Shown: positions 1 to 64,000 of the stretch, piece by piece
How positions within the stretch are numbered: the first letter of the stretch is position 1
Layout of the letters: each line of letters opens with the position of its first letter
DNA from: Candidatus Multivoradales bacterium
GTDB taxonomy: Bacteria > Acidobacteriota > Thermoanaerobaculia > Multivoradales > J023
Assembly: GCA_965250305.1 (NCBI GenBank)
Contig: CBDFNS010000023.1
Location: 182,623 to 246,622 of the forward strand
Length of the DNA: 64,000 nt
Direction: 5' to 3'
Translations under genes and position numbers: made by a program
The notes under the pieces: generated by a model
What the model was told of the DNA's origin: nothing
The model's database searches: none
The model's input: the letters and a program-made list of their open reading frames with translations, nothing else

Positions 1-808
1 ATCTTCGACCAGAATTCCCCGGTTCGAGTGGTCGACGTCGTTGGTGCCGTCGAGCACCAGCTCGCGACCGTCTTTCAGCGTAACGCGCGAGCTCGACCGC
101 GAACGGCGTGCGATGGAACGAATGTTTCCCATCGGGATCGACATGTCGCCATCCCGTGTTTCACCGTCTAGCTCGTCGGTCGACAAACACTCTTCGGCGT
201 CCCACTGTACGTAGCCGCGGAAGTCACCAACATCGGTACGGACGATTCCGCGTAGCCGATGGACATCAACCGTGAGATCAATGGGGGTCGGGAGAAACGC
301 GATACGATCGATCCGATCCCAGTCGAGAACAACTCGGCCACGCCCTTGGTCCCAAATAACGATGTCTGCCTCGATATCGTTGGAGCCGCCGTCAAAATCG
401 AGACTCGAGCCGCCTTTGAGAAAAAGCGTCACACGATCTCCGCTCTTGGGTTCGATCGCGACCAGGTCACCGAAGCGGACCATGGAGGACCGGCTCTCAC
501 CCCAGTCACGCCACCGGCTGCCGATCGTAATGCCGAGGATACGGAGGGGCTCCCGGGTGCTTCGCTCGCGACGAGGTACTTCGTCGAGGTAGGGCAGCTC
601 GTCTTTGGTGCCATTGAAGAAGTCGCCCCAGAACGCCTCCTCGTCGTCCCAGCGGATGCGACCTTCGTAGGTCTCGTCGCGGGTGGTGATCTTGCCGTAG
701 ATGAAGCCTTGGGTGTCGGCGCTGGACGGGGCGGCCATGGTGGCCACCGCAAGGGCCGCAAGCACCCCGTAGGCATGGAATGGACGGATTGAACTCGATC
801 GCGGCATG
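1..808 (-). CDS. Secreted hypothetical protein (3' end beyond window edge); last gene of the ECF sigma/anti-sigma operon
   Basis: Not in the ORF track because no stop falls inside the window. My own minus-strand translation from the ATG at 808..806, preceded by GGAGAAACC, gives MPRSSSIRPFHAYGVLAALAVATMAAPSSADTQGF... with a signal-peptide-like N-terminus and continues open to position 1. Confidence 0.45.
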
Positions 809-855
809 GTTTCTCCTATCGCAAAACGTCTGGGACGTGAGTCAGTTGAGGCGGG

Positions 856-1449
856 TCATTGAATCGAGTTGGCGGAGCCTCGGCTTTCGCGCCGCTCCTC
901 GCGGGTTTCAGTGCGCTGCGCGGTGTCGCCGGCCGTGCCTTCGGACAACCGCGTCCGATCCGCTACAGTCGACATGACCTCGAGCATCTTGTGGTGGTAG
1001 CGGCGGTCCGCACGCAAAACTTCAGTGGTCAGAGCAACGAATCGCTGGTCCGTCATCTGACCGCGATCTTCTTCGAGTTGCAGCTCAACCAATGCCGGGG
1101 CGCCTGGGCCCGAAGGATTGAGTGTTTGCATCAACCAAAGGCTGCAGGCGAGCAAAGTCATGGCCGCCAGGCTGGAAAGCCAGATACGGGAAGGGCGGGC
1201 CTCTTGCTTGCTGGTCGCCGAGGTCACGCGTGACCACATGGTTTCGCTGACCGGTTCGTCCTGCCCGTCGCTCTCGAGCGTTGCCATCCATCCATCGAGG
1301 TCGCGCGCCCGCCGGTAGAAATGGCGGCAGTTGGCACAAGCGGCCAGGTGGTCCACGGCCTCGAGACGCTCCAGATGGGAGAGCTCGTTGTCGAGCAAGG
1401 CGGAAAGCGCAGACGATGCGGTTTCGCATGGGAAGGATTGTGGGGTCAT
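856..1449 (-). CDS. Zinc-binding anti-sigma factor (HxxxCxxC, ChrR/RsrA-like) with a TM segment
   Basis: HLAACANCRHFY motif near the N-terminus and a central hydrophobic stretch. Its start overlaps the stop of the upstream ECF sigma gene by 4 nt (ATGA coupling). Confidence 0.6.
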   Translation of the reverse strand: MTPQSFPCETASSALSALLDNELSHLERLEAVDHLAACANCRHFYRRARDLDGWMATLESDGQDEPVSETMWSRVTSATSKQEARPSRIWLSSLAAMTLLACSLWLMQTLNPSGPGAPALVELQLEEDRGQMTDQRFVALTTEVLRADRRYHHKMLEVMSTVADRTRLSEGTAGDTAQRTETREERRESRGSANSIQ

Positions 1450-2036
1450 GGCGATCTCCAGTCCGCGTGGGGAAGGACGTCGCCGAGTGCGCCGATGATC
1501 CGTTGGCGTGCGCGGTAGACGTCGATCTTGATTTTGCTTTGACTCCAGCCCGTGCGGCGCGCAATGTCGCTGTAGGGCAGTTGCTGCCGAATCGCCAGCT
1601 CGAAGGCGAGGCGATGGTCGTCACTCAGGTCTCCCAGCACCCTTTCCAGCTGGGACAGAAACGAGGTTAGGGCGGCCCGTTGTTCGGGCGAAGCACCTGG
1701 GTCGGTGGCTCGCTCGAGGGCGGTGTCCCCCTGGTCACTGCGGGTCGTATCCATGGCGACGACCAATCGTGGGCGTCGCAACCGGTTGATCAGCAGATTG
1801 CGTGCGGTGCTGAGGAGGTAGGCGCGCAGGTTGCCATCGCGCCGAAACGAATTGGCCCGGATCGCGCGCACAAACGTCTCTTGGAGCAAGTCCTCGGCTT
1901 CTTCGCCGCCAGGCATGCGTCGCCGTAGAAAGCCCAAAACCGTCGGGCCATGGGCCTCGAAAGCGGATTGCCAAAAGCGGTCGTCGTATTGCATTTGTGG
2001 GATCACAATGTCGCTCCGTTGCCTTACACTGGTCAT
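1446..2036 (-). CDS. ECF (sigma-70 family) RNA polymerase sigma factor
   Basis: Region 2 (DLLQETFVRAIRA) and region 4 (LPYSDIARRTGWSQSKIKIDVYRARQRI) signatures. The alternative start MQYDD lies 14 codons downstream. Confidence 0.8.
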   Translation of the reverse strand: MTSVRQRSDIVIPQMQYDDRFWQSAFEAHGPTVLGFLRRRMPGGEEAEDLLQETFVRAIRANSFRRDGNLRAYLLSTARNLLINRLRRPRLVVAMDTTRSDQGDTALERATDPGASPEQRAALTSFLSQLERVLGDLSDDHRLAFELAIRQQLPYSDIARRTGWSQSKIKIDVYRARQRIIGALGDVLPHADWRSP

Positions 2037-2113
2037 GACACGTGACCGAGGCTTTGGTTGCAGACGAACGGCCGCGGGTTTTGACGCTGACGGGACGATG
2101 TAGAATCTCAGCC

Positions 2114-2857
2114 ATGTCTACGTGTGAACGAAGCGAAAGATCCCGACGCTGGCCGGTTATCGCCTTGGTAACCGTGATCTTTGGTATTCACGTCGGCCGG
2201 GGTTCCGGCCCGGTTGTCGCCGATTGGCTGGTTACGACCCATGGGGACCGGGTGGAGACCCGTGGTCCGTGGTCCGTGCGGGGGCGAACGGTGGTCTTCA
2301 CGGCCATAAGCGGCACCCTGGCGTCGATGCGTTTGGACGAGGTCGACCTCGGTGCCAGTGAGGCCGCGACGACCGCAGCGGCCAAGGCCGTAGCCGAGCC
2401 GACGGATCCGGTCACCGCGCCGCCACCGCTGCCACCGCCACCCGTTCTCGTTTTGACCGATGCTGATATTGGGCCGGGCAGCGGCAACGCGATCGGGGTC
2501 GAGGCACTGATCGAGCAGCTTCGGACGGCGCACCAGAACCAGAGCCTAGACGACGCCATGAGACTGGTTCATTGGTCGGGGATCTCGAGCGAAGTACGCG
2601 CGGCGATTGGCGAGACCTTCGCGTTCATGTTCGCGCGGCCGCTGCGATCGGTCGATTTGGTACCGGTCGCCCCGGACGAGACCGGGGCGCAGGAGAAAGA
2701 CGGCGTGACCTATCGACCCAACCTTACGGTAACCGGCAAGCTCGTGTTCGACCTCGGGTTGATCGAAGAAGACGAAGATGCCGACCGGGCCGAAGTGACG
2801 TTCTTGGTCGGCGAGGTGCTGGGCACCTCGCGCATCGTTGCACCCACGTCGAGGTAG
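2114..2857 (+). CDS. Hypothetical membrane-anchored protein with a Pro-rich linker
   Basis: Internal ATG at 2114 within ORF 2042..2857. N-terminal hydrophobic segment (WPVIALVTVIFGIHV) and a PPPLPPPP linker. No recognisable domain. Confidence 0.4.
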   Translation: MSTCERSERSRRWPVIALVTVIFGIHVGRGSGPVVADWLVTTHGDRVETRGPWSVRGRTVVFTAISGTLASMRLDEVDLGASEAATTAAAKAVAEPTDPVTAPPPLPPPPVLVLTDADIGPGSGNAIGVEALIEQLRTAHQNQSLDDAMRLVHWSGISSEVRAAIGETFAFMFARPLRSVDLVPVAPDETGAQEKDGVTYRPNLTVTGKLVFDLGLIEEDEDADRAEVTFLVGEVLGTSRIVAPTSR

Positions 2858-2962
2858 ACTGGCTGCATCCACCCCGATTTCGGACGCCCAGCGGGCTTCC
2901 TTCCGCATTGCGGGTCTGGTTGGCTGACGCTTCCAAAACGACTCTGTGGAGAACGCACCCTC

Positions 2963-3520
2963 ATGCACAAGCACGTACTGACCATTCTTTGTTTCCTCCT
3001 GGTTACCGGCCCCGCCTTGGCTGGCAAGCTCCATAGCGTCGAGATGGCCGATACCCAGGCCGTCGGTGAGCACAGCCTGGTGCTCAATGGCATGGCGCTG
3101 CGCAAGGTGGCGTTCATCAAGGTCTACGTCGCGGGGCTCTACCTGCCCGAGAAGGCGACCGACGGCGCGGCGGTCTTGGCTGGCGACACCCCGCGGCATT
3201 TGGTGATGCACTGGCTGCGTGGGGGTGGCAAGGACAAGATCTGTGACGCTTGGTACGAAGGTCTCGAGGCCAACACCCCAGGTGCCTCGTCCGACCTCAA
3301 GGCGCAATTCGACACCCTTTGCGAATGGATGGCCGACGCCGAGAAGAAAGACCAATTCGTCTTCACCTACATCCCTGGCACCGGCACCGAAGTCTCCGTC
3401 AAAGGTCAGAGCAAGGGCACCCTCGAGGGGAAGGCCTTTGCCGACGCGCTCTTCGCCTCGTGGATCGGCGCCAAGCCGGGGCCTGGTGAGGGTTTCAAGA
3501 AAGCGCTGCTGGGCGGCTAG
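2963..3520 (+). CDS. Chalcone-isomerase-like (CHI-like) family secreted protein
   Basis: Signal peptide MHKHVLTILCFLLVTGPALA and an FIKVYVAGLYL motif typical of bacterial CHI-like proteins. Confidence 0.55.
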   Translation: MHKHVLTILCFLLVTGPALAGKLHSVEMADTQAVGEHSLVLNGMALRKVAFIKVYVAGLYLPEKATDGAAVLAGDTPRHLVMHWLRGGGKDKICDAWYEGLEANTPGASSDLKAQFDTLCEWMADAEKKDQFVFTYIPGTGTEVSVKGQSKGTLEGKAFADALFASWIGAKPGPGEGFKKALLGG

Positions 3521-3551
3521 CGCTAGCCCAACTAGCCCGGCTAGCAGGGCG

Positions 3552-4544
3552 TCACGCGCGGTCGATTGGAAACGCCATCACCTCGTCGATCGACTGTGCG
3601 CCGGTCGCGATCATCAGCAAACGATCGATGCCGAGAGCAACACCGGCACAGGGTGGCAGACCGGCTTCCAGCGCTACGAGGAGGCGTTCGTCTAGCGCAA
3701 CGGCGGCGAGACCTGTGGCGCGACGTCGCTCGAGGTCGGCCTCGAATCGACATCGCTGCTCACGGGCGTCGCACAACTCGTGGAAGCCGTTGGCCAGCTC
3801 GGTGCCTTCGATGTAGACCTCAAATCGCTCGGCCACCGGTGGGTCATCGTTCGTGACGCGGGCGAGGGCGGCTTGCGACGCGGGATAGTCCAGTACGAAA
3901 GTGGGGCGCAGTTGGTCGCCCTCGCTCCGGCCGAGGTGAGGCTCGATCACGTGGCAGCCGAGCAAGTGCAGCCAGGTGTCGCGATCCGCGTCGTCGAGCC
4001 CGACGGCCTCGATTCCGGCTTTCGCGGCGCAAGTGGCAAGTGCCTCGGCGTCGGCGTGGTGCGCATCGACGTCGAGGTGCTCTTGGAAGAGGCCCGCGTA
4101 GGTGCGTCGTTCTGCGGGGGCGGTGCCAAGCGTCGCGGCGAGCAGCGCGTCCATCTCATCCATCAAGGCATGGTGGTCGAATCCAGGTCGATACCACTCG
4201 AGCATGGTGAACTCAGGGTTGTGCATCCGGCCCGACTCGTCGTCACGAAACGCCTTGCCGATCTGAAAAATCGGACCGCTTCCCGCGGCCAACAGCCGCT
4301 TCATCGCGTACTCGGGTGATGTTTGGAGATACCGAGTCGCCGGGCCTCCGGGCAGTGTCACTCGGGTGCTGAGACCGTGCAGGTGCAGGTCGGTAACGCC
4401 CGCTGTGGCCAGCGCCGGGGTCTCGACTTCCAGCACACCGCGAGCATCGAAGAAACGGCGGATCGTCGCGAGCATCGCGGCCCGAACTCGCAGCGTGTCG
4501 AGGGATGCGGTCGGTCGCCAGTCCACTACGCGCGCCGAGGCCAC
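3552..4544 (-). CDS. epmA: EF-P--(R)-beta-lysine ligase EpmA (PoxA/GenX, class II LysRS paralog)
   Basis: N-terminus aligns with EpmA (..[17 protein letters not shown]..) and class II aaRS motifs are present ([22 protein letters not shown]). GTG start at 4544 overlaps the efp stop. Confidence 0.9.
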
Positions 4545-5107
4545 TATGCGCGCGAGACGTACTCGCCGGTGCGGGTATCAATCTTGAGGGTGTCGCCTTC
4601 GTTGATGAAGAGCGGCACGCGCACGACGGCGCCGGTCTGGAGTGTGGCGGGTTTGTTGCCGCCCGAGGAGGTATCGCCGCGCAAACCAGGATCCGTCTGG
4701 GTGACCTCTAGGGTGACGAAGTTGGGCGGTGTGATCGAGATCGGGTTGTTGTTCCACAGTGTGACGTCACATTTATCCTCTTCTTTCAACCACTTCGCGA
4801 CATCGCCCACAGCATTCTTGTCGGCCTCATGCTGTTCGTAGGTGTCGGGGACCATGAAGTGATAGTGGTTGCCGTCGTTGTAGAGGTACTGCATGGTCGT
4901 TTCGACGACATCGGCAGCCTCGATCGACTCGCCCGACTTGAAGGTCTTCTCGAGCACCCTGCCGGTATTGAGATTGCGCAGCTTGACGCGGTTGAACGCC
5001 TGGCCCTTGCCGGGCTTGACCACCTCATTGTTGATGATCGAGCAAGGGTCGTTGTCGAGCATGACTTTGAGACCGTTCTTGAACTGGTTGGTGCTATAGG
5101 AAGCCAT
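4544..5107 (-). CDS. efp: Translation elongation factor P
   Basis: [50 protein letters not shown] is a near-canonical EF-P sequence. ATG at 5107 has a GAGGA RBS. The ORF-track N-terminal extension is rejected. Confidence 0.93.
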
Positions 5108-5313
5108 GATGTCCTCGCAGCGATCGCGCGCGATCTGCTTGGTTCTTGTTCGAGTTGTAGCTGCCGAGCACGGCAACGGGGCGCTGATTCTAGCGCGAAG
5201 CGAGGTTGCGGGCCACCACCCTATCTCGATGTCTAGGACGAGGCGAACTTGCCGGGGCTTCTGTTGCCAAGGGCCCAGCGACCTCCGAATCAGAGTTCAG
5301 CGACCGCACCCAC

Positions 5314-5392
5314 GTTAGACGTGGATGGGCGTAACGCGGCCATTGATCGTGCGGAAGACGATCGGCCGGCCGCATTTGTTGCAGGTATACAT
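5314..5392 (-). CDS. Candidate 25-codon small ORF (MYTCNKCGRPIVFRTINGRVTPIHV) with a single CxxC
   Basis: GGAG is 5 nt upstream of an ATG in the efp upstream intergenic region. It lies out of frame inside ORF-track entry 5190..5498. Coordinates are approximate. Confidence 0.15.
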
Positions 5393-5527
5393 GGCGGCTC
5401 CATGAGCGGTCCTTTGACAGGCCACCGGAATGCAAATACACTGTCAGGGTAAGGCTCTGGCGGTGTTTTGCACTTCCAGCCCCCGTTAGCTCACCCAATG
5501 TGGGTAGCCCGTCTCAAGGCGTGAGGG

Positions 5528-5560
5528 GAAGTAGGCCGTGGGGTTGCAGCCCTACGGCCT
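5528..5560. terminator. 11-bp-stem GC-rich hairpin (aggccgtgggg-ttgcag-ccctacggcct) just 3' of the XRE-ImmA gene
   Basis: Seen directly in the sequence. It sits a few nt beyond the 5566 stop at the low-GC island boundary. Confidence 0.35.
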
Positions 5561-5565
5561 CTTGC

Positions 5566-6699
5566 TTATTGCGCTAGATTCTTTCTCCTTCGCCAAGCGT
5601 CGAGCGAAGCGACTCCAGCCGTTTCTTGGTAGGCACTTACGTCAATACCCGAGATCTTCTGGAACAGGGATGGAGACCAGCCAAGCTCATTTGCGATGTC
5701 AAGCGGCGATTCCCCAAGGTATGCCTCCAACCGAGCAATTGCTCCAGTAAGGAGTTCAGGAATTTCCGCAGCAGGCTCGTTTGGTTCCGGTATTTTGCCG
5801 TGGAGCCACCCCTTGGCGCTCATGTATTTGTACGAACGGCGGTACTCCGAGGGGCCGATCAGATCAAGGTCAAAGGCTCGGCGGATGATCGCCGGAGCAC
5901 TGACTTTCCAAGATCGCTTGAGTTCGAAGATTGCAGCCCAGCTCGGCTTCCTCATGGCGATTCTGTAGTCTTCGGAGAATGGCTGCCGCGGCAGAAGAAA
6001 TGCACTCGCGAATCGGTTCGCCTGACCTTCCGTTTCCTTGTCGCCCGTGTTCTGGCCGGTGTGAATCACCAGGTGGCCAAGCTCATGAGCCGCGTCGAAC
6101 CTCGATCGAGAAGCGCTCCCCTTGAAGCTGTTCAGGACAACTACACTCGTTCTTCCTGCCCGCGAGAAGGCGTCGATCTTCTTGGTGTCCTCCGCCAGCT
6201 TGCTGACTACGACACCGCCATTCTCAAGCACGCGGATCGTGTTTGAGATTGGGCCACTACCTAGCCCCCAGTGTTCTCGAGAGGCCTTGGCCGCTTTCTC
6301 GATCTCCTCGTAGGAGCACGCCTGGATCGCTGGTACCGAATCCTCGGGAAAATCAATCTTCCGCTTCAGCGTTTCGACCAGCATCCCAAGCAATGAGCCT
6401 GTGGCAAACACCTTGCTCTTGAGCTTTTTCGGCGTAGTGCTTCGGTGCCGCAGGTGGTACCCACGCCCAGAGTCATCGTGTTCAACACGCCTCGGATCAC
6501 GAAAGAACGACACCTCGACCTCTAAAGTCTCAGCTAAGGCACTAGCCAGGAGCCCCGAGGCTTCACGGTTCCCCCGCTCGATTTGGGACAGGGTTGGCGC
6601 AGAGATGGCAACCTTCTCTCCCAGCATCTTGAGACTCATTCCGCTTGCCATCCGAGCCAACCTAATTCGCTGCCCTACTGAGCTAGCTTCCATCTCCAT
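5566..6699 (-). CDS. Fusion protein: XRE-family HTH + ImmA/IrrE (COG2856, Peptidase_M78) zinc metallopeptidase domain
   Basis: N-terminal HTH (VGQRIRLARMASGMSLKMLGEKVAISAPTLSQIERG). The C-terminal domain carries HELGHLVIH (HExxH). ATG at 6699 (MEMEASS) has an AAGGGG RBS. Local GC is about 56% against about 67% in the flanks. Confidence 0.8.
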   Translation of the reverse strand: MEMEASSVGQRIRLARMASGMSLKMLGEKVAISAPTLSQIERGNREASGLLASALAETLEVEVSFFRDPRRVEHDDSGRGYHLRHRSTTPKKLKSKVFATGSLLGMLVETLKRKIDFPEDSVPAIQACSYEEIEKAAKASREHWGLGSGPISNTIRVLENGGVVVSKLAEDTKKIDAFSRAGRTSVVVLNSFKGSASRSRFDAAHELGHLVIHTGQNTGDKETEGQANRFASAFLLPRQPFSEDYRIAMRKPSWAAIFELKRSWKVSAPAIIRRAFDLDLIGPSEYRRSYKYMSAKGWLHGKIPEPNEPAAEIPELLTGAIARLEAYLGESPLDIANELGWSPSLFQKISGIDVSAYQETAGVASLDAWRRRKNLAQ

Positions 6700-7321
6700 G
6701 ATCCCCTTGATTGTTCCGCGTGCCCTGGACAGGGAATTGCAGCGGATGGGGAAGCTCGACAGCCTCCCTCCGGGGACGGATGGGGGCGACGGCTTCAACC
6801 TCGTCTAGCGGGATCGGCCACGCGTTGTGCGGCCGGCCTTCCTCGTCAAACTGCACGACCGTAACAGATTCGGCACGGCCAAGTGCGTCCGTCTCAACCG
6901 CTAGCCGAAACGACATCTCAAGGTCCGGGTCCTGAGCGAGGTCAAGGCACAATTGCTGCGCCCTGAGCTCCGGGAACCTTCGATTCAGGGTCCGGTTCGT
7001 CGAATCGGCAGGACCACCTTTGTAGAACCGGAAGGGAACGCCAGCGACGCTAAAGACAAATTTGAGCCCCGCATCCTCGATGATGGAGAGCCACCCTTCG
7101 TACGGCTCTTCGGCAACGGCAGTGGCTATCGCGAAACAGACTCGGGAATAGGCTCGACAACCAAGGCTCCATGAATTGTCGCCACGGCTTGATTCATGAA
7201 GAGAAGATGCTTCGAGGCGAGCCTGGACAATCAGATTGCCGACGAGTCTCAATCGCTCCGACGTAAGCCCAGGATGGATTTCCCATGGTTCTCTTGGTTG
7301 CATGCGCGTCATCTTAATCAT
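6683..7321 (-). CDS. Hypothetical protein, promoter-proximal partner of the XRE-ImmA gene
   Basis: ORF 6683..7339, with the start placed at ATG 7321 (MIKMTRMQ); 7312 and 7303 are alternatives. It overlaps the downstream gene start by about 17 nt. It has no recognisable domain and shares the low GC of that gene. Confidence 0.45.
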   Translation of the reverse strand: MIKMTRMQPREPWEIHPGLTSERLRLVGNLIVQARLEASSLHESSRGDNSWSLGCRAYSRVCFAIATAVAEEPYEGWLSIIEDAGLKFVFSVAGVPFRFYKGGPADSTNRTLNRRFPELRAQQLCLDLAQDPDLEMSFRLAVETDALGRAESVTVVQFDEEGRPHNAWPIPLDEVEAVAPIRPRREAVELPHPLQFPVQGTRNNQGDHGDGS

Positions 7322-7554
7322 TTGTCTCGGATTTTGCAATAGTTCTGTTTCGTCAATCTGTTTTGGTTTTCCGGAAACGTGATTGTTTCGTCATGTGAGA
7401 CTCGTTTAGAGTTCAATGTCTCTCTCTCGCCGCAGTAATCACGTGGGCGCCGACAGTATCCATAGGCGCGTGCGCACGCGCCGTGGGCCACCGTAGCGCG
7501 TTGATGGCTTGTCCGTGGCTTGTCCGTGGCCGGGCGACGCGCTACGGTGGCTTC

Positions 7555-8568
7555 ATGGCGACGTCCGTGACTCGATCGGTTCCACTGTGGCAACGAAGCT
7601 ACCAACAGGCCGTTTCGAGCGTTGGTGAGCTGCTCGATTTGTTGGAGCTCGCGCCGGCCGATGTCGATGCCAGTGTCGCTGCGCAGCGGGATTTTCCACT
7701 CCGTGTTCCGCGTGTTTTTGTTGCCCGCATGCGTCCCGGGGATGCTCGAGATCCCCTGCTGCTCCAAGTGTTGCCCGCGACCGCGGAGATGCGGTCGCGA
7801 ACGGGGTTTGATCACGACCCTTTGCAAGAAGCGAATGTGTCGCCCACCCCCGGCCTCTTGCGCAAATTTCACGACCGGGCGTTGCTGATCACCACTGGCG
7901 CTTGTGCTGTTCATTGTCGGTACTGTTTTCGGCGTCATTTCCCCTACGCCGAGCATGGTTCGTGGGGCTCGGCTTGGGAGGGTGCGTTGGCGTCGCTACG
8001 GGCCGATCCAGCGATCACGGAGGTCATTCTCAGCGGCGGCGATCCACTGAGTATGCGCGATGATCGCCTGGCCTCGCTCGCCGATGCCTTGGCAGCGATT
8101 CCCCATCTCGAGCGGTTGCGGGTCCACACCCGATTGCCGGTCGTACTGCCCGAACGGGTTGACGATGGCTTGCTGGCGTGGCTTGCTGGGAGCCGGCTTG
8201 CACCGGTGGTCGTGATTCACGCCAACCACGCTCAGGAGATCGGGAGCGAGGTCCGCCAAGCCTTGGCGCGACTGGGGGCCGCTGGCGTCACCTTGCTCAA
8301 CCAGTCTGTGATGCTGCGGGGTGTCAATGACAACGCCGAGGCCCTGATCGCGCTCAGCGAAGCGCTGTTTGCCGCCGGCGTGATGCCCTACTATCTTCAC
8401 CAGCTCGATCCCGTTGCGGGAGCGGGTCACTTTCAGGTCGGTGAATCCGAGGCTCGTGCGATGGTCGCGGAAATGATGCGGCGCCTTCCCGGTTACCTGG
8501 TGCCACGCCTGGTGCGCGAGATCCCCGGGGCACCGGCGAAGGTGCCGGTGCCCGTGGATCCACGTTAG
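7555..8568 (+). CDS. epmB: EF-P beta-lysylation protein EpmB (lysine 2,3-aminomutase family, radical SAM)
   Basis: CAVHCRYCFRRHFPY (the CxxxCxxC radical SAM motif) in the KamA/EpmB context. The N-terminus aligns with E. coli EpmB starting from MATSV (ATG 7555). Confidence 0.9.
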   Translation: MATSVTRSVPLWQRSYQQAVSSVGELLDLLELAPADVDASVAAQRDFPLRVPRVFVARMRPGDARDPLLLQVLPATAEMRSRTGFDHDPLQEANVSPTPGLLRKFHDRALLITTGACAVHCRYCFRRHFPYAEHGSWGSAWEGALASLRADPAITEVILSGGDPLSMRDDRLASLADALAAIPHLERLRVHTRLPVVLPERVDDGLLAWLAGSRLAPVVVIHANHAQEIGSEVRQALARLGAAGVTLLNQSVMLRGVNDNAEALIALSEALFAAGVMPYYLHQLDPVAGAGHFQVGESEARAMVAEMMRRLPGYLVPRLVREIPGAPAKVPVPVDPR

Positions 8569-8593
8569 CGTGCTACTTACATGAGTCAGGGCC

Positions 8594-9376
8594 TCAGTCG
8601 AGGCTGCGGGCCAGCTTTTCGATGAAGTCCGGGTCCATACCCGCCGCCCGCCGACTCGGTTCGTGGAACGACTCGCCGCGGGCCTTGGTTGGGCGCAAGG
8701 GCCACGAAAGTGCCTCACGGTACGCATCCCATGCGCTTTGCTCAGGATGCTTGAGACGTTCCAGCCACTGCCAACCAAAGGCCACATGCCGGATCTCGTC
8801 ACGATGGACTTGCTCGATAACGAGTGCGGATTTTTCGTCACCGGCTTGGTGGGCAACCTCGGCGGTAACCACCGTGTGATCGAGGTTGGCGTTCTCGAAC
8901 GTCAGCGACATGGCGCAAATGAATCGCAGAGGCGAATGGAGGTCGCCAACTTTGTTCCAAAAGTAGCCACTGACGGGGAAATCGCCGAACCGAGCGCCGA
9001 GCGCCTCAACGCGGGCCATGTACATGCGGGTGTGTCGCTGTTCGTCGCGCAAGACTCGCAACAATCCCTGCCGGAATCGTGCTGGCGCGTCGGGAAAAGC
9101 AAGCAGAGCCCAGGCGAACAGCTCCACGGCTTGCAACTCATGGTTGGCCAGGGCGTGGAGGATGCGCACGCGTTGTTTGGGGTCGCTGAAGCCGGCCAGC
9201 CGGGGAACCTTGACCTCACGCCCTGGCCGCATGCCTAACGACGGTGGCCGGCCGGGTCGAAGCTCGGGCGCGGCCGGGCCGCGGGCCTCGTCGCTCAGAT
9301 CCGGCGGCGGAGGTCGGAGCTTGGTGCTCAGGTCGGGGGTGCCCAATACGTTGCGGGCGAAATCATTGAGTTCCAT
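8594..9376 (-). CDS. Ferritin-like superfamily protein (DUF455-like)
   Basis: HALANHELQAVELFAWALLAFPD is a ferritin-like four-helix-bundle metal-site pattern. DUF455 membership cannot be confirmed without a profile search. Confidence 0.5.
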   Translation of the reverse strand: MELNDFARNVLGTPDLSTKLRPPPPDLSDEARGPAAPELRPGRPPSLGMRPGREVKVPRLAGFSDPKQRVRILHALANHELQAVELFAWALLAFPDAPARFRQGLLRVLRDEQRHTRMYMARVEALGARFGDFPVSGYFWNKVGDLHSPLRFICAMSLTFENANLDHTVVTAEVAHQAGDEKSALVIEQVHRDEIRHVAFGWQWLERLKHPEQSAWDAYREALSWPLRPTKARGESFHEPSRRAAGMDPDFIEKLARSLD

Positions 9377-9424
9377 GAAGGCCCTTTCAGGGCTGAATGT
9401 TGGCGCGCTCGGGTACGCTACACC

Positions 9425-10552
9425 ATGCCCCGCTTGATTGTCGCAAACCTCGACGCCGAGTCTGAATTCGTGACGCTGACCGCCAAGCGCACCCGAATCG
9501 CCTTGAGTCGTGCGGCGCGCGCGGTTGCGGCGGAGGTCGGGACCTTGCTCCGTGCCTTTGCCCGCAAGGGCGACACCCTAAGCCTGCCAGCGCCGATCGA
9601 GCCGAGTCGTCTCGCTGCCGTCGAAGGCTTGCCGCGGCCGCCGGGTTTGGTCTCGATGCCAACGTCATCACCCGCATCGGTGCTGGCGTGGGCAGAGACC
9701 CCAAACATCGAACGGCTGCGTGGTGGGTGTGTCGGTGATGGGCCGCTCGGCGTCGAACGTGGGCTTCATGAAGCGTTGTGGCAGCTTCCCGTGCCGAGCC
9801 CCGCGGTGGCCGCGACGTGCAATGACCGTAGGTTGGCGCTGGAACTTGCTCGTACCCTCGGCACGGCGTCGTCGACAGCAAGAGTCGTGAGGTCATTCGA
9901 TCAGGTGGTTGAGGCTTCGGAGGAGGTTCCGGGGCCATGGGTGGTCAAGGCACGGTTCGCCGCGGCAGGCCGCTGGCGGTACATCCACCGCGGTGGGTCC
10001 CTACCGCGGGCACGAATTGCCGGGTTGCTTGCCCGCCATGGTCCGTTGGTCTTCGAGTCCTGGGTTGAGCGAACCGACGACTTCGGCGTCAGCGCGTTGC
10101 TCGACATCCAAGGAAAGGCGCGGATCGTGAGCTTCCACCGCCAGATGGTTGACCGCGATGGACGTTTCCGAGGTCTCGAGACCGCGGCAACGTTCACTTG
10201 CACCTTCGATCTTGCGGTGGGTGAACAAAAACAAGTCATGACCACGGTGAAAGCCGTTGGTGTCGCGCTTCACGAGCGCGGCTACGTGGGTCCCTTCGGG
10301 ATCGACGCTTGGCGCTACCGCACCGCTTCGGGTGATTCGAGCTTCCAATCACTCGGCGAGATCAACGCACGCATGACCGTTGGCTTGGTTGCGCGGGTGC
10401 TGATCGACCGCGTTCGGGCAATCCAGGGTTGGCGCGGCGCCGAGCGGATCGTGTTGCGCTTTGGACGGCGCGTGCCTGAGGGCGCGTTGGCCCTGCTACA
10501 TCCGGTCGGTCACCCAAAAGGCGGTGGTGCGATCTGGCTGGAGGTTTCGTGA
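9425..10552 (+). CDS. ATP-grasp fold enzyme (putative carboxylate-amine/peptide ligase)
   Basis: WVVKARFAAAGRW (ATP-binding Lys), GPFGIDAW and EINARMT (the E-x-N metal ligands) match ATP-grasp arrangement. Confidence 0.5.
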   Translation: MPRLIVANLDAESEFVTLTAKRTRIALSRAARAVAAEVGTLLRAFARKGDTLSLPAPIEPSRLAAVEGLPRPPGLVSMPTSSPASVLAWAETPNIERLRGGCVGDGPLGVERGLHEALWQLPVPSPAVAATCNDRRLALELARTLGTASSTARVVRSFDQVVEASEEVPGPWVVKARFAAAGRWRYIHRGGSLPRARIAGLLARHGPLVFESWVERTDDFGVSALLDIQGKARIVSFHRQMVDRDGRFRGLETAATFTCTFDLAVGEQKQVMTTVKAVGVALHERGYVGPFGIDAWRYRTASGDSSFQSLGEINARMTVGLVARVLIDRVRAIQGWRGAERIVLRFGRRVPEGALALLHPVGHPKGGGAIWLEVS

Positions 10553-11045
10553 GAGCTGGACCAAAGAAGAATCGCATGTGGAAGTCAGACCAAGGAGAAC
10601 GAGCAGTGACCTCCGCCCGTCGGCACGGGCCGGGAGCTACGCGAGGCCCGGATGGTCCTGCTTGGGGAACGTCTGAATTCTGACACACGCTTGGACTCGA
10701 TCACACGAACCTCAATCTTGGCGGCACCCGTTCGAGCGCAACAAATGCGGTGCGGACCACCGTCGTCGGTTTCGGCTCCGATGGGCCTACGCCAACATGC
10801 ATAGGATCCCGACTCCGTCTGCGACGGCAAGGTCAATGAGGCCCGATCACGATTCTTCCACTAAGCGCGAGGCTCGCACCAGCAGATGTATTCCGCCAAG
10901 CTATTCACCGATATGATCCGATCGGCGGTTTTAGCCGTGTGACGCTGCCCTACGCACATATACGAAATCAGCAGAGAGTTCCCGCCGAGTGGCCATGGCA
11001 GGATCTCTCTCCGAGTCACATCTTTCGATTGGCTTCACGTTTCTC

Positions 11046-12422
11046 GGTACGGGAGTTATGCTCGAATCTTGTGTATGAGGAGCAAATCAGGTGGCGTATC
11101 CTGAATCGGATCTCCAAGTTCGATTCACCCTCAACAACGAGGAGATACGCCATGACCGAGAATACAATAGTCCCGATTCGACAGCCGGAAGCCCCCCGAG
11201 ATGCTCTGACGGCGGTGCTTCGGGTTGGTGCCCGCCAGCTACTTGCCGAAGCGATCGAGTCTGAGGTCGGCTCGTTCCTCGCCGAGTACCGCCAGGAACG
11301 CGACGAGATTGGTCGCCAGCGCCTCGTACGCAACGGCTATCTGCCGGAGCGTGAGATCCAAACAGGCCTTGGTGGGGTGCCGGTAAGAGTGCCTCGTGTC
11401 CGCGATCGGGTGGCAACGAAGGGCGATGGTTTGCAGTTCCGCTCGAAGCTCGTGCCACCCTACCTTCGTCGCGCCAAGAGCGTGGAGGAGCTTCTGCCGT
11501 GGCTGTACCTTCGAGGGCTCTCCACGGGCGACTTCTCTGAAGCCCTTGGTGCTCTTCTGGGTCCGGATGCTCCCGGCCTGTCAGCGCCGACGGTCAGCCG
11601 ACTGAAGAAGGTTTGGACGAAGGACTACGAAGGTTGGCGGGTTCGCAATTTCACGGACAAGCGGTACGTGTACGTGTGGGCTGACGCCATCCATTGCAAG
11701 GTGCGCCTCGACGACGCCAAGCTGTGCTTGCTGGTGCTGATCGGAGCTACAGACGACGGCAAGAAGGAGCTGATCGCCGTCGAGGATGGGTATCGTGAGA
11801 GCGCGGCTTCGTGGACGGAAATGCTGCGCGGCCTCGAAGCCCGTGGTCTCTCCATCGAGCCTGAACTGGCGGTCGGTGACGGAGCGCTCGGTTTCTGGAA
11901 GGCGCTTGCTCAGGTCTGGGGCAACACGAAGAAACAGCGTTGTTGGGTACACAAGACGGGAAACGTCCTGAACTACCTGCCGAAATCGGTGCAGCCAAAG
12001 GCCAAGCAAGCGCTTCATGAAATCTGGATGGCCGAGGAAGCCTTCGACGCCTTCGTGACCATCTACGAGGCCAAGTATCCGAAGGCGACCGCTTGCCTGG
12101 AAAAGGACCGAATCGAGCTGCTCGCCTTCTACGACTTCCCGGCCGAACACTGGGCTCACCTGCGAACGACAAATCCAATCGAATCGACCTTCGCAACAGT
12201 CAGGCTGAGGACCGCCAAGACTCGTGGTTGCCTCTCTCGGCAAACGATGCTGACCATGGTCTTCAAGCTCTGCCAGGCTGCCGAGAAACGATGGCGAAGA
12301 CTACATGGTTACAAGCTGCTCGCTGACGTCATCAGAGGCGTCAAGTTTGTCGATGGAATCCGAGAAGACAGGATCGCCGCCTGATACTCCGTACACAACA
12401 ATTGACCATAGCTCTCGGTACG
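11046..12422 (+). mobile_element. IS256-family insertion sequence with about 35-bp imperfect terminal inverted repeats
   Basis: Left end ggtacgggagttatgctcgaatcttgtgtatgagg (11046-11080) matches the reverse complement of the right end ctccgtacacaacaattgaccatagctctcggtac (12387-12421) at about 27/35 positions. No clear 8-bp target duplication was seen. Confidence 0.65.
11152..12384 (+). CDS. IS256-family (mutator-type) transposase
   Basis: 410 aa from the ATG at 11152 (RBS GGAGATACGCC ATG) and typical IS256 Tnp architecture. The ORF-track start at 10939 is an artefactual upstream extension. Confidence 0.88.
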   Translation: MTENTIVPIRQPEAPRDALTAVLRVGARQLLAEAIESEVGSFLAEYRQERDEIGRQRLVRNGYLPEREIQTGLGGVPVRVPRVRDRVATKGDGLQFRSKLVPPYLRRAKSVEELLPWLYLRGLSTGDFSEALGALLGPDAPGLSAPTVSRLKKVWTKDYEGWRVRNFTDKRYVYVWADAIHCKVRLDDAKLCLLVLIGATDDGKKELIAVEDGYRESAASWTEMLRGLEARGLSIEPELAVGDGALGFWKALAQVWGNTKKQRCWVHKTGNVLNYLPKSVQPKAKQALHEIWMAEEAFDAFVTIYEAKYPKATACLEKDRIELLAFYDFPAEHWAHLRTTNPIESTFATVRLRTAKTRGCLSRQTMLTMVFKLCQAAEKRWRRLHGYKLLADVIRGVKFVDGIREDRIAA

Positions 12423-12685
12423 GTCGCTTAAGCCGCTCGGCCTCCGGGGCCTTGACTCGTCATTGGCATGGCGGTATGTTCCCCGGAGTACACTCTTGCC
12501 TGGCAGCGCAGCTCAATGACCACGGTGGCGTAAGACCGTTAAGGGTGCCTATCGGGCTTCGTAGAAGTTTGTAGAATAGAACGTAAAGTTCACCAAGCCC
12601 AACGTTCGCATTCACCTGTATGGCCGAGTAGAAGTACCTCGAAGTATGCAGAACTCAGACAACGATCAGTCGGGGGTCATTCTCG

Positions 12686-14353
12686 ATGTCGGCACAAATG
12701 CAAGCGCCTCTGAAAGTTAGCCTCTCAAAGCCCGTAGGGACACTTGCTGCAGTTGGTGGTGGCTTGCTTATTGCGATCTCTCTTCTCGGTTTTTCATGCG
12801 CGTACTTTGTAGCTAGAGCCGTGCACCGGGCGCTACTTGAGGAAGGTGGCGAGCTGCAGGGGAGAGAATTTGGTGCAACCCTGCTACTTGGGCTAGGTGG
12901 GATCGCCTTGTTGGGATTCTTTGTTGTAGGCCTCGGGGAATGCATAGCAGGTGTCAGGAGACTATTACGTCCAGAACTCGAAGTGCCTGGCCCTGAACCG
13001 TTTCGCGACTATCAAGGGGAAGTGACCTCCGCTCTTGCCGAAGGAATACTAAAGGTGTACGGAAGTCTGTCTGGGCGGCTTCGACTACTGTTCGGCAAGA
13101 ACATTGTCTCTCTTCCGCCTGTGTCCCACAAAATCGTTGCGCGAAATGGGAACTCCATCTTTCGGCGGGTCTTTACCATTCCGACTCTAGTCTTCGTTCT
13201 CGCGATAATGTATTTTCAAGGTGCGGGCCTCGCGCTTATGTTCCCCTTCGTGCTGCTGGTAGTTGCGGGATTCGTTCAAACAGCAGTCGAATACTGCTTC
13301 TCGAAGGCGCTGGTTGCAGAACGCCCGGCCGAGGCCAACGTGGACCACGCGTCCCGACACTACAAAGGGTTTGGGCACCCGACTCACCTGTTTTCACGGT
13401 TGCCGATATCCGCGAGCCAGCTCGCGCTTCCAGGGTATCCGAATAGAGTCTACAAGTGGGGTGAAACGGAAAAGCCCGGAGTGGTAAGGGACACTGGCGA
13501 GTTTTCAGCCACGCTCTTTATTGAGCGCCAGCCTCAGGTATTGGATACTGAAAGCTCTGCGGCCGGCAAATGGCTTGTTGCGACTGGCTGGGCCTGGAGG
13601 TTACTCTCTGCCGCTCTCTTGGTCTTCGTCTTCACGCCTGCGGGAGGCTGGGTCACAACGTCGGGCCCGGGTACCGTCCTCCTTGTTGCAGCAGTATCAC
13701 GTCTATTCCATAAAGGAAGTGTTTACAAACGGCAGGGCGTTAGCCTGCTTGATTCGCTTCGCTTCAGTTCTATCGGGGCTCTCCTCAACGTCCAGGGAGA
13801 GATCTCCCGAGCTAATGTAAAGATTGGCGGAAATTCTGTCGATTCCGTTGGCTCTGAGACCTTAGCGACAAGGTCGAACTTCACGGTGCAGCTGTCGGCA
13901 GCCGAACTCCTAAGCGAAGCAGTTGCCGTAGATGAATCGCGGCATCTACTCCAGTTGCGGAGATCTGATGCGAGCGAGCAATGGACTAGTGAGATCCTAG
14001 AAGGAATCGAGGCGCTCAGAGAGGAACGAGTTAGGCTGGTCGGTATCGAAACGAGTTCGTCTGAGTTCGTAGAGATGGCGGAGGTGAATCGGCAGCTACT
14101 GGCTGAAAGGGCTGCTTTGCTGAGTACGCCTCGGGCACCGGTCGTAGTGAGATCAGAACCTCCTTCGAGTCCAAGACTGCCGGAAATCTCGGATTCAGGC
14201 AAGAACCAAGACGGTTTAGATGAGCCGGCTGCAGGCTTCAAGGATTGTCCCGATTGTGCGGAGCGCATTCGGGAAGGCGCGCGGAAGTGCCGATTTTGCG
14301 GGATTAGATTCGATGCTGCGGTGGCAGGCAGTCCGGCAAAGGGAGTAGATTGA
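12686..14353 (+). CDS. Multi-pass membrane protein with a C-terminal CPxC...CxxC zinc ribbon; function unknown
   Basis: At least 4 predicted TM segments in the N-terminal half and a coiled-coil-like middle. The C-terminus has CPDCAERIREGARKCRFCG. GC is about 50-52%, far below the flanks, and the gene is adjacent to the IS256. Confidence 0.6.
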   Translation: MSAQMQAPLKVSLSKPVGTLAAVGGGLLIAISLLGFSCAYFVARAVHRALLEEGGELQGREFGATLLLGLGGIALLGFFVVGLGECIAGVRRLLRPELEVPGPEPFRDYQGEVTSALAEGILKVYGSLSGRLRLLFGKNIVSLPPVSHKIVARNGNSIFRRVFTIPTLVFVLAIMYFQGAGLALMFPFVLLVVAGFVQTAVEYCFSKALVAERPAEANVDHASRHYKGFGHPTHLFSRLPISASQLALPGYPNRVYKWGETEKPGVVRDTGEFSATLFIERQPQVLDTESSAAGKWLVATGWAWRLLSAALLVFVFTPAGGWVTTSGPGTVLLVAAVSRLFHKGSVYKRQGVSLLDSLRFSSIGALLNVQGEISRANVKIGGNSVDSVGSETLATRSNFTVQLSAAELLSEAVAVDESRHLLQLRRSDASEQWTSEILEGIEALREERVRLVGIETSSSEFVEMAEVNRQLLAERAALLSTPRAPVVVRSEPPSSPRLPEISDSGKNQDGLDEPAAGFKDCPDCAERIREGARKCRFCGIRFDAAVAGSPAKGVD

Positions 14354-14369
14354 GGTGCTCCGAGGCCGA

Positions 14370-15941
14370 TCAATCGCCCGCGAGTGGCAAGGCGTAGCAA
14401 GCGGCCTGCCGGTGGTTGCGCACCAGGAGGTGGCGGCCGGCGAGGGCGGGGGTGTTCCATGTGCGCCCTTCGATGGCTTGGAACCGACCGAGCTCGTTGT
14501 ACGTCTTGGGCGTGGCTTCCACCAACGCGACTTCGCCCTTTTCGCTCAGGATCACCAACAGATCGTCAACCAATAGAGTCTGGCCGTGGCCGTAGCGGCC
14601 ACGTTTCCATGCCCGTTCGCCGGTCTCGACCGAGACACTGACCAGGATGCCGTCGTCGAGGCCATAGAGGTGGTCGTTGCGGTGGACGACTTGGGTGAAC
14701 TTGGCCTTTAGATTGGCGTTGGCCCAACGCTGAATCGCCCGCAAGTCACCATCGGCCCCCGGCGCAATTTCGAACAGGGCGCTTCCCACGCCATAGCCGC
14801 TGGAAACGAAGAGTTGCGAGCCGGGCAGCACGACGGGCTGGGAGGTACGCTCGGTTGGCGGCCAGCTGGCCTGCCACAGCGCCCTGCCTTGCAGGTCATG
14901 GCCGCTCAACCCACCGCCGTGGAACACGACGATTTGGTCGATGCCCGCGAGCGTCGCGCGCAGGGGTGAGCTGTAGGCCGCGGCCAACTCGCCGCCCGAC
15001 CACACCGGTTCACCGGTGGTCCGATCGTAGGCCGTGAGGCCACGGTTGCGGGCCTCACCACCTGCCAAGATCACGATGGTGTCGTCGACGATCAGCGGTG
15101 AGGCGCTGACGCCGTAGTCAGGCCGTCGCGCATCGGCGTCGGTGAGCACGTTGCGCGACCAGGAGACCTGGCCGGTCGCAAGGTCGAGACGGTTGAGGAT
15201 GCCTGTTGCGCCGAGGCTGTAGACCGCGCCATCTGCGATGGTCGGCGTCGCGCGCGGGCCATCGCCGCCCAACACGTCTTCGTGACGAGCCTCGTCGCCG
15301 TGCGACCAGAGCGGCTCACCGGTCTCGAGATCGTAGGCGACAACGGTCTCCGCGCTACCGCGCTGCTCGTGGGTCACCGCGATGCCACCGACTACCGCGA
15401 AACCGGCGTTGCCAGCGCCAACATCGCGGCGCCACAGCAGCTGCGGTGGGTTGGCCTGCCAGTCGCGCGCCAGACGGATGCCATCCACGGTCGCGTTCCG
15501 GTTGGCGCCGAGGAACTGTGGAAAGTCACCTTCGCCCGGTCGTGACGATGCGGCGCGTGCTGCGTGGCCCGTACCAGCAACGGGCTCGAGGGCCTCATCC
15601 ACTTCCGGCGACCACTTCCACGACAGCTTCGGCACGACATCGCCCGAGAAGCTGCGTATTTCGAGGGTCAACGCACCGAGGATTCCGAGACCCGCGAGCG
15701 TGCCCAGGACCAGGAGCTTGGTGATTCCCCGCAAGCGCGAGAGAAACAGGAACCAGATGAACAACAGGAGGGTGGATATGGCCGCAACGGACATCGTTGT
15801 CAGCACCCGTTCCTGGCGGCTGCTGGCGGGCATCCACGCCCAGATCCAAATCACGGTGGCACCGGTCAAAGCGCCGACCAGCAGGGCGGGCCACCAGCGA
15901 ATAGCGCGATGCGATGTTTGTGTCACGGGTGGATGCGTCAT
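14370..15941 (-). CDS. PQQ-like (BamB-type) beta-propeller repeat protein with an N-terminal TM anchor
   Basis: Repeated ...GxVYALDLATGE.LWS.. style blades (AYDLETGEPLWS, NRLDLATGQVSWS, AYDRTTGEPVWS). ATG at 15941 (MTHPP). Confidence 0.75.
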   Translation of the reverse strand: MTHPPVTQTSHRAIRWWPALLVGALTGATVIWIWAWMPASSRQERVLTTMSVAAISTLLLFIWFLFLSRLRGITKLLVLGTLAGLGILGALTLEIRSFSGDVVPKLSWKWSPEVDEALEPVAGTGHAARAASSRPGEGDFPQFLGANRNATVDGIRLARDWQANPPQLLWRRDVGAGNAGFAVVGGIAVTHEQRGSAETVVAYDLETGEPLWSHGDEARHEDVLGGDGPRATPTIADGAVYSLGATGILNRLDLATGQVSWSRNVLTDADARRPDYGVSASPLIVDDTIVILAGGEARNRGLTAYDRTTGEPVWSGGELAAAYSSPLRATLAGIDQIVVFHGGGLSGHDLQGRALWQASWPPTERTSQPVVLPGSQLFVSSGYGVGSALFEIAPGADGDLRAIQRWANANLKAKFTQVVHRNDHLYGLDDGILVSVSVETGERAWKRGRYGHGQTLLVDDLLVILSEKGEVALVEATPKTYNELGRFQAIEGRTWNTPALAGRHLLVRNHRQAACYALPLAGD

Positions 15942-16287
15942 TGGTTGGTGTTGGAGGGCGCCGAACACGCCAACGCGTATTGTAGTCGCCCGCGTCGAAC
16001 ATCGAACGGTGTTTTCGGTTACTGCTTCATGCTGGGAACCAGGCCAGCGTCGACCAGGCCTGCTCCAGCCACTGTGCAGCGAGCCGATGCCCGCTCGCGG
16101 TGCCCAATCGCGGCCATTTTGTCAGATTGTTGGCGCGGTGCCCGTCGTGTACGACAGACATGCGTACGAAAAAGTAGACGCTTGTCCGGGGGGTACTGCG
16201 ACCGCGGTCAGCGACGTGGCCCGGCCTGATCGCACCGTGGGCGGGATTTGCTGCAACTGGCCCCACAGCCAGGAGGTGTGCAGGTTA

Positions 16288-16302
16288 TGGCACCGGCTTT
16301 GC
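16288..16302 (+). promoter_or_regulatory. Sigma-54 (-24/-12) promoter TGGCAC-N5-TTGC
   Basis: tggcaccggctttgc has GG and GC spaced exactly as in the RpoN consensus, about 50 nt upstream of the 16354 start. The operon it precedes ends with a sigma-54-dependent activator. Confidence 0.55.
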
Positions 16303-16353
16303 TGTTTATCGACGCGAGTCGTGAGATTGCATTTTGATCGAGGAGTCCGCTGA

Positions 16354-17766
16354 ATGGCGCGCGTACATCGTCAAACCGTGAACGTTTTCTGGTTACTTGT
16401 CTTCGTGTTGACGGCCGACGTGGCGCAGTGCGCTGCCCCGCCCGCGCAACCGTCTACGAAGCTGTGGATCGAGACGATCGTCGTGGACGGGTTGACCTAC
16501 GCATCTTCGGCGTTGATCGTGGCGGAGGCGCGCTTGGTCGGTGAACAGTCGTACTCGGAATCGGCCCTGCGGGATGCGGTTCACCGGGTGCGGCGGTTGC
16601 CGTTTGTGCGCGACGCTGAGTTCGAGCTTCGTCGAGGAAGCGCGCGTGGGCGCTACGAACTGGTGATCGCCGTGGACGAGACCAATCGGGTGTTCTTGGG
16701 TGAAGACGCTGTCGTTACCCGCGCCAACCCCGATCTTGCCCTTGGCGGAGGGCGCCCCAAAGCCCAATCGGTATCGAGCGCTCCGCAGGTCGGTGGGCGG
16801 CTCTTCCTCGGTCCTTACGACGTTGTGTTCGGTGCGATCGGCGGCGGAACCGGCGTGCGGGTTGGCTACCAACGCTACAATTTTCTGGGCCGCGGGGGTG
16901 TCTTCGGGGTCGCGGTACAACGGGCCGAGTGCTGCTCGAACCAGATCCATGACCTAGGACTCGACCCGACGTTCAGTGTCTGGCGGGACGAGGGGGAGAC
17001 CCATCAACTGGATCTCAATGTCGGCGTACCGTTGCGCGGGAGCCAAAGTCTCGAGCTACGCTACTCTCATCGCCGAAGCGACAAGGGGACGCGCCGCGCT
17101 GGCTTGCTTGATGCTGAGGCACTGGAGCTGGGTCAGTACGCGCAATTCGCCTACAAGGACCTCCGGCGGCACCGGCTCGAGATCGCCTGGCGTCGCGATA
17201 CCACCGATGACCCGATGTTCCCGCGGCAAGGCGCGGTCGTGCGGGCCGGTTTCGATGCATCGTTTTTCGCAGCGGACCAAAGGGCTGGGCTTGCGACGTT
17301 GGATGGTGTCGCCTTGATGACCGACGGCGTCCTGCCGACGACGCACACACGGCAAATTCGTTTGCTGCTTGCCGCCGAGAAAACGTGGAGCGCTGGCCGG
17401 CGCCATGCCGTGTCGTTCGGCGTGCACGGTGCCGCTGGACGCGCACAGCTGGAGAATCTACCCGTCGATGTCCAGCGAATCGACGGCGTGCCGATGCCGA
17501 TCGTGGCGAGCGAGAATCCCGATGTCTGGGCAGCCGGTCTCAGTGCGCGCTACACCGTCAGTGTGTTTTCGGCGTCGCAGGCGCGTCGGTTTGGCGAGCT
17601 GTATTGGCAGAACCGTTTGAGTGTCGATTTCGAGGAAGCCGATGTCGCTTTTCCTTCAGCCCACGGTAGTCGGCTGGAAGTCATCAAGCTGGAAACATCG
17701 ATCGCGTTGCGCAGCACGTGGGGGCTGTTTCGCCTGACTTTTCAACTGCTCGAACTCTCGTCGTAG
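16354..17766 (+). CDS. POTRA-domain outer-membrane protein (ShlB/FhaC/BamA-like)
   Basis: Signal peptide, a POTRA-like N-terminal region (LWIETIVVDGLTYASSALIVAEARLVG...YELVIAVDE) and a Gly/aromatic-rich, beta-barrel-like remainder. Confidence 0.5.
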   Translation: MARVHRQTVNVFWLLVFVLTADVAQCAAPPAQPSTKLWIETIVVDGLTYASSALIVAEARLVGEQSYSESALRDAVHRVRRLPFVRDAEFELRRGSARGRYELVIAVDETNRVFLGEDAVVTRANPDLALGGGRPKAQSVSSAPQVGGRLFLGPYDVVFGAIGGGTGVRVGYQRYNFLGRGGVFGVAVQRAECCSNQIHDLGLDPTFSVWRDEGETHQLDLNVGVPLRGSQSLELRYSHRRSDKGTRRAGLLDAEALELGQYAQFAYKDLRRHRLEIAWRRDTTDDPMFPRQGAVVRAGFDASFFAADQRAGLATLDGVALMTDGVLPTTHTRQIRLLLAAEKTWSAGRRHAVSFGVHGAAGRAQLENLPVDVQRIDGVPMPIVASENPDVWAAGLSARYTVSVFSASQARRFGELYWQNRLSVDFEEADVAFPSAHGSRLEVIKLETSIALRSTWGLFRLTFQLLELSS

Positions 17767-17769
17767 ATT

Positions 17770-18438
17770 ATGACCGGAGGTTTGGTCATCGCGTGTGTCC
17801 TGGTGTCGGCGCTTGCCGCGGAAGCACCGCGTGGTGAGCCGGTTGTCGAGCAAGCCGAGGGCGCCACAACGGTGCAAATCTCGGCGTTGCCGCAGTCGGT
17901 TCTTGCTGACGAGGCGATCCGCAAGCAGTTGACCAGTGGCTTGACGACGAGCCTGGTGCTACGGGCACGCGCCGTGGGCGGAGGCACCGGCAGGATTGAA
18001 GGTGGTGCGCAAGTGACGATTCGGTTCGAGCCATGGGACGAGGTGTTTTTGGTGCGCGCAGTGGGAATCGATGGTCGAGGTGGTCGCGCGACATTCGAGT
18101 CATTCAGTGACCTCGAGGCCTGGTGGCGCGATCTCCATTTGACCGTGGTGGACGATCCTCGTTTACTACGATCCAGCGCGCGTCGCGTGCGGGTCGAGCT
18201 TGATGTCGTGCCGTTTTCTGAGCAAGAACAGCGGGACACTCAGCGTTGGTTCGCCGATGTCCTCGACGAAGCAGGCGCAGCCAGTGAGGTGGGCGAGTCC
18301 ACCCGCCAAGGAAATGATGCGCTGCGCCAGGTGTTCCATCTTCTGATGGCCACCTCCATTCGGCGCCACCCGCTGGCGAGCTTCGAGTGGACTGTTCCAC
18401 TTGTTCGACCACCATCGACACCGGAGATGCGGCCTTGA
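17770..18438 (+). CDS. DUF4390-like periplasmic protein, an NtrY/NtrX-type operon companion
   Basis: Signal peptide, and its position immediately upstream of a histidine kinase + sigma54 regulator pair as in DUF4390-ntrYX-type operons. The family call is from gene order and length, not verified by profile. Confidence 0.5.
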   Translation: MTGGLVIACVLVSALAAEAPRGEPVVEQAEGATTVQISALPQSVLADEAIRKQLTSGLTTSLVLRARAVGGGTGRIEGGAQVTIRFEPWDEVFLVRAVGIDGRGGRATFESFSDLEAWWRDLHLTVVDDPRLLRSSARRVRVELDVVPFSEQEQRDTQRWFADVLDEAGAASEVGESTRQGNDALRQVFHLLMATSIRRHPLASFEWTVPLVRPPSTPEMRP

Positions 18439-19745
18439 ATCGCGGCGAACCGTGGCGGGTTTCGGTGTTGTTGGCCGTGATCGCCCTGGTTGCGGCCGGC
18501 GTCATGTTGGCGATTCTTCAGCAACGAGTCGCTGGCTCGCTGTTGGCGGTGGATGGGAGCCCACAGGTGATCGCGTTGCTCGAAGCCTCTCGCGACGATC
18601 AGCGAACGCTTGCAACCGGTGATCCGGTGGCCGCACTCCATCATCGCGAACGGTTTGGGGAGCTCGACACCTTGCTGCGACGGTTGCGCATCCTCGACCA
18701 CAGTCGCAACGACATCATCAGGTGCTACCGGGTCATTCTGCTGGCCGTGTCCATGCTCGTGGTCGGGTTGGTAGTGGGCGCGACCGCGGTGCGGCAAAGC
18801 CGGCGAGGGCAACGACTCTCTCGCTTGCAGGCGGCTCTTGGTGACTTGGCGGCGGGACGCTCGGATCTCGACCTCGGTCCCAGCAAGCGCGACCTGATCG
18901 GTCGCATCGAAATGATGGTCGTACTGGCATCTCGGGTCATGGCGCGAGATCGTCGCCGACTCGAGGGGCTGCGCAATCTCTCGACCTGGCAAGAGGCCGC
19001 GCGTCGTCACGCCCACGAAATGCGGACGCCCCTAACCGGAGCACGCCTGGAGCTCGCTCGGCTGGAGGATCTGGCGGTCGTCCTCGAGCGGACTGCCCCC
19101 GAAGATCAGGCCGCGGCGCTGCGCCAAGCGGCCAAAAGCGCCCTGCAAGAGCTGGAACGGCTACGACGATTCACCCAAGCGTTTACCTCGTTTGCGCGGC
19201 TGCCCAAGGCCCAGCTCGTACCGCTGGATCTTCATGCGTTGTCCAACGAATTTGTCGCGATGTTTGCGGACGCGTGGCCCGGTGTGCGCCTGGTTCCGGC
19301 GGCCGCCATACCTCCGGTGCGGGTGCGCGCCGACCGCGATCTGATCCGCCAAGTCCTGGTCAATCTATGCGACAACGCGGCCCAAGCGATGGGCGAATCA
19401 GGCGGTGTGATTCGGCTTCTTTTTGTCGACCAAGAATCAACGAATCGAGTCGTAGGGGCGAGCGAACGCATGGTGGCAGGCCGCAATCTGCCGGCCAATA
19501 CGGTTGCGCTCGACGTCGTCGACGATGGGCCCGGGATTGACCCGGCGCTTGCTGACCGGCTGTTCGAGCCCTACACCACCACCCGAAGTATTGGTGAAGG
19601 AATGGGGCTTGGCTTGGCGATCTCACGCAAGCTGATGCTCGATCAAGACGGAGATCTCGAAGTGCTCCCGGCCAACACGGTGGGTGCCACCTTTCGCCTT
19701 ACCCTGCCCGACGACGACTCGTGCGGGACCGGAGACCCATCATGA
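18434..19745 (+). CDS. Sensor histidine kinase (HisKA + HATPase_c)
   Basis: H-box HEMRTPLTGA, N-box LVNLCDNAAQA, G-boxes DDGPGIDP and GMGLGLAIS, and N-terminal TM segments. A TTG start overlapping the upstream stop is likely (cTTGA); the ORF-track start at 18387 is the alternative. Confidence 0.85.
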
Positions 19746-21154
19746 GCAGCATCCTTATCGTCGAGGACGATCCCAAGATTCGCGCCAACTTGCAGTTTCA
19801 ACTGCGTCAACAAGGTCTCGTGCCCAGTGTCATGGAGAATGCGGAGGCCGCGCTCGCCGCGCTGACCGACCGCGAGGTCGGTGGTCCCGACCTCCTGCTG
19901 CTCGATGTTCGCCTTCCCGGCATGAGCGGGGTCGATCTGGTCCGCGCGCTGGCCAAGGCCGAGCGTTTACCACCTACGATCATTGTCTCCGGCGAAGCCT
20001 CGATCACCGAGACGGTCGAAGCGGTCCAGCTCGGTGTTCACGACTTCATCGAGAAGCCGTTTACCCGTGAGCGGCTGATGCAATCGATCAAGAATGCCCT
20101 CGAACACACCGCGTTGCGTCGCGAGGTCGCGGAGCTGCGCGCCGAAGTCGCGGCCAGCAACGCCATCTTGGGGAATGCGCCTTCGGTCGAAGCACTTCGA
20201 GAGCAAATCGCGCGCGCTGCGCCGACCGACGGTCGGGTGTTGATTCGGGGTGAAAGTGGCACCGGCAAGGAGCTGGTCGCCAACGCCCTCCACGAGCAGA
20301 GCCCACGGCACAACAATCCGTTCATCAAGATCAACTGCGCCGCGATCCCCACACAACTGATCGAGAGCGAGCTTTTTGGTCACGCCAAGGGTGCCTTTAC
20401 GGATGCCCGCGCGGCCAAGGCGGGGCTGTTCGAGGAGGCTGACGGCGGCACACTCTTTCTCGATGAAATCGGCGACATGGACATGCTCCTGCAAGCGCGT
20501 TTGCTGCGTGTGCTCGAAGACGGCTTGGTTCGGCGGGTGGGCGAGAGTCGTGACCGATCGGTCGATGTACGGGTGATCGCGGCCACCCATTGCGACCTCG
20601 AGGGCTCCGTGCGCTCGGGTGCCTTTCGCGAGGATCTCTATTTTCGTCTGGCCCATTTGCCGATATCCGTACCTGCGCTGCGCGATCGGGGCCGTGACAT
20701 TCGGCGGCTGTTCGACCACTTCCTCGCGCGCTTCACCCAACGCCATCGTGCACGGGTGCGGCGGGTCGACGAAGACGTGTACACCTACTTGACGCGGTAC
20801 CCCTGGCCCGGAAACGTGCGCGAGTTGCGGGCGTTGTGTGAGCGCTTGGTGGTGTTCGGCACCGATCCGCTGACCGTGGAGCAGCTCCCCTCGAGCTTCT
20901 TCGCCAACGGTGACGGCACGGAAGGGAGGAATGGCGAGACCGGGCTCGTGCACCTTAGTGATGCCATGCCCAATTTGACCCTTCGAGCGTTCAAAGCGCA
21001 ATGCGAGAAAGAGTTCATCGAGCGGATGCTGCACCGAACCGACTGGAACGTCACCGCCGCCGCCCGTCTACTCGACATCCGCCGGACGTACCTGCATCAG
21101 AAGATGGCCAACCTCGGGATCAGGCGACCGTCGCCTTCAGCGCTTACAGCCTGA
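19742..21154 (+). CDS. Sigma-54-dependent response regulator (NtrC/NtrX family): REC + AAA+ + Fis-type HTH
   Basis: ILIVEDD...[13 protein letters not shown] receiver, GESGTGKE Walker [12 protein letters not shown], and a C-terminal HTH. ATG at 19742 overlaps the kinase stop (ATGA). Confidence 0.9.
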
Positions 21155-21791
21155 TACCGAGGCTCACGCTGTATTCGACATCGAGATCGATCTGAAACGG
21201 TCCTTGGCCTTCCACCGAGAAAACGAATCCCTCTTCGTTATCATCGGGAAGTTCTCGCTGGCGAGCATCTCCGCGCAAGAAGAGGCGATCGCCAATTCCG
21301 ATCTCGGCACCAATGCCGGCGTGCCAAGTATAAGTCTCGCCGGATTCGCGCAGGTTGAATGGCGGGAGGTCGAAACCAAGGAACTCGAAAGAGGGGAGAT
21401 TGATGCCGACCTCGGCACCGACATAGCCCGCACCGCCAAAAACGAAGAAGTCGAATCGATCCCGGCGCACCAGGCTGAATCTCAGCGAGATATCGGCCAT
21501 CTCCAAATCGAGATCGATCGGCACCGAGACGGGCAACAGACCGAGCGCCGGCAGGGCTCCGTCAAAGCTGATTTTGCTGGCCTGAATCTCGATCCCCATC
21601 CGGCCCGCAAATCGGTAGACGAACCGCGCACCAACTCCCTCGCCTTCGTCGTTGATGCCGGGGATGTTGGTGTTGAGATGGGACTGGACCGCGATCCCTT
21701 CCAGGCTGAACGGGTAGTTGCTGGCCTCGGCACTGGGAGCCAGTACCGAAAACAGAAACAGGCACGATAGTAGTGTGGTGGGCGGTCTCAT
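21144..21791 (-). CDS. Outer-membrane beta-barrel protein (OmpW/OmpA-like small porin family)
   Basis: Signal peptide MRPPTTLLSCLFLFSVLAPSAEA and alternating Gly/aromatic beta-strand pattern. ATG at 21791. Confidence 0.55.
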   Translation of the reverse strand: MRPPTTLLSCLFLFSVLAPSAEASNYPFSLEGIAVQSHLNTNIPGINDEGEGVGARFVYRFAGRMGIEIQASKISFDGALPALGLLPVSVPIDLDLEMADISLRFSLVRRDRFDFFVFGGAGYVGAEVGINLPSFEFLGFDLPPFNLRESGETYTWHAGIGAEIGIGDRLFLRGDARQRELPDDNEEGFVFSVEGQGPFQIDLDVEYSVSLGIRL

Positions 21792-21867
21792 CGGCGTTCC
21801 TCCAAACAGGGCTACTGCGGTCAGGTGTGCGGTCAGGTGTGCGGTTGATGAAACGGTTCGCCTGGGG

Positions 21868-22788
21868 TCAGAGCGTTCCCTTCTCACTCAACTCGCGGGC
21901 TTCCGCCTCGGTGTCGACATCGCGCGCCAGCGACCGGCATGAAAGCAGGGCCACTCGGCCACGTCGGTCGGGCAAGCGGCGTCGATGGGCGCGCCGCACC
22001 GCGAACCGGCGCAGCAGGTCCTCCAGTTGTGCCGCCGTGGCGTCATGGCGCGTCAGGTGGCCACCAGTGGTGACCCCATTGGTCACGATGTCCCAGGTCA
22101 AGAGTGGTGCCCGCCCGCGCAGGAATCGTCGCAGGTCGCCGCCGAGAAGCAGGCCCAGGATCTTGCGCAGCATGAGCGCCCGCCGGTAGCGCACCCCGCG
22201 CTCCCGTGTGGCGTAGGCGATGTCGAAGAGGAAGAGCAGCTCACGCAGCCGCAGCACGCACGGGTTGCCGATCACCAAGTGACTCGGCAGCGTCGCTACG
22301 GGCTCCGTGTCGGCGGTGGGCTTGAAGTAGTAGCGTGGCTTGTAGCCCGACGAGCCGAGCTCCGACGGACGTTGAACGCGGTGCTGGGGCATCCAGAAAT
22401 CGAGTGGCCGGTGCGCGCGGTAGTCGTCCAGCGCCGTCGCCAGATCTTCGGCACTTGGCAATACGTCGCTGGTCGCCACCGCCATCTCGTCGATCGGCCC
22501 GCTGGCCATCAGAGCCTCGAGACCAGCTTTCAGGTTGCCCGAGAACGTCGAATCGGTGTCCACGAGCAGAACATCCAAACCCAACGGTTCGTACACTGCC
22601 GCTGGTCCGGCAACCGCGATCGGATCAAACGCCCCGGTCGTCCGCAGGCGCGTCACCAACGCTTCGAGCATCGTCACCCCGCCCACACGGGTGTTGACTG
22701 CTTTGAAGCCATGAAGGCTCTTCCCGTCGCCATGCGGCGACGCGCTCTTGGTGTCGCGGCCAGCGAGGATGATCAACGGGAGCTTCAT
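21868..22788 (-). CDS. Nucleotidyltransferase (MobA-like NTP_transferase fold) protein
   Basis: MKLPLIILAGRDTKS matches the N-terminal G-rich NTP-binding loop of MobA/CofC/GlmU-type transferases. ATG at 22788. Confidence 0.45.
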   Translation of the reverse strand: MKLPLIILAGRDTKSASPHGDGKSLHGFKAVNTRVGGVTMLEALVTRLRTTGAFDPIAVAGPAAVYEPLGLDVLLVDTDSTFSGNLKAGLEALMASGPIDEMAVATSDVLPSAEDLATALDDYRAHRPLDFWMPQHRVQRPSELGSSGYKPRYYFKPTADTEPVATLPSHLVIGNPCVLRLRELLFLFDIAYATRERGVRYRRALMLRKILGLLLGGDLRRFLRGRAPLLTWDIVTNGVTTGGHLTRHDATAAQLEDLLRRFAVRRAHRRRLPDRRGRVALLSCRSLARDVDTEAEARELSEKGTL

Positions 22789-22935
22789 TGTGGGGAAGCT
22801 TACCCTTGATCGGTATCTTGCGGGGGAATCCTCCAGACGAGAGAGTCCACTGGGATGCATCGCCGCCGCAGGCGAGAGGCTGACGTGCTAAATTTGAGGC
22901 CAGAAGATTAATCTCTATGCAGAAATCCACAAACG

Positions 22936-25881
22936 GTGGCGGATGTCCCTCAAGAAGGGGAAGCTGAGTTGGTTCTAGTTCCGTTCAGAGCCCGTGCGAG
23001 AACCGTAGACCATCTCGGCCGGGAGCAGATTGCTGATTGCCCGACTGCAATCAGCGAGCTTTGGAAGAATGCCTACGATGCATATGCCAAGTCGGTAGGG
23101 CTACACATCTTCGATGGCGAACTACCCGTTGCTGCCGTCGTTGACGACGGGCACGGCATGTCTGCCGAGGAATTCGTTGATCGGTGGCTCATGCTCGGGA
23201 CCGAGGCCAAAGCCGGTAAGAATGACGTACCCGTCGAGGATAGGAACGGGCTTCCTCAGCGCCCACGCCAGGGCCAGAAGGGTATCGGCCGTCTATCCGT
23301 CGCTTACCTGGGTCCTACTGTGCTGGTTCTTACCAAGCGGAGAGAGCTGCCTTTCGTTGCAGCGCTTATTGACTGGAGGCTGTTTCAGAATCCGTATCTC
23401 GCGCTCGATGATGTACAGGTGCCGCTTGAGGAGTTTTCAGACACTGTTGACTTCCCCGGAATCCTCAGTAAGCTCTTCGATGGGCTGGTCGACAATGTGT
23501 GGGGCGGTGCGGGAGACCCGGAGCGACAGGCCCGGCTCGAATCAGCCTGGCAGCGATTCTCTAACGATGAGATAGGCAGCGGAGAGTGCTCAGCGGACTG
23601 CATCGCCGGACTCGCGCTAGCAGGAGTCCTCGACGACAGGCACCTTTCCGCCTGGCCGGCCTGGAGCGGAGAGAAAGAAATGGGTACGGCGCTTTTTGTG
23701 TTCGACGTCGGACACGAGCTTCGTGTTTGGATCGACCCGAGTTTTGCGGATGAAGATCCGGAGATCAAGGAAACTCGCGACAACCTTCGCCTTACGTTGA
23801 CCGGATTCATCGATCCATATTCCGATCAAAATCAGGAATTTAGGTATGAGGCCATCGCCCATCGTGGCGCTTGCCGGCATGAGGTCGTGTCCTCCGCGGA
23901 GATGTTCGACATTCACGACCTACGAGATCTTGAACACGTTGTCGAGGGGCGGTTCGATCAAGCAGGACTGTTCAAGGGGCGTGTCCGTGCTTGGGGTCAG
24001 GACCTCGGTGAGGTGACGGTTGCGCCTTCGCGGCCGCCACCCGCTCAGGGTAGTGCTTTTGTCGGTGAATTCGACATCTGTTTCGGCACTTTCGAGCAAG
24101 AGGTTCAGAGAAGCACGCACACCGCCGACGTGATCGCACGTCTTAAGGAACGAGCCCTGCGATTCAGTGGCCTCGCTGTCTATCGCAATGGGATTCGTGT
24201 GCAACCCTACGGCCGCCCACAGGCGGATTTTTTCAGAATGGACTTGCGAAGGCAGATGCACGCAGGACGTGAATTCTGGGCCCATCGCCGCACTTTCGGC
24301 CGGGTCGCGATCACGCAGGAGGAGAACTCACGCCTGCGGGATAAAGCCGGCCGAGAAGGCATCATTGACAATCGCGCCGCACGTGAGTTCCGACTTCTCG
24401 TCGTCGACCTGCTGAAGACCTTGGCTCGTCGGTATTACGGCTCCGACTCCGATGTCAGAGAGGCGAACATCGAAGAAGCCAAGAGGCGGTACGAGCAAGC
24501 GAAAGCAGCCGAGAAGCAAGCCGGAGAACGTCGATTGAAAGCCTTGCGCAAAGCACTGACGACACAAGGTGAGGATCTGGAGGCTTGCCTTGCGGACGTC
24601 AGAGCTGTTCTCAGTGATTTGAAGAGGTCGCTGGATCCGCAAGCCTTCGTGGACCTGAACGATCGGCTGGAGGAACTCCGCAGGACACGCACGAAACTGG
24701 CATTGCCGCCACGCCCGCGAAAGCTGTCAAACTCGCTTGAGGATCGGTACAGGACGTATCGCGATTCCTTTGCGGAGTTGACGGCAACCCTGGAGCGGGC
24801 GAGCACCCGGTGGTCGACAAATGTTGAGGCCGATCCGCGGATGTCGCACGCCGAGGTCGCCAACAGCGCACTCGCCCGGCACCAGAAGTTCATCACGGAT
24901 GCTACCTCTCGCTGGAAGCGATCCATCCGCGCTCTGCTCAAGGTAGAGCAGACTCGTTGGTCAGATCGAGTCGACAAGGACAACACGCGCTACTACGCGC
25001 TCGCTTCTCCCTTGGTCAAGGACGTTGCCGAAGATCGACTGATTCTTGGGCATGTCCTTTCCGAAATGGAGGGGCTGCGGGAGCGCATCTACGCTGAGCT
25101 GGCACGAGAGTACGAAGCGTATCTCCGGGCGCTTGGTGCCCTAGGAGAGGGTATCGATATCGACGAGGCCCTTGCCTGGGCCATCGATGAACGGATGGAT
25201 CTTCAGAACAAGGCCCAACAGTGGCAAGACCTCGCACAACTCGGAATCACCGTCGAGATCATCGGCCACGAGCTCAACGACTCGGCGGCACAGGTTTCCA
25301 GGAATTTGCTTCGGTTGCCGAGTTCTACTAAGAAAACGGAAGCCTACAAACTCGCGAAGGACGGCTTTCAGGCTCTCGTTCATCGCCTAAAGTTCTTAGC
25401 TCCGCTTAGGCTTTCCGGCTCCCACATGCGGGAGACGATCTCCGGAAAGGACATCGAGGAATACCTGCGGAGTTTCTTCAAGGGGCAGATCGCCCACCGC
25501 CGCGTTGATTTTTCTGCCACTCCGGAGTTTAAGGCCGTCACCGTGGTCGACTACCCGCACCGCTTGTACCCCGTCTTCGTGAACCTGGTGAACAACGCAT
25601 TGTATTGGGTGACCTTCGATACCCAGCGCAAGATCTTGCTTGATCGAATCGGAAACCGCGTGTTTGTTGCTGATTCGGGGCCAGGGGTGGATCCCGACGA
25701 CATCCCGCAACTGTTTCAGATGTTCTTTACCCGTAAGGTTGGCGGCCACGGCGTAGGCCTATTCCTGTCACGGGTCAGCCTTGAACAGGGTCGCCATCGT
25801 ATTCGCTACGCTGATCCCGACGAGGGTATCTTGCCGGGCGCAAACTTCATAATTGAGTTTCAGGATCTTCAGAATGAGTGA
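22936..25881 (+). CDS. 981-aa dual-GHKL protein: N-terminal Bergerat-fold ATPase (MORC/MutL-like) + coiled-coil + C-terminal histidine-kinase catalytic core
   Basis: N-terminus has ISELWKNAYDAYA (N-box ExxxNxxDA), VDDGHGMS (G1) and QKGIGRLS (G2). C-terminus has the H-box ITVEIIGHELNDSAAQ, N-box VFVNLVNNALYW, VADSGPGVDPDD, the F-box QLFQMFFT and GGHGVGLFLS. GTG start. GC is about 56% in an island flanked by 67% GC DNA. Confidence 0.75.
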   Translation: MADVPQEGEAELVLVPFRARARTVDHLGREQIADCPTAISELWKNAYDAYAKSVGLHIFDGELPVAAVVDDGHGMSAEEFVDRWLMLGTEAKAGKNDVPVEDRNGLPQRPRQGQKGIGRLSVAYLGPTVLVLTKRRELPFVAALIDWRLFQNPYLALDDVQVPLEEFSDTVDFPGILSKLFDGLVDNVWGGAGDPERQARLESAWQRFSNDEIGSGECSADCIAGLALAGVLDDRHLSAWPAWSGEKEMGTALFVFDVGHELRVWIDPSFADEDPEIKETRDNLRLTLTGFIDPYSDQNQEFRYEAIAHRGACRHEVVSSAEMFDIHDLRDLEHVVEGRFDQAGLFKGRVRAWGQDLGEVTVAPSRPPPAQGSAFVGEFDICFGTFEQEVQRSTHTADVIARLKERALRFSGLAVYRNGIRVQPYGRPQADFFRMDLRRQMHAGREFWAHRRTFGRVAITQEENSRLRDKAGREGIIDNRAAREFRLLVVDLLKTLARRYYGSDSDVREANIEEAKRRYEQAKAAEKQAGERRLKALRKALTTQGEDLEACLADVRAVLSDLKRSLDPQAFVDLNDRLEELRRTRTKLALPPRPRKLSNSLEDRYRTYRDSFAELTATLERASTRWSTNVEADPRMSHAEVANSALARHQKFITDATSRWKRSIRALLKVEQTRWSDRVDKDNTRYYALASPLVKDVAEDRLILGHVLSEMEGLRERIYAELAREYEAYLRALGALGEGIDIDEALAWAIDERMDLQNKAQQWQDLAQLGITVEIIGHELNDSAAQVSRNLLRLPSSTKKTEAYKLAKDGFQALVHRLKFLAPLRLSGSHMRETISGKDIEEYLRSFFKGQIAHRRVDFSATPEFKAVTVVDYPHRLYPVFVNLVNNALYWVTFDTQRKILLDRIGNRVFVADSGPGVDPDDIPQLFQMFFTRKVGGHGVGLFLSRVSLEQGRHRIRYADPDEGILPGANFIIEFQDLQNE

Positions 25882-27544
25882 CGCCGGGGGGCACGTTGGT
25901 CCATGTGGCCCGGTAGAGGCCTACGTCCTGCCGATTCGGTCCGTGCTATTCATTGACGACCAGTTTCCAACGTTCGGACGATCCCCCCCACATGAGGTAA
26001 AAGAGACCGTAAGAGCACGTGCCCTCTGGCAAGTGTGCACGGAACGCGGCTGGCTTTGCGATGTAGACAACTCGCCGGATTGGAATACTGCGGAAAAACA
26101 ACGCCGCCTTGCGGCGTGCGATCTTCTCGTCCTTGACTTTCACTTGGACGGCGACAATAGCGCACCGGCTCTGATCATCATCCAACAGCTCGCTTTGAGT
26201 ACCACGCCAAATATGGTCGTGGTTTACACCCGCGACGAGGACCTGGACGATGTCCTTTTCAAGGCAGCGAGTTGGGCAAGGGGTGTGCGAGACGACGCTT
26301 TGGCGATCGAGATGACCGAAGATCTCGAGGAGCTCGAAGAACTCGTGGAGTGGTCAACCCTGGATCTTGCCGAGTACCTTTCGAACGGTACCGTTGGGGC
26401 GTCGTCTTTAAATATCGCGTGCGAAAACGCAAGGCTTCAACGCCCGGCAGAATCGAGTTGCGCTGCTCTGGTTGAGCGCCTGCTTCGGCGCGCATACAAA
26501 GCCGAGCCGACTGACGAGATCAGAAGGATCGAGAGGCTTGGGCACGCGGAGCACAAATGGTTTCAGTGTGGCAACTTGTTTCTGGCAGTAATCGGAAAGC
26601 CTGCGGAACAGGAAGCTGCTTCGGAGGCGGAGTCGCTCCTTGGCGGTCTTGAGGGCGCGGTTCGAGATTGGAAGCCTTCGTGGCTCGCGTGTGACATAGC
26701 AAGCTCGAGGCGGCAGGTGGAGATTGGTGCCTTCCGTGACGATTCTCGCCTGCTGGAGGAGCCGCTGAAGCGAGGTCTATTAGGCTATATCTCGGGTTCA
26801 GAGAGCGAATCTGAGCGTTTGCGCCGGTCAAAGGAAGTCGCTAATAGCCTTCTGTCAAAGAGGTTCGATCGCGCGGCGGCGGAACTCGGCCAGCGCCTTC
26901 TCACCAGATCGACATCTGGCACGAACGAATATCTCGATGAGACTGCAACACTCCATTTGAACACCTATCTGTGCTCGGAGAGCTTTAGTCACCATCATAT
27001 CCATGTGGGAACGATCTTCGCCGAAGTTGGGACAGAGACCAAGTACTGGCTCTGCGTGACACCCGCATGCGACATGGTGCCCAGAAAGCCCGATAAAGTG
27101 TTGAATCCTTGGGCAGCGCGTCTCTATCCTTTCCGGCCGATGCTGGCGCTCCGGCTTACTCGGATCTCCGACGAGTCGAAGATCCGAAGGGCCCTCAAAG
27201 AAGCGCACCTTGGTCGTAACCTGTTCTTCTGGGACCCAGACCGAGAACCTCATGATCCGATCGTAGCCGCCTGCTTTAACCGACGAACTGCTGACCCGAA
27301 TCCGATGCTTGAACAGATGATCGCCGTCGATCAAGCTCGCGTCTCGGAGAGAGGTACGCTTCGGCTGCGCCGTTGCATCAATCGAACGAAGGCGAATGGC
27401 GAGGCCGAGATCGCCCTGCACGAGGTTGAGTGTTTCCCGGTGGCGCAGCTTCGGCCACCCTATTCAGAACGAGTCGTTCATGTAGTGGGAGGACATGTCT
27501 CTCGCATTGGCGTGGACTTCGTCCGGTTCAGGCCCTCAAGCTGA
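25874..27544 (+). CDS. Receiver (REC)-domain protein with an unknown approximately 430-aa output domain
   Basis: ATG at 25874 overlaps the upstream stop (ATGAGTGA). VLFIDDQF ... DLLVLDFHLDGDN ... MVVVYTRDE ... FKAASW reproduce the REC acid pocket, phospho-Asp, Thr and Lys positions. The remainder has no recognisable domain. Confidence 0.7.
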   Translation: MSDAGGHVGPCGPVEAYVLPIRSVLFIDDQFPTFGRSPPHEVKETVRARALWQVCTERGWLCDVDNSPDWNTAEKQRRLAACDLLVLDFHLDGDNSAPALIIIQQLALSTTPNMVVVYTRDEDLDDVLFKAASWARGVRDDALAIEMTEDLEELEELVEWSTLDLAEYLSNGTVGASSLNIACENARLQRPAESSCAALVERLLRRAYKAEPTDEIRRIERLGHAEHKWFQCGNLFLAVIGKPAEQEAASEAESLLGGLEGAVRDWKPSWLACDIASSRRQVEIGAFRDDSRLLEEPLKRGLLGYISGSESESERLRRSKEVANSLLSKRFDRAAAELGQRLLTRSTSGTNEYLDETATLHLNTYLCSESFSHHHIHVGTIFAEVGTETKYWLCVTPACDMVPRKPDKVLNPWAARLYPFRPMLALRLTRISDESKIRRALKEAHLGRNLFFWDPDREPHDPIVAACFNRRTADPNPMLEQMIAVDQARVSERGTLRLRRCINRTKANGEAEIALHEVECFPVAQLRPPYSERVVHVVGGHVSRIGVDFVRFRPSS

Positions 27545-28605
27545 TGGCGGGAGAGCGAAGTTAGGGCTTTTGCCACGGCCAAGGCGTGACGCCTAGCTAG
27601 CTCGGGGGGGAATGCGTTCCCGATCATTGTAGCCACTGGGTACTTTCCTCGTCTAATTGGAAAGCTGTACTTTAGTGGGAATGTTTGCAGCAGAGCTGCT
27701 TCACGAGGCGTCACACAACGATCCTGCTCTGGATGAAGGAAGCGACCCTTGGACGGGTTAACGAAGCCCCCGGTTATCGTGGGTGACACCTCGTCCCAGC
27801 GCATTCTTCCGTAGACGTCGTAGAATCCATCGAAGTCCTTGTGGCATTCAAGCTCGTGCCGAGGGCCAAGGTCCTTCCGGCTGCCTCCATCATGAGGAAT
27901 TTTTTGGATCATCTCCGCAATCTCGGGGCGTCGAGCCTCGGAAACGTCGTGAACGGCATCCTTGCTCGTACCCGGCCTCGACAGTTTTCCGATAGCCTGC
28001 CGTACCGTCCCGCGTTTCTTTTTGGCGACCGCAATCGGCATCGCAACTTGCGCCCCGCGAACCGCTAGCATGATGAGCCGCCGCCGCCGCTGCGGGACAC
28101 CAAAGTCCGCAGCATTGTGCACCTCATCAGTTGCCGTGTAACCAAGGTTGCGGATCGATCGGAGAAGTTCTAGATAACGGCTGTCACCGGCGAGGCCTGG
28201 AACGTTCTCGAGCATGAGCGCCCGCGGCAACAGCTCGCGGACCAGCCGAGCATACTCTTGAACCAAGTCGTTACGCGGGTCGTCAGCTGCTTCGCCTCTG
28301 TTCAGAGTCCTCATGCGCGAGAATCCCTGACATGGCGGGCACCCTGCTAGAAGATCGAGTTGCCCTCGCTTGATTTCAAGATCGTCGAGAATCGTCCGGC
28401 CCGTGAGTTTACGGATATCCTGTCGATAGATCTGAGCGACATCGGCATGGTTGGCCTCGTAGGCCTCTAGTGCTCCCGGCTCACACTCAACAGCCGCCAT
28501 CACCCGGAAACCTGCGAGTTTCAGACCGGTCGTTAAGCCGCCGCAGCCGGAGAAAAGGTCGACTGCAGTCAGCGTGGCTGGACCTTCTGCTAAAGACGTA
28601 TCCAT
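27478..28605 (-). CDS. dcm: DNA (cytosine-5)-methyltransferase
   Basis: DLFSGCGG (motif I), GCPPCQGFS (the catalytic PC motif) and ENVPGL (motif VI). GGAGAC RBS. Convergent with the REC gene and overlapping it by 67 nt. Confidence 0.92.
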   Translation of the reverse strand: MDTSLAEGPATLTAVDLFSGCGGLTTGLKLAGFRVMAAVECEPGALEAYEANHADVAQIYRQDIRKLTGRTILDDLEIKRGQLDLLAGCPPCQGFSRMRTLNRGEAADDPRNDLVQEYARLVRELLPRALMLENVPGLAGDSRYLELLRSIRNLGYTATDEVHNAADFGVPQRRRRLIMLAVRGAQVAMPIAVAKKKRGTVRQAIGKLSRPGTSKDAVHDVSEARRPEIAEMIQKIPHDGGSRKDLGPRHELECHKDFDGFYDVYGRMRWDEVSPTITGGFVNPSKGRFLHPEQDRCVTPREAALLQTFPLKYSFPIRRGKYPVATMIGNAFPPELARRHALAVAKALTSLSRHQLEGLNRTKSTPMRETCPPTT

Positions 28606-29034
28606 GAGGTCTCCGAGGGGGTCGTCGTACTTCTAAGCATAGCCGACTTGCGTTGATTCGGGAATGTGGCGGGGCGATCGGGACACAATGCCAACGTCCG
28701 GCGATCCAAGGTCAACGTTTGGCGGTGAAGCTGGGAAAGCACGGTTCAGACTACCGCTGCCTGGGGCTACTGACCAAAGGGGTTGGTCAAGCCGAGATTT
28801 TCCCTTGGGATCGTCCCGCAGCGAGAGGCACAAACCAGCAGACGGTGGCGATGGGGCGGATCATTATTGGGCCTTCGGCACGACGACCGCTGTCGCTCGT
28901 CGCTTGATAGCTATCCTGACCCGATTCGCCGTCATCGACACCGTCTGCATCAATGCCAGAGATATCTTGTGTGTCTGGCTGCCGGTAGGGGCATGGCAGG
29001 GACAAGTTTCTTCGGTTTGCTTCAATGGCTACGA

Positions 29035-30372
29035 TCAACTCGCCGATGCAACGCCCAGAACATCGCTCAGAAGCCACCAGATGCCCACGGTGAGGATGGC
29101 CGCGGGTACCACGTAGCGGAGCCACCAATACAAGAACCGAACGTGCGGGACGCCTTCGAGTTGGCGTAGGGCAGCGGCGCGGTTGAGGCACCAGGCGACG
29201 GTGATGACCGTGACCAATGCGCCGAAGGTCTGCATGCCGGAGCCGAAGGTGAGGTCCCACACGGAGAAGATCCGCATGTTGATCATGGGGGCGATGGCGG
29301 TTAGGTAGACCACGGCACCGAGGGTCCAAGTGGCTTGGCGACGGTTGAGGCGGGTGTTGTCGACCAGGCCGGCGATCAATACCTCGAAGGCGCCGAGGAT
29401 CGAGAGAAACGCCGCGCCCAGCAAGCCGGTGTAGAACACGACGCCAAACAGCCCCCCGAGAGGCAGGGCGGCGAACACTTTCGGTAGAGTGAAGAAGATC
29501 AGACCCGGGCCGCTGTCGGGCTCGAGCCCGAAGGCGAAGACCGCGGGAAAGATCGCCAGACCGGCAAGCAGGCCGGCCACCAGGTCGGCGCCCGCGGTGA
29601 TCACCGCATTGCCGGCGAGGGGGGTGTCCTTGGGTAGGTAGGAACCGTAGACGACCATGAAGGTTCCGCCCAGCGATAGGGTGAAACAGGCTTGGCCGAG
29701 GGCGGCAAGCACCACGGCCGGCGAGATCGACGCCCAGTCGAGCTTACCGATGTACCAACGCAGGCCTTCTTCGGCGCCGTCCAAGGTCACCGCGCGGATA
29801 ATCAGAATGAGCAGGCAAACGAAGAGCGTGGGAATGATGACGGTGCTCGCCCTTTCGATTCCACGTCGAAGGCCGCGCAGCAAGATGGCCATGCTGGCGA
29901 GCACCAAGACGCCGCTCGCGACCAGTTGAATCGCGAGCGAGCGGCCATCGAATCCTGCATCGGGCGGCAGCGCGGAGGAGGCATCAAAGCCGCTGCCCAC
30001 CAGGCGCATCGCTTCGGCCAGTCCGTACGTCAACACCCAGCCGACGGCGTTGGTGTAGTAACCAACGGCGAACATCACGACACCGAAGAAGAGCCAACCA
30101 ATGACCTGACCACCGGGCAAGCCTGCCAAGCGAAAGGCGCCCACGGGCCCTCGACGGGTCTCGCGCCCCAAGGTCCATTCGGCGAGCAATGCTGGTACTC
30201 CCAGGAACGCGACCAGCAGCACATAGACCAGCACAAACGACGCGCCACCGAACCGCCCCACCATGTAGGGGAAACGCCAAACGTTGCCCAGGCCCACGGC
30301 GACACCGATCATGGTCGCCAAGAGGCCGAGGCGGGAGCTGAAGGTCTCGCGGCGTACCGTTGGAGCAGGCAT
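29035..30372 (-). CDS. Sodium-dependent transporter, NSS (SNF) family
   Basis: GLGNVWRFPYMVGRFGGASF is the NSS signature, with about 11-12 TM segments. Confidence 0.88.
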   Translation of the reverse strand: MPAPTVRRETFSSRLGLLATMIGVAVGLGNVWRFPYMVGRFGGASFVLVYVLLVAFLGVPALLAEWTLGRETRRGPVGAFRLAGLPGGQVIGWLFFGVVMFAVGYYTNAVGWVLTYGLAEAMRLVGSGFDASSALPPDAGFDGRSLAIQLVASGVLVLASMAILLRGLRRGIERASTVIIPTLFVCLLILIIRAVTLDGAEEGLRWYIGKLDWASISPAVVLAALGQACFTLSLGGTFMVVYGSYLPKDTPLAGNAVITAGADLVAGLLAGLAIFPAVFAFGLEPDSGPGLIFFTLPKVFAALPLGGLFGVVFYTGLLGAAFLSILGAFEVLIAGLVDNTRLNRRQATWTLGAVVYLTAIAPMINMRIFSVWDLTFGSGMQTFGALVTVITVAWCLNRAAALRQLEGVPHVRFLYWWLRYVVPAAILTVGIWWLLSDVLGVASAS

Positions 30373-30395
30373 GTGTAGGTTATTGTAGGCCCAAG

Positions 30396-30863
30396 ATGAG
30401 CGAACACGACAATCCCGACGATGCGAACGATCTCGAAGGCTCAGTGGAAGGTGGCGACGGCATTCTGACGATTCGGGGCAGCGGCGTGCACCGGGGATGG
30501 AACGGGATTCGCTACAAGACAGGGCTTTCGGCCAAGAATGTGGGCGCGCGCAAACTGTCGATGAACGTGGCGACGATCCCGCCCGGTGGCGTGGCCTATG
30601 CGCACATCCACGTGGACTTCGAGCTGATGCTCTACATCCTCGAAGGCAACGTCCGCCATGTATACGGTGAAGGCTTGACCGAGACGATCGACAACCAGGC
30701 CGGTGATTTCATCTTCATCGGGCCCGATGTTCCACACGAGGTCTACAACCGCTCCGACAGTGAGCCCGTGGTCGCGGTGGTTGCGCGCTCCGATGCCTCG
30801 GAGTGGGAGAACATCGTGCCCTACCCGTCGCCGCGACGCGAGGTGGACGGGGTTCAGTCGTAG
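30396..30863 (+). CDS. Cupin-domain protein
   Basis: AYAHIHVDFELMLYILEGNV ... GDFIFIGPDVPHEV are the two cupin motifs. ATG at 30396. Confidence 0.7.
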   Translation: MSEHDNPDDANDLEGSVEGGDGILTIRGSGVHRGWNGIRYKTGLSAKNVGARKLSMNVATIPPGGVAYAHIHVDFELMLYILEGNVRHVYGEGLTETIDNQAGDFIFIGPDVPHEVYNRSDSEPVVAVVARSDASEWENIVPYPSPRREVDGVQS

Positions 30864-30872
30864 CGCTTGCAG

Positions 30873-32195
30873 CTACGGAGACTTGTAGACGACGCCGCCC
30901 TTCATGACGAAGGCGACCTGTTGCAGTACGGAAACGTCTTCGAGCGGATCACCTGCGACCGCGATCAAGTCGGCCAACAGGCCTTCGGCGATTCGGCCCC
31001 GGTCGTCGACCCGCAGCAACTTGGCGCTGTTGATGGTGGCGGTACGAAGGGCCGCCGCAGGGGTCATGCCGCGACGGACGAGCGCGGCGATCTCGAGCGC
31101 GTTTTGGCCGTGGGGCACCAGGGGTGCGTCGGTCCCCATGGCGATGGGTACACCAGCCTCGATCGCTTTCTCCACCGCGGCAATCGCCCGTGGCAAGACC
31201 CATTCGGCCTTCTTGCGCACCAGCGGGGGCAGCGCGTCGAGTGGGATGCTGTCGGCCAATTGGGTCGTGGGCACCAAGAAGGTGCCGCGCTCGATCATCA
31301 TTTGCATGCCTTCGTCGTCGAGCATGGAGCCGTGTTCGATCGATGCGACGCCGGCACGGACCGCCGCTTTGATGCCCTTGGTGCCGTGGGCGTGAGCGGC
31401 GACGCCGATTTCGTGACGGGCTGCTTCCTCGACCGCTGCGCGCATCTCCTCGTCGGTCATCTGTTGGGCGCCGACGCTCGGCTCGTGTGACATGACGCCC
31501 GCTGTGGCCGAGATCTTGATCGACTTGGCGCCGTGTTTGATTTGGTAGCGAACGGCCCGTACCACCTCGTCGACACCGTCGGCGACACCGTACTCGGGCG
31601 GAACGTCGAGCAACCCTTCGGCAAGGGGGCCGAACATCGACGGGTCGATATGGCCACCGGTAATCGAGATGGCGTGACCCGAGCCGAAGATGCGTGGCGC
31701 ATCGATCCAGCCGGCATCACTGGCTTTGGCCACAGCGACGTCGGTCAGCTCGGGGCCGGCATGGGATTGCGCCACATTGCGCACGGTGGTAAATCCAGCG
31801 AGCAGGGTCGTTCGGGCATTGCGGGCGGCCCGCAGCGTGCGCTCGGGTCCGCTCTCGGTCAGGGCCTGCATTTGGTAGCCCGGCTCGAAGTTCATGCCCA
31901 GGTGAACGTGCATGTCCATGAGACCGGGTACGAGCACGTGATCGCCGAGGTCGATGTGGGCGGCATCGTCTGGCACGCTGCTGGGATTGATGGCGACGAT
32001 GTGTTCGTTCTCGATGACGATCACCGCAGGGCGAACCAGCGTTCCGGTTTCGACATCGACGAAGGCGCGTGCGGTGACGACGGTGGTCTCCGCGACGGTG
32101 GCCTCCGCGACGGTGGTCTCCGCGAACACGGCAAGCGGCAGGCAGACGATCAAGAAGGCCAAGAACCACGGGGAGCGGCGGGCGATCGGGCGCAT
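30873..32195 (-). CDS. Secreted amidohydrolase-family metal-dependent hydrolase
   Basis: LVPGLMDMHVHLG (the HxH site), ...AAHAHG..., DAPLVPHG and a signal peptide. ATG at 32195 with an AAGGAG RBS. Confidence 0.85.
   Translation of the reverse strand: MRPIARRSPWFLAFLIVCLPLAVFAETTVAEATVAETTVVTARAFVDVETGTLVRPAVIVIENEHIVAINPSSVPDDAAHIDLGDHVLVPGLMDMHVHLGMNFEPGYQMQALTESGPERTLRAARNARTTLLAGFTTVRNVAQSHAGPELTDVAVAKASDAGWIDAPRIFGSGHAISITGGHIDPSMFGPLAEGLLDVPPEYGVADGVDEVVRAVRYQIKHGAKSIKISATAGVMSHEPSVGAQQMTDEEMRAAVEEAARHEIGVAAHAHGTKGIKAAVRAGVASIEHGSMLDDEGMQMMIERGTFLVPTTQLADSIPLDALPPLVRKKAEWVLPRAIAAVEKAIEAGVPIAMGTDAPLVPHGQNALEIAALVRRGMTPAAALRTATINSAKLLRVDDRGRIAEGLLADLIAVAGDPLEDVSVLQQVAFVMKGGVVYKSP
32085..32135. 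repeat. 15-bp tandem repeat x3 (gacggtggtctccgc / gacggtggcctccgc)
   Basis: Seen directly. It encodes the AETTV/AEATV/AETTV repeat just after the amidohydrolase signal peptide. Confidence 0.6.
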
Positions 32196-32271
32196 GGAAT
32201 TCTCCTTAGCGGATTGGACGCGCGAGGGTACTGCTGTGAGCCACGCCAGGATGGTATACCGTGAGAGTGTG

Positions 32272-33201
32272 ATGAAGGTCCCTGGCGTTCTCCGGTTGCT
32301 TGTCTTCCTGCTCGCGCTGTCCCTGAACCTCGGTGCATCTGGGCAAGAAGCCGACCCTGTGGGGCCGGGCCAGCCAATGCCTCCTTGGACGCCGGGAACG
32401 CTTGATCTCCACCACCTGAGCACGGGTCGCGGCAACGCCACCTTCGGTCGCTTGCCGGATGGTACGACGATCTTGATCGATGCTGGTGACACCCGTGACC
32501 AACTCCCGTTCGAGGCGCCCATGCCGGCTGGTGTGACATCGGCCAGCGATTGGATCGTGCGCTACATTCGCACAGCCTTGGGCGTTGATGCCGAGTTGGT
32601 GCTCGACTACGCGGTCATCACGCATTTTCACAGCGATCACATGGGATTCGTGCGTGACGATACTCCACGCGTCGATCCCGGTGGCTACGCCCTGGTGGGC
32701 ATCGCGGCCGTAGGGCACGCAATGCCGATCCGAACGCTGATCGATCGTGGCTGGCCCGACTACGATACGCCGCAGCCGATCACCCATGCGGGTATGGAGA
32801 GTTACCGGCACTTCTTGAATTGGCAGCGGGAGCGCCACGGTCTCGAGGTTGCTCGCTTGGCGGTTGGGCGAGATGATCAGATCGTCCTGCGCCACGAACC
32901 TGAGACCTATCCAACGTTCCGGGTGCGGAACCTTGCCGCCAATGGTGAAGTGTGGACCGGCGTCGGCATGTCTACGCGGCAGCAGTTCCCGTCGTTTGAG
33001 CGCCTGGCATCACGCGACGTACCGAGCGAGAACATGCATAGCGTGGCGTTGCGTATTCGCTACGGGCGCTTCGATTACGTCACCACGGGCGATTTGCCAG
33101 GCGTTCCCGAAGAGGGTGCGCCGTCGTTTCACGATCTCGAAACGCCAATTGCCGAGGCGATTGGGCCCACCGACGTTCAGGTGGTGGGACACCACGGGTA
33201 G
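32272..33201 (+). CDS. Secreted MBL-fold metallo-hydrolase
   Basis: ITHFHSDH (the HxHxDH motif) and signal peptide MKVPGVLRLLVFLLALSLNLGASG. ATG at 32272. Confidence 0.8.
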   Translation: MKVPGVLRLLVFLLALSLNLGASGQEADPVGPGQPMPPWTPGTLDLHHLSTGRGNATFGRLPDGTTILIDAGDTRDQLPFEAPMPAGVTSASDWIVRYIRTALGVDAELVLDYAVITHFHSDHMGFVRDDTPRVDPGGYALVGIAAVGHAMPIRTLIDRGWPDYDTPQPITHAGMESYRHFLNWQRERHGLEVARLAVGRDDQIVLRHEPETYPTFRVRNLAANGEVWTGVGMSTRQQFPSFERLASRDVPSENMHSVALRIRYGRFDYVTTGDLPGVPEEGAPSFHDLETPIAEAIGPTDVQVVGHHG

Positions 33202-33713
33202 CTCGACCCGTCGAACGCTTTTTGGTTGCGGACGCTGCGACCGCGGGTACACATCATTCCCGCATGGGCGCCCAGCCACCCGGCGCCCGTGGTGCTCAAG
33301 AGATTGCTCAACGAGCGCATCTACTCGGATCCACGGGACATCTTTGTTAGCTGGCTTCGCGACGAGACCAAGGCGGTGATCGGTGGGCGGGCGAACCGTG
33401 TCGCAAGCGATCGCGGTCATGTGGTGGTTCGAGTCGACCCAGGAGGAAGTCACTATCGCGTGTACGTCCTCGACCCAGGATCGATAGGTTTGACGGTTCT
33501 TTCCGTCCATGGTCCCTACACAGCGCAGTAGGGCTGCGCAGCGGCGCCAAGCCCTGGTTGCGGGGCTCGGGTATGATCAAAGTGTCCGCTGTCTCGATCA
33601 ACCAACCACCAGGTCGTCGGCAAAAGTGGGATCGCTGGACTTCAGCGTCGACAGACGCTCCAGAAACGTCTTCAGAGTCATCGGTTTCCGTTTGGCGGCG
33701 TACAATTGGCACA

Positions 33714-35492
33714 ATGGCTACGAGAATGAGTGATCGCACGTTTCTAGGCAGGGTGGGTCCCGACCATCATGTCTCGGACGCCCTTCGGTCGGACGTCCCA
33801 CCGGTGCCGATGGTTGCTGAGCTCGATGAGGGGACCTGGGGTGAGTTCACGACCCACGACGGTGGAGCACGGCTGGTCGGTGAGCCCCTTGCTCGGCCGG
33901 AAACCGCGCGCGCCGCGATCTTCGCCGTGGCTGCCAAGCGCGGTGTTTCACCCCTTCATTCGGTGGCTGCGCGCGCCGAGGCCCAGGCGATTGTAGACAC
34001 GCCTGGGATTGACGACCCAACTCTCCGCGACCTTACGCATCTTCCTTTCGTCACCATCGACGAACCCCATTCGTTGGATCTTGATCAGGCTGTCTTTATC
34101 GAACCCTCTGCCGCCGCTGGCTTTCGGGTTTGGTACGCGATCGCCGATCCATCGTGGGCGGTGCGTCCCGGTACTGCGCTGTTCGAAGAGGCGTTGGCCC
34201 GTGGCTCGACCTACTACCTGCCGGGCCTGGTGGCGCCGATGTTGCCCGCCTCTTTGTCGGAAGGTGTGATCTCGCTCAACCCGGGTGTTGACCGCCGAGC
34301 GTTGGTGTTCGAGGTTCAGCTCGACGCTGAAGGTGAGGTCGTCGAAACGGTCTACCATCGCGCCCGGGTGCGCAGTCGTGTCAAGACCAGCTATGACGCG
34401 GTTCAGGTGTTCTACGATGGCGCTGCCGCGGTGCCAGGCGTCGACGAGGTTGCTGCCAGTCTCGAAGCCCTCGCGACCGTGGGCCGACTGCGCATTGCCC
34501 GCGCCGCGGCCCGTGACATCGTCCAGGTGCGGCGGCGTGAGATTGCGCTGTCGCTCGATGATGGCGATGGTTTGCGCTTCGTGGCGTTGGACGATCCGCG
34601 CAATGACGTCGAGCGTTTCAACGAGCAGATCTCGCTTCTGTGCAACGTCGAGGGTGCTCGGTTGCTCCAGCGCGGCGCAAATGATGACGATGGCGTGGAG
34701 CCGATTTATCGTGTTCACGCGTCTCCACGTGAAGACCGGTTGCAAGCGTTTGCCCGGCAAACCAAAGCCCTGGCCCGGGCCCACGGCCTCGATGAGGCGG
34801 TATGGCGGTGGCGTCGCGAGCGAAGCCTGGCCGAGTACCTGGCGAGACTGCCGAATACCGGTGGCCATACGCGGTTGGCGCGCGCCATCCATCGCCAGGC
34901 GTTGATGACCGGAGGTCGGTCGGGGTATTCGCCAACGCCCGCTCGGCACCATGGTGTCGGTGCGGACGTGTATGCGCGCTTCACCGCGCCGATGCGCGAG
35001 ATCGTCGGTATCTTCACCCACAAGGAAGCGTGGGAGAAGCTCGGCCTCGGTGACGATGAGGGGCCCGTCGCACCCACCTTGCCCGTGATCGACGACCGGG
35101 TGTTACGCACGCGCGTTTCCGAGGCCGCGAATCGTGCACGCCACACCCAGCGCGTGCTCGAACGTGAAGCCAATCGGTTGGTGATCGATCAGCTGTTTGG
35201 CGATGATTGGCAGCTCGACGATGCCCGTCGGCCGGTGCGTTCCGGCACGGTGATGGGGATCTCACGGGGAAAGGTTCATGTGCAGCTCGATGACCCTCCG
35301 GTCGACGTCAAGGTCTACCTGCCCCATCTCGCCGCGCAACTCGGTCATTCGGTACGGATCGATCGCGCCGGCGTTGCGGTGCGTGATCGTCACGGCGTGG
35401 CGGTGGTACGTATGGGTGACGCGGTGGCGATTCGCGTCAGCGGCCGCGATGAGGATCGCGACCGCTGGACGCTCGAGTTGGTCGCCCGATAG
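33714..35492 (+). CDS. RNB-domain 3'-5' exoribonuclease (RNase II / RNase R family)
   Basis: FVTIDEPHSLDLDQAV ... YYLPGLVAPMLP correspond to RNB catalytic motifs. A C-terminal S1-like region is present. Start uncertain (ATG 33714 or 33726). Confidence 0.72.
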   Translation: MATRMSDRTFLGRVGPDHHVSDALRSDVPPVPMVAELDEGTWGEFTTHDGGARLVGEPLARPETARAAIFAVAAKRGVSPLHSVAARAEAQAIVDTPGIDDPTLRDLTHLPFVTIDEPHSLDLDQAVFIEPSAAAGFRVWYAIADPSWAVRPGTALFEEALARGSTYYLPGLVAPMLPASLSEGVISLNPGVDRRALVFEVQLDAEGEVVETVYHRARVRSRVKTSYDAVQVFYDGAAAVPGVDEVAASLEALATVGRLRIARAAARDIVQVRRREIALSLDDGDGLRFVALDDPRNDVERFNEQISLLCNVEGARLLQRGANDDDGVEPIYRVHASPREDRLQAFARQTKALARAHGLDEAVWRWRRERSLAEYLARLPNTGGHTRLARAIHRQALMTGGRSGYSPTPARHHGVGADVYARFTAPMREIVGIFTHKEAWEKLGLGDDEGPVAPTLPVIDDRVLRTRVSEAANRARHTQRVLEREANRLVIDQLFGDDWQLDDARRPVRSGTVMGISRGKVHVQLDDPPVDVKVYLPHLAAQLGHSVRIDRAGVAVRDRHGVAVVRMGDAVAIRVSGRDEDRDRWTLELVAR

Positions 35493-35520
35493 TAGGGCCG
35501 GCGCGGGGCCGAGACCTCGC

Positions 35521-35917
35521 TTACTCCCCAGTCGCGCTACCCGATTCGGTGGACGCCTCGGTTTTTTCGTCCATGGCCAGAGCGAGCTGGTCGAGGATCA
35601 TCACGATGTATCCGAGGTCGGCCAGCGCCCGGTCACCTGGGCCCCAGTCGTCATCGGCCGGTTGCTGGTCGTCGCCGGGCCCGGAAGGTGAATCGTCTTG
35701 GTTCGTAGCCATTTTCTGCAGGGCGTCAGCGAGACGATGCAGGCTCTCCGACAGGTAGTCCAGGTGAACGGTGGCCAAGCCGTTGGGACTCCAGTCGTCG
35801 TCCGGCGGTGGTTGCTCCTTGATCGGTTTGTCCGCGATCCGTGCCAACGGTTGTTCGAGTTGAGCCAGCGTACGCTGCAATGCAGCGACCCTTTCGAGGA
35901 TCTTGGTGGTTTTCATC
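35521..35917 (-). CDS. Acidic hypothetical protein with an internal duplication (DDDWxPxG...LxxLxxALxxM twice)
   Basis: ORF 35521..35955, with the start placed at MKTTKILERV (ATG 35917). No domain was recognised. Confidence 0.35.
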
Positions 35918-36156
35918 GGCGACACCTCGGACCTAATCGCCGACGCCGTCGTCATCGTCGGCGGGCTGTTGCGGGGCGGAATCGTCTTGGGGTCGGGGTT
36001 TCTGCCAGACCAGAAGGTTGGCGGATCGGCTGTCGGCGTCCAGACTGAGCATCGTCATCGGGTCCAGCATTGCTTGTTCTCCCAGGGTCTAGGTTGCGGG
36101 TTGTATAGCCCTAAATCCCATAGGCGCCGGTTTGTTTAGGTCGAGAACGTCGATGG

Positions 36157-39100
36157 TCAACGCCACTCGCCTTGGAGGACGAAGCCGGCCCAGTAGTAGG
36201 GTGCTGACCACGCGGGCTCCCGCAGCAACTCGCGCTGCGCGCGGCGGAGCGCCGCGCCTGCCGCCAGACCGTCGACCAAGAGTGCCTGATAGAAGCGCGC
36301 CATGAGCTCCGCCGTGGCGCGATCATCGACCGGCCACAAGCTGACCAGCAGGCGTTCTGCGCCAGCATGGAAGAAGCCATGGGTGAGCCCGACCAAGCCT
36401 TCGCCGGCCATCGCTTTTCCGAGTGCACTGCGGCAAGCGCTGAGTGTGACCAAGTCGGCGTTGAGTTCGAGGCCGTAGATCTCGTGCATGCGCAAGAAGC
36501 CGTCGATCGGCTCGCCTTGTTGGTCCAAGCTGGACAAGGCGATGCCGGAGAGTTGGGGCTCAGTGGTATTAATGATCGCGTGGGTGGCGAAGTGAACGAT
36601 CCGGAAGCCCGCGAGCGTGCCGTCCAAAATGGTATCCCGACGAGCGTCGAAGCCGATGGCCGCCCAACGCCGGTCGGGGTGCGCGTGGGCGAGGATGGCG
36701 TCGGCCTCCCGCGTGGTGAAGGGCAGACGCCGGAATGGTGCCCCAGGCTGATCGATGGCCTCGGGCGCACTGGGGAAGGGCTCCAGCCGGACTCGACTGT
36801 CGCCGAGGCTGAAGACTGGATCGGCCACGACCGCCACCAATCCTGATGGCGTTGCACGGCCGGCCCGATGGCGCCGCAGCACGGCCAGCACCGAGGCCGA
36901 CGGAAGATGCAGCACCTCGTGCGATTCGACCAGCGGCGCGGCGTCGTGGCAATGGTCGAGTTGGGCTGGATCCGGCAAGGCGGCAAGAGGCAGTGTCCGT
37001 AAGGCTCCGTCTGCGGCGATGAGCAGGCGGCGGCTATCGAGCACGGCTGCAGCAGGTGCCAGCACCAGACGGGTCAGGGCGCACAGCGCTTCGCGGCCAG
37101 CCACGGCGGTCTCCCGGCGGGCACTGCGTTGGAGCAGTGCATGGGCGCGTTGGGCCACGGGTTCCACGATGTGACGTGGCGGCAGCTCGAAGCTGTGCAG
37201 GGTGTCGTTGCCGAGTACCCACAAATAGCTCGCTTGGTCACCGAGCCAGTACTCGAGCAACAGGGTGTGCTCGTCGAGCAAGTCGCGTTGCAACTCCGTG
37301 GGGCTCAGTGGCTGAGGCTCGGCGAAGTCGCCGGACTGGCTACGGCTGGCGCGGATCTCGTCGGTAACGGCGGTCAGGGCTTCCAGGTTGTCGCGAAAGC
37401 GACGTTGGGCCGCGATGTGTTGGACGCGGGTGGTACCGCTCCTGTTGTCTTCGTTGGCAAGAATCTGGAGCTGGCTGGCGCTCTTGCTGAGGGCATGTCC
37501 GAGTGCCTGCTCCCGGCTCAGGAGCGCGGGATCGGCACCTCGACGAAGCTCGGTGCCGGTCGCCGCGAGTAGATCCAGCAACGAGCGGGCGCGGGCTCGC
37601 TCGCTTGCCGCCAACCCCTGCCGATCCCAACCACCGGATGGACTGCGCCGGTGTTGGTCCATGGCGATGGCCATCTCCAAGGTGTAAGCGTCCTGAACGG
37701 TGGCGGTGGCGAGATACGAGGTACGTCGCGCCGTCGCCAGGGCGCGTCCGCGCAGTGATTCGAAGATTGCCAGCGCATCGCGGACAGATGACCAGGCTTG
37801 ATCGAGCATGCCCATCCGGCGCTGTGCGGCGGCGATCGCGACCAGGACTTCGGCCTCGCCGGCAGGCTCACCGGTGTGGCGATGGAGGTTGAGTGCCCGG
37901 GCCAAGACGTCGAGCGCTTGCTCGGGGTGCCCGACCTGATTCTCAAGGGTACCGAGGAAGAGCAGGATGTGGGCCTCGGAGCGCCGATCGTTCAAAGCAC
38001 GCATGGTGGCAAGCGAGCGCTCAAAGGCACGGCGGGCGTCGTCATATTGGTCCAAACGCTGCTGGAGGCGGCCGATCCGGCTTTCGATTACGGCGGCGCC
38101 GTAGCGGTCGTCGGTGTTGGTCGCGTCCGGAACCAAGGTCAGACTCTCGTGGAAGTAGGCGAGGGCGGCAGCGTGGTTGCCGGTGGCTGCGGCCAAGCGG
38201 CCGAGTTGATCGAGCGTGGATGCCTCGCGGCGCCGGTCGCCGATCGCCTGGCGCAGGCGTAGGGCTTCCCGCAAGCGATCATGTGCGCGATCGTATTCTC
38301 CCAAGATTCGGTGCAGTCCGCCCAGGTTGTTCAAGACGGTCGCTTTGGCAGCTGCATCGTCGAGGCCGTTGATTCGGTCGAGTGCCTCCTGATAGGTCTC
38401 GATCGCGACCTGGAGCTTGCCGAGCCTGCGATAAGCGACGCCGAGGTTGGTGAGGGTAATCGCGACGCCACGGTCGTCGCCTGCCCGCCGGCGTAGCGCC
38501 ACGGCGCGCTGGTAGCCGGCCGCGGCGGCGGCCAAGTCACCCGCAAGGAAGTGGGCGCGGCCCAGGTTGTGCCAAGCCATGGCGCCGAGCGCGTCGTCGC
38601 CCAGACCTTGAAAGAGATTGGCAGCAGTGGCGCTATGGTCGGCGGCAGCGGCGAAATGCCGTCGACTTGCTTCGACCAGCCCCAGGCGGTGTTGGGCCGA
38701 CGCCTGTCCCCATTGATCGCCTAAGGCCCGCCAGCTGCCGAGGGCCTCGTGGTAGGCGACCGCGGCTTCGTCCTCCGCTCCCTGGTCGTAGAGCCGCTCG
38801 CCAGCTGCGAATGCCGTGTAGGCGCGCGCTTGCTGTCGGTCTTCGTCGGTCGCTGGCCGACACGCCTCAACCCGCAGCGCGTAGGTGCCGGTTTCCTGGC
38901 TGGCGAGCGCGCGGACGATCATGTGGTGGGGCCCAGTCTCTCGCGCGATCAACGCCACCCGCTCGCGACCGAATTCCTCGGTCGGCCCGTCCGCGACCAA
39001 CAGGGCCTCGCTGGCGGGGGCAGCCATGGTGACTTCGACGTCAGTACCGTGTTGCTCGACCACGATCCGCAAGAACATGCCAGCGTCGAGATCGACATCG

Positions 39101-39300
39101 TAGCGATGGATTTCTTCCGCGTCGATCGCGCGCTCTACAGCCTCGCCCGCCGCTGGCAGTGTCCTGATATCGGCGGGCGGTGCAGGTTCCTTGATGGGCT
39201 GCTCAACGACGGTCGTGCGCTCGTGGCCGCAGGCGATGGTGCAAAGCGCCGCGGTCAGCCAGGCAGCGAGGAAGGTGTTCGGCCGGATGCGGCCGGCCAT
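36157..39300 (-). CDS. TPR-repeat protein with a C-terminal CHAT (caspase-like) peptidase domain
   Basis: Multiple TPRs (AxxxYxxALxLxxxxGD repeats). The C-terminus has HFATHAI ... LVTLSACRS, the His/Cys dyad of the CHAT domain. Its start overlaps the anti-sigma stop (TAATG). Confidence 0.85.
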   Translation of the reverse strand: MAGRIRPNTFLAAWLTAALCTIACGHERTTVVEQPIKEPAPPADIRTLPAAGEAVERAIDAEEIHRYDVDLDAGMFLRIVVEQHGTDVEVTMAAPASEALLVADGPTEEFGRERVALIARETGPHHMIVRALASQETGTYALRVEACRPATDEDRQQARAYTAFAAGERLYDQGAEDEAAVAYHEALGSWRALGDQWGQASAQHRLGLVEASRRHFAAAADHSATAANLFQGLGDDALGAMAWHNLGRAHFLAGDLAAAAAGYQRAVALRRRAGDDRGVAITLTNLGVAYRRLGKLQVAIETYQEALDRINGLDDAAAKATVLNNLGGLHRILGEYDRAHDRLREALRLRQAIGDRRREASTLDQLGRLAAATGNHAAALAYFHESLTLVPDATNTDDRYGAAVIESRIGRLQQRLDQYDDARRAFERSLATMRALNDRRSEAHILLFLGTLENQVGHPEQALDVLARALNLHRHTGEPAGEAEVLVAIAAAQRRMGMLDQAWSSVRDALAIFESLRGRALATARRTSYLATATVQDAYTLEMAIAMDQHRRSPSGGWDRQGLAASERARARSLLDLLAATGTELRRGADPALLSREQALGHALSKSASQLQILANEDNRSGTTRVQHIAAQRRFRDNLEALTAVTDEIRASRSQSGDFAEPQPLSPTELQRDLLDEHTLLLEYWLGDQASYLWVLGNDTLHSFELPPRHIVEPVAQRAHALLQRSARRETAVAGREALCALTRLVLAPAAAVLDSRRLLIAADGALRTLPLAALPDPAQLDHCHDAAPLVESHEVLHLPSASVLAVLRRHRAGRATPSGLVAVVADPVFSLGDSRVRLEPFPSAPEAIDQPGAPFRRLPFTTREADAILAHAHPDRRWAAIGFDARRDTILDGTLAGFRIVHFATHAIINTTEPQLSGIALSSLDQQGEPIDGFLRMHEIYGLELNADLVTLSACRSALGKAMAGEGLVGLTHGFFHAGAERLLVSLWPVDDRATAELMARFYQALLVDGLAAGAALRRAQRELLREPAWSAPYYWAGFVLQGEWR

Positions 39301-40148
39301 TAGCCGGCGACCACCTGTAATGCGCGATCGTCGAGCATGGCGGTGTCGTCGCCGAACAGGCGGACACGGTAGTCACCCGGGGGTAAGAAGCGGCGGGACA
39401 GCGCCACCCGCAAGGTTCCGTGATCGCTCACCGTAAGGCCATCGCTCGACCACCGTCGAGTGCCCGTGTGATCAAGTACCTCGACCCGAAAGGGACCGTC
39501 TCCGGCATCGAGCGGAGGCGTCAAGATGACGATAAACAGCGGGCGCTCAGGGTGGACAACCACGGTAGGAATGGCCTCGAGATCGCGGGTGATGGCATCG
39601 AGATAGACCATGCCGACGCCGGCCTGCGGCGCTTCGAGCACGGCAATCGTCGTACGCAGGTCGGCAGCCTCGCGGCCTATGTCCATCACCTGCCAAGCGA
39701 GGCCGGCGACCGTTGCTAGCAGAACTGCAGCCAACGCCCACGGCAATACCGGCATCGATGCCGCGCGCTTCTTGGATTTGGGGAGAATGGCGAGGACTTC
39801 GGTCGTCTCGTAGGGCGGGGATTCGAGGCTGCTACGCAGCTTGCCCCAGACAGCTTCACGTTCGAACTCCACCGCGTTGCCGGGCAGATCGGTCGTGGCC
39901 TCGAATCCCGCGGCCAGGTCGGCGATCAGATCCGAACAGACAGAGCAGGCGACCAGATGATCTTGCGTCCGTACTGCTTCACCGTCCGAGAGGGTGCCTT
40001 CGTGGTACCCCACCAAGACCTCGGGATCGAGGTGTCCGCCGTCGGACCCGAGTGGGTCGCGCGACCGTGCGGTTGCCGCCAGCGCGGCACCAAGGATAGG
40101 TTCGTGGGCTTCGCTCACTGCTGATCGCTTTGTCTCTTCATGGTGCAA
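39300..40148 (-). CDS. Membrane-spanning zinc anti-sigma factor (zf-HC2)
   Basis: HLVACSVCSDL motif, a central TM segment (LPWALAAVLLATVAGLAW), and its position between the ECF sigma and CHAT genes. Confidence 0.65.
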   Translation of the reverse strand: MHHEETKRSAVSEAHEPILGAALAATARSRDPLGSDGGHLDPEVLVGYHEGTLSDGEAVRTQDHLVACSVCSDLIADLAAGFEATTDLPGNAVEFEREAVWGKLRSSLESPPYETTEVLAILPKSKKRAASMPVLPWALAAVLLATVAGLAWQVMDIGREAADLRTTIAVLEAPQAGVGMVYLDAITRDLEAIPTVVVHPERPLFIVILTPPLDAGDGPFRVEVLDHTGTRRWSSDGLTVSDHGTLRVALSRRFLPPGDYRVRLFGDDTAMLDDRALQVVAG

Positions 40149-40809
40149 CTTCGAGCGTGGACAGACGGTCTTTGAGTCGCTTGCGGGCCTGGAACAGGTG
40201 GACCTTGACGGTGTCGACCGAGATCCGCATCAAGTTGGCGATCTCGCGGTACTTCAGATCTTGGTAGATCCGCAGGGTCAGGCACTTGCGCATCTGATCG
40301 GGCAGTTCGTCGACCGCGCGCGCCAACCGGGCTCGGCGCTCGTCGGCCAAGACGTTCTCGAGCTGGTCCCCAGGGGTGGCCAGCGTCATCTCGCTCGGCA
40401 GGTCTTCGTGGGCGACCTCGTCGCCGTCGCGTTTGGCGGTATGCCGCGCGCGCAAGCGTTTGAGATAGGTGGTGGTTGCAATCTTGAATAGCCATGTCTC
40501 GAACCGTGCTTCGCGGCGGTACGTCCCCAAACCTCTATAGATCCCAAGAAACGTTTCTTGTGTTAGATCGAGACTGTCCGCGGCCGAAAAGCCCTTGCGG
40601 CCGAAGAAGCGGCGAACGGCAGGGAAGTACAGATCGAAAATCGCCCGAAAGGCGGCCTCGGGATCTTGGGCCGATTGGAAAGCGTCGATCGCGCGGTCCA
40701 CTCGACGTGGCTTGCCATCGGCCGCGCAAACGGCACCCGGTGTCGATGCGACGCAATTCGATTCCACCGATGTCTTCCTTGTATGAGGTGAGGATTCAGT
40801 ATGCCACAT
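40138..40809 (-). CDS. ECF RNA polymerase sigma factor
   Basis: Region 2 (LTQETFLGIYRGL) and region 4 (YREIANLMRISVDTVKVHLFQARKRL). ATG at 40809. Confidence 0.85.
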   Translation of the reverse strand: MWHTESSPHTRKTSVESNCVASTPGAVCAADGKPRRVDRAIDAFQSAQDPEAAFRAIFDLYFPAVRRFFGRKGFSAADSLDLTQETFLGIYRGLGTYRREARFETWLFKIATTTYLKRLRARHTAKRDGDEVAHEDLPSEMTLATPGDQLENVLADERRARLARAVDELPDQMRKCLTLRIYQDLKYREIANLMRISVDTVKVHLFQARKRLKDRLSTLEVAP

Positions 40810-40979
40810 CTTTATGGCAGCCCGGCCGATCGAGCCCGCGTGAGCGATGGCACTGCCCGTGACTGCAAACCTTCTGGGTAGCGCGACCGTAATAAGCACA
40901 CCATCACGAATCCTTGACCACCAAGGCGTTCCTTGCGAGGGACTTCGACGTCGAGGTGCTACCAGCAGGAGATCTCAGA

Positions 40980-41555
40980 ATGGAACGTCCGGCACTACTC
41001 GAACATACGCCACCCATTGCGAGACCCGCCGCGTCCGAATACGACGACTTTTACCATGGTTACGTGGACCAGGTCCCCGCTGGCGATGTCCTCGGGGTGC
41101 TTGGATCGAGCGTTGAGGAAACGTTGGGGTTGCTCCGTGAGCTACCGGAATCGTGGCAGCGCTATCGCTATGAGTCGGGGAAGTGGACCATCAACGAGAT
41201 CATCGGGCACGTGATCGACGCCGAGCGGGCCTTCGCCTACCGGGCTTTGTGCATGGCCCGTGGTGAGCAAGGCGACCTCCCCGCTTTCGACCAGGACGGC
41301 TACGCAGCGGTGTCGAACGCCGCCTCGCGACCGTCGGCGGCGTTGCTCGGCGAGCTGGCGTCGGTGCGGCGGGCGTCGTTGACCTTGTTTGCCAGCTTCG
41401 ACGATCAGGCGCTCGCGCAATCAGGTAGGGCGAGCGGCTTTCCGTTTACGGTCCGCACATTCCCGTTCATCATTGCGGGTCACGAGATCCACCATCGCCG
41501 GGTGATCGAGAAGCGATACTTGGCCGAGTTGAAGGACGTGGGCTTTTCTGGATAG
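40980..41555 (+). CDS. DinB/YfiT-like (DinB_2) metal-dependent four-helix-bundle protein
   Basis: WTINEIIGHVIDAER ... IAGHEIHHRRVI His-triad pattern. Confidence 0.65.
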   Translation: MERPALLEHTPPIARPAASEYDDFYHGYVDQVPAGDVLGVLGSSVEETLGLLRELPESWQRYRYESGKWTINEIIGHVIDAERAFAYRALCMARGEQGDLPAFDQDGYAAVSNAASRPSAALLGELASVRRASLTLFASFDDQALAQSGRASGFPFTVRTFPFIIAGHEIHHRRVIEKRYLAELKDVGFSG

Positions 41556-41591
41556 TAGCATTTTTGTGCTACTCTGAGCTTGGAGGTATCT

Positions 41592-41819
41592 ATGGTCAAG
41601 ACCATCAAGCTACGGAAAGCAGGCGGTTCGGTAACGGCTACGCTGCCCAAAGAGATCGTGGATCGACTCAACGTGGGCGAGGGTGAGCTATTGCATGTCG
41701 TCGAGAAGCCGGATGGGGTGCTATTGACACCTTACGATCCTGTGTTCGAAGAAGCGATGAAGCTCTATCGTCGTGGGGCGCGCAAGTATCGCAACGCGCT
41801 CCGTGAGTTATCAAAGTAG
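41592..41819 (+). CDS. AbrB/MazE/SpoVT-type antitoxin
   Basis: MVKTIKLRKAGGSVTATLPKEIVDRL is the swapped-hairpin SpoVT/AbrB N-terminus. Located immediately upstream of the Doc gene. Confidence 0.7.
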   Translation: MVKTIKLRKAGGSVTATLPKEIVDRLNVGEGELLHVVEKPDGVLLTPYDPVFEEAMKLYRRGARKYRNALRELSK

Positions 41820-41821
41820 CC

Positions 41822-42211
41822 GTGCGAGAGCCGCGATGGTTGGATCGCCGCATCCTCGATGCAATCCACGAGGAGCAGCTGACGGAACACGGTGGGCAAG
41901 CCGGGACGCGTGACGAGAACCTTGTCGAGTCAGCTCTGGCGCGGCCGCGGCACAAGTTGGCCTATGCGCCTGAGAGCGACCTCGCGTTGCTCGCGGCTGC
42001 CTATGGATTCGGGCTAGCGACCAATCACCCCTACCTTGACGGCAACAAACGCGTTGCGTTCGTGGCGATGCTCGTGTTTCTTGGCCTCAACGGGAAAAGG
42101 ATCGAGTGCCCAGAGTCTGAGGTCGTCGAGATCATGGTTGGGATCGCGGACTCTCGGGTCGACGAGCCGGAGCTGGCGACGTGGCTACGGGAGCGGTTGG
42201 TCGGCGGCTGA
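41822..42211 (+). CDS. Doc (death-on-curing) / Fic-family toxin
   Basis: NHPYLDGNKRVAF matches the Doc variant Fic motif HxFx(D/N)GNKR. GTG start adjacent to the antitoxin stop. Confidence 0.8.
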   Translation: MREPRWLDRRILDAIHEEQLTEHGGQAGTRDENLVESALARPRHKLAYAPESDLALLAAAYGFGLATNHPYLDGNKRVAFVAMLVFLGLNGKRIECPESEVVEIMVGIADSRVDEPELATWLRERLVGG

Positions 42212-42212
42212 G

Positions 42213-43391
<1,179 letters not shown>

Positions 43392-43567
43392 TTTGGGATT
43401 CTCCTGGTTGACCGGGCCGAGGCGGGCGCCGGGACGAGCATTCTACCGTGACGGCAAGCCCGGGTGGCTGGCGCCCGTTTGAATTGTCGGATTCGGGGGC
43501 CGCTGCGGGCGGCAGCCGGTCCGTATCAAACGAACTTCGAAAACGGTGCGTTTCGGGTGTGTGAACC

Positions 43568-46003
43568 TCAGTTGCGCAGTGGTTTGCCGGTCTCCAGCAT
43601 GTGCTTGATCCGGGCCTGGGTATTGGGATCCTGCACCAGCTTGACGAAGGCATCCCGTTCGAGCTTCAGGAACCATGACTCGTCGACCCATTGAGCGCTG
43701 GAACCGTCACCTCCCGCGATGACATGGGCCACTTGGCCCACGACGGTGCCGTCGTGCTCGGTGGCCCAACCAGCCTGTTGCAGCGACCACACCGCCAACT
43801 TGAGCGCCGCCAGAAGGTCGCGGCCACCGGCGTACTGCGGTGTGGGAGCCTGAGGTGTGTAGCCATCGGCCACCATGCCGAGGACTTCTTGCTTGGCCTC
43901 GAACAGCAGGCGGTCGCGGTTCATGATGATGCGGTCGCGCGCGTCGAGGAAGCCGAGTGTGCGGGCCTCGGCGGCACTGGTCGATACCTTGGCGGTGCCC
44001 ACCGTATCGAGAATGCGACTGACCAACGGCAGTGGATCAGCGTCTTTGACCTGCATGCCCGGTGTCACCAGGCGACGTACCAGCTCCTTGAGCCCGCCGC
44101 CGGCTGGCACCAGACCCACGCCCACTTCGACCAAGCCCATGTAGGCCTCCGATGCGGCTACCGTGCGATCGACACCGATCGCGATCTCGCAGCCACCGCC
44201 CAAAGCCCGACCGTGGACCGCCGCAACCACCGGCTTCGACCCATAGCGCAGCGTTTGCAGCGCCCCCTGGAGCGCCTCGATGGCGGAACCCACGGCGTCG
44301 ATGTTGCCCTGTTGGACGGCCATGGCCACGTTCATGAGATTGGCGCCGACACAGAAGTTCTGGCCGTCATTGCCGATCACCAGGCCGTGCCAGGCGTCGT
44401 CATCGAGCATCTCCGTCGCGCGGCCCATCATCGCCACCATGTCGTCGTCGATGGCGTTCATCTTGGCGTGGAACTCGAGCAGCAAGACACCGTCACCCAA
44501 GTCGAGAAGACTGGCACTGGCATTGCTTTCGAGCTCACGGTTGTCGGCTCGCAGGTCGTCGACAACGATGGCCCGCGGGTCCACCTCGAGGTCGACGTAG
44601 CCGTTCTCTTCCCAGTCGTAGTAGCCCGTGACGCGGCCCTGGTCGTCCCGGCGGTAAAAGGTTGGACAGTCGTTGTCGAGCATGTTCTCGACCCAAGATG
44701 CGATGGCGATGCCATCGCCGCGCATCCTCGCGGCCGTTTCGGCAACGCCGAGCCGGTCCCACAGCTCGAACGGACCGTCTTGGTATGAGAAGCCCCATCG
44801 AATCGCGCGGTCGATGCTCGGTAGGTCGAACGCGACCTCTTGGGCGCATTCGGCGGCGTAGCCGAGAAAGTGACTGACCGTGGACCAGGCGAGTTGGGCG
44901 CCGCGATCGTCGCGCCATTCATCGCCGAAGAGTGTGCGCAGGCGGTCGCCGGTATCGGCAGTGGTTCGGACGGCGCCCACGGCAGCAAAACGTACCTTTT
45001 CAGCGGGTCGGTAGTCGAACGTCTCCAAGTCGAGTACGTGAAACGCGGGCTTGCCGTCCGGGCCCTTGGTTTTTTTGTAGAAACCGGCCCCTGACTTGTT
45101 GCCCAGGTGGCCACGTTCCATCAAGCCTTCGAGCGCGTGACTGACGGTCGGGGCGGTCAAGATGTCGCGCTGTGGATCGTCGGGGATCAGCGTGTGGAGG
45201 TTCTTGGCCACGTGCGTGGTGATGTCCAGTCCCACGAGGTCTTGCAACCGGAAGGTGGCTGTCTTGGGGCGGCCGAGCAACGGGCCGGTGATGGCATCGA
45301 CTTCTTCGATTCGGTAGCCTTTGGAGAGCGCATGCTCCATGACCCAGGTGCCGTGGATCGCCATCACCCGGTTGCCGATGAAGTTCGGCGTGTCCTTGCA
45401 GCGCACCACGCCTTTTCCCAAGAAACGCTCGGCAAAGGTGGCGACGGACGAAACGGCGTCCGGATCCGTTTCTTCGCCAGCGATGATCTCGAGTAGCAAC
45501 ATGTAGCGCGGCGGGTTGAAGAAATGCGTGCCGAAGAAGTGGGCCCTGAGGTCGTCGCTGCGGCCCTCGATGATTTGCGCGATAGGCAAACCCGAGGTGT
45601 TGGTCGTCACCAAGGAGCCTGGCTGCCGCACCGCATCGATTTTGGCCATCAACTCCCGCTTGATATCGAGGCGTTCCACCACCGCCTCGACGATCCAGTC
45701 GACATCAGCCAAGCCGAGGAAGTCGTCTTCGAAATTGCCTGTCTGCACCAGGTTCTTGGCCTGCTCGCTCATGAACGATGCCGGCTTGAGCTTGGTGATC
45801 CGCGCGAGGCCGTCGCGAACGATGCGGTTTCTCACGGCGGGGTGATCGAGCGTGAGCCCCTTCTTGGTTTCCTTGTCGTTTAGGGTGCGCGGGGCGATAT
45901 CGAGCAAGAGGACTGGAATGCCGGCGTTGGCAACGTGGGCGGCGATGGCGGCGCCCATGGTGCCGGCGCCGAGTACGGCCACGCGTTCGATTGATTGGGT
46001 CAT
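43568..46003 (-). CDS. fadB: Fatty-acid oxidation complex alpha subunit (3-hydroxyacyl-CoA dehydrogenase / enoyl-CoA hydratase)
   Basis: NAD-binding GAGTMGAAIA at the N-terminus (dehydrogenase) and C-terminal crotonase-fold motifs. Upstream of fadA in one operon. Confidence 0.93.
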   Translation of the reverse strand: MTQSIERVAVLGAGTMGAAIAAHVANAGIPVLLLDIAPRTLNDKETKKGLTLDHPAVRNRIVRDGLARITKLKPASFMSEQAKNLVQTGNFEDDFLGLADVDWIVEAVVERLDIKRELMAKIDAVRQPGSLVTTNTSGLPIAQIIEGRSDDLRAHFFGTHFFNPPRYMLLLEIIAGEETDPDAVSSVATFAERFLGKGVVRCKDTPNFIGNRVMAIHGTWVMEHALSKGYRIEEVDAITGPLLGRPKTATFRLQDLVGLDITTHVAKNLHTLIPDDPQRDILTAPTVSHALEGLMERGHLGNKSGAGFYKKTKGPDGKPAFHVLDLETFDYRPAEKVRFAAVGAVRTTADTGDRLRTLFGDEWRDDRGAQLAWSTVSHFLGYAAECAQEVAFDLPSIDRAIRWGFSYQDGPFELWDRLGVAETAARMRGDGIAIASWVENMLDNDCPTFYRRDDQGRVTGYYDWEENGYVDLEVDPRAIVVDDLRADNRELESNASASLLDLGDGVLLLEFHAKMNAIDDDMVAMMGRATEMLDDDAWHGLVIGNDGQNFCVGANLMNVAMAVQQGNIDAVGSAIEALQGALQTLRYGSKPVVAAVHGRALGGGCEIAIGVDRTVAASEAYMGLVEVGVGLVPAGGGLKELVRRLVTPGMQVKDADPLPLVSRILDTVGTAKVSTSAAEARTLGFLDARDRIIMNRDRLLFEAKQEVLGMVADGYTPQAPTPQYAGGRDLLAALKLAVWSLQQAGWATEHDGTVVGQVAHVIAGGDGSSAQWVDESWFLKLERDAFVKLVQDPNTQARIKHMLETGKPLRN

Positions 46004-46042
46004 GAAATGACGTCTCCAGGGTGAATGGGCGAGTGTGAGCCA

Positions 46043-46828
46043 TCAACCGACAATCGCGGGATCAACCACGACACTGATGGGGCAGTGGTCGGATCCCATG
46101 ACGTCGGGGTGGATGGCGGCACCGCGCAGGAATGGTTCGGCGCCAGGTGAAGCCAAGATGTAGTCGATTCTCCAGCCGATGTTGCGTTCACGCACGCCGA
46201 AGCGTTGACTCCACCACGTGTAGTGGCCCGCACCGTCTTCGAATTGGCGAAAGGTGTCGACCCAGCCGCTACGTAGCCAGCGATCGAACTCGTCGCGTTC
46301 GGGTGGCGTGAAGCCGCTGGTGCCGTGGTTTTGCTTGGGACGGGCCAAGTCGATCTCGCGATGAGCGGTGTTGAAATCACCCATCACGAGGATGGCTTCA
46401 CCGCGTTCCTTCATGGGTTCGAGCGCGTCGAACAAGGTTCGGTAGAAGTCGAGCTTGAAGGGAATGCGGCTGTGATCCCGATTTTGACCGTTGCCGTTCG
46501 GGAAGTAGCCGTTCACCACCAAGAGCTTGCCGAAACGCGCCAGTTGCAGGCGTCCTTCGGCGTCGATGTCGGGATCGTCGATCGATGCCTGTACGACATC
46601 TGGCTTTTGGCGCGAGAGGAGGCCGACCCCGCTGTAACCCGCACGTTCCGCGGAGTGGATCGAGCAGTGCCAATCGGTGTGCTCTCGAAGGGCCGCGGGT
46701 ACCTGCTTGGCAGTGGCCCGTACCTCCTGAACGCCAACGATCGACGCTTCGGAAGCCTCGAGCCAGTCGATGAAGCCCTTCTTGGTACAGGCACGGATGC
46801 CGTTGACGTTCCACGAAACGATGCGCAT
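46043..46828 (-). CDS. xth: Exodeoxyribonuclease III
   Basis: MRIVSWNVNGIRA...VVNGYFPNG...LVMGDFN...SDHCPI are the AP-endonuclease family signatures. Confidence 0.92.
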   Translation of the reverse strand: MRIVSWNVNGIRACTKKGFIDWLEASEASIVGVQEVRATAKQVPAALREHTDWHCSIHSAERAGYSGVGLLSRQKPDVVQASIDDPDIDAEGRLQLARFGKLLVVNGYFPNGNGQNRDHSRIPFKLDFYRTLFDALEPMKERGEAILVMGDFNTAHREIDLARPKQNHGTSGFTPPERDEFDRWLRSGWVDTFRQFEDGAGHYTWWSQRFGVRERNIGWRIDYILASPGAEPFLRGAAIHPDVMGSDHCPISVVVDPAIVG

Positions 46829-47097
46829 GGCCAGTACCGGTGATCAGAGACGGGAGGCGGTTGGCAACGGCAGAGTGATCTCGATGGGCGCGAGACGGTG
46901 GGGGGGCGAGATGATGTTCCTTTGCAGGGTCGCTGCCTCGAATGGAGCCATCTGTTGAGTATAGCGGGCTGCGTTCGCATGAGTTCTCGCTCGCTTGATT
47001 CGTGGATGGCGCAGATTCTCCCGCACCTTCCCGTCTTGGTTGGTTGAGCGCGCCCTATCCACGGCGCAAGACCACCAATCCGTAGGAGACCCGATCA

Positions 47098-47468
47098 TGC
47101 GCGAGAGCCTCATCCCGTCCCACTGCCTCCAACCGATTCCATCGCAACGAGACCGGCGATTGCGGTGCGCTGCACGCGCCGCGGGCCGCGGGCATCTCGA
47201 GCGCGCCTTGCGCGGGTACTTGGGCCTCGCGCGCGAGGTTCCGAAGGACTTGCAGCAACTCAACCGGACTGGCGACTTGATGGTCCGTGCGCGGCAGGTG
47301 ACACGTGGTGTCGAACTGTTTCTCGAAGTCGCCCAAGGGTACGAGCGGGATGGATTCGAGGCCAAAGCGATCGCGGTTTATCGCAAGATCCTGCGGATCA
47401 TGCCGGCGCAGCTCGAGGCGCGCCAACGATTGCGGGCACTCGAGGGAGTTCAGGGATTGTGCTCGTAG
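47098..47468 (+). CDS. Hypothetical small protein (TPR-like helical)
   Basis: ORF 46995..47468 trimmed to ATG 47098. Weak evidence only; convergent with pilZ. Confidence 0.25.
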
Positions 47469-47827
47469 GCGGCGACCAGGAACTCGAGCAAAGCCAAACG
47501 CTGATCGGTCGGCCAGGGCTCGAACCGGACGCCACCGCTGACGCCTTCGCGGTGCTGTACTTGGGCCGGAACCCGCGAAAAGGTCAGCGATTCGTCGAGC
47601 TGAAAGCTGAGCAAGACCATCGTGTCTTGAGGCACTTCTGGTGGCAGGACCAAGCCCATTCCGCCTCCGTTGATATCGATAGCGTCCACGACCCAATGTT
47701 CCGACACCAGGTCGGGGGCATCGATCGCCACGAACACCCCGTGAATGGGCAAGCGGCGACCACGTCGTTCCGAGGGGTCGGTATAGGGGTCGTCCAAGGC
47801 AGCGGGCTGCTCCGTTTCGTCGGACAT
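47450..47827 (-). CDS. PilZ-domain (c-di-GMP binding) protein
   Basis: RRGRRLP (the RxxxR motif) and DINGGGMGL (the DxSxGG motif). Confidence 0.7.
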   Translation of the reverse strand: MSDETEQPAALDDPYTDPSERRGRRLPIHGVFVAIDAPDLVSEHWVVDAIDINGGGMGLVLPPEVPQDTMVLLSFQLDESLTFSRVPAQVQHREGVSGGVRFEPWPTDQRLALLEFLVAAYEHNP

Positions 47828-48016
47828 CCGTTGATTCTCCTGAAGATGGCGGGCGGGCCGAGAGGCTTCACTCTATCGCATGGGAGCGCCACCATTCGCG
47901 CCGGTAGGAGGCCCTTCGCACAGGGTTTTTGAATGAGGTCGGGATTCGGCCTCATGGTACAATTGTCGTATATTTCCTTCGATTTCCTACCGCTACCGAC
48001 GCGAGGAGTTTGCCCA

Positions 48017-49132
48017 ATGTCGTCGTTGCCCAAGCTGACCCTCGGCATCGAAGAGGAGTATCAGATCATTGATCCGGAGAGCCGCGAGCTCAAGTCCTAC
48101 ATCCAGGAGATGCTGGAGCAAGGCCGTGTGGTCCTGCAGGACCAGATCAAGGCGGAGTTTCTCCAGTCGCAGGTTGAAGTAGGTAGCCACATCTGTCGCA
48201 ACATCAAGGAATTGCGCTCCGAGGTGGTCCGCCTGCGCCGTTCGATTTGTAGCTTGGCCGAGGGCAATGGGCTGCAGGTCGCGGCCGCCAGCACCCATCC
48301 GTTTTCGAGTTGGGCGACCCAGACCCAGACCGTCGGCGAGCGCTACACGCAGCTGCGGAGCGACATGGCTGACCTTGCCCGCCGCATGTTGATTTTCGGT
48401 ACCCATGTCCATGTGGGGATCGAGGACAAGGACCTCATGATCGATGTCATGAACCAGGCGCGGTACTTTCTGCCTCACCTGTTGGCCTTGTCGACCAGCT
48501 CGCCGTTCTGGCAAGGACGCGACACCGGCCTCAAGTCCTATCGGACGGTCATTTTCGAGAGCCTTCCTCGCACGGGCCTGCCGCCACGGTTTTCTTCGAT
48601 GGCAGAGTACGACGCTTTCGTCAAGGCCTTGGTCGCGACCAACTGCATCGATGAAGCGACGAAGATCTGGTGGGCGATCCGACCGCATCCCAAGTTCCCC
48701 ACCCTCGAATTTCGTGTGTTCGACACCTGCACGCGCGTCGACGAGGCGGTGTGCCTGGCCGCGTTGGTTCAAGCGTTGGTGGCCAAGTTGATCAAGCTGC
48801 GGATGGAGAATCAGGCGTGGCGGCCGTATCGACACCACTTGATTACCGAGAACCAGTGGCGTGCCGTGCGCTACGGAATCCAGGGTGAGCTGATTGATTT
48901 TGGTCGTCAAGAGGCCGTGCCAATGCCGCTGCTCGTGGAAGAGATTCTCGAGATGGTGGACGACGTGGTTGATGAATTGGATGTTCGAGAAGAGGTGTCC
49001 TACGTCAACACCATTCTGGCCGAGGGCACGAGTGCAGATCGTCAGCTCGCGGTCTACCGTGAAACGAACGACTTTTCGGCGGTGGTCGACCACATCGTCG
49101 CTGAGACGCAAGAAGGCTGCTTCGACGATTGA
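48017..49132 (+). CDS. Carboxylate-amine ligase (glutamate-cysteine ligase family 2, YbdK-like)
   Basis: LTLGIEEEYQIIDPESREL N-terminus and the GTHVHVG motif. ATG at 48017. Confidence 0.88.
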   Translation: MSSLPKLTLGIEEEYQIIDPESRELKSYIQEMLEQGRVVLQDQIKAEFLQSQVEVGSHICRNIKELRSEVVRLRRSICSLAEGNGLQVAAASTHPFSSWATQTQTVGERYTQLRSDMADLARRMLIFGTHVHVGIEDKDLMIDVMNQARYFLPHLLALSTSSPFWQGRDTGLKSYRTVIFESLPRTGLPPRFSSMAEYDAFVKALVATNCIDEATKIWWAIRPHPKFPTLEFRVFDTCTRVDEAVCLAALVQALVAKLIKLRMENQAWRPYRHHLITENQWRAVRYGIQGELIDFGRQEAVPMPLLVEEILEMVDDVVDELDVREEVSYVNTILAEGTSADRQLAVYRETNDFSAVVDHIVAETQEGCFDD

Positions 49133-49159
49133 GCGATCCCTAAGGATGAACGCGCGAAA

Positions 49160-50020
49160 ATGGGTGTAGGGAGCCAGCAACTCCTGCTCTTCGAGACGGA
49201 GGTGCCGCCCGGTAAGGGTAGTGTCGCATGCGCGAGCCTGCCTGTGGTCGTGCCCCGAACCGAACTGCCGTCGACAGCCCTAGCGCCCGAGGTCGCGTTG
49301 GCGAGGCGCCTCGAACCCCTTCTGGACTCACAGGTCGTCGTCGTCTTGACCGACAACAAGAGCCGGATCCTTTCGGCGCGGCCGAGCGAGGCGGGGCTCA
49401 CCATTCGCTTGCACAAGGCCTTCGCCGATGCGCCGGAGCCAGTCTTGCGTGCCATCGCGCGCCTGGCGAGGCGTTCCCCAGGCTCTCGGGCACCGCGTCC
49501 TGCTTTGGCCGTTTTGCGGGCTCACCATGCCCAGGCCCACCCACCACCGGATGGCGCTCGAGTGCGACCCGGCATGTTGCAGCCGGTGGGGCAAACTCTG
49601 GACCTTCGCGTGGTGCGTGATGAGATCAACGCAGCCCGCTTCGAGGGTGCCCTCGACGTTGCCATCTCATGGGGCGCGGCACCGCGTAGACGTCGGCGAA
49701 TACCCCGTAGCATCCGTCTCGGAAGTTTCGATCCACGGACCCGTGTGATCCGAATTCATCGAGCGCTCGACACACCCGATGTGCCCCGGTATGTGGTCGC
49801 TTCGATCATTCACCACGAGTTGCTTCACGCGGCCATGCCGCCCGAGCCATGCGGCTTGGGTCGGCGGGTAGTCCACAGTGCAGCGTTCCGTGCCCGCGAG
49901 CGGGCCTACGAGCATCATGAGCGATCCGAGGCCTGGATCGAAAAGAACCTGTCCCGACTGCTGCGGGCTGCTATTCCAAGGGCAAGAAGATCAAACCGTG
50001 AAAAACCGCGAGGACGGTAA
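49160..50020 (+). CDS. YgjP/SprT-like (DUF45) HExxH metal-dependent hydrolase
   Basis: YVVASIIHHELLHAAMPPEPCG...HSAAFRARE corresponds to the YVVvHELcHL...HsxxFW signature. Confidence 0.6.
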   Translation: MGVGSQQLLLFETEVPPGKGSVACASLPVVVPRTELPSTALAPEVALARRLEPLLDSQVVVVLTDNKSRILSARPSEAGLTIRLHKAFADAPEPVLRAIARLARRSPGSRAPRPALAVLRAHHAQAHPPPDGARVRPGMLQPVGQTLDLRVVRDEINAARFEGALDVAISWGAAPRRRRRIPRSIRLGSFDPRTRVIRIHRALDTPDVPRYVVASIIHHELLHAAMPPEPCGLGRRVVHSAAFRARERAYEHHERSEAWIEKNLSRLLRAAIPRARRSNREKPRGR

Positions 50021-50261
50021 TAGTCGCGGGACTCGATGCGTGGTAGGCAATTTGAAATTGACCGTATCGGATCAGGCGGACCCCGCCCTCCCGCGCGTGC
50101 GGGTAGGCAACACCTTTCTCGGGGTCGGTGGTGAGGGTCTCGACCTTGTTGATCAGCGACTCGAGCGTGCGAAACGCCGTAACCGGTCGATCCCGCGCGA
50201 TGTGATCGTAGATATCGCGCAGCGAGTTGGTGGCTTCCCGAGACCAGGTCAGTCTTGCCAT
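49971..50261 (-). CDS. RelE/ParE-family toxin
   Basis: 96 aa. The N-terminal helices plus C-terminal IYRILxxxxxVxVLRVxH-like pattern (ITVLAVFHG) match ParE. Overlaps the upstream antitoxin gene. Confidence 0.7.
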   Translation of the reverse strand: MARLTWSREATNSLRDIYDHIARDRPVTAFRTLESLINKVETLTTDPEKGVAYPHAREGGVRLIRYGQFQIAYHASSPATITVLAVFHGLIFLPLE

Positions 50262-50452
50262 GAGCGCAAGCGTCGGCGGAGAGAATCCGTGGTGAGCACG
50301 CGATGGCCGGCCAGGTCGGCTAGGCCGCGCCGGATCTGGCGGTCGAATGCGAGCGTACGTAAGATGTCGTCATAGGTGCAGGCCGCAGGCAGCGCGTCGA
50401 GAATCCGCCGTGCGCGCTCGCGATGGCTTTCTTTGGGGTGCGCGTCGGTCAC
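50249..50452 (-). CDS. Putative antitoxin (ParD/RHH-like) of the ParE-like toxin
   Basis: 67-aa ORF directly upstream of and overlapping the toxin gene. Sequence alone is not diagnostic. Confidence 0.5.
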   Translation of the reverse strand: MTDAHPKESHRERARRILDALPAACTYDDILRTLAFDRQIRRGLADLAGHRVLTTDSLRRRLRSWQD

Positions 50453-50487
50453 GTCGAGGCGCCTCGTTTGAGGGTGAGTGTCGGACG

Positions 50488-50966
50488 CTACTTGGGGACT
50501 GCGATGGCCTTGACGCCGGTCAGGGCCGCGGTAGTCGAGACATACCCGATGCCACCCGGATTGCGGTTCACGAACGCGAGGACTTCACTGTCATTCGACA
50601 GTTCTGGCGGTGGCACGTCGCGGCCTGAGAAGATCCGGCGTTGCCAGTAGCTCTTGATCCGATCGACCGAGCGTCCGTGGATTTCGGCGGAGAAGCTCTC
50701 GCGGAGTGCCGCATTCGCCACCTGGTCGACCGGTTGGGCCACCTCACGCGATTCCGCCCAGCGGGTTACTTTCTTCAGGAAATATCCTGAAACTTCACTC
50801 TTGCTCAACGCGGTCGTCTGGTTGTCGATGTGGACAATGACGACAAAGTCATCGTTCTGAGCGAATGCCAGCGGCAGACCGATCAGTACGCTCACAATCA
50901 AGACCGTACCCAAGGCGCTACCTCGACGGACCGCGCGGTGGCGTTTTCTAGATGGTGATGAGTGTT
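50488..50966 (-). CDS. Periplasmic substrate-binding-like protein (PBP-fold, phosphate-binding type)
   Basis: Signal peptide, then AVPKAIAVKGVTLAATTSVYGIGGPNRNVF-like PBP N-lobe pattern. The start (GTG 50966) is uncertain. Confidence 0.45.
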
Positions 50967-51122
50967 TCACGATACGTCCGAGGACTTCGTAGGGGCGAAG
51001 TCGGCAGGTGATTTTCGCCAGCAATGCTAGCACATGGCGCAGAGGTAGGCGAGATTGGGCCAGCCCATGCTGTGGCCCAGGCGGCTACCATGTGGGCATA
51101 AGGAGCGTTATCATGGCGGACG

Positions 51123-51542
51123 ATGTCGATTGCTGATCTCCCGACCCTCAACGCGTCACTGAACGCGACTGCGGCGGCACTCCTTCTTGTGGGATTCGCC
51201 ATGATCCGTAGTGGTCGCCGACGTGGTCATCAATGGTGCATGACCGTCGCATTCGGCTGTTCTGTCCTGTTCCTGGTCTCCTATCTCTACTACCACTCCC
51301 ACGCCGGATCGACCCCATTTCAGGGTACCGGCGGTATTCGTACGGTGTATTTTGCCGTACTGCTCAGCCACACCGTCCTGGCCGCGTTGGTACCGTTTTT
51401 GGCAGTTGTGACTCTGTATCGAGCGCGGCGCGGTGACTTCGATCGCCACCGGCGTATCGCACGCTGGACCTTGCCGATTTGGCTCTACGTCTCGGTGACC
51501 GGCGTTGTGGTGTATTGGATGCTCTATCGCCTCGACCTTTGA
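51123..51542 (+). CDS. DUF420-family membrane protein
   Basis: 139 aa, four TM segments, and the His pattern HTVLAA / HRRIARW typical of DUF420. Confidence 0.65.
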   Translation: MSIADLPTLNASLNATAAALLLVGFAMIRSGRRRGHQWCMTVAFGCSVLFLVSYLYYHSHAGSTPFQGTGGIRTVYFAVLLSHTVLAALVPFLAVVTLYRARRGDFDRHRRIARWTLPIWLYVSVTGVVVYWMLYRLDL

Positions 51543-51544
51543 AG

Positions 51545-52651
51545 TCAGTTGGTGACGATGACGCCGCCACCGAGGCAGATATTGTCGTCGTAGAGCACGG
51601 CGGACTGGCCGGCTGCGATACCCGGATCGGGGGTCTCGAGTTTGACATCGAGGCCTCCATGGTTGGCACTGCGAACATGGCAAGGTGCTGGATGCGGCCC
51701 ATGACGAACCTTGGTGGCCAGCGTGAGCCCCGCGTCGAGGCCGGCTGGTGGCGTACCGGCGATCCAGTGGGGGTCTGCAACCGTGAACCGGTCGCTCCGG
51801 TGGTCTGCCAGTCCGTTGGCGTGCACAACGAACACAACGTTGGACGCGACGTCTTTGGCGGCGACGTACCACGGACCGCCATGGAGTCCCAGACCACGGC
51901 GCTGGCCAACGGTGTGGAACCAAAGACCGCGATGGTGGCCCAGAACGTGGTCCGTTCCGAACTCTCGGATTTCACCGGAGCGCTCGCCGAGATAGCTGTG
52001 AACGAACGCGTCGAATGGAACCTTGCCCAAAAAACAGATGCCTTGGCTGTCCGGCCGATCGCGGTTGGGCAGCCCGAGGTGCGCGGCCACGGCACGGACC
52101 TCATCCTTGCGTTTCGCGCCCAATGGAAACATACAGCGTGCAAGTTGCCGCTGATCGAGTCGGTAGAGGAAGTAGGTCTGGTCTTTGACCGGGTCGACGC
52201 CGCGCAGCAAGCTCGTTACCCCATCGCGACGTTCCAGCTGGGCGTAGTGGCCTGACACGACCCGATCAAACCGGTTCATGTTCGGATCAATGTTCGCGTC
52301 TATGTTCGCCTCGTCGAGGGCGTCGAAGAAGGCGCCGAATTTGATCCTCCGGTTGCACAGAATATCTGGACTCGGGGTGCGGCCTTCGGCCAGCTCATGG
52401 ATGGCGTCGGCCACCACCTGCTCGTGGTACGCACGCTGCAAAGACAGCACTTCGAGCGCGACGCCAGCTTGGTCGCACACGGCCCGTGCGTAGCCGAGGT
52501 CATCCTCCCAAGGGCAAGTACCGAGGTCGGCCAGTTCGTCTTCGAGCCAGATTTTGAGGTAGAACGCGTGGACTTCGTGGCCAGCGTCTTGGGCCAAGTG
52601 CAGCGCTACGGAGCTATCGACGCCGCCCGAAAGCAGCACAGCGACCTTCAT
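51545..52651 (-). CDS. mnmA: tRNA-specific 2-thiouridylase MnmA
   Basis: MKVAVLLSGGVDSSVALHL (PP-loop SGGxDS) and the rest of the MnmA layout. ATG at 52651 overlaps the MMPL stop (ATGA). Confidence 0.92.
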   Translation of the reverse strand: MKVAVLLSGGVDSSVALHLAQDAGHEVHAFYLKIWLEDELADLGTCPWEDDLGYARAVCDQAGVALEVLSLQRAYHEQVVADAIHELAEGRTPSPDILCNRRIKFGAFFDALDEANIDANIDPNMNRFDRVVSGHYAQLERRDGVTSLLRGVDPVKDQTYFLYRLDQRQLARCMFPLGAKRKDEVRAVAAHLGLPNRDRPDSQGICFLGKVPFDAFVHSYLGERSGEIREFGTDHVLGHHRGLWFHTVGQRRGLGLHGGPWYVAAKDVASNVVFVVHANGLADHRSDRFTVADPHWIAGTPPAGLDAGLTLATKVRHGPHPAPCHVRSANHGGLDVKLETPDPGIAAGQSAVLYDDNICLGGGVIVTN

Positions 52652-54771
52652 GATGGGTTGCGCTTGATCGTCGCGAGTGCGGGGAGCACGAGCAGGGTCA
52701 TGGCCGCCGCCGCAAGGGTACCGAGGGCGACCGCCAGGCCAAACCGTTGGGTCGGTGGGAAGCTCGACAGCGCAAAGAGACCGAAACCGCCAGCGAGAAT
52801 GGCCATGGCGCCGAGCACGGGGGGTGCTAGTTGCGCCCGGGCGTTGCGCCACGCGGCTACGGCACCGTCGCCCTCCCGCCGCCGCCGCCGTACCGCGCTG
52901 ACCAAGTGGATCATGCCGTCGATTCCCAAGGCGATCGCAACATTGGCCGCGGGCGACGAGATGAAGTCTACGGGGAGTTTTGCGTGACCAAAGACACCGA
53001 GTAGCACGATCGGTACCGCCACCAGGCTGATCACCATGGCACTTGCGACACGGGCGCCACGGGCGACCAAGATGGCGACCACAGCGAAGAGCACCATGAG
53101 CGCGCCGAGGCCCGTGATCAAACTCGAACGGACCAACGCGCCCAGCCGCGCTTGGAGATCATAGATACCGCCGACCTGTGCTGTCTCGAGGCCGGCTTTG
53201 GCGACCATCGCTTCGAGGCGGTTGATCACAACACGGCGCGGTTCGGTACGACCTTGCTCGCGCATGCGCACGAGAAATAGGGCGCGGGTTCGGTCTTCGG
53301 TCAGGAAGCTGCGGGCGATGTTGTCGAACTGGGGGCTGCCCAGCACCGAGATCAAACCGCCGAGGGGAAGAAAGCGCGCCAAGGGCACCAGGCGGGCTTC
53401 GGCCACGAGCAACGGAAGCGAAAGTGTCATGCCTGTCGCCGGGTCTGCGTCGAGTGCCTGCTGCAAAGCTTCCAGCCGCGCGAAGGAGTCTGCGTCGTCG
53501 AGCTTGCCTTCCGGTGCAGCGGGATCGCCTACTTCGATCAGAAGCGGGCTCGAGCCACCGCTATCGTCGATTAAGGCAATGCCGTCGCGAATTTCGCCAC
53601 CCTCGGCAAAGAAATCGAGCAGGCTGGGATCGGTTTCGATACGAAACAGTCCCGGCGCCGCGACCAGGGTCACGACCGCGAGCACGGCCGCACCCACCCA
53701 GCCGATCGGACGTCCAAAATTCGTTTGGTCGGGCTGCTTCCCGTTGGCCGCGGGGCGCCACATCCGCGGGTAGAGGCCGTAGGCCATTGCGATGGCAACC
53801 AACGTGCCGACCATGCCCGAAACGGCCAATTCGCGCAGTGGCTTGGCGTGGGCGAGGAGCAGACTGCCGAAGCCGAGGAGGGTGGTGAGCATGGCCCAAA
53901 ATGAGGCGGGCAACGTCATCGCCACCGCGCGCTCTGCAAGATTGCCTGCGACCGCTGGCAGGGAGATCGTGGTCGCCTCCGTCGCCAGCTCCTTCGCCAG
54001 GCGGCGTCCATTGGCGGTCAAGAAGACGATGTGGGAGAGCGTGAGCACGAAAACGATGGTCACGATATTGGCGGTCAATACGCCAATCGGCACCCCGAGC
54101 ACGTGGAGGACCGTAAGGGTAACCGCACAGGCGGCGACACAGCACGTCAGCGTACCCACGACCACATGCCAGGAGCGGTAGATCAGGGCGATCAGAAGTC
54201 CGAAGGCGATCAACGCGGCCAGGCTGAACGTCCGCAGGTCACGCTTCAGGGCGCGTCGGATTTGCTCCACCGCGTACGGAACCCCCGAAGCCCGCAAGAC
54301 GAATGAGGGTGAGTCGTGACGTGCCAGAATGGGCTCCAGCTGGGCGACGAGGTCGGTCTGCGCGTCGCCCGAAACCGATACGACCAAGTTGGTCAAGCTC
54401 GGATCGTCGGCCACGAGCAGGAGTCGGCCCCACAGTGGGCTTCCCGGCACTGTCTTGGGGTCGAGCGGGCCGCTGGTGAGACTCTGGACCCCGGTGACGC
54501 CGGGTACGGCTGCCAGCGTCGTACTCAAGGCGTCGATCTTCTCCAAGGTCTCGGGTGCCAAAGGATCGGCGACCCGCGCGCTCAAGAAGACCTGCTCACC
54601 GGTTGGAAAGCGCGAGGCGATGGCGTTGCTCGATTGCAGCGCTGGGTCGTCGCTGGCGAAGAAAAAGTCACTCTCCACCTTTGGTGTCAGGTCCACCACC
54701 GTGGCGAGTGCGACCACGCTCGCCAGCGTGGCGACAACGAGGGGGGCGAAAGCGAGGCGAATGAGCTTCAT
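52648..54771 (-). CDS. MMPL/RND-superfamily exporter (HpnN-like)
   Basis: About 12 TM segments in two bundles, each with a large periplasmic loop. 707 aa. Confidence 0.82.
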   Translation of the reverse strand: MKLIRLAFAPLVVATLASVVALATVVDLTPKVESDFFFASDDPALQSSNAIASRFPTGEQVFLSARVADPLAPETLEKIDALSTTLAAVPGVTGVQSLTSGPLDPKTVPGSPLWGRLLLVADDPSLTNLVVSVSGDAQTDLVAQLEPILARHDSPSFVLRASGVPYAVEQIRRALKRDLRTFSLAALIAFGLLIALIYRSWHVVVGTLTCCVAACAVTLTVLHVLGVPIGVLTANIVTIVFVLTLSHIVFLTANGRRLAKELATEATTISLPAVAGNLAERAVAMTLPASFWAMLTTLLGFGSLLLAHAKPLRELAVSGMVGTLVAIAMAYGLYPRMWRPAANGKQPDQTNFGRPIGWVGAAVLAVVTLVAAPGLFRIETDPSLLDFFAEGGEIRDGIALIDDSGGSSPLLIEVGDPAAPEGKLDDADSFARLEALQQALDADPATGMTLSLPLLVAEARLVPLARFLPLGGLISVLGSPQFDNIARSFLTEDRTRALFLVRMREQGRTEPRRVVINRLEAMVAKAGLETAQVGGIYDLQARLGALVRSSLITGLGALMVLFAVVAILVARGARVASAMVISLVAVPIVLLGVFGHAKLPVDFISSPAANVAIALGIDGMIHLVSAVRRRRREGDGAVAAWRNARAQLAPPVLGAMAILAGGFGLFALSSFPPTQRFGLAVALGTLAAAAMTLLVLPALATIKRNPS

Positions 54772-54894
54772 GATGGAGAAACGTACGGGGGCGGTTCGCG
54801 TTACAGCAGGCAGCTTATCGTAGCGCCGGGAACTTTATTTGATCCGATAGGCTGTGCCGGCCACCTCGTCCCACCGAATCGTCGAGGAATCGAA

Positions 54895-55434
54895 ATGACG
54901 CGAAATGACCCATCCCAATCCGTGATCGAGACAGAACGCCTTGTGCTGCGTCATTTCGCGCCTTGCAACGCATCGTTCGTGATCGAGTTACTCAACGATC
55001 CTGCATTTCTCGAGTACATTGGCGATAAGGGCGTGCGAACAGAGGTCGATGCCCTCCGCTATATTCAAGGGCTGGTGGACGGCTACACGCGTTTGGGATT
55101 TGGTCTCTACCTCGTTGTGCGCCGGCGCGATGGCGAACGGGTCGGCATGTGTGGGTTGGTACGGCGAGATACACTCGACGATGTCGATGTCGGCTTTGCG
55201 TTTCTTCGGCAACACTGGTCACGTGGCTACGCGTTCGAAGCGGCCGAGGCTGTGCTTGCCTTTGCCCAAGTGACGCTCGGCTTTGAGCGCATCGTCGCGG
55301 TCGTGTCGCCCGACAATGCTAGCTCCAAGCGACTACTGGGCAAGCTCGGTATGCGCTTCGAGCGGCGGCTGTGTTTGTCGGCGGATGAAAGTGAAGTCGA
55401 GCTGCACGGGATCGTAATGGGATCCCCGCGATAA
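54895..55434 (+). CDS. GNAT-family N-acetyltransferase (RimJ/RimL-like)
   Basis: ETERLVLRHF...GMCGL...QHWSRGYAFEAAEAVLAFA is the acetyl-CoA-binding motif A. ATG at 54895. Confidence 0.8.
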   Translation: MTRNDPSQSVIETERLVLRHFAPCNASFVIELLNDPAFLEYIGDKGVRTEVDALRYIQGLVDGYTRLGFGLYLVVRRRDGERVGMCGLVRRDTLDDVDVGFAFLRQHWSRGYAFEAAEAVLAFAQVTLGFERIVAVVSPDNASSKRLLGKLGMRFERRLCLSADESEVELHGIVMGSPR

Positions 55435-55839
55435 GGCTGCTTAAGGCTTGGTTCCCGGTTCGCGTAGCCAGATCTCAGCGGTCGCGTGGCTTGGTCGGTT
55501 GTGTAAGACCGCGAACTCGAGCGCGATCTCTCGATCGAAAGGTGTTTGAAAACCATGTTGCTCTTTGGTCGCGATGCAGTCGGATCCCGACCCGAATCCT
55601 TCAGGTTTCCTTTCTGAGCCGTGATCGTGACGGTCTGCGCGGCGATTCGGACCTTTCTGTCATCATCATGAAACGCCTACTCCCCGTTCGTGGTGGTTCG
55701 CGCCTTGTGTGCGTTCTACACAAGACCAACGACGAAGAGCAGCGCTTCTTTCACCGCTATTGGCTTCCGTGGCGTAGGTGTCGTAGCGCGCTGACGCTCG
55801 AGTAGGTCGAGCTGAGTAGGGAACCGGGAAGCTGGGGTG

Positions 55840-56500
55840 TGGCAGTGGCTGTGATCGCGGCCCTGTTTGTGGCCGGCTGGGGTGCCAGGGCGACGTCAAC
55901 TTCTGCGCGCGGGGGTGACCAGCGCCCTATCCTGGAACCGAGGCTTTCCGCTGGGGGGTCGATGGGGCCGACGACGCGCGGGCCAAGGTCCGCCGATTGG
56001 CCGAGGCTGGCGTCGACGTCATCAAGCTGGTGGATCAAGACCAGATGACCATGGACGAGGTGCGTGCCATCGTCGATGAAGCCCACGCACATGAACTACC
56101 GGTGGTCGCGCACTCCCACCGGCCGGAAGAGATCCGGCCCGGCATCGAGGTTGGGATCGATTGCTTCGAGCACACGGGTTTGGGCTTCGCGAAAGCGGGG
56201 TGGTGCTGTTAATCGGTACCGACAGTGGCGTACCCGGGGTCTTTCATAGCGACGCCACCTGGCGAGAGATTGAGACGTGGGTCCACATGTTCGGCATCGA
56301 GCCGATGCAGGCGATCAAGTCGGCAACTTTCGGCAACTTACTGGCCAGCGGTGGCGGTGGGCGTCGAAGACGAGGTGGGCACGATTGCCGAAGGGAAGAT
56401 CGCCGACATCATTGCGGTTCGAGGCGACGTGCTACGACATGTGGCCCTGTTGCAGCGTGTCGACCTGGTCATCAAGAGGGGACGCCTTGTGGAGTAATGG
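55840..56500 (+). pseudogene. Frameshifted remnant of an amidohydrolase paralogous to 30873..32195
   Basis: Three frames carry successive pieces: ...ELPVVAHSHRPEEI..., ...IGTDSGVPG..., ...GKIADIIAVRGDVLRHVALLQRVDLVIKRGRLVE. These align with the active-site and C-terminal segments of the intact gene. Confidence 0.6.
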
Positions 56501-56711
56501 ACTGTGCTGGCTTTGGATCGTGGCCACGAATGCTCCCGAGCCGTCCATGCTCGACGGGCTCGACGGCGTGCGTTTGTTGGCTTGCCCGTGGCGAAAGAAT
56601 TGGGCTCGGGGGGCAGCGCGGTACCAGAAGGTCGGAGGGTGGCTGTTTGCCGGCGCCTTTCGGCTTCTTGCCGGTGCCTCAATTCCAACCATGGCCCGTA
56701 GACCTGCTCCC

Positions 56712-56745
56712 CCTCCCGTCACACCGGACATGCGGTTTTCCCACA
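56712..56745 (-). ncRNA. Group II intron domain V hairpin
   Basis: Minus-strand GCCGGATGTGGGAAAACCGCATGTCCGGT folds as a 34-nt stem with a GAAA loop and resembles the DV consensus (AGCCGUAUG..GAAA..CAUGUACGGU), with CGC in the triad position. It lies about 45 nt 3' of the RT stop. Confidence 0.5.
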
Positions 56746-56790
56746 TCCGGCGTTGCCAACCGACTCAGCCGCAAGGTTTATGAGACTTTG

Positions 56791-58284
56791 CTACTCGGCG
56801 GCGCTGCCTCGATAGATCCTGTAGTCGTAGAAAAGCTTCCACTTTCCATAGATCTCATCGGGGCTCCACGTCGTCCAAGAGCGTCCCCCTTTTCGTTTCG
56901 GGCGCTGCCGAGAAGCGAACCGCCGGATCTTTGCATCAATCTGCCAGCTTACGAATTGAAGATCCCTCCCCGCATTTCCCCAGCGAAAGTAGTTCACCCA
57001 CCCACGGACTCGTGGATTGATCTCCTGGACGATCACATCGGCAACGGGAACGTGCCGACGCTTTCGAAGGAGATCCCGAATCTCGCGGAGAAAACGGGTG
57101 CGCTTTTCCTTCTGTGGCCGCCGTAGGACCTTCTTCTTGCCTAGAACTTTCCGGTCCGGAACCAGCCGAAACGTAAAACCTAGGTAGTTGAAGGGTTCCC
57201 CGGCATCGAAGCGGATCATGTGGGTCTTCTCCTCGTTAACCGTCAAACCAATTCTCTCCAACTCTTCCCTCAGGCGGCGTTCTACCTTCGGCGCCCAGGC
57301 TCGTGCTCGGGGATGGGTACTGACCTGCACCAGCAGATCGTCGGCGAAGCGCGTGTAGCGGATCACCTCGTATTCTCCCTGCCGAGTCACGCTTTGGGCA
57401 CGCTCCAGCATCCGGTCGACATCGTTCAAGTACAAGTTTGCCCACAGCGGCCCGATCACCGAGCCCTGTGGAACTCCTCGCTTGCCCGACGCCTTCAGGA
57501 TCAGCTTGCACAGCCGTAGCACGTCACGATCGCGGATTCTGCGCGCCAACTTCAAGAGCAGGAGATCGTGCCTCACACTGTCGAAGTAGCTACGCAGGTC
57601 GAGATCGAGGACTTGCTGCAGTTTGCGATTCAGCCCCTCGTAGACCCGACCCAACGCTTGGTGGGCCGTGCGCCGAGGACGGTAACCGAACGAACCTGGT
57701 TGAAAATCCGACTCGAAGATCGGCTCGATCACCAGGCGCAGCGCACCTTGCACGACTCGATCTCGAATTGCCGGAATCTTCAACCCACGCCGCTTGCCGC
57801 CTCCCTTGGGAATACTCACTTCTCGACTGGGCAATGGACGGTAGGTTCGTTCTTGCAGCTCTTCGCTCAGAGTCAGAAGAAAACTCTCGACTCCCTCCGC
57901 TTCGATCTGCGCGAACGTCACTCCATCGATACCCGGCGCACCGTTATTCTTCTTGGCGAAACGGTACGCCGCCCCCAGCACGTCGAGCTTCCACACATGT
58001 GTGTAGAGGCCCCAGAAACGGTGGTGGGAATCTGCCTTCGCCTTTCGGCCTATCCGCTTCCTTAGATCCTGCACGCCAATGGAGGTCGTTGTCTTCCTCA
58101 CTGTGCCTCTCTTCGTCTGCGGTTCGTCGATCAGCTGGGCCCCTTTGCAACTTTCGGCTCGCCGGCCGGAAGTTCCTCTGCTCTCGGCGAGGTCCCGTCG
58201 CATTACCAACGGTTCATCACTCGTACGGGCCCAGCTGCCACCCTCTGACCTTCGGCCCTGTTGCCAGGGTCTACCTTGCTCCAA
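56791..58284 (-). CDS. Group II intron-encoded reverse transcriptase/maturase (no HNH domain)
   Basis: RT motifs 0-7 including NGAPGIDGVTF, FGYRPRRTAHQAL, RYTRFADDLLV (YADD variant FADD) and maturase X motif INPRVRGWVNYFRWGNA. The true start is probably internal (MRRDLAE, about 58203). Confidence 0.88.
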   Translation of the reverse strand: MEQGRPWQQGRRSEGGSWARTSDEPLVMRRDLAESRGTSGRRAESCKGAQLIDEPQTKRGTVRKTTTSIGVQDLRKRIGRKAKADSHHRFWGLYTHVWKLDVLGAAYRFAKKNNGAPGIDGVTFAQIEAEGVESFLLTLSEELQERTYRPLPSREVSIPKGGGKRRGLKIPAIRDRVVQGALRLVIEPIFESDFQPGSFGYRPRRTAHQALGRVYEGLNRKLQQVLDLDLRSYFDSVRHDLLLLKLARRIRDRDVLRLCKLILKASGKRGVPQGSVIGPLWANLYLNDVDRMLERAQSVTRQGEYEVIRYTRFADDLLVQVSTHPRARAWAPKVERRLREELERIGLTVNEEKTHMIRFDAGEPFNYLGFTFRLVPDRKVLGKKKVLRRPQKEKRTRFLREIRDLLRKRRHVPVADVIVQEINPRVRGWVNYFRWGNAGRDLQFVSWQIDAKIRRFASRQRPKRKGGRSWTTWSPDEIYGKWKLFYDYRIYRGSAAE

Positions 58285-59094
58285 GGGATTTCTCCTTGGG
58301 GTCAGGAGGGCTTCGCCAGTTCCGATGCAACCCTTCCTTGCGTGCCACCGCCATTACCCCGCCGGATTTGCGGCCGGTCATCAGCCAGATTTCCGACCCC
58401 AATGCTGCCTTCGCCCTACCCCGAGCGGCTCGGCTTCCGGATCGTCTCCTCACGAGGATTGCGCAGCGTTCGATACCTGCGGCCCACAAGGTCGCTCCCC
58501 AGTCCGGGACTGGGTTTGTCAGGAGACTTCGCACCCCGCTTTCGCATAGAGCACGCCTCCTCAGCTTCATGGTTCTGGCTCTTGCCATGTTGGGACTCTC
58601 ACCCACTGGGTTACATCAGCTTCTCTGGTCATACCGGGGTGGAGCGAGGACCTACACAGCCTCATGCGTTCGTTTCTTGGCATGGCGGATCTGTTGTTCT
58701 GCTGCGGGCGGAAAACGAATCAAGTCCGGCGCAGCGTAGCGTAGCCGGACTCCACTGAACCGCGATCCGTACTCTTCGAACACCTCGAAGACTCGGCAGA
58801 TGCCTGGGGCTAAAGGCCCAGGCTATGTGCAACCACCCCGTTCGGGGTGAAGAATTCGCCGCGTTTCACGCCGGAGACGTGACGGTTCATAGCCTGGGAT
58901 TTCAATCCCAGGCTACTGTAGGGTCCCACGCGTTTTCGTGACCACCATGGCCTGGCATTCCGGATAGGAGCGGGTTCGGTTAGATTCGCCGTCGGCTCAT
59001 TTCGGATGATCGGGGTGGGGAAACGGGAAATCGCCGAGGCCTCCACGGTTGGCGCCAGCAGTGGCACGCGGGCGATCTTGGGACGGCCGACGTA

Positions 59095-59622
59095 ATGCAT
59101 GGTCCCCGGCTGCTGGTCAAGGGACGAGGTGGCCGTGACAAGACGTACCTGCACGCCTTCCTCGACGATGCGTCGCGGATTGTTCCCTTCGCGGCTTTCT
59201 ACCGCAGCGAGAATGCCGCTTGCTTCACCGACTGCTTCAAGCAGGCGATGCTGCGCGATCTCGGCGCGCTGAATCGCGTTTTCTGCCACCAGATTGCCTT
59301 CGAGCTCGGTATCCCGGCCCCTTTCTCCTAGGCTCAGACCCTGCGAGCGGTCCACGACGAAATCAAGCGGCTCGATGTCGAACGAAGGCTGACCGTCCTC
59401 TTGGTCGTCGACGAGGCACAGAATCTCAGCCCCCAGGTACTCGCTCTCTTGCCCACCATCACCAATTTCGAATGGGATGCCGCGGGAAGGCTGGCGCTCG
59501 TCCTCGCAGGGCAGCTCGGACTCCGCCAAAGGCTACGACTCGCCCACCTCGAACCTCTCGCTCAGAGAATCACCGTCGAGCCCGAACATGTACTCCATGC
59601 GGCCGAGGAGCTGAGAGCATGA
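59095..59622 (+). pseudogene. Degenerate ExeA/TniB/IstB-like AAA (AAA_22) transposition ATPase fragment
   Basis: VVDEAQNLSPQVLALL...LVLAGQLGLRQRL is the Walker B plus downstream signature of ExeA-like ATPases. Upstream is a degenerate Walker A (GRGGRDKT). It is interrupted by in-frame stops and is too short to be functional. Confidence 0.45.
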
Positions 59623-59873
59623 ATGCACCCGAACCCATCCTCGGCTATCTCGAACAGAGAATGCCCGGCTATCCCTTCGACCCCAAGCTCGACCATGATT
59701 TCGTCTGCGAGCTTATCGACGACTTCGCCGAGGTCGACATACTCGAACAGACCAAGGCTTTTCGCTGGTACCACGACAACAAACCAGCTGAAAAACACAA
59801 GAACCTACGAACCGCACTACGCCGCTGGCTCGCAGGCGCTTGGAAACAAAAACCAAGCAACACCACCCACTGA
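59619..59873 (+). CDS. Small conserved-looking hypothetical protein (84 aa)
   Basis: GAGGAG RBS then ATG (MNAPEPILGYLEQRMPGYPFDPKLDHDFVCELIDDF...). Looks mobile-element associated but unassigned. Confidence 0.35.
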   Translation: MNAPEPILGYLEQRMPGYPFDPKLDHDFVCELIDDFAEVDILEQTKAFRWYHDNKPAEKHKNLRTALRRWLAGAWKQKPSNTTH

Positions 59874-60020
59874 CAAACAACACGACCGTCAAACTCCCGG
59901 ACTGCGCCGCCACCGAGCCAGTCCGGGATTCTTGCTCTCTCCTCGCTCTACCGCGGCGGTCCATTCCGAGAAACAAGCCACGGAACTACGTGGGACGCGA
60001 CAGAGTCGCATCGGTGTTGG

Positions 60021-60401
60021 ATGCGCTCGCTTGCGTTGGAGGAGGTGAGCACGCGGGTGGTGTTCAATGACTACCTCGGTGGTGTCGAGCAGCTCGAGGA
60101 GCGGGTTGCGACCCTCAGCCAGGAGATCGAGGAGGTCTTGATGAAGGCTCCCGACGTGGAGCAAGTAGGCTGGCTGCGTTGTTTCCGTGGGATCGATACA
60201 ACCACAGCGATGACGATCCTGTCGGAACTTCACGACTTCCGACGTTTCGAGGATCCACGTAGGTTGATGGCCTACCTGGGCCTTGTGCCGTCGGAGCACA
60301 GCAGTGAAGATCGCCGGCGCCGTGGAGCGATCACGAAGGCCGGTAACAGCCACGTGCGGCGCGCGAACTGGCCGGTTTCGTCTGGGGTGCGTTGTACTTG
60401 A
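60021..60401 (+). pseudogene. 3' fragment of an IS110-family transposase (N-terminal DEDD domain missing)
   Basis: GIDTTTAMTILSELHDFRRFEDPRRLMAYLGLVPSEHSS...RRGAITKAGNSHVRRA matches the IS110 C-terminal domain. It is truncated just before the left IR of the IS5-like element. Confidence 0.6.
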
Positions 60402-60449
60402 AGCTGGAGAGGACGGATCGATCGAGGCACGAACGGAGGATCTGCGGCC

Positions 60450-62149
60450 TAGCTAGATCCCATCCAGAAACTCGTAATCAATTGAAAACAAGAGGTTTAA
60501 ACGCGCATTCTGAGGTCATTTCTGAGCTTCGTTCTGATAGGCTTTGGTCTCCTAAAACACAGAGCCCAAAGAACTTAACCCTAGAAAGGAACGCCCAGAA
60601 TGCGCAAAGCTCGCGATTTTCAGCCCAATCTCACCTACAAGTGGCTCGATCTGGACCATGCCAAAGAGCTTCAGACCGTCGCGGGCCTGATCGATGACCA
60701 TCCTAAGATTGCCGACCTGGTATGGCAAGACCTGACCCGCGATGCCCTTCACCAGACCGGCGCAACAGGGATGTCCGCTGACCTGGTGTTTCGTGCTCTG
60801 CTACTCAAACAGATGCACACTTGGAGCTACGACGAACTCCATTTCCACCTCACCGACTCGCAGACCTTCCGCACCTTCTGCGGCATGAGCTTCGCTCAAA
60901 AAACGCCCGCCAGATCGACGTTGGCGGCGGCGATCAAGAAAGTTCGGGCCGAAACCCTCGAAGCGATCAATCGCCTCTTGTTGCTGGAGGCCCGCGAGCG
61001 CAAGGTCGAGAGCGGGCAGCTTTCCCGAGTCGACTGCACGGTGGTCGAAACGCTGATGCATCCTCCCGCGGACTCGCAGCAGTTGTGGGACTGCATCCGG
61101 GTACTCCTCCGGTTAATGAAGCGGGTGCAGGCGCATCTACCGGCCGGCCTCTTCACGTTTCCGAACCGGAAGAAACGAGCCAAGCGCCGCTGCCGTGAGA
61201 TCTCTGTAGCGCGAAGGAAAGTGGCGCGTCGGGAGTCCTACAGGGATCTCGTGAAGGTTGCCGAGGAGATCCAGCAAAAGGCCTTGGAAGCGGTTGCCCT
61301 GCTGGAGGCTCACCGGGTCGTCGACCCGGCCCTCGAGCAGAAGCTGGCCCGGTTTCTCGACCTCATCGAGCGCACCTTGGATCAGACTCGTCGCCGGGTC
61401 TTCGACGGCGAGAGCGTACACGCCTCGGAGAAACTCGTCTCCGTCTTCGAAGACCACTCCGACATCATCCGCAAAGACTTCAAGAACACATACTACGGCC
61501 ACAAGATCTGTCTCACCGGTGGCAAGTCCTCGATGGTTCTGGATTGCCAGATCTTCCGAGGCAATCCCGCCGATGCCAACATGGCTGTGCCATCCGTCGA
61601 ACGTCAGCAAGACATCTATGGCAAAGCGCCGCGCCAAGTCGTGTTCGATGGAGCCTTCAGCTCGGCGAGCAACCTTGAGAAGATCCAAGAACTGGGGACC
61701 CAAGATGTTGTCTTTTCCAAGAGTTCTCTGAAGATCTCCGAGATGGCCAAGAGCCTCTACGTCTACCGCAAGCTACGCAATTTCAGAGCCGGCATCGAGG
61801 GATGTATCTCGTTCCTGAAGCGTACCTTCGGACTGCATCGCTGCACCTGGCGCTCCTGGTCGTCGTTCAAGAGCTACGTCTGGAGCTCGATCGTTTCCTG
61901 CAACCTATTGGTCATGGCCCGAACCATTCTCAGCCAAGCTTGATCAGCCGACCGGCGGTCAAAGCACGCGGCACCCCGACGGGCCGCCTGGATGAGATAT
62001 GGGCGCGAATGCAGTCCTTGCCGCATTCGCACCTCTGGCGGTCGATTCCACGATCACCCGGTGAGCAGCACCCCCAATGGACCCTTAGACGAGGGCCCAT
62101 TCGACAGGCCTGTGGGCTCGAAACCGCATTTCTGGATGGGATCTAGCTA
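60450..62149 (+). mobile_element. IS5/IS1182-like insertion sequence (about 1.7 kb) with 21-bp perfect terminal inverted repeats
   Basis: Left tagctagatcccatccagaaa (60450-60470) and right tttctggatgggatctagcta (62129-62149) are exact reverse complements. One transposase ORF lies inside. Confidence 0.75.
60600..61943 (+). CDS. IS5/IS1182-family DDE transposase (N-terminal DUF772-like region)
   Basis: 447 aa. The N-terminal DLVFRALLLKQMHTWSYDEL resembles DUF772, with a DDE_Tnp_1-like C-terminal half. Confidence 0.8.
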   Translation: MRKARDFQPNLTYKWLDLDHAKELQTVAGLIDDHPKIADLVWQDLTRDALHQTGATGMSADLVFRALLLKQMHTWSYDELHFHLTDSQTFRTFCGMSFAQKTPARSTLAAAIKKVRAETLEAINRLLLLEARERKVESGQLSRVDCTVVETLMHPPADSQQLWDCIRVLLRLMKRVQAHLPAGLFTFPNRKKRAKRRCREISVARRKVARRESYRDLVKVAEEIQQKALEAVALLEAHRVVDPALEQKLARFLDLIERTLDQTRRRVFDGESVHASEKLVSVFEDHSDIIRKDFKNTYYGHKICLTGGKSSMVLDCQIFRGNPADANMAVPSVERQQDIYGKAPRQVVFDGAFSSASNLEKIQELGTQDVVFSKSSLKISEMAKSLYVYRKLRNFRAGIEGCISFLKRTFGLHRCTWRSWSSFKSYVWSSIVSCNLLVMARTILSQA

Positions 62150-62375
62150 TGCGACAAGGATTCACCTTCTGGACTCGCGATATTAGAGAGCAAGCCCTCC
62201 CGACGAAACACGGTCATGCGGCGCGATGCCAACTCGGCGTAATCCGCGAATATCAGTGTGACTCGTCGTCGAAGCGACCTCGATCATCCGACCTCTCTGG
62301 CTTCGAATATCGCCCCCGTCCCGGACCTCTTGGATGGGGCGGGATTGCCCTCGACAAACGGTCGTTCCATGTGAT

Positions 62376-63137
62376 CTAGATTGCGGGCAACAGGCGGACG
62401 GCTTGGTCCATCAAATCTCGGGCGCTCTTGACGCCGAGAGAATAGGCCACGATGGTCCCTTCGCGATCAAGCAGTACCGTACTGGGAATCGACTGAACAC
62501 CGAAACGCCGGTACAACTCCGCGTTTTCAGTGATGCCCGCTGGATAGCTGAACTTCCTTTTCTCGAGGAACTTGACCGCCTTCTCTTTGTCGGTCCTTTT
62601 CTCGGCGGCGTTGTCTGGCGTGTCGTAGCGGGTGATGGCCAACACGTTGAGCCCGCTCTCGTGGTGCTGCTGATAGAGCGTCTCGAGCTCTGCCATTTCC
62701 TTCCAACAAGGTGAGCACCAGCGCGCCCAGAAGGTGACGATCGTAACCCCTTCGACACTCGAGGTTGCCAGGTCGAATTCGGCTTGAGACACGTTCAAGG
62801 CTTCGAGGCCAATGAGGGGTGGTGCCGGCTTGCCTCGCATCTCGGCGGATCTTTCGACCTCATGCGCGGCGACTGATTGGGCAACGTTCTCTTGATGAAT
62901 AGCCCAGCCGGCTGCGCTCAAGATCCCGCCGACGAGCAAGAGCGCGACGCGTTGAGTGATTGCTACCCGAGGCCTTGTGCGCCAGACCTCTCGTAGGCCA
63001 CTCAGAACGCAAATCAACGCAAACACGAGGGGGAAGTTGTTGATCGGGCCAAAGACCCCACGCATCGCCAGAGCGCCGACCATCGCGCAAACGAAAAAGA
63101 TCAGTAGTGGCGAGCGGTAATGGCTTGGTACCGGCAC
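62376..63137 (-). CDS. TlpA-like thiol:disulfide oxidoreductase (thioredoxin fold) with N-terminal TM segments
   Basis: WARWCSPCWKE (the CxxC motif) in a thioredoxin context, and a membrane anchor. Confidence 0.82.
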   Translation of the reverse strand: MPVPSHYRSPLLIFFVCAMVGALAMRGVFGPINNFPLVFALICVLSGLREVWRTRPRVAITQRVALLLVGGILSAAGWAIHQENVAQSVAAHEVERSAEMRGKPAPPLIGLEALNVSQAEFDLATSSVEGVTIVTFWARWCSPCWKEMAELETLYQQHHESGLNVLAITRYDTPDNAAEKRTDKEKAVKFLEKRKFSYPAGITENAELYRRFGVQSIPSTVLLDREGTIVAYSLGVKSARDLMDQAVRLLPAI

Positions 63138-63353
63138 CAGTCAACCTTCCTTTTCGAGCCGATGGATCTGTTGCTAAATCTGCGGGTTGCCGGGCGACGA
63201 CTCGGGCAGCTTCTTCAAGGGTGCCTGAATCTAGCACGCGGGAACCGGCTGGCGAGAAACAGGTGCCGGATCGCCGCGAATCCGGTCATCAACGGTTGAC
63301 CTCCGCGTTTGGCCACCGGGTTGGTGGCCAGCTCGGCTGGCGTTTTGTCGAGT

Positions 63354-64000
63354 CTACGGCGCCGGAAACGCCATGCGCTCGAGCATGGCGACGAATCGTG
63401 GATGATCCCGCAGGGGATCGAGACGCGGGTCGACCCCCAAGGCGAGCAGGTCGGTTTCGTGTTCGGTGAAAGAGCGATCCAGCCAGTCAAGTGCCGTCTC
63501 GGTTTTACCGATGGCGGTGAGCTCGATTGCCAGGTCGTAGGGTGATCGGTACTCAGTCTCACCCGCCGCGGCTTGGGCCAGGCGTTTTTCGGTTACCGAG
63601 CGGATCACACCGCGCAGGCCACGGGCTTCGAGATGCTCGGCGAGTCCGTGGTCATCACCGTCTTCGATGGTGGCAGCGCGGCGCCATGCGGCGCTGGCCT
63701 CGGCGTCGTTGCCCCACGCGATGTGCATCCATTTGAGGTTGTCCCAGAGATCGAAGTGATCGGGCGCCAACTCGATGGTCCTGCGCGTTTGCTCGAGGGC
63801 GTCTTCCGGCCGATCGGCGAAGAAAAACAACCAAGCCAGCATGGTGTTGATGACCGGAGAGGTCGGCGCCAGTGCCAGAGCTTTGCGGGTTGCCTCGAGG
63901 CCCCGTTCGGGCTGGCCCAGATGGGTCAGCAGGACCCCCCGCATGAGATGCGCTTCGCCGAGGTCGGCGTCGAGCGCCACGGCGCGGTCGAGGTGGTGCT
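63354..64000 (-). CDS. TPR-repeat protein, C-terminal part (5' end beyond window)
   Basis: TPR-like repeats (LGQPERGLEATRKALALAP...). The ORF track starts it at 63980, probably an internal/alternative codon. Confidence 0.45.
   Translation of the reverse strand, partial: HHLDRAVALDADLGEAHLMRGVLLTHLGQPERGLEATRKALALAPTSPVINTMLAWLFFFADRPEDALEQTRRTIELAPDHFDLWDNLKWMHIAWGNDAEASAAWRRAATIEDGDDHGLAEHLEARGLRGVIRSVTEKRLAQAAAGETEYRSPYDLAIELTAIGKTETALDWLDRSFTEHETDLLALGVDPRLDPLRDHPRFVAMLERMAFPAP

Follow-up and report, generated by a model that had tools for sequence, protein, structure and literature searches.

The 64,000-nucleotide stretch of DNA analyzed here (the window) carries, according to ORF calls and annotation of the flanks, a minus-strand gene pair between efp/epmA and epmB. 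The upstream gene, an rmrT-like putative toxin gene (6683..7321, minus strand), is called as 212 aa from an ATG at 7321; an alternative ATG at 7303 (206 aa) gives a better register with the N termini of its relatives. The downstream gene, an rmrA-like gene for a putative antitoxin/regulator (5566..6699, minus strand), runs from the ATG at 6699 to the stop at 5566 and encodes 377 aa comprising an XRE HTH, an ImmA/IrrE (M78) Zn-peptidase domain, and a C-terminal region. The two genes are co-oriented, toxin first and antitoxin second, and the 3' end of rmrT overlaps the start of rmrA by exactly 17 nt (6683..6699, minus strand) on direct reading of the sequence, as an earlier, first-pass annotation had reported. 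The same reading places an AAGGGGA Shine-Dalgarno sequence immediately 5' of the rmrA ATG. Both ORFs of that annotation are real, but their lengths, given as 213 and 378 aa, come to 212 and 377 aa, and a public protein collection holds identical 212-aa and 377-aa gene calls.

On one side, the pair is flanked by epmA (3552-4544, minus strand), which scores above NCBIfam equivalog or Pfam cutoffs, and efp (4544..5107, minus strand; Pfam EFP_N/EFP/Elong-fact-P_C), whose product has the lysine loop KPGKGQAF. On the other side lies epmB (7555..8568, plus strand; NCBIfam TIGR03821 EpmB, 454.7 bits versus a cutoff of 369.3). Its true start is most likely the ATG at 7555, since most homologue alignments begin at residue 24 to 36 of the 361-aa ORF. 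Other neighbors of the efp-epmB region include a DUF455 gene and an ECF sigma/anti-sigma pair.

Noncoding DNA surrounds the pair. The spacer from the efp start to the module (5108..5532) has a GC content of 0.61 and no credible ORF; a CxxC mini-ORF (MYTCNKCGRPIVFRTINGRVTPIHV, 5316-5393, minus strand) and the other ORFs of the 458-nt left spacer were treated as noncoding because they have no Pfam matches and no relatives in 164 loci. A GC-rich hairpin with a 12-bp stem (5533..5560) follows the rmrA stop by 5 nt and likely marks the end of the transcription unit, with a T-run on the plus strand only. Upstream of rmrT lies an AT-rich region (7322..7450, minus strand; GC 0.45). The first-pass annotation had assigned the pair its own AT-rich promoter region at 7340-7480. 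This segment is indeed AT rich (GC 0.50, in the lowest 1.1% of 141-nt windows), but a strict sigma-70 scan upstream of rmrT yielded no site, and the best relaxed match (TTGCAA-17-TAAGAT, 7339-7311) is a weak candidate. The predicted transcript is leaderless, with its start near 7303-7305. A direct repeat, TGACGAAACA, upstream of rmrT at 7346-7355 and 7384-7393 was considered as an operator and rejected as not above chance, with 7 matches in the window at up to one mismatch versus 3.7 expected, a count equaled in 12 of 100 shuffles. Beyond it, a perfect 15-bp inverted repeat with two copies of TGGCTTGTCCG in its loop (7487..7551, plus strand) ends 3 nt before the epmB ATG; its fold (-65 kcal/mol, z -5.1) is possibly the right-hand junction or an epmB leader structure. 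The only Rfam match over 5000-7700, a mir-4861 hairpin look-alike, was discarded as subthreshold (24 bits versus a gathering score of 100).

Protein families of the pair

RmrA contains an HTH_3 domain (aa 12 to 65; 6505..6666, minus strand; Pfam E value, 1e-10) and a Peptidase_M78 domain (aa 162 to 274; 5878..6216, minus strand; Pfam E value, 1.3e-15). The HExxH...E zinc site is intact: the HELGH motif occupies nucleotides 6087-6073 (minus strand), the third ligand, E224, sits in a ETEGQANRFASAFLLP motif, and paired relatives show no variation at H205, E206, H209, or E224 (alignment A2). An FASAFLLP motif is also present, and the C-terminal region is conserved. An FRHRxTTP linker of RmrA is invariant as well and, like a conserved V(D/E)LPPP..EP motif in the disordered tail of RmrT, is a candidate site of cleavage. 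In PADLOC, 14 RmrA models match the protein, the best being PDLC03943 (E value, 1.7e-74), which aligns over its full length (aa 9 to 359 against profile positions 4 to 352 of 370); in PHROGs, the match is phrog_2439 (E value, 1.8e-84). RmrA is also collinear with the partner proteins of RmrT relatives, at 35 to 66% identity.

The first-pass annotation had found no recognizable domain in the partner protein. This holds for Pfam and NCBIfam, neither of which matches RmrT, but not for PADLOC and PHROGs. RmrT matches the PADLOC RmrT model PDLC03929 with an E value of 9e-12, a partial match of aa 16 to 149 of a 218-aa ORF to positions 5 to 129 of 198, covering 63% of the profile, and it matches phrog_5786 (E value, 2e-11), the family that pairs with phrog_2439 of RmrA. 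All 42 aligned RmrT relatives match PDLC03929 (best E value, 2.3e-25), and RmrT here keeps every residue conserved at ≥85% in relatives. The family comprises 757 representatives at 50% identity, all of about 200 aa and single domain. On sequence grounds, RmrT here belongs to a branch that has diverged within a single RmrT subfamily (PDLC03929), for which our literature search found no published experimental work.

Structure prediction of the partner, which had been proposed alongside the first-pass annotation, gave a confident AF2 model (pLDDT 83) of a soluble, globular protein with an acidic disordered tail, an alpha-beta-beta-beta-alpha-beta core, and no significant structural neighbor. The weak matches that were obtained are restriction-endonuclease-like only. 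A PD-(D/E)xK fold is a weak lead at most, since RmrT lacks the canonical catalytic motif. No transmembrane segment was found (maximum Kyte-Doolittle value, 1.27 as a 19-aa mean), and the pI is 5.3. Since RmrT is soluble and acidic and has no membrane segment, an intracellular target would be expected rather than membrane depolarization; nucleic acid may serve as a weak first guess.

In every homologous locus read (L001, L002, L083 to L087, and L162 to L167), the gene immediately 3' of the RmrT relative encodes an HTH + M78 protein, and RmrA identity follows RmrT identity across relatives (66% and 61% for L162, the closest). The relatives occur on plasmids (12 plasmid records), on one IMG/VR viral contig, and in a P4-like island. 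In two loci (L083 and L166) the pair adjoins OLD-TOPRIM AAA and UvrD (Gabija-like) genes, in Salmonella (L165) an integrase and a D5 primase, and in L163 PRTRC genes, and some relatives of the pair sit at sucB/lpdA. Judged by these alignments and neighborhoods, the rmrT and rmrA families are a unit conserved over unrelated genomic contexts.

Insertion between efp and epmB

The efp and epmB genes are divergent and directly adjacent in 101 of 117 comparator EpmB loci, where they lie a median of 103 nt and at most 774 nt apart, compared with 2,447 nt here. None of the 117 loci has an RmrA/RmrT pair at this position. The segment from 5566 to 7480 has a GC content of 0.565 versus a window mean of 0.618 (standard deviation, 0.027), and the GC3 of the two genes is 0.62 to 0.64 versus 0.69 to 0.82 in neighboring genes. 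We therefore regard the pair as an insertion, because of the 2,447-nt gap in place of about 103 nt in comparators together with the lower GC and GC3. The GC of the segment, described in the first-pass annotation as clearly lower, is lower indeed, but "about 2 standard deviations" is the more accurate wording, because the segment ranks within the lowest 2.3% of windows of its size, and a stretch at 12 to 14 kb of the window is lower still. In two Thiothrix genomes (L043 and L049), the same efp/epmB gap holds an unrelated VapBC pair.

Did the pair arrive as an integrated element with the efp/epmB gap as its landing site, as had been suggested? The insertion part of this suggestion is borne out by the synteny and the GC content; the integrase, the repeats, and the empty site that would go with integration were not found. 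No recombinase or integrase was found, and the nearest mobile gene, an IS256-family transposase, lies about 3.6 kb away, beyond epmB. Direct and inverted repeats were sought at the flanks as candidate att sites or target-site duplications; the matches obtained, 10 to 13 nt long, were no better than chance. The proposed synteny comparison confirmed that the pair is absent from the 117 EpmB loci, but an EpmB scan of genome and metagenome contigs brought up no close relative in which an empty site could be seen: the closest EpmB in the two collections is at most 59% identical over its full length and at most 65% over a partial match. A site-specifically integrated element is not supported by these searches. 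The ends of the module are not given by the closest relative of the pair (L162), because DNA homology with it stops inside the coding regions (5639-6872 in the window); homology with other efp genes stops at about 5108.

Proposed function and alternatives

We consider it highly probable that the pair is a horizontally acquired RosmerTA-type toxin-antitoxin (TA)/abortive-infection module in the normally ~100-nt divergent efp/epmB promoter region. The first-pass annotation had taken the XRE-COG2856 fusion for the antitoxin/regulator and its upstream partner for the toxin/effector, and the RmrA (14 models) and RmrT assignments agree with this. The prediction by Makarova et al. in 2009, which it cited correctly (PMC2701414), was later named and tested as RosmerTA (bioRxiv 10.1101/2022.05.11.491447; PMC10440598). 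No transformants could be obtained with delta-rmrA, and the intact system protects against phage (bioRxiv 10.1101/2022.05.11.491447). The ImmA/Rosmer hub partners many toxin families, with the toxin gene first in 58% of cases (PMC10440598). By Tn-seq, rmrA is an essential gene in other species; ClpX or ClpP becomes indispensable there solely in the presence of an RmrT.

Toxicity of RmrT and defence by the pair are inferred from family membership. By analogy with other Rosmer systems, RmrT would be a growth-arresting effector held harmless by RmrA, which would probably repress the operon via its HTH and probably neutralize RmrT via its peptidase domain, likely aided by host ClpXP. Phage infection or another stress would be expected to break this control, freeing RmrT and stopping the infected cell.

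A possible, if doubtful, alternative is a plain chromosomal addiction (postsegregational) TA pair that has no antiphage role and persists only because its loss is lethal. The pair stands alone, and no defence genes flank it in the window, so the local context does not support a defence role over plain addiction. Addiction also predicts the essentiality of rmrA noted above; RipAB, a Rosmer-family system, acts in competence and has no known defence role, and the same site in Thiothrix is occupied by the unrelated VapBC pair. Against this, tested Rosmer systems do protect against phage, and relatives of the pair adjoin Gabija-like genes or sit in phage-satellite or viral contexts; moreover, addiction and defence roles are not mutually exclusive. 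It is quite unlikely that the pair is the remnant of an ImmR/ImmA- or CapH/CapP-like switch from a decayed element, with RmrA as a damage-sensing repressor/protease and its partner as cargo rather than toxin. RmrA does match the PADLOC models capP (E value, 6.7e-18) and capH (E value, 5.7e-5), COG2856/XRE pairs control ICEBs1 and the Deinococcus radiation response (PMC10440598, PMC2701414), and the roughly 690 nt of extra noncoding DNA around the pair could be decayed cargo. However, full-length RmrA models outscore capP by about 190 bits, and the flanks are free of integrase, excisionase, CBASS, and phage genes to a distance of about 3 kb each way. The ORFs of the spacer match no families, and regardless of context, the gene of the partner family immediately precedes the fusion gene in every case. 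The neighborhood does not fit an ImmR/ImmA-type mobile-element switch either: the neighbors are epmA, efp, epmB, DUF455, and the ECF sigma/anti-sigma genes and no integrase/excision or lysis-lysogeny genes adjoin.

The position in the EF-P modification cluster might itself be functional, with the XRE protein co-opted by the host to control efp/epmB expression: the pair splits the promoter region shared by efp and epmB, and the -65 kcal/mol hairpin, which adjoins the rmrT promoter region, buries the epmB ribosome-binding site. We hold this to be very improbable, since an RmrA or RmrT gene occurs in 0 of 117 EpmB loci, relatives of the pair occupy unrelated contexts (sucB/lpdA, plasmids), and the composition of the pair is foreign. 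A broader reading, in which the PDLC03929 RmrT is a new kind of intracellular effector and the efp/epmB gap is a recurrent hotspot for TA insertion (RmrTA here, VapBC in Thiothrix), perhaps tying expression of the pair to that of the EF-P modification genes, also seems unlikely to us. An effector of this kind might perhaps have a degenerate restriction-endonuclease-like fold with a different conserved site, formed by D48, C55, E118, R139, and E143.

The pair is of a known type, RosmerTA, and its insertion as accessory DNA is nothing unusual. Its significance beyond annotation is small. RosmerTA (rmrT/rmrA) is the proper label for the genes, in place of "hypothetical protein + XRE regulator," and accessory DNA should be understood to interrupt the efp/epmB cluster in this organism. 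The PDLC03929 RmrT subfamily is populous, confidently foldable, and clearly unlike the single characterized membrane-active RmrT, making it a reasonable candidate for the biochemistry of Rosmer killing. Two unrelated TA pairs in one efp/epmB gap in different lineages are a small example of settling in housekeeping divergent promoters.

Comparison with known systems

The locus resembles RosmerTA (Millman et al. 2022; NetFlax node D25, Ernits et al. 2023) in having two co-oriented genes with an XRE + ImmA/IrrE antitoxin, a full-length HMM match for RmrA and an HMM match for RmrT, a toxin-first order with overlap, and relatives on plasmids, (pro)phages, and islands. Its setting differs: the pair stands by itself in a housekeeping cluster, with no defence island around it. 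The Thiothrix VapBC pair likewise lies between divergent efp and epmB, but its proteins are unrelated (a PSK_trans_fac antitoxin and a PIN toxin), its antitoxin gene comes first, and 774 nt separate efp from epmB. The same XRE repressor and COG2856/M78 metalloprotease domains occur in ImmR/ImmA (ICEBs1), DdrO/IrrE (Deinococcus), and CapH/CapP (CBASS), where the protease cuts the repressor after DNA damage (PMC10440598, PMC2701414). In those systems two proteins control an element, regulon, or operon, whereas here the domains are fused and accompanied by one small effector gene.

RipA/RipB (Spr1630/Spr1629) of Streptococcus pneumoniae also has a toxin gene upstream of a gene for an XRE + ImmA-like antitoxin; it is assigned to the Rosmer family, its neutralization needs ClpX, and RipA targets the sliding clamp DnaN. 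RmrA here is related to RipB but was rejected as an equivalog of the spr1629 repressor/antitoxin (NCBIfam NF052239), because its 132.8 bits fall far under the 335-bit cutoff. The RmrT(D5)/RmrA(D25) pair of Gordonia phage Kita, validated as toxic, (partly) neutralized, and phage protective (PMC10440598), has an antitoxin architecture identical to that of RmrA here. The toxin of Kita carries a membrane region at its C terminus and depolarizes the membrane, whereas the toxin here is predicted to be acidic and globular with no hydrophobic segment; a different mode of toxicity would therefore be expected.

Gene layout and identity of the pair

Two overlapping ORFs, both on the minus strand, occupy the efp–epmB interval, as the first-pass annotation had described. 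The antitoxin gene, rmrA (ATG 6699 to stop 5566, 377 aa), encodes an HTH_3 domain (aa 12-65, Pfam E 1e-10) and a Peptidase_M78/IrrE-like domain (aa 162-274, Pfam E 1.3e-15) with an HELGH motif (nt 6087-6073, minus strand, followed by ETEGQANRFASAFLLP). The 3' end of rmrT (ATG 7321 to stop 6683, 212 aa as called) reaches 17 nt into rmrA, and the Shine-Dalgarno sequence AAGGGGA can be read directly 5' of ATG 6699. The public protein collection contains both products with identical lengths (212 and 377 aa). The pair is flanked by EpmA (3552-4544, minus strand; TIGR00462, 403.7 bits) and EF-P (4544-5107, minus strand; three EF-P Pfam domains) on one side and by EpmB on the other, where homology begins near ATG 7555 on the plus strand (TIGR03821, 454.7 bits).

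In PADLOC, the fusion is matched by 14 RmrA models (best E 1.7e-74, aa 9-359) and its partner by the RmrT model PDLC03929 (E 9e-12), which also matches 42 of 42 aligned partner relatives (best E 2.3e-25); PHROGs holds the corresponding pair, phrog_2439 (E 1.8e-84) and phrog_5786 (E 2e-11). RosmerTA, an anti-phage toxin–antitoxin family (Millman 2022), is defined by RmrT and RmrA. Ernits et al. placed the ImmA/Rosmer antitoxin at node D25, a hub for many unrelated toxin families that pairs toxin-first in 58% of cases, and their experiments confirmed one member, that of Gordonia phage Kita. The locus architecture has already been named, modelled and tested as RosmerTA, and the "unknown partner" of the first-pass annotation is a member of the catalogued RmrT family. 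Its description as lacking a recognisable domain holds for Pfam and NCBIfam (and no PDB sequence matches either) but not for PADLOC. The earlier reading of an XRE-ImmA antitoxin with an upstream effector is supported by the PADLOC matches and the conserved pairing, and Makarova 2009 had been cited accurately for XRE-COG2856 fusions.

The RmrT family and its genomic contexts

A word-seeded search for RmrT relatives returned 52 clusters. At 50% identity, an exhaustive profile search yielded 757 representatives, and E was 1e-30 or lower for 268. Virtually every one is a single-domain protein of about 200 aa, and the top 150 of the 757 include no fusion. Residues at least 85% conserved in 187 sequences, among them R23, R35, D48, W51, C55, W77, E118 and R139, are all kept in the window protein. 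With a pI of 5.3 this protein is acidic, and it lacks any hydrophobic segment, its Kyte-Doolittle mean over 19 aa peaking at 1.27. Structure prediction, proposed earlier for this partner, gave an AlphaFold2 model (42-sequence alignment; pLDDT 83, pTM 0.73) in which two long helices are followed by three strands, a third helix, another three strands and an acidic tail that is disordered; Foldseek returned no neighbour for it in PDB or BFVD at E 0.001 or better. The nonsignificant matches include DpnI, MGME1, VRR-NUC and a PDDEXK exonuclease, and the order of secondary structure is compatible with a PD-(D/E)xK core; since the relevant strands carry conserved FxF and PFRFY rather than D...(D/E)xK, a nuclease-like fold is no more than a weak lead.

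In every locus read, an HTH and M78 gene lies immediately 3' of the RmrT relative; one locus (L002) has the antitoxin divided into two gene calls. Nine aligned antitoxins are collinear, with H205, E206, H209 and E224 invariant and a linker motif, FRHRxTTP, conserved after the HTH. The window pair combines an operon architecture, an intact HTH and zinc site, and a conserved pairing. Its closest relative, L162, has an RmrT 61% and an RmrA 66% identical. Other pairs lie near PRTRC genes and a gene for an HD-domain protein that may be a dGTPase (L163, L164), beside an integrase and D5 primase downstream of trmE in Salmonella houtenae (L165), on an IMG/VR viral contig (L167), and in L084 to L087; relatives are also present on 12 plasmid records. 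In L083 (8800-11626) the pair adjoins Gabija-like genes, an OLD-TOPRIM AAA gene and a UvrD-like helicase gene; on a Sphingobium plasmid (L166, 6817-10412) it is followed 82 nt downstream, in the same orientation, by a Gabija-like AAA ATPase and UvrD-like helicase. These two loci are unrelated. L001 (8001-9738) has the module inside another housekeeping cluster, between sucB (E2) and lpdA (E3) of 2-oxoglutarate dehydrogenase. Separately, the window encodes a 1047-aa TPR and CHAT-domain (caspase-like) protein (36157-39300, minus strand), and a similar gene lies near the pair in L083.

Insertion into the efp–epmB gap and expression signals

From two collections, 154 EpmB loci were fetched and 117 judged (EpmB at least 45% identical, with enough upstream sequence). 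In 101 of the 117, efp is divergent from and directly adjacent to epmB, with a median gap of 103 nt (range, 30 to 774 nt) and no RmrA or RmrT gene within it, whereas 2447 nt separate the efp ATG (5107) from the epmB ATG (7555) in the window. By this comparison, the pair is accessory DNA that has settled in the gap between two divergent promoters. Both 774-nt gaps belong to Thiothrix (L043, 7284-7981; also L049) and hold a VapBC-type pair whose antitoxin matches PSK_trans_fac (E 3.7e-24) and whose toxin matches PIN (E 1e-17), so that judging by gene content the gap has been occupied at least twice by unrelated toxin–antitoxin modules. The insertion proposed earlier is thus upheld, and the synteny comparison recovered the usual adjacent arrangement, but the features of an integrating element were not found: there is no recombinase within about 3 kb, flanking repeats do not exceed chance level, and scanning the two collections by EpmB gave no empty site in a close relative. 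DNA similarity to the closest relative ends inside the genes. Beyond epmB lie an IS256/Mutator-family transposase (10939-12384, plus strand; Pfam E 4.9e-56) and, after it, the stretch where GC is lowest in the window (12000-14300, about 0.55), encoding a 555-aa protein with a C-terminal zinc ribbon as its only recognised feature; the two may form a second accessory island near the EF-P cluster.

The lower GC claimed for the pair was confirmed: 5566-7480 has 0.565 against a window mean of 0.618 (sd 0.027), about two standard deviations and within the lowest 2.3% of same-size windows, with the 12-14 kb stretch lower still. GC3 is 0.62-0.64 in rmrT and rmrA versus 0.69-0.82 in neighbour genes, and GC falls to 0.45 upstream of rmrT (7322-7450). 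There a strict sigma-70 scan of the minus strand found no site, and a relaxed search found TTGCAA-17-TAAGAT (7339-7311, 8/12 matches), whose start point would lie close to ATG 7303. This third in-frame ATG (MQPREPW, 206 aa), where relatives' N-termini align, fits both the family and the sole promoter-like site, possibly giving a leaderless mRNA; the database call uses ATG 7321. On the epmB side, a perfect 15-bp inverted repeat (7487-7501 and 7537-7551), single in the window, with tandem TGGCTTGTCCG twice in its loop, ends 3 nt upstream of the epmB ATG and sequesters that gene's GGTGG ribosome-binding site in a fold of -65 kcal/mol (7470-7570, plus strand; z -5.1). No Rfam family matches this structure, which may serve as an epmB leader or mark where the insertion ends on the right. 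On the efp side, 5414-5570 (plus strand; fold z -2.8; no Rfam match) holds TTGACA-17-TACACT (10/12 matches), which ranks first among sigma-70-like sites in the region and is directed toward a hairpin and T-run (5533-5570); the two together could yield an RNA of ~120 nt convergent with the rmrA 3' end. A 25-codon CxxC ORF in the efp–rmrA spacer (MYTCNKCGRPIVFRTINGRVTPIHV, 5316-5393, minus strand), without Pfam match or relatives in 164 loci, is probably no gene.

Alternative readings and proposed working

Could the pair instead regulate its neighbours as a domesticated regulator of efp and epmB? This is very unlikely, because the arrangement is found in 0 of 117 loci. A decayed mobile-element switch is unlikely, since the neighbour genes do not fit and the one-gene partnership of RmrT and RmrA is fixed. 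A pure addiction module without defence role is quite possible, and compatible with the RosmerTA reading.

By analogy with other Rosmer systems, RmrT as a RosmerTA toxin would arrest growth, tolerance would need RmrA, and host Clp would be linked to neutralisation. In S. pneumoniae, RipB counters RipA only with ClpX; in Pectobacteriaceae, ClpX is essential only in the three strains with Rosmer, according to a paper which also cites E. coli E101, where ClpP essentiality depends on RmrT. On trigger, the RmrA peptidase probably cuts either the toxin or the HTH-bearing chain of which it is part, as suggested by ImmA/ImmR, IrrE/DdrO and CapP/CapH. Because it has no membrane segment, we infer that this RmrT subfamily would have an intracellular target, in contrast to the membrane-depolarising toxin of phage Kita.

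What the first reader, a model, noticed from the sequence alone, without database searches (positions are those of the whole stretch)
22861..28650. Low-GC 5.8-kb island: dual-GHKL histidine-kinase giant + coupled receiver protein with novel output + convergent Dcm methylase
GC here is about 56% against about 67% in the flanks. Three genes sit between an AT-rich promoter patch at 22861-22935 and the high-GC NSS transporter. Gene A (22936..25881) combines a MORC/MutL-type Bergerat ATPase at its N-terminus (ExxxNxxDA, DDGHGM, GxGxGRLS) with a complete histidine-kinase core at its C-terminus (H, N, G1, F and G2 boxes), separated by a charged coiled-coil. I do not recognise this architecture. Gene B starts inside gene A's stop (ATGAGTGA) and carries a bona fide receiver domain followed by about 430 aa with no recognisable fold; this is the presumed effector. 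Two-component logic applied to a non-regulatory, horizontally acquired cassette beside a DNA methylase resembles defensive two-component systems such as Detocs. It also recalls the MORC-like GHKL ATPases that Iyer and Aravind linked to restriction-modification loci. This exact combination is not one I know as described.
Basis: partly seen in the sequence, partly recalled or inferred. Interest (0 to 1): 0.8.

Follow-up and report, generated by a model that had tools for sequence, protein, structure and literature searches.

The report
Kinase–receiver pair tied to DNA methylase
A small, horizontally acquired three-gene cassette (DNA cytosine methylase, a soluble MutL/MORC-like ATPase fused to a histidine kinase, and a receiver protein with an unknown output domain) is real, but it belongs to a family described computationally in 2021; nobody has tested its function, and it most likely works as a restriction-modification-like defence switched by phosphotransfer.

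Summary
The architecture is not new. Pfam matches gene A as HATPase_c_3 + HEF_HK (PF19191) + HATPase_c and gene B as Response_reg_2 (PF19192). Both families were defined by Bellieny-Rabelo et al. 2021 (Genome Biol Evol, PMC8011034) for this gene pair and its link to C5 DNA methylases.

The GC dip is real but smaller than stated: 57.7% against about 62-64%, not 56% against 67%.

- In 27 of 27 loci with enough flank, from at least 7 phyla, A and B are adjacent and a C5 methylase is the immediate neighbour, in three gene orders. Vsr is the only other recurrent gene, and no separate nuclease is present.
- All catalytic residues of both ATPase sites, the phospho-His, and the receiver Asp/Thr/Lys are (near-)invariant.
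- E. coli carries intact triads in mobile islands, and decayed remnants that lack both the methylase and A's sensor ATPase.

I found no experimental study. Best reading: a methylation-coupled, phosphorelay-gated toxic or restriction effector. Verdict: new member of a known, uncharacterised kind; moderate interest.

The parts
22861..22935 (.). Intergenic region between the divergent upstream gene (21868-22860, - strand) and gene A. It is the presumed promoter region of A-B.
   Evidence: GC is 52%. The sigma-70 scan found no consensus match, so promoter function is inferred from position only.
22936..25881 (+). Gene A: a soluble 981-aa protein of the 'group 1' HEF_HK family, with a sensor ATPase fused to a histidine kinase.
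   Evidence: Pfam finds HATPase_c_3 + HEF_HK + HATPase_c, all above cut-off. All 41 aligned homologs have the same three domains. There is no TM segment. The word-indexed search returned 3572 homologs.
23002..23352 (+). Gene A residues 23-139: MutL/MORC-type (paraMORC-like) GHKL ATPase domain. It is the presumed sensor or DNA-clamp module.
   Evidence: - Pfam PF13589, E 1.1e-13.
- NCBIfam BbrUII/HgiDII restriction-enzyme N-terminus, E 1.2e-16.
- The nearest solved structures are PMS2 and MutL.
- E41, N45, D48, D70, G72, G74, G113, K115, G116 and G118 are invariant in 41 homologs.
- It is the most conserved segment of the system, with median 60% identity.
23353..25236 (+). Gene A residues 140-767: a conserved middle region (140-500, unassigned, possibly an S5-like transducer) followed by a long charged helical or coiled-coil linker (about 500-760).
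   Evidence: No Pfam family matches in any of 41 homologs. Residues 518-757 match only coiled-coil proteins in the PDB. Invariant motifs include Y416-R417, P424-Y-G426 and D469-K-A-G-R-E-G475. The fold was not modelled.
25237..25410 (+). Gene A residues 768-825: DHp/H-box domain (HEF_HK). The phospho-acceptor His778 is encoded by codon 25267-25269.
   Evidence: Pfam PF19191 scores 34.7 bits against a cut-off of 24.1. H778 is invariant and E779 nearly so. The codon was verified.
25555..25857 (+). Gene A residues 874-974: catalytic ATP-binding (CA) domain of the histidine kinase.
   Evidence: Pfam PF02518, E 4.5e-14. PDB histidine kinases match with E down to 2.4e-13 using the profile. The N box (N883, N887), G1 (D913, G915, G917), F box (F927, F930) and G2 (G937, G939, G941) are invariant.
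25874..27544 (+). Gene B: a 556-aa response-regulator-like protein. It is translationally coupled to A through an 8-nt overlap.
   Evidence: An identical 556-aa protein is in the public collection (P0001). There are 49 full-length homologs and 705 representative clusters.
25934..26671 (+). Gene B residues 21-266: receiver (REC) domain of the Response_reg_2 type, with a helical insert at about 140-215. The phospho-acceptor Asp88 is encoded by codon 26135-26137.
   Evidence: - Pfam PF19192 scores 63.3 bits against a cut-off of 27.
- Conservation in 158 diverse members: D28 96%, D29 93%, D88 100%, T119 96%, K242 100%.
26672..26974 (+). Gene B residues 267-367: helical bundle of the output region. 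It is poorly conserved (median 18% identity) and is a possible linker or dimerisation element.
   Evidence: AF2 models have pLDDT 85-87. No family match was found.
26975..27541 (+). Gene B residues 368-556: basic beta-rich terminal domain, the presumed effector. Its invariant motifs are CxTPxCD (C394, P397, C399, D400), E480, QLR527xxY530 and SR544IG546.
   Evidence: - No Pfam match, no PDB sequence match and no Foldseek match.
- hhalign against a MazF alignment gave probability below 1%.
- pI is 9.3.
27478..28605 (-). C5 DNA cytosine methyltransferase (Dcm-type), convergent with B. It has intact motifs I (FSGCGG), IV (PCQ), VI (ENV), VIII (QRR) and X (GN).
   Evidence: Pfam PF00145, E 4.4e-55. 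TIGR00675 dcm. PADLOC MTase_II and DruM-like models match. The motifs were located.
28606..29034 (.). Non-coding gap of 429 bp (58% GC) between the methylase start and the 3' end of the NSS transporter gene. It is the presumed methylase promoter and the right edge of the island.
   Evidence: Only short, overlapping ORFs with no conserved content are present, and there is no Vsr-like ORF. An inverted repeat lies at 28838-28853 / 28933-28948.

Best explanation
This locus is an intact member of the HEF_HK / Response_reg_2 'two-component-like' module, which always travels with a C5 DNA cytosine methylase. It is best read as a mobile, restriction-modification-like conflict system.

Proposed mechanism, with the status of each step:
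1. The methylase marks host DNA. Its motifs are intact (shown); its activity is inferred.
2. Gene A is a soluble protein. Its highly conserved MutL/MORC-type GHKL ATPase and conserved middle region act as the sensor. The signal is most likely DNA lacking the mark, or interference with methylation (inferred).
3. The signal passes through a long coiled-coil to a canonical DHp-CA kinase core, which autophosphorylates His778. All catalytic residues are invariant (shown); the chemistry is inferred.
4. The phosphoryl group moves to Asp88 of gene B, the translationally coupled and tightly co-evolving partner. The coupling, co-evolution and an intact receiver active site are shown; the transfer is inferred.
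5. Receiver phosphorylation, probably through dimerisation, switches on B's basic C-terminal beta-domain. This domain is the only candidate effector in the system. It weakly resembles MazF/Kid/CcdB toxins, so it probably attacks nucleic acid (RNA, or DNA/gyrase). The outcome would be restriction of the invader or abortive infection (inferred).
For: - Family membership: all four Pfam domains score above their curated cut-offs, and the system was published.
- Strict triad: 27 of 27 loci with sufficient flank have A followed by B, adjacent or overlapping, with a C5 methylase as immediate neighbour. This holds in three gene orders and in Acidobacteriota, Myxococcota, Planctomycetota, Verrucomicrobiota, Alpha- and Gammaproteobacteria and Desulfovibrionia.
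- Other genes: the only other recurrent neighbour is Vsr, and no separate nuclease is present. Any effector must therefore lie in A or B.
- Catalytic competence: the GHKL motifs, H778, the N/G1/F/G2 boxes and the receiver residues D28, D29, D88, T119 and K242 are invariant or nearly so.
- Co-evolution: pairwise identities of A and B correlate with Spearman 0.79, and 0.76 after controlling for the methylase.
- Mobility and defence context: the GC and GC3 dip. E. coli triads lie in islands with IS elements, integrase, MobH, ArdC and tRNA-Leu, next to a phosphorothioate-dependent restriction endonuclease.
- Decayed copies: 573 E. coli genomes keep B but have lost both the methylase and A's N-terminal ATPase. 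This is what one would expect if intact A-B is harmful without the methylase.
- Precedents: paraMORC ATPases occur in R-M operons (PMC2292703). paraMORC-HEPN RNase fusions occur in R-M loci (PMC3710099). A GHKL-nuclease Shedu defence has been validated (PMC12137116).
Against: - I found no experimental evidence of defence, phosphotransfer or toxicity.
- PADLOC has no model for B, and only a generic REase_II N-terminal match for A.
- The effector assignment is weak. Foldseek found nothing (best E 0.066). hhalign against MazF gave probability below 1%. No PemK or CcdB Pfam hit appeared in any of 23 members, even at E up to 10. No canonical nuclease motif was recognised.
- No region of A or B tracks the methylase target-recognition domain once overall divergence is controlled for. 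Which protein reads methylation is therefore unknown.
- The window locus sits among housekeeping genes, with no other defence gene beside it.
- The family is rare on viral contigs, with only 3 loci found.
Confidence: 0.55

Rival explanations
1. Classical ATP-dependent restriction enzyme. A and B form a stable complex in which B's output domain is a DNA endonuclease of a new fold. It cuts unmethylated target sites. The His-Asp phosphotransfer serves only as a local licensing step, not as a diffusible alarm, so the outcome is direct restriction rather than abortive infection.
For: - The methylase linkage is strict and no other nuclease is present.
- A's N-terminus is most similar to the N-terminus of BbrUII/HgiDII-type restriction enzymes, which pair with C5 methylases.
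- The A and B genes overlap and the proteins co-evolve tightly.
- B is the fastest-evolving component, as restriction endonucleases usually are (median 23% identity).
- Iyer et al. 2008 proposed that paraMORCs loop DNA between recognition and cleavage sites.
Against: - The only fold signal points to MazF/CcdB toxins, which are not DNases.
- No part of B co-varies with the methylase target-recognition domain.
- A phosphorelay is an unusual design for a stoichiometric complex.
Confidence: 0.25
2. Regulatory two-component system. A senses an intracellular cue, for example nucleotide levels. B~P then regulates expression or activity of the neighbouring methylase or of other R-M genes. This is the speculation offered in the 2021 paper.
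For: The proteins have bona fide kinase and receiver chemistry. [quoted passage not shown] The Pectobacterium genes were found because they were induced in planta.
Against: - B has no HTH, winged-helix, GGDEF or other known regulatory output.
- In most loci the only gene available to regulate is a lone methylase, with no restriction endonuclease partner.
- The methylase lies in three different positions and orientations relative to A-B, which argues against one conserved cis-regulatory arrangement.
- The patchy, mobile distribution is not typical of a regulator.
Confidence: 0.12
3. Methylation-linked DNA repair accessory. The MutL-like ATPase and its partner would assist Vsr-type very-short-patch repair of T:G mismatches created by 5-methylcytosine deamination. 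On this reading it is a maintenance module for the methylase, not a defence system.
For: Vsr is the only other recurrent neighbour, found in about 10 distinct loci. The GHKL domain is nearest to MutL and PMS2 among solved structures. E. coli MutL is known to stimulate Vsr (established knowledge; the analogy is discussed in PMC2292703).
Against: - Vsr is absent from most loci, including this window.
- Vsr accompanies C5 methylases in general.
- A histidine kinase and receiver relay has no precedent in mismatch repair.
- The E. coli remnants keep B but lose the methylase.
- Relatives lie in mobile-island contexts.
Confidence: 0.06

Closest known systems
HEF_HK / Response_reg_2 two-component-like system associated with C5 methylases (Bellieny-Rabelo, Pretorius & Moleleki 2021, Genome Biol Evol 13:evab024; Pfam PF19191 and PF19192)
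   Same: Every published feature is present. Gene A has the 'group 1' architecture HATPase_c_3 + HEF_HK + HATPase_c and is soluble. The adjacent Response_reg_2 gene has no other known domain. A C5 DNA methylase lies next to the pair. The N-terminus is paraMORC-like.
   Different: Nothing in the architecture differs. This copy comes from an uncultured, high-GC organism. Its methylase is convergent and downstream, whereas the paper emphasises upstream methylases, and it has no Vsr. The paper left the output domain and the function unassigned.
Prokaryotic MORC/paraMORC GHKL ATPases of restriction-modification operons (Iyer, Abhiman & Aravind 2008)
   Same: It has an N-terminal MutL/MORC-type GHKL ATPase with intact motifs. 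It shares their genomic association with cytosine methylases and Vsr, and their sporadic, laterally mobile distribution.
   Different: The described paraMORC1-5 families combine GHKL+S5 with nuclease, TIR or other C-terminal domains, or with helicase partners. Here the C-terminus is a complete histidine-kinase core, and the effector sits on a separate receiver protein. An S5 domain could not be tested.
BbrUII/HgiDII-family type II restriction enzymes (NCBIfam NF050001)
   Same: The N-terminal GHKL domain is similar (E 1.2e-16 over about 115 residues), and both have a C5 methylase partner.
   Different: Only the first 120 or so of 659 profile positions match, at 60 bits against a cut-off of 550. 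The rest of the restriction enzyme is replaced by the middle region, coiled-coil and kinase. This locus is not a member.
Detocs (defensive two-component system; Rousset et al. 2023, recalled from my own knowledge)
   Same: The logic is similar: a histidine-kinase-like sensor passes a phosphate to a receiver fused to a toxic effector, outside any transcriptional role.
   Different: There is no DtcB buffer receiver, no PNP or ATP-degrading effector, a different sensor, and an obligatory methylase partner. No PADLOC model matched B.
MazF/Kid(PemK)/CcdB toxin superfamily
   Different: There is no support from sequence or profile searches (Pfam, hhalign) or from Foldseek. The domain is about 190 aa against about 105-115 aa. 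It is fused behind a receiver and a helical bundle, and there is no antitoxin gene. Its invariant residues (C394, C399, D400, R527, Y530, R544) do not match the MazF catalytic pattern.
GHKL-Shedu VcSduA / paraMORC3 (Nat Microbiol 2025, PMC12137116)
   Same: It is a validated anti-phage system in which an N-terminal GHKL ATPase is thought to control a C-terminal effector.
   Different: VcSduA is a single polypeptide with a DUF4263 PD-(D/E)xK nuclease. It has no kinase, no receiver and no methylase.

Membership tests
HEF_HK / Response_reg_2 system (PF19191/PF19192; Bellieny-Rabelo et al. 2021) | HEF_HK (DHp-like) domain with a conserved His followed by an acidic residue | tested here: met
   PF19191 scores 34.7 bits against a cut-off of 24.1 at residues 768-825. 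H778 is invariant and E779 is at least 90% conserved in 41 homologs.
HEF_HK / Response_reg_2 system (PF19191/PF19192; Bellieny-Rabelo et al. 2021) | 'Group 1' architecture: N-terminal HATPase_c_3 plus C-terminal HATPase_c, in a soluble protein | tested here: met
   PF13589 at 37-137 and PF02518 at 874-974 both score above their cut-offs. The maximum 19-residue hydropathy is 1.2, so no TM segment is expected.
HEF_HK / Response_reg_2 system (PF19191/PF19192; Bellieny-Rabelo et al. 2021) | An adjacent gene encoding a Response_reg_2 protein with no other known domain | tested here: met
   PF19192 scores 63.3 bits against a cut-off of 27 and is the only Pfam hit in B. The genes overlap by 8 nt.
HEF_HK / Response_reg_2 system (PF19191/PF19192; Bellieny-Rabelo et al. 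2021) | A neighbouring C5 cytosine DNA methylase | tested here: met
   PF00145, E 4.4e-55, immediately downstream and convergent. The same holds in 27 of 27 related loci.
Functional two-component phosphorelay | Intact kinase catalytic boxes (H, N, G1, F, G2) and the receiver acidic pocket, phospho-Asp, and the Thr and Lys switch residues | tested here: met
Functional two-component phosphorelay | Demonstrated autophosphorylation and His-to-Asp transfer | not testable with these tools
   This needs biochemistry. No published assay was found.
Restriction-modification system | A DNA methyltransferase with intact catalytic motifs | tested here: met
   Motifs I, IV (PCQ), VI (ENV), VIII and X are present. 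TIGR00675 matches at E 1.1e-42.
Restriction-modification system | A recognisable cognate DNA endonuclease domain | tested here: not met
MORC/paraMORC ATPases (Iyer et al. 2008) | A GHKL domain with conserved ATP-binding motifs I-IV | tested here: met
   E41, N45, D48, D70, G72, G74, G113, K115, G116 and G118 are invariant. The nearest solved structures are PMS2 and MutL.
MORC/paraMORC ATPases (Iyer et al. 2008) | An S5-fold transducer domain after the GHKL domain | not tested
   Residues 140-500 are conserved but match no Pfam family.
Detocs | Three genes: sensor kinase DtcA, receiver-only buffer DtcB, and receiver-effector DtcC (PNP or TM effector) | tested here: not met
   The island contains no second receiver gene. 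B's output is not a PNP or TM domain. No PADLOC model matched B.
MazF/PemK/CcdB toxins | Sequence-profile membership (Pfam PemK_toxin or CcdB) | tested here: not met
   None of 23 family members gave a hit, even at E up to 10.
MazF/PemK/CcdB toxins | An SH3-like barrel plus C-terminal helix fold | tested here: inconclusive

The most novel reading that the evidence does not exclude
The system would be a new mode of self/non-self discrimination. In it, a MORC/MutL-like DNA-clamping ATPase reads the methylation state of DNA and reports 'non-self' by His-Asp phosphotransfer. The receiver-fused effector would be a previously unrecognised, highly diverged branch of the MazF/CcdB toxin fold, activated by phosphorylation instead of by loss of an antitoxin. 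That would make it the first phosphorelay-gated restriction or abortive-infection system coupled to DNA methylation.
Probability: 0.25. Interest if true: 0.75.

Novelty: new member of a known kind. Interest (0 to 1): 0.4.

Why it matters
The family is widespread. It has 705 clusters at 50% identity and occurs in many phyla. About 4% of complete E. coli genomes carry the methylase-plus-kinase genes (both loci inspected in detail held the full triad), and about 10% carry remnants. It was absent from the defence-system catalogue checked here (PADLOC 2023), and I found no experimental study of it.

If the proposed mechanism holds, it would show that bacteria use classical two-component chemistry inside an R-M-like immune module. 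It would also give prokaryotic MORC-type ATPases a concrete signalling role and add a new effector fold. E. coli copies exist, so the key tests are straightforward: phage challenge, toxicity without the methylase, and H778/D88 point mutants.

Tried and rejected
2. I noticed by eye that B's 'LEQMxxxDxxRV', 'RPxxALRL' and 'IVAACF' resemble MazF signature strands. I tested this with hhalign, using a 23-sequence and then a 158-sequence B alignment.
3. Foldseek against the PDB on the output model returned only noise.
4. The profile of B against PDB sequences gave no hit even at E 10.
5. A Pfam scan of 23 output domains at E up to 10 found nothing recurrent.
6. I looked for covariation between the methylase target-recognition domain and sub-regions of A or B. 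No region tracks it after controlling for overall divergence (partial correlations at most 0.26). The target-recognition domain is as conserved as the methylase core, so I withdrew my interim idea that the methylase is a freely exchangeable partner.
7. I searched for island boundaries (tRNA, att-like direct repeats, integrase) and found none.
8. A sigma-70 promoter scan of the 'AT-rich patch' gave no match.
The host taxon remains unknown.
10. DefensePredictor (Science 2026) lists 'HATPase' and 'REC' among the domain abbreviations in the legend of its figure panel (6F) of predicted, unvalidated systems. The text does not show that this refers to the present system, so I make no claim.
11. Viral contigs yielded only 3 loci, so there is little evidence that the system is phage-borne.

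Full report
OBSERVATION

The three ORFs exist as described.
- Gene A is 22936-25881 on the + strand (981 aa).
- Gene B runs from the ATG at 25874 to 27544 (556 aa). Its start lies in ATGAGTGA and overlaps A's stop by 8 nt.
- A convergent methylase gene occupies 27478-28605 on the - strand (375 aa). Its 3' end overlaps B's by 67 nt.

The GC dip is real but overstated. GC is 57.7% in 22861-28650, against 62.3% and 64.3% in the two 10-kb flanks and 62.2% in the rest of the window. It is nevertheless the lowest 5.8-kb window in the 64 kb. Third-position GC is 60-65%, against 76-80% in neighbouring genes. There is no tRNA, integrase or flanking repeat. The 'promoter patch' gave no sigma-70 match.

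WHAT THE GENES ARE

Pfam assigns gene A three domains: HATPase_c_3 (37-137), HEF_HK (768-825) and HATPase_c (874-974). It assigns gene B Response_reg_2 and nothing else, and the third gene DNA_methylase. All score above their curated cut-offs.

NCBIfam and PADLOC add only one thing. A's first 120 or so residues resemble the N-terminus of BbrUII/HgiDII-type restriction enzymes. No defence model matches B.

HEF_HK (PF19191) and Response_reg_2 (PF19192) were created by Bellieny-Rabelo, Pretorius and Moleleki (Genome Biol Evol 2021, PMC8011034) for exactly this gene pair. They reported:
- 91.6% linkage over 644 regions;
- HATPase_c_3+HEF_HK+HATPase_c as the predominant 'group 1' architecture;
- soluble proteins;
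- enrichment of C5 methylases, Vsr and type II R-M genes;
- descent from paraMORC ATPases.

They did not assign the response regulator's C-terminal part, and proposed only a possible regulatory link to R-M systems. I found no experimental follow-up in the searchable literature.

CATALYTIC COMPETENCE

In 41 homologs of A, about 42-75% identical to the window protein and from several phyla, the following are invariant:
- GHKL motifs: E41, N45, D48; D70, G72, G74; G113, K115, G116, G118.
- The phospho-His H778.
- The N box (N883, N887), G1 (D913, G915, G917), F box (F927, F930) and G2 (G937, G939, G941).

The profile of A matches solved histidine kinases at E down to 2e-13. At the N-terminus it matches PMS2 and MutL, then Hsp90. 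Residues 518-757 match only coiled-coil proteins.

In 158 diverse B proteins the receiver residues are conserved as follows: D28 96%, D29 93%, D88 100%, T119 96%, K242 100%.

GENOMIC CONTEXT

I collected relatives of B from public genomes and metagenomes. The taxa are Holophagales, Myxococcales, Planctomycetota, Opitutaceae, Sphingomonas, Acinetobacter, Nitratidesulfovibrio, Pantoea, Pseudoalteromonas and others.

I scanned the ORFs of these loci with HMMs of A, B and the methylase.
- In all 27 loci with enough flank, A is followed by B, adjacent or overlapping, and a C5 methylase is the immediate neighbour.
- Three gene orders occur: M then A then B; A then B with M convergent (as in the window); and A then B then M.
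- The only other recurrent neighbour is Vsr, in about 10 distinct loci. No separate nuclease recurs. The window has no Vsr.

Evolutionary rates and covariation:
- A and B co-evolve tightly (Spearman 0.79; partial 0.76 controlling for the methylase).
- B is the fastest-evolving component. Median identity is 23% for B, 40% for A and 35.5% for the methylase.
- The GHKL domain is the most conserved segment, at 60%.
- The methylase target-recognition domain is as conserved as its core. No part of A or B specifically tracks it.

E. coli:
- 212 of 5426 complete genomes match a probe spanning the methylase and most of A.
- The two loci I inspected show intact M-A-B triads. They sit in islands with IS elements, an integrase next to tRNA-Leu, a MobH relaxase, ArdC and a phosphorothioate-dependent restriction endonuclease.
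- Another 573 genomes carry a remnant beside an integrase at ssrA. In the remnant, IS3 has removed the methylase and A's N-terminal ATPase, but B is intact.
- The family is rare on viral contigs.

THE OUTPUT DOMAIN

A profile of residues 245-556, searched exhaustively against 1.84 billion representatives, found 705 clusters at E up to 1e-3. In the best 150 the domain always lies behind an N-terminal region of about 250 aa, so it was seen only in this receiver fusion.

Negative results:
- no Pfam match in any of 23 members;
- no PDB sequence match;
- no significant Foldseek match.

I therefore treat 'MazF/CcdB-like barrel' as a moderate-to-weak fold-level lead, not as family membership.

Invariant residues are N363, G379, C394, P397, C399, D400, R527, Y530, R544 and G546, with E480 at 84%. 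They fit no nuclease signature that I recognise.

MECHANISM

Shown:
- The linkage of the three genes is strict.
- The active sites of both ATPases, the His and the receiver are intact.
- A and B are translationally coupled and co-evolve.
- No other effector gene is present.
- Relatives sit in mobile contexts.

Inferred:
- The methylase marks self DNA.
- A's MutL/MORC-type ATPase and middle region sense unmarked DNA or a failure of methylation.
- The coiled-coil relays this to the kinase core.
- Phosphate moves from H778 to D88 of B.
- Receiver phosphorylation, probably through dimerisation, activates the basic terminal domain against nucleic acid, producing restriction or abortive infection.

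Precedents:
- paraMORCs occur in R-M operons.
- paraMORC-HEPN RNase fusions occur in R-M loci and are interpreted as PrrC-like.
- A GHKL-Shedu defence has been validated.

Rivals are a classical DNA endonuclease of new fold, a purely regulatory two-component system, and a Vsr-linked repair accessory. I list the evidence for and against each separately in this report.

VERDICT

The feature is real and intact. The system is a new member of a family that is already published and catalogued in Pfam, and I found no experimental test of its function. What remains open, and would be of real interest, is the sensing mechanism and the nature of the receiver-fused effector.

Noticed in passing
L032 (E. 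coli SCU-152, NZ_CP051698.1) 9122-12590; also L031 (phage CP-1639 record) 2738-6332: 573 of 5426 complete E. coli genomes carry a decayed copy beside an integrase at the ssrA (tmRNA) site. Gene A is truncated by IS3 and lacks its N-terminal GHKL ATPase, gene B is intact, and there is no methylase. Joint loss of the methylase and the sensor ATPase is what one would expect if intact A-B is harmful without methylation.
   Followed up: partly
L034 (E. coli O55:H7 DEC5E) 11779-17854 and flanks; L033 (E. coli CE0026f) 12001-17961: Intact M-A-B triads in E. coli lie in mobile islands. The islands contain IS elements, an integrase next to tRNA-Leu, a MobH relaxase, ArdC and Fic. In DEC5E the triad sits directly beside a phosphorothioated-DNA-binding restriction endonuclease.
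   Followed up: partly
L001 7094-9999 (2.7-Mb metagenomic contig): In this close relative gene A is split into two ORFs, apparently by a frameshift. The locus also carries a second C5 methylase, Vsr and two HNH_2 endonuclease genes upstream. This may be a decaying copy next to a separate R-M system.
   Followed up: no
window 27478-27544: The 3' ends of gene B and the convergent methylase overlap by 67 nt. In close relatives (L002, L003) the two genes abut without overlapping. The window methylase therefore has a short, non-conserved C-terminal extension that reads through B's end.
   Followed up: partly
window 28838-28853 / 28933-28948: A 16-nt inverted repeat (94% complementary, 79 nt between the arms) lies in the 429-bp non-coding gap between the methylase start and the 3' end of the NSS transporter gene. 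It could be a terminator for the transporter gene or an operator for the methylase.
   Followed up: no
methylase genes of 25 loci (alignment made); window 27478-28605: The target-recognition region of the A-B-linked C5 methylases is as conserved as their catalytic core (median 37% against 37% identity) and has a similar length (112-154 aa, most 112-131). This suggests one coherent methylase lineage, possibly with related specificities, rather than methylases recruited at random.
   Followed up: partly
window 19721-21154 (+), 21868-22860 (-), 29035-30372 (-): The island is embedded among ordinary chromosomal genes. These are a sigma-54-dependent response regulator, a weak MobA-like NTP-transferase homolog and an NSS-family transporter. 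No other defence or mobility gene is adjacent, unlike in the E. coli copies.
   Followed up: no

Follow-up and report, generated by a model that had tools for sequence, protein, structure and literature searches.

A conserved three-gene ECF sigma factor module of Acidobacteriota-type genomes with a predicted periplasmic TPR-CHAT protein as a possible partner of the anti-sigma factor

The main finding of this work was a three-gene module that is conserved among Acidobacteriota-type genomes and encodes an ECF sigma factor, a single-pass anti-sigma factor and a TPR-CHAT protein. We consider the chances about even that this is an ECF signalling module whose TPR-CHAT protein works with the anti-sigma factor in the periplasm, as its sensing partner or site-1 protease, and this predicted exported protein more probably helps to activate the sigma factor from the cell exterior than serves as its output. 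In the 64,000-nucleotide stretch of DNA analysed here (the window), the three co-directional open reading frames lie on the minus strand, as do all features given below between 35521 and 40767. They are found where a preliminary description had placed them; its gene identities and operon structure were correct, although some of its gene boundaries had to be revised. The sigma factor gene (40138..40767) encodes 209 amino acids from GTG 40767, and AAGGAAG lies 6 nt upstream of this codon. The start proposed before, ATG 40809, is an in-frame alternative further upstream, but its 223-aa product is not on record whereas the 209-aa protein is deposited; the feature therefore ends at 40767. The anti-sigma gene (39300..40118) encodes 272 amino acids from GTG 40118, the form deposited in the public collection (protein P0121). 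A GTGA overlap between these two genes had been claimed and is absent: the sigma stop codon (TGA, 40140-40138) and GTG 40118 are separated by a 19-nt spacer, and starting at the only other candidate codon, TTG 40148 further upstream, would make the two genes overlap by 11 nt. The claimed TAATG overlap was in turn confirmed by the codon positions, with the anti-sigma stop TAA at 39302-39300 and the ATG of the TPR-CHAT gene (36157..39300; 1047 aa) at 39300-39298. Since no intrinsic terminators were found between the three genes, they are very likely co-transcribed.

The sigma factor contains the Pfam domains Sigma70_r2 and Sigma70_r4_2 and scores 95.5 bits against the NCBIfam sigma70-ECF model (cut-off 42.9). 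Its nearest solved sequences are AlgU, RpoE and SigW, a likeness to the RpoE/RseA, AlgU/MucA and SigW/RsiW systems; each of these three sigma factors is freed when its single-pass anti-sigma factor undergoes regulated proteolysis. As in RseA-type systems, the anti-sigma factor described here has one transmembrane segment and an N-terminal sigma-binding domain. Its cytoplasmic domain (aa 29-99, 39822..40034; model helices 32-40, 45-57, 59-71 and 80-99) carries the complete zinc-ligand motif H29-x24-H54-x3-C58-x2-C61, with codons verified, and a conserved W91; across 152 representatives of the family, conservation is 89% for each ligand and 97% for W91. The zinc anti-sigma label given to it before is thus backed by the motif but not by a family match, as the scores for Pfam zf-HC2 (16.8 bits, cut-off 22.2) and the NCBIfam 'antisigma' model NF052375 (33.9 bits) fall under the cut-offs. 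In the AF2 model the N-terminal helices lead into a long helix, and the C-terminal domain is made of beta strands. The predicted transmembrane segment (aa 122-145, MPVLPWALAAVLLATVAGLAWQVM, 39684..39755; helix 126-160 in the model) follows the residues KSKKR, which would lie in the cytoplasm, so that the positive-inside rule, together with cytoplasmic sigma binding by the anti-sigma domain, points to an N-in/C-out topology. The C-terminal part, predicted to be periplasmic, is an Ig-like beta-sandwich (aa 165-272, 39303..39626) of eight strands with pLDDT 75-91, which has no Pfam family and only generic Ig-like fold matches; in this uncharacterised fold the protein differs from RseA, MucA and RsiW. 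Arg178 (codon 39587-39585), located between predicted strands 169-174 and 185-189, is the best-conserved residue of the family (98% of the 152 representatives) and a candidate cleavage or contact site. Its invariance might instead be structural.

The TPR-CHAT protein, for which an AF2 model was also examined (pLDDT 88.9, pTM 0.87), has three main parts. An N-terminal beta-sandwich (aa 45-149, 38854..39168; strand pLDDT above 90) has no Pfam family, is conserved in the alignment of the Acidobacteriota-type subfamily and is missing from cyanobacterial relatives. It is followed by a TPR superhelix and helical linker (aa 152-651, 37348..38847), with paired helices in the model and Pfam matches to TPR_12 in four stretches and to TPR_MalT. 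The clan CD, caspase-fold CHAT domain (aa 667-1047, 36160..37302) matches the complete Pfam CHAT profile (aa 737-1045, profile positions 2-289 of 289, E 1.9e-64). The Cys in LVTLSACRS, singled out in the preliminary description, is C956 (36435-36433) and is unchanged in all 36 homologs compared, while H903 (36594-36592) and H907 (36582-36580) are at least 90% conserved (all codons verified); orthologs thus retain the catalytic dyad on which that description had made its reading depend. The CHAT profile aligns the C956 region with Csx29 and with the LMGC region of Chaetomium thermophilum separase, which we take to hold the catalytic Cys. The active site therefore looks intact, and the full profile match together with conserved C956, H903 and H907 argues for retained catalysis.

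Several features suggest that this protein shares a compartment with the C-terminal domain of the anti-sigma factor. Its first 24 residues (MAGRIRPNTFLAAWLTAALCTIAC, 39229..39300) read as a signal peptide that ends in a lipobox-like TIAC, and the model shows a helix at 7-25 followed by a disordered linker. An equivalent hydrophobic leader is present in 47 of 50 relatives sharing the N-terminal beta domain, with lipobox ends also in L047 (LLAAC|G) and L076 (LCAC|A). On these grounds, read by eye and from hydropathy, the protein should be exported and periplasmic, and it is probably lipid-anchored; both domains are thus predicted to face the periplasm. A periplasmic protein encoded in a sigma operon recalls RseB.

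The neighbourhood was surveyed from both sides. Among 84 loci selected through the CHAT protein (83 fetched plus the present window), the commonest neighbour of the CHAT gene was one and the same anti-sigma family, and in 21 it adjoined the CHAT gene together with an ECF sigma gene; all 21 anti-sigma factors share the C-terminal beta domain. From the anti-sigma side, a TPR-CHAT gene was directly downstream in five of six informative loci (L084, L089, L092/93, L094 and L095). One anti-sigma relative (L086-L088) is instead followed by the gene for an unrelated 461-aa protein. This exception, and the lack of any sigma or anti-sigma gene within 8 kb of about half of the Acidobacteriota-type CHAT paralogs, mean that the pairing is frequent but not obligatory. 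The anti-sigma factors next to CHAT genes fall into one BLAST cluster and the sigma factors into three; in these comparisons the constant partner of CHAT is the anti-sigma family with its predicted periplasmic domain, not the sigma factor. Gene order varies between sigma-antisigma-CHAT and CHAT-sigma-antisigma, and here, as at roughly half of the related loci, CHAT is directly downstream of the other two. Nearest neighbours mostly retain their gene-order class, and the sigma and anti-sigma distance matrices correlate with that of CHAT (Mantel r 0.30-0.56, p <= 0.002), to a degree that shared phylogeny alone could give. The module may thus diversify as a unit.

Taken together, we hypothesize that the ECF sigma factor is held at the membrane by the zinc-type anti-sigma factor, whose Ig-like domain would face the periplasm, and that the exported, probably lipid-anchored TPR-CHAT protein would work there as its sensing partner, with a signal, probably a protein, bound by the TPR or beta-sandwich part. 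The caspase-like His/Cys site would then cut the periplasmic part of the anti-sigma factor, possibly at Arg178; this site-1 cleavage would open the anti-sigma factor to intramembrane proteolysis, and the sigma factor would be released. The physical interaction, the cleavage and the role of Arg178 are what we infer from context. Separase, which is among the closest structural relatives of the TPR-CHAT protein, cuts after Arg (PMC10317155). If this is correct, the candidate site-1 protease would be a cysteine peptidase of clan CD that carries a TPR array, unlike DegS, a PDZ serine protease, or PrsW, a membrane metalloprotease.

The preliminary description read the module differently, as a stress-activated proteolytic output: the sigma factor, released by other means, would induce an exported protease acting on envelope or extracellular proteins and not on the anti-sigma factor. 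While its identities, operon and dyad hold, this is not the best-supported reading, and we regard it as less likely but still a serious alternative. The CHAT gene is TAATG-coupled directly downstream of the sigma and anti-sigma genes, so any autoregulated ECF promoter would drive it; an autoregulated output gene would be expected in just such a co-transcribed downstream position as well. The many CHAT paralogs without sigma or anti-sigma genes indicate that the protease has functions independent of both. The ECF promoter search suggested at the time did find GGAAC-N19-CGT (40932-40906) in the intergenic, presumed promoter region of 212 bp (40768..40979) common to the sigma gene and a divergent DinB_2 gene. 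However, its 19-nt spacer is atypical, GGAAC...CGT occurs in the window at chance frequency (16 matches against 15.2 expected), and it is not conserved in the orthologous upstream regions, with which no common motif was found. This region also contains a TG-n-TTATTA -10-like element and no sigma-70 consensus match. Further against an output role, in the CHAT-first loci L001, L054 and L074 a sigma-70-like TGCTAGAAT promoter lies between CHAT and sigma, just before the sigma gene, so that control of CHAT by the ECF sigma factor is not evident there; in L001 the gene preceding CHAT is a GNAT gene (Pfam Acetyltransf_1), and L054 and L074 have homologous sequence upstream. The constant partner, moreover, is the periplasmic domain of the anti-sigma factor rather than the sigma factor, and in the fused Myxococcus protein DdvA the TPR-CHAT part sits inside the sensor. 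It is the combination of export, constant anti-sigma factor, flipping gene order and DdvA fusion that leads us to favour an input or regulatory role.

The closest known system is DdvS/DdvA of Myxococcus xanthus, an ECF sigma factor with a transmembrane anti-sigma factor carrying a periplasmic TPR-CHAT region (PMC11506125, PMC6061681), and the present module can be regarded as its split relative. Both combine an ECF sigma factor with a single-pass anti-sigma factor that has an N-terminal zinc-type domain, and both have a TPR-CHAT part with a His/Cys dyad in the periplasm (predicted here). DdvA was also recovered by fold, its structures 8rw5 and 8rot ranking 4 (E 1.7e-14) and 9 (E about 1e-14) in Foldseek. 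Sequence identity, in contrast, is about 14% and the CHAT-domain sequence profile did not retrieve DdvA, so the likeness is at the fold level only. Unlike in DdvA, the TPR-CHAT part is here encoded separately, as a predicted exported protein that has a signal peptide of its own and an additional N-terminal beta-sandwich, and the anti-sigma factor is short (272 aa) with an Ig-like end; among the top 150 representatives of its family, all of 241-369 aa, there were no TPR-CHAT fusions. Fused DdvA-like proteins have been reported only from Myxococcota and one Comamonas (PMC11506125), whereas the present module was found in Acidobacteriota-type genomes. No CBASS or CRISPR island was found adjoining it in the window, a further difference from DdvS/DdvA.

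The authors of the DdvA study propose that CHAT is a site-1 protease ahead of RseP, although cleavage is unproven, the dyad adopts a resting state and the dyad mutants H862A and C907A had no phenotype and still repressed DdvS (PMC11506125). The same question arises here, and the TPR-CHAT protein could be a non-proteolytic modulator that shields the Ig-like domain or co-senses a ligand while a different protease makes the site-1 cut, its CHAT site being inactive or used otherwise; taken as a whole, we find this improbable. Topology and neighbourhood fit it as well as they fit the site-1 protease hypothesis, and H907 is followed by Ala in place of the consensus Gly. There is also precedent, since RseB shields RseA, and TPR arrays are protein-binding modules. 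The CHAT domain described here, however, matches the whole Pfam profile, and this, with the conservation of C956, H903 and H907, speaks against a purely modulatory role. The DdvA CHAT, by comparison, was described without three helices (PMC11506125).

Separase and the craspase Csx29 were also recovered by Foldseek, and in them, too, a TPR superhelix precedes a caspase-fold CHAT domain with a His/Cys dyad. Binding of a partner (securin, or Cas7-11 with RNA) gates their activity allosterically, and they are cytoplasmic or nuclear. The protein described here differs in its predicted export, its N-terminal beta-sandwich and its pairing with an anti-sigma factor. That it is instead a cytoplasmic craspase- or conflict-type defence protease, a stand-alone abortive-infection effector with no functional tie to the ECF pair, is very improbable: the TPR-CHAT protease of type III-E CRISPR is among the fold matches, and orthologous CHAT genes are followed by clan-CD peptidase genes (C14 in L006 and L076; C25-like in L055 and L092) and by one for a TIR-TPR protein, but the CHAT protein has a predicted signal peptide with a lipobox-like end, neither cas nor defence genes are among the open reading frames inspected on both sides (roughly 31-46 kb of the window), PADLOC gave only a generic TPR match, and the recurrent adjacency to one anti-sigma family in both search directions is unlike chance placement. 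In Actinobacteria, CHAT, carboxypeptidase and subtilase genes occur near ECF54-type sigma genes, for which proteolytic control has been proposed (PMC8999054). A CHAT protein thus recurs near an ECF sigma factor in both cases, but ECF54 was described without an anti-sigma factor (PMC8999054), whereas a dedicated anti-sigma family is the constant partner here.

Downstream of the CHAT gene, two small acidic open reading frames (35521..36070) may be on the same transcript, and their membership of the module is uncertain. The first (45 aa, 36070-35934) is preceded by a GGGAG ribosome-binding site, and the second (144 aa, 35955-35521) contains DDDW[SG]P repeats; neither had Pfam or PADLOC matches. 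Small hydrophilic open reading frames of unestablished homology occur at the equivalent position in L092, L095, L076, L055, L084 and L047. The second ECF pair of the window (856-2036) had been said to precede a secreted protein, and the protein that follows it indeed has a signal peptide.

An ORF reading of the window gave three co-directional ORFs on the minus strand (36157 to 40899), namely an ECF sigma gene (40138-40767), an anti-sigma gene (39300-40118) and the gene of a TPR-CHAT protein (36157-39300). The closest characterised system to this module is DdvS/DdvA of Myxococcus xanthus, an ECF sigma factor and an anti-sigma with a fused periplasmic TPR-CHAT part (PMC11506125). The window sigma has sigma-2 and sigma-4 regions alone (Pfam Sigma70_r2, 46.4 bits, and Sigma70_r4_2, 55.8 bits) and reaches 95.5 bits with the NCBIfam sigma70-ECF model TIGR02937 (cut-off 42.9), by which regions and family score it belongs to the ECF group (group IV), its nearest solved sequence relatives being AlgU, RpoE and SigW. 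In the public record it is a 209-aa product that starts at GTG 40767, with AAGGAAG ahead of it; a 223-aa product with its start at ATG 40809, adopted in the preliminary description, is absent from that record. The sigma gene ends with TGA at 40140-40138 and the cognate anti-sigma gene lies directly 3' of it, its start being found 19 nt past the sigma stop or, with an alternative start, within an 11-nt overlap. Because of this 19-nt gap, the GTGA overlap formerly described between sigma and anti-sigma is a misreading; the TAATG overlap described for the next junction is present, the anti-sigma stop and the CHAT start sharing one base (39302-39298). No terminator-like sites were found between the three genes in a scan of the window sequence and, as far as the sequence indicates, the three genes are very likely co-transcribed.

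An ECF-type autoregulatory promoter was defined by AAC in the -35 element and CGT in the -10 element. The search for GGAAC...CGT that had been proposed as a check did return one match upstream of the window sigma (GGAAC-N19-CGT at 40932-40906, with a spacer of 19 nt), but the pattern occurs at chance level in the window (16 matches observed vs 15.2 expected) and is missing or placed differently in six orthologous upstream regions. Likewise, 7-mer enrichment over nine upstream regions was no better than in shuffles, and no match to the sigma-70 consensus promoter was found upstream of the window sigma. The 212-bp intergenic region is common to the sigma gene and to a divergent DinB_2-family gene on the plus strand (40980-41555). 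Elsewhere, one comparison locus (L073, 6031-12662), where a sigma/anti-sigma pair and a very large CHAT gene are transcribed divergently, has a textbook ECF-like GGAAC-N17-CGTC upstream of the sigma gene, and three other loci (L001, L054 and L074) have a conserved extended -10 element, TGCTAGAAT, together with a short hairpin immediately upstream of theirs.

The anti-sigma is recorded as 272 aa from GTG 40118 and contains the ligand motif H29-x24-H54-x3-C58-x2-C61, confirmed codon by codon, which agrees with the H/C-x(23-26)-H-x3-C-x2-C motif of zinc-binding anti-sigmas (ZAS, class I). Among 152 family representatives, each of the putative zinc ligands H29, H54, C58 and C61 is conserved in 89%, HxxxCxxC occurs in 135 and W91 is conserved in 97%. 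With Pfam zf-HC2 the protein scored 16.8 bits, under the gathering score of 22.2, and all NCBIfam anti-sigma models remained under their cut-offs. The AF2 model places four helices in the putative zinc domain (32-40, 45-57, 59-71 and 80-99; pLDDT 72-78), after which come KSKKR and a single hydrophobic segment (aa 122-145). In the model, beta strands alone make up the C-terminal region, eight of them between 169 and 271 (pLDDT 75-91), and a fold search with this domain gave generic Ig-like matches only; neither this domain nor the N-terminal beta domain of the CHAT protein has a Pfam family, and the window anti-sigma had no match among the sequences of solved structures. The most conserved position of the whole protein is Arg178 (98% of the 152 representatives), in a motif L-x-x-x-x-R between the predicted strands 169-174 and 185-189. 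An exhaustive search with the anti-sigma profile returned 11,289 proteins at E <= 0.001, 3,322 cluster representatives at E <= 1e-10 and 188 proteins at E <= 1e-30. The best 150 of the 11,289 matches are all 241-369 aa long, so that none of those 150 is fused to CHAT, and word-indexed searches for fused anti-sigma and CHAT proteins gave 5 and 13 matches, none with a CHAT domain. The window holds a second ECF pair on the minus strand (sigma 1446-2036, anti-sigma 856-1449), whose anti-sigma has the zinc motif but is devoid of an Ig-like C-terminal domain; as previously described, it stands ahead of a secreted protein, with a clear signal peptide (MPRSSSIRPFHAYGVLAALAVATMAAPSSA...), whose gene runs off the window start.

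The product of the third gene (1047 aa) has four TPR_12 stretches, together with a CHAT domain (PF12770; E 1.9e-64, 218 bits vs a cut-off of 24 bits) that matches profile positions 2-289 of 289. The His/Cys dyad attributed to it is well preserved, and the loss of the dyad in orthologs, named beforehand as grounds for refutation, was not seen: all of 36/36 homologs have C956 (the Cys in LVTLSACRS), and H903 and H907 are conserved in at least 90% of them. The residue after H907 is Ala where the consensus has Gly, a deviation shared by a few other members of the family, and the choice of the catalytic His can be made by analogy only. The AF2 model (pLDDT 88.9, pTM 0.87) begins at the N-terminus with a helix (7-25); a disordered linker connects this to a beta-sandwich (45-149), and an extended TPR and helical superhelix (152-651) then leads to the CHAT domain (667-1047). 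This model has a TPR-CHAT fold of the separase/craspase type, since Foldseek against the PDB retrieved separases (E 3e-15), the DdvA structures 8rw5 (rank 4, E 1.7e-14) and 8rot (rank 9), and the craspase TPR-CHAT (target-normalised TM-score 0.54-0.56). Among solved structures, the sequence profile of the CHAT domain gave weak matches to separase and Csx29 and to no others, aligning the C956 region with Csx29 and with the LMGC segment of C. thermophilum separase, which we take to hold the catalytic Cys; searches of the same structures' sequences with the full-length protein found TPR proteins only, and with the CHAT domain alone found no match. By profile and model, the CHAT domain is a putative cysteine peptidase of clan CD. 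On inspection of sequence and hydropathy, the N-terminus (MAGRIRPNTFLAAWLTAALCTIAC|G) looks like a signal peptide that ends in a lipobox-like sequence, a hydrophobic 12-mer stands just ahead of the N-terminal beta domain in 47/50 relatives having that domain, and the N-termini of the close orthologs in L047 (LLAAC|G) and L076 (LCAC|A) likewise end in a lipobox. From these leaders and lipoboxes we infer that the protein is exported, and it is probably lipid-anchored.

The best non-self CHAT homologs (33-41% identity) come from Acidobacteriota-type metagenome-assembled genomes of Holophagales, Thermoanaerobaculia, Blastocatellia and Pyrinomonadaceae; there are matches in cyanobacteria too, but these are without the N-terminal beta domain. 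Iterated profile searches provided 83 fetched loci, 84 with the window, and at 21 of the 84 the CHAT gene adjoins an ECF sigma gene and a member of one anti-sigma family, paired with each other. The order sigma-antisigma-CHAT is found in the window and in L004, L005, L006, L047, L055, L072, L075 and L076, and also in L028, with a gap of about 1.6 kb ahead of the CHAT gene; the CHAT gene comes first, followed by sigma and anti-sigma, in L001, L002, L026, L034, L040, L046, L054, L074 and L082, while orientations are opposed in L021 and L029. All-against-all clustering of neighbouring ORFs identified this anti-sigma family as the commonest CHAT neighbour; the CHAT-adjacent anti-sigmas form a single cluster and have the C-terminal beta domain in common, and the sigmas split into three clusters. 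L073 is the sole cyanobacterial locus among the 84 with a sigma and anti-sigma pair. Starting from the anti-sigma side, a TPR-CHAT gene was directly downstream in five of six informative loci (L084, L089, L092/93, L094 and L095), two further contigs, outside the six, being too short to inform. The exception (L086-88) has an unrelated 461-aa protein instead, whose gene (L086 4666-6051, also in L087 and L088) overlaps that of a close anti-sigma relative by 4 nt and has no Pfam family; this protein may be an alternative periplasmic partner. A metagenome scan returned two loci only. The distance matrices of the domains of the CHAT protein are correlated with the sigma and anti-sigma matrices (Mantel r 0.30-0.56, p <= 0.002), a correlation not separable from shared phylogeny, and nearest neighbours are mostly of the same gene-order class. 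The three genes diversify together, although shared ancestry alone could give the same result.

In orthologs with the order sigma-antisigma-CHAT, a small hydrophilic ORF is usual 3' of the CHAT gene and is followed by a sizeable gene. The genes found after CHAT include a Peptidase_C14 caspase (L006 11138-13183; L076 10631-12664), a C25-like peptidase (L055 11418-12812; L092 10368-11822) and, after the latter, a TIR-TPR protein (L092 11819 onwards; also L093), while L047 and L084 have a further ECF sigma gene after the small ORF. The C14 and C25-like peptidases have no evident signal peptide, and together with the TIR-TPR genes they may be outputs of the sigma regulon or simply the neighbourhood of a conflict system. 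The window has no C14 or C25-like peptidase genes downstream of CHAT; its neighbours encode a DinB_2 protein, an RNB-domain protein, a thiolase and a 3-hydroxyacyl-CoA dehydrogenase/enoyl-CoA hydratase.

Like DdvS/DdvA, the window module has an ECF sigma and a single-pass anti-sigma of zinc type; it includes a TPR-CHAT protein, for which a periplasmic location is predicted from the leader sequence. In contrast to DdvA, the TPR-CHAT protein is encoded by a separate gene, with stop and start at TAATG, the likeness to DdvA is at fold level only (14% identity), two beta domains without family are present in addition, and no CBASS or CRISPR-Cas island is adjacent in the window. Single-sequence and profile searches of PDB sequences did not retrieve DdvA, and in the window PADLOC gave only a generic TPR match. 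We consider the module a split DdvS/DdvA-like system that lacks two of the membership features, fusion and sequence homology. Fused DdvA-like anti-sigmas are reported in Myxococcota and one Comamonas only, and only a subset of DdvA-like pairs lies near defence systems (PMC11506125). In the literature searched, TPR-CHAT was tied to the periplasm or to an anti-sigma in the DdvA papers only, and no description of this split module was found; descriptions of ECF groups may already list it. CHAT genes have been noted near ECF54 sigmas, which are without anti-sigmas (PMC8999054), and no mention of CHAT is made in the main text of the paper that re-classified the ECFs.

Based on the fused architecture of DdvA, the constancy of the anti-sigma, the change of gene order between loci and the likeness of the sigma to RpoE, AlgU and SigW, we propose that the TPR-CHAT protein is an input partner of the anti-sigma, acting in the periplasm as a sensing or site-1 protease component, a proposal to which we give about an even chance. 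The Ig-like domain of the anti-sigma and the TPR-CHAT protein would lie in one compartment, the periplasm, where a site-1 cut of the periplasmic anti-sigma part would be followed by a site-2 cut by an RseP-type protease. Architecture and the analogy with DdvA suggest that the window sigma may be released in the manner of RseA, MucA and RsiW. In DdvA, removal of the fused periplasmic TPR-CHAT exposes the anti-sigma to RseP, and a first cut by the CHAT domain is an unproven proposal of the DdvA authors (PMC11506125). The preliminary description had viewed the CHAT protease as the stress-activated product of the ECF-controlled response; this agrees with the gene order of the window and with any autoregulated promoter, but fits poorly with the loci in which the CHAT gene comes first (in L001, L054 and L074 it follows a GNAT gene, and TGCTAGAAT lies just ahead of the sigma gene), and we regard such an output role as doubtful and less probable than the input role. 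That TPR-CHAT modulates the anti-sigma system without any proteolysis would accord with the lack of phenotype of DdvA dyad mutants but hardly with an invariant Cys, and seems to us quite improbable. A cytoplasmic defence protease similar to craspase (Csx29), in spite of the related fold, is highly improbable, given the signal peptide of the CHAT protein, the absence of a Cas7-11/gRAMP association, of cas genes among the ORFs inspected on both sides (about 31-46 kb of the window) and of other defence genes nearby, and the lack of a specific PADLOC match.

Within the proposed input role, Arg178 is put forward, purely as a hypothesis, as a candidate point of cleavage or contact. Separase, one of the nearest relatives by structure, has a strict specificity for Arg at P1, and its P1-binding Asp stands 41 residues past the catalytic Cys (PMC10317155). 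By our own residue count, no invariant acidic residue of the window protein matches this position cleanly, D993 and E998 being at +37 and +42 from C956; we claim no Arg specificity from the separase S1 pocket, and since that Asp cannot be mapped with confidence, the idea on Arg178 stays hypothetical. A wider relay can also be conceived, which we judge unlikely as a whole, in which the module would be a widespread form of the DdvA sensor made of two proteins, the periplasmic TPR-CHAT lipoprotein would sense an invading or envelope-derived protein and cut the anti-sigma at Arg178, the cut in the Ig-like domain would start intramembrane proteolysis and free the ECF sigma, and the sigma would induce cytoplasmic conflict effectors, that is, the clan-CD caspase or C25-like peptidases and TIR-TPR proteins downstream in orthologous loci. 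If this were true, caspase-fold proteases would be both sensor and effector in a transmembrane immune-type relay, and the fused DdvA of Myxococcus would count as one derived form within a family far larger than itself.

For DdvA, the question is whether the caspase-like domain makes the first, sigma-releasing cut, protease and substrate being there one polypeptide (PMC11506125). The split version parts the candidate protease from the candidate substrate, and thus cleavage, binding and specificity become directly testable. The module appears to be common and widespread, judging from the loci retrieved, and its anti-sigma family runs to thousands of representatives, no other neighbour of the CHAT subfamily being as frequent. 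Acidobacteriota are dominant in soil, and genetic models for the phylum are few; a characterised module would give a role to many of their unannotated genes and would extend clan-CD proteases to trans-envelope signalling. Downstream peptidases, if they were regulon outputs, would parallel the control of a defence island by DdvS.

Just downstream of the window CHAT gene there is a 45-aa acidic ORF (36070-35934, minus) with a GGGAG ribosome-binding site, followed by a 144-aa acidic ORF (35955-35521, minus) with internal DDDW[SG]P repeats, after which comes a stretch resembling an amphipathic helix; a frame change may have divided a single gene into these two ORFs. Pfam and PADLOC gave no match for either, and a convergent RNB-domain gene lies beyond them. 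Small hydrophilic ORFs, some of them W-P-rich, occupy the same position in L092, L095, L076, L055, L084 and L047 and are alike by position. In L001 (5446-11371) and its equivalents in L054 and L074 the order is GNAT acetyltransferase, CHAT, a 153-aa protein, sigma and anti-sigma, the 153-aa protein being conserved, without Pfam family and with the C-terminus LFGSTTYGDPDQVAVWGGSG; no homology was found between that of L001 and the 144-aa ORF of the window. Tandem TPR-CHAT duplicates occur in L004 (4684-11327), where one sigma/anti-sigma pair is followed by two copies, and also in L027, L056 and L065. Paralogs of the same CHAT subfamily stand near a different, PF07638-like ECF type in L011, L031, L050 and L069 (and L053), several of these loci having also a Ser/Thr kinase and a secreted protein of about 316 aa close by; the CHAT genes of Acidobacteriota are thus linked with ECF circuits of more than one kind.
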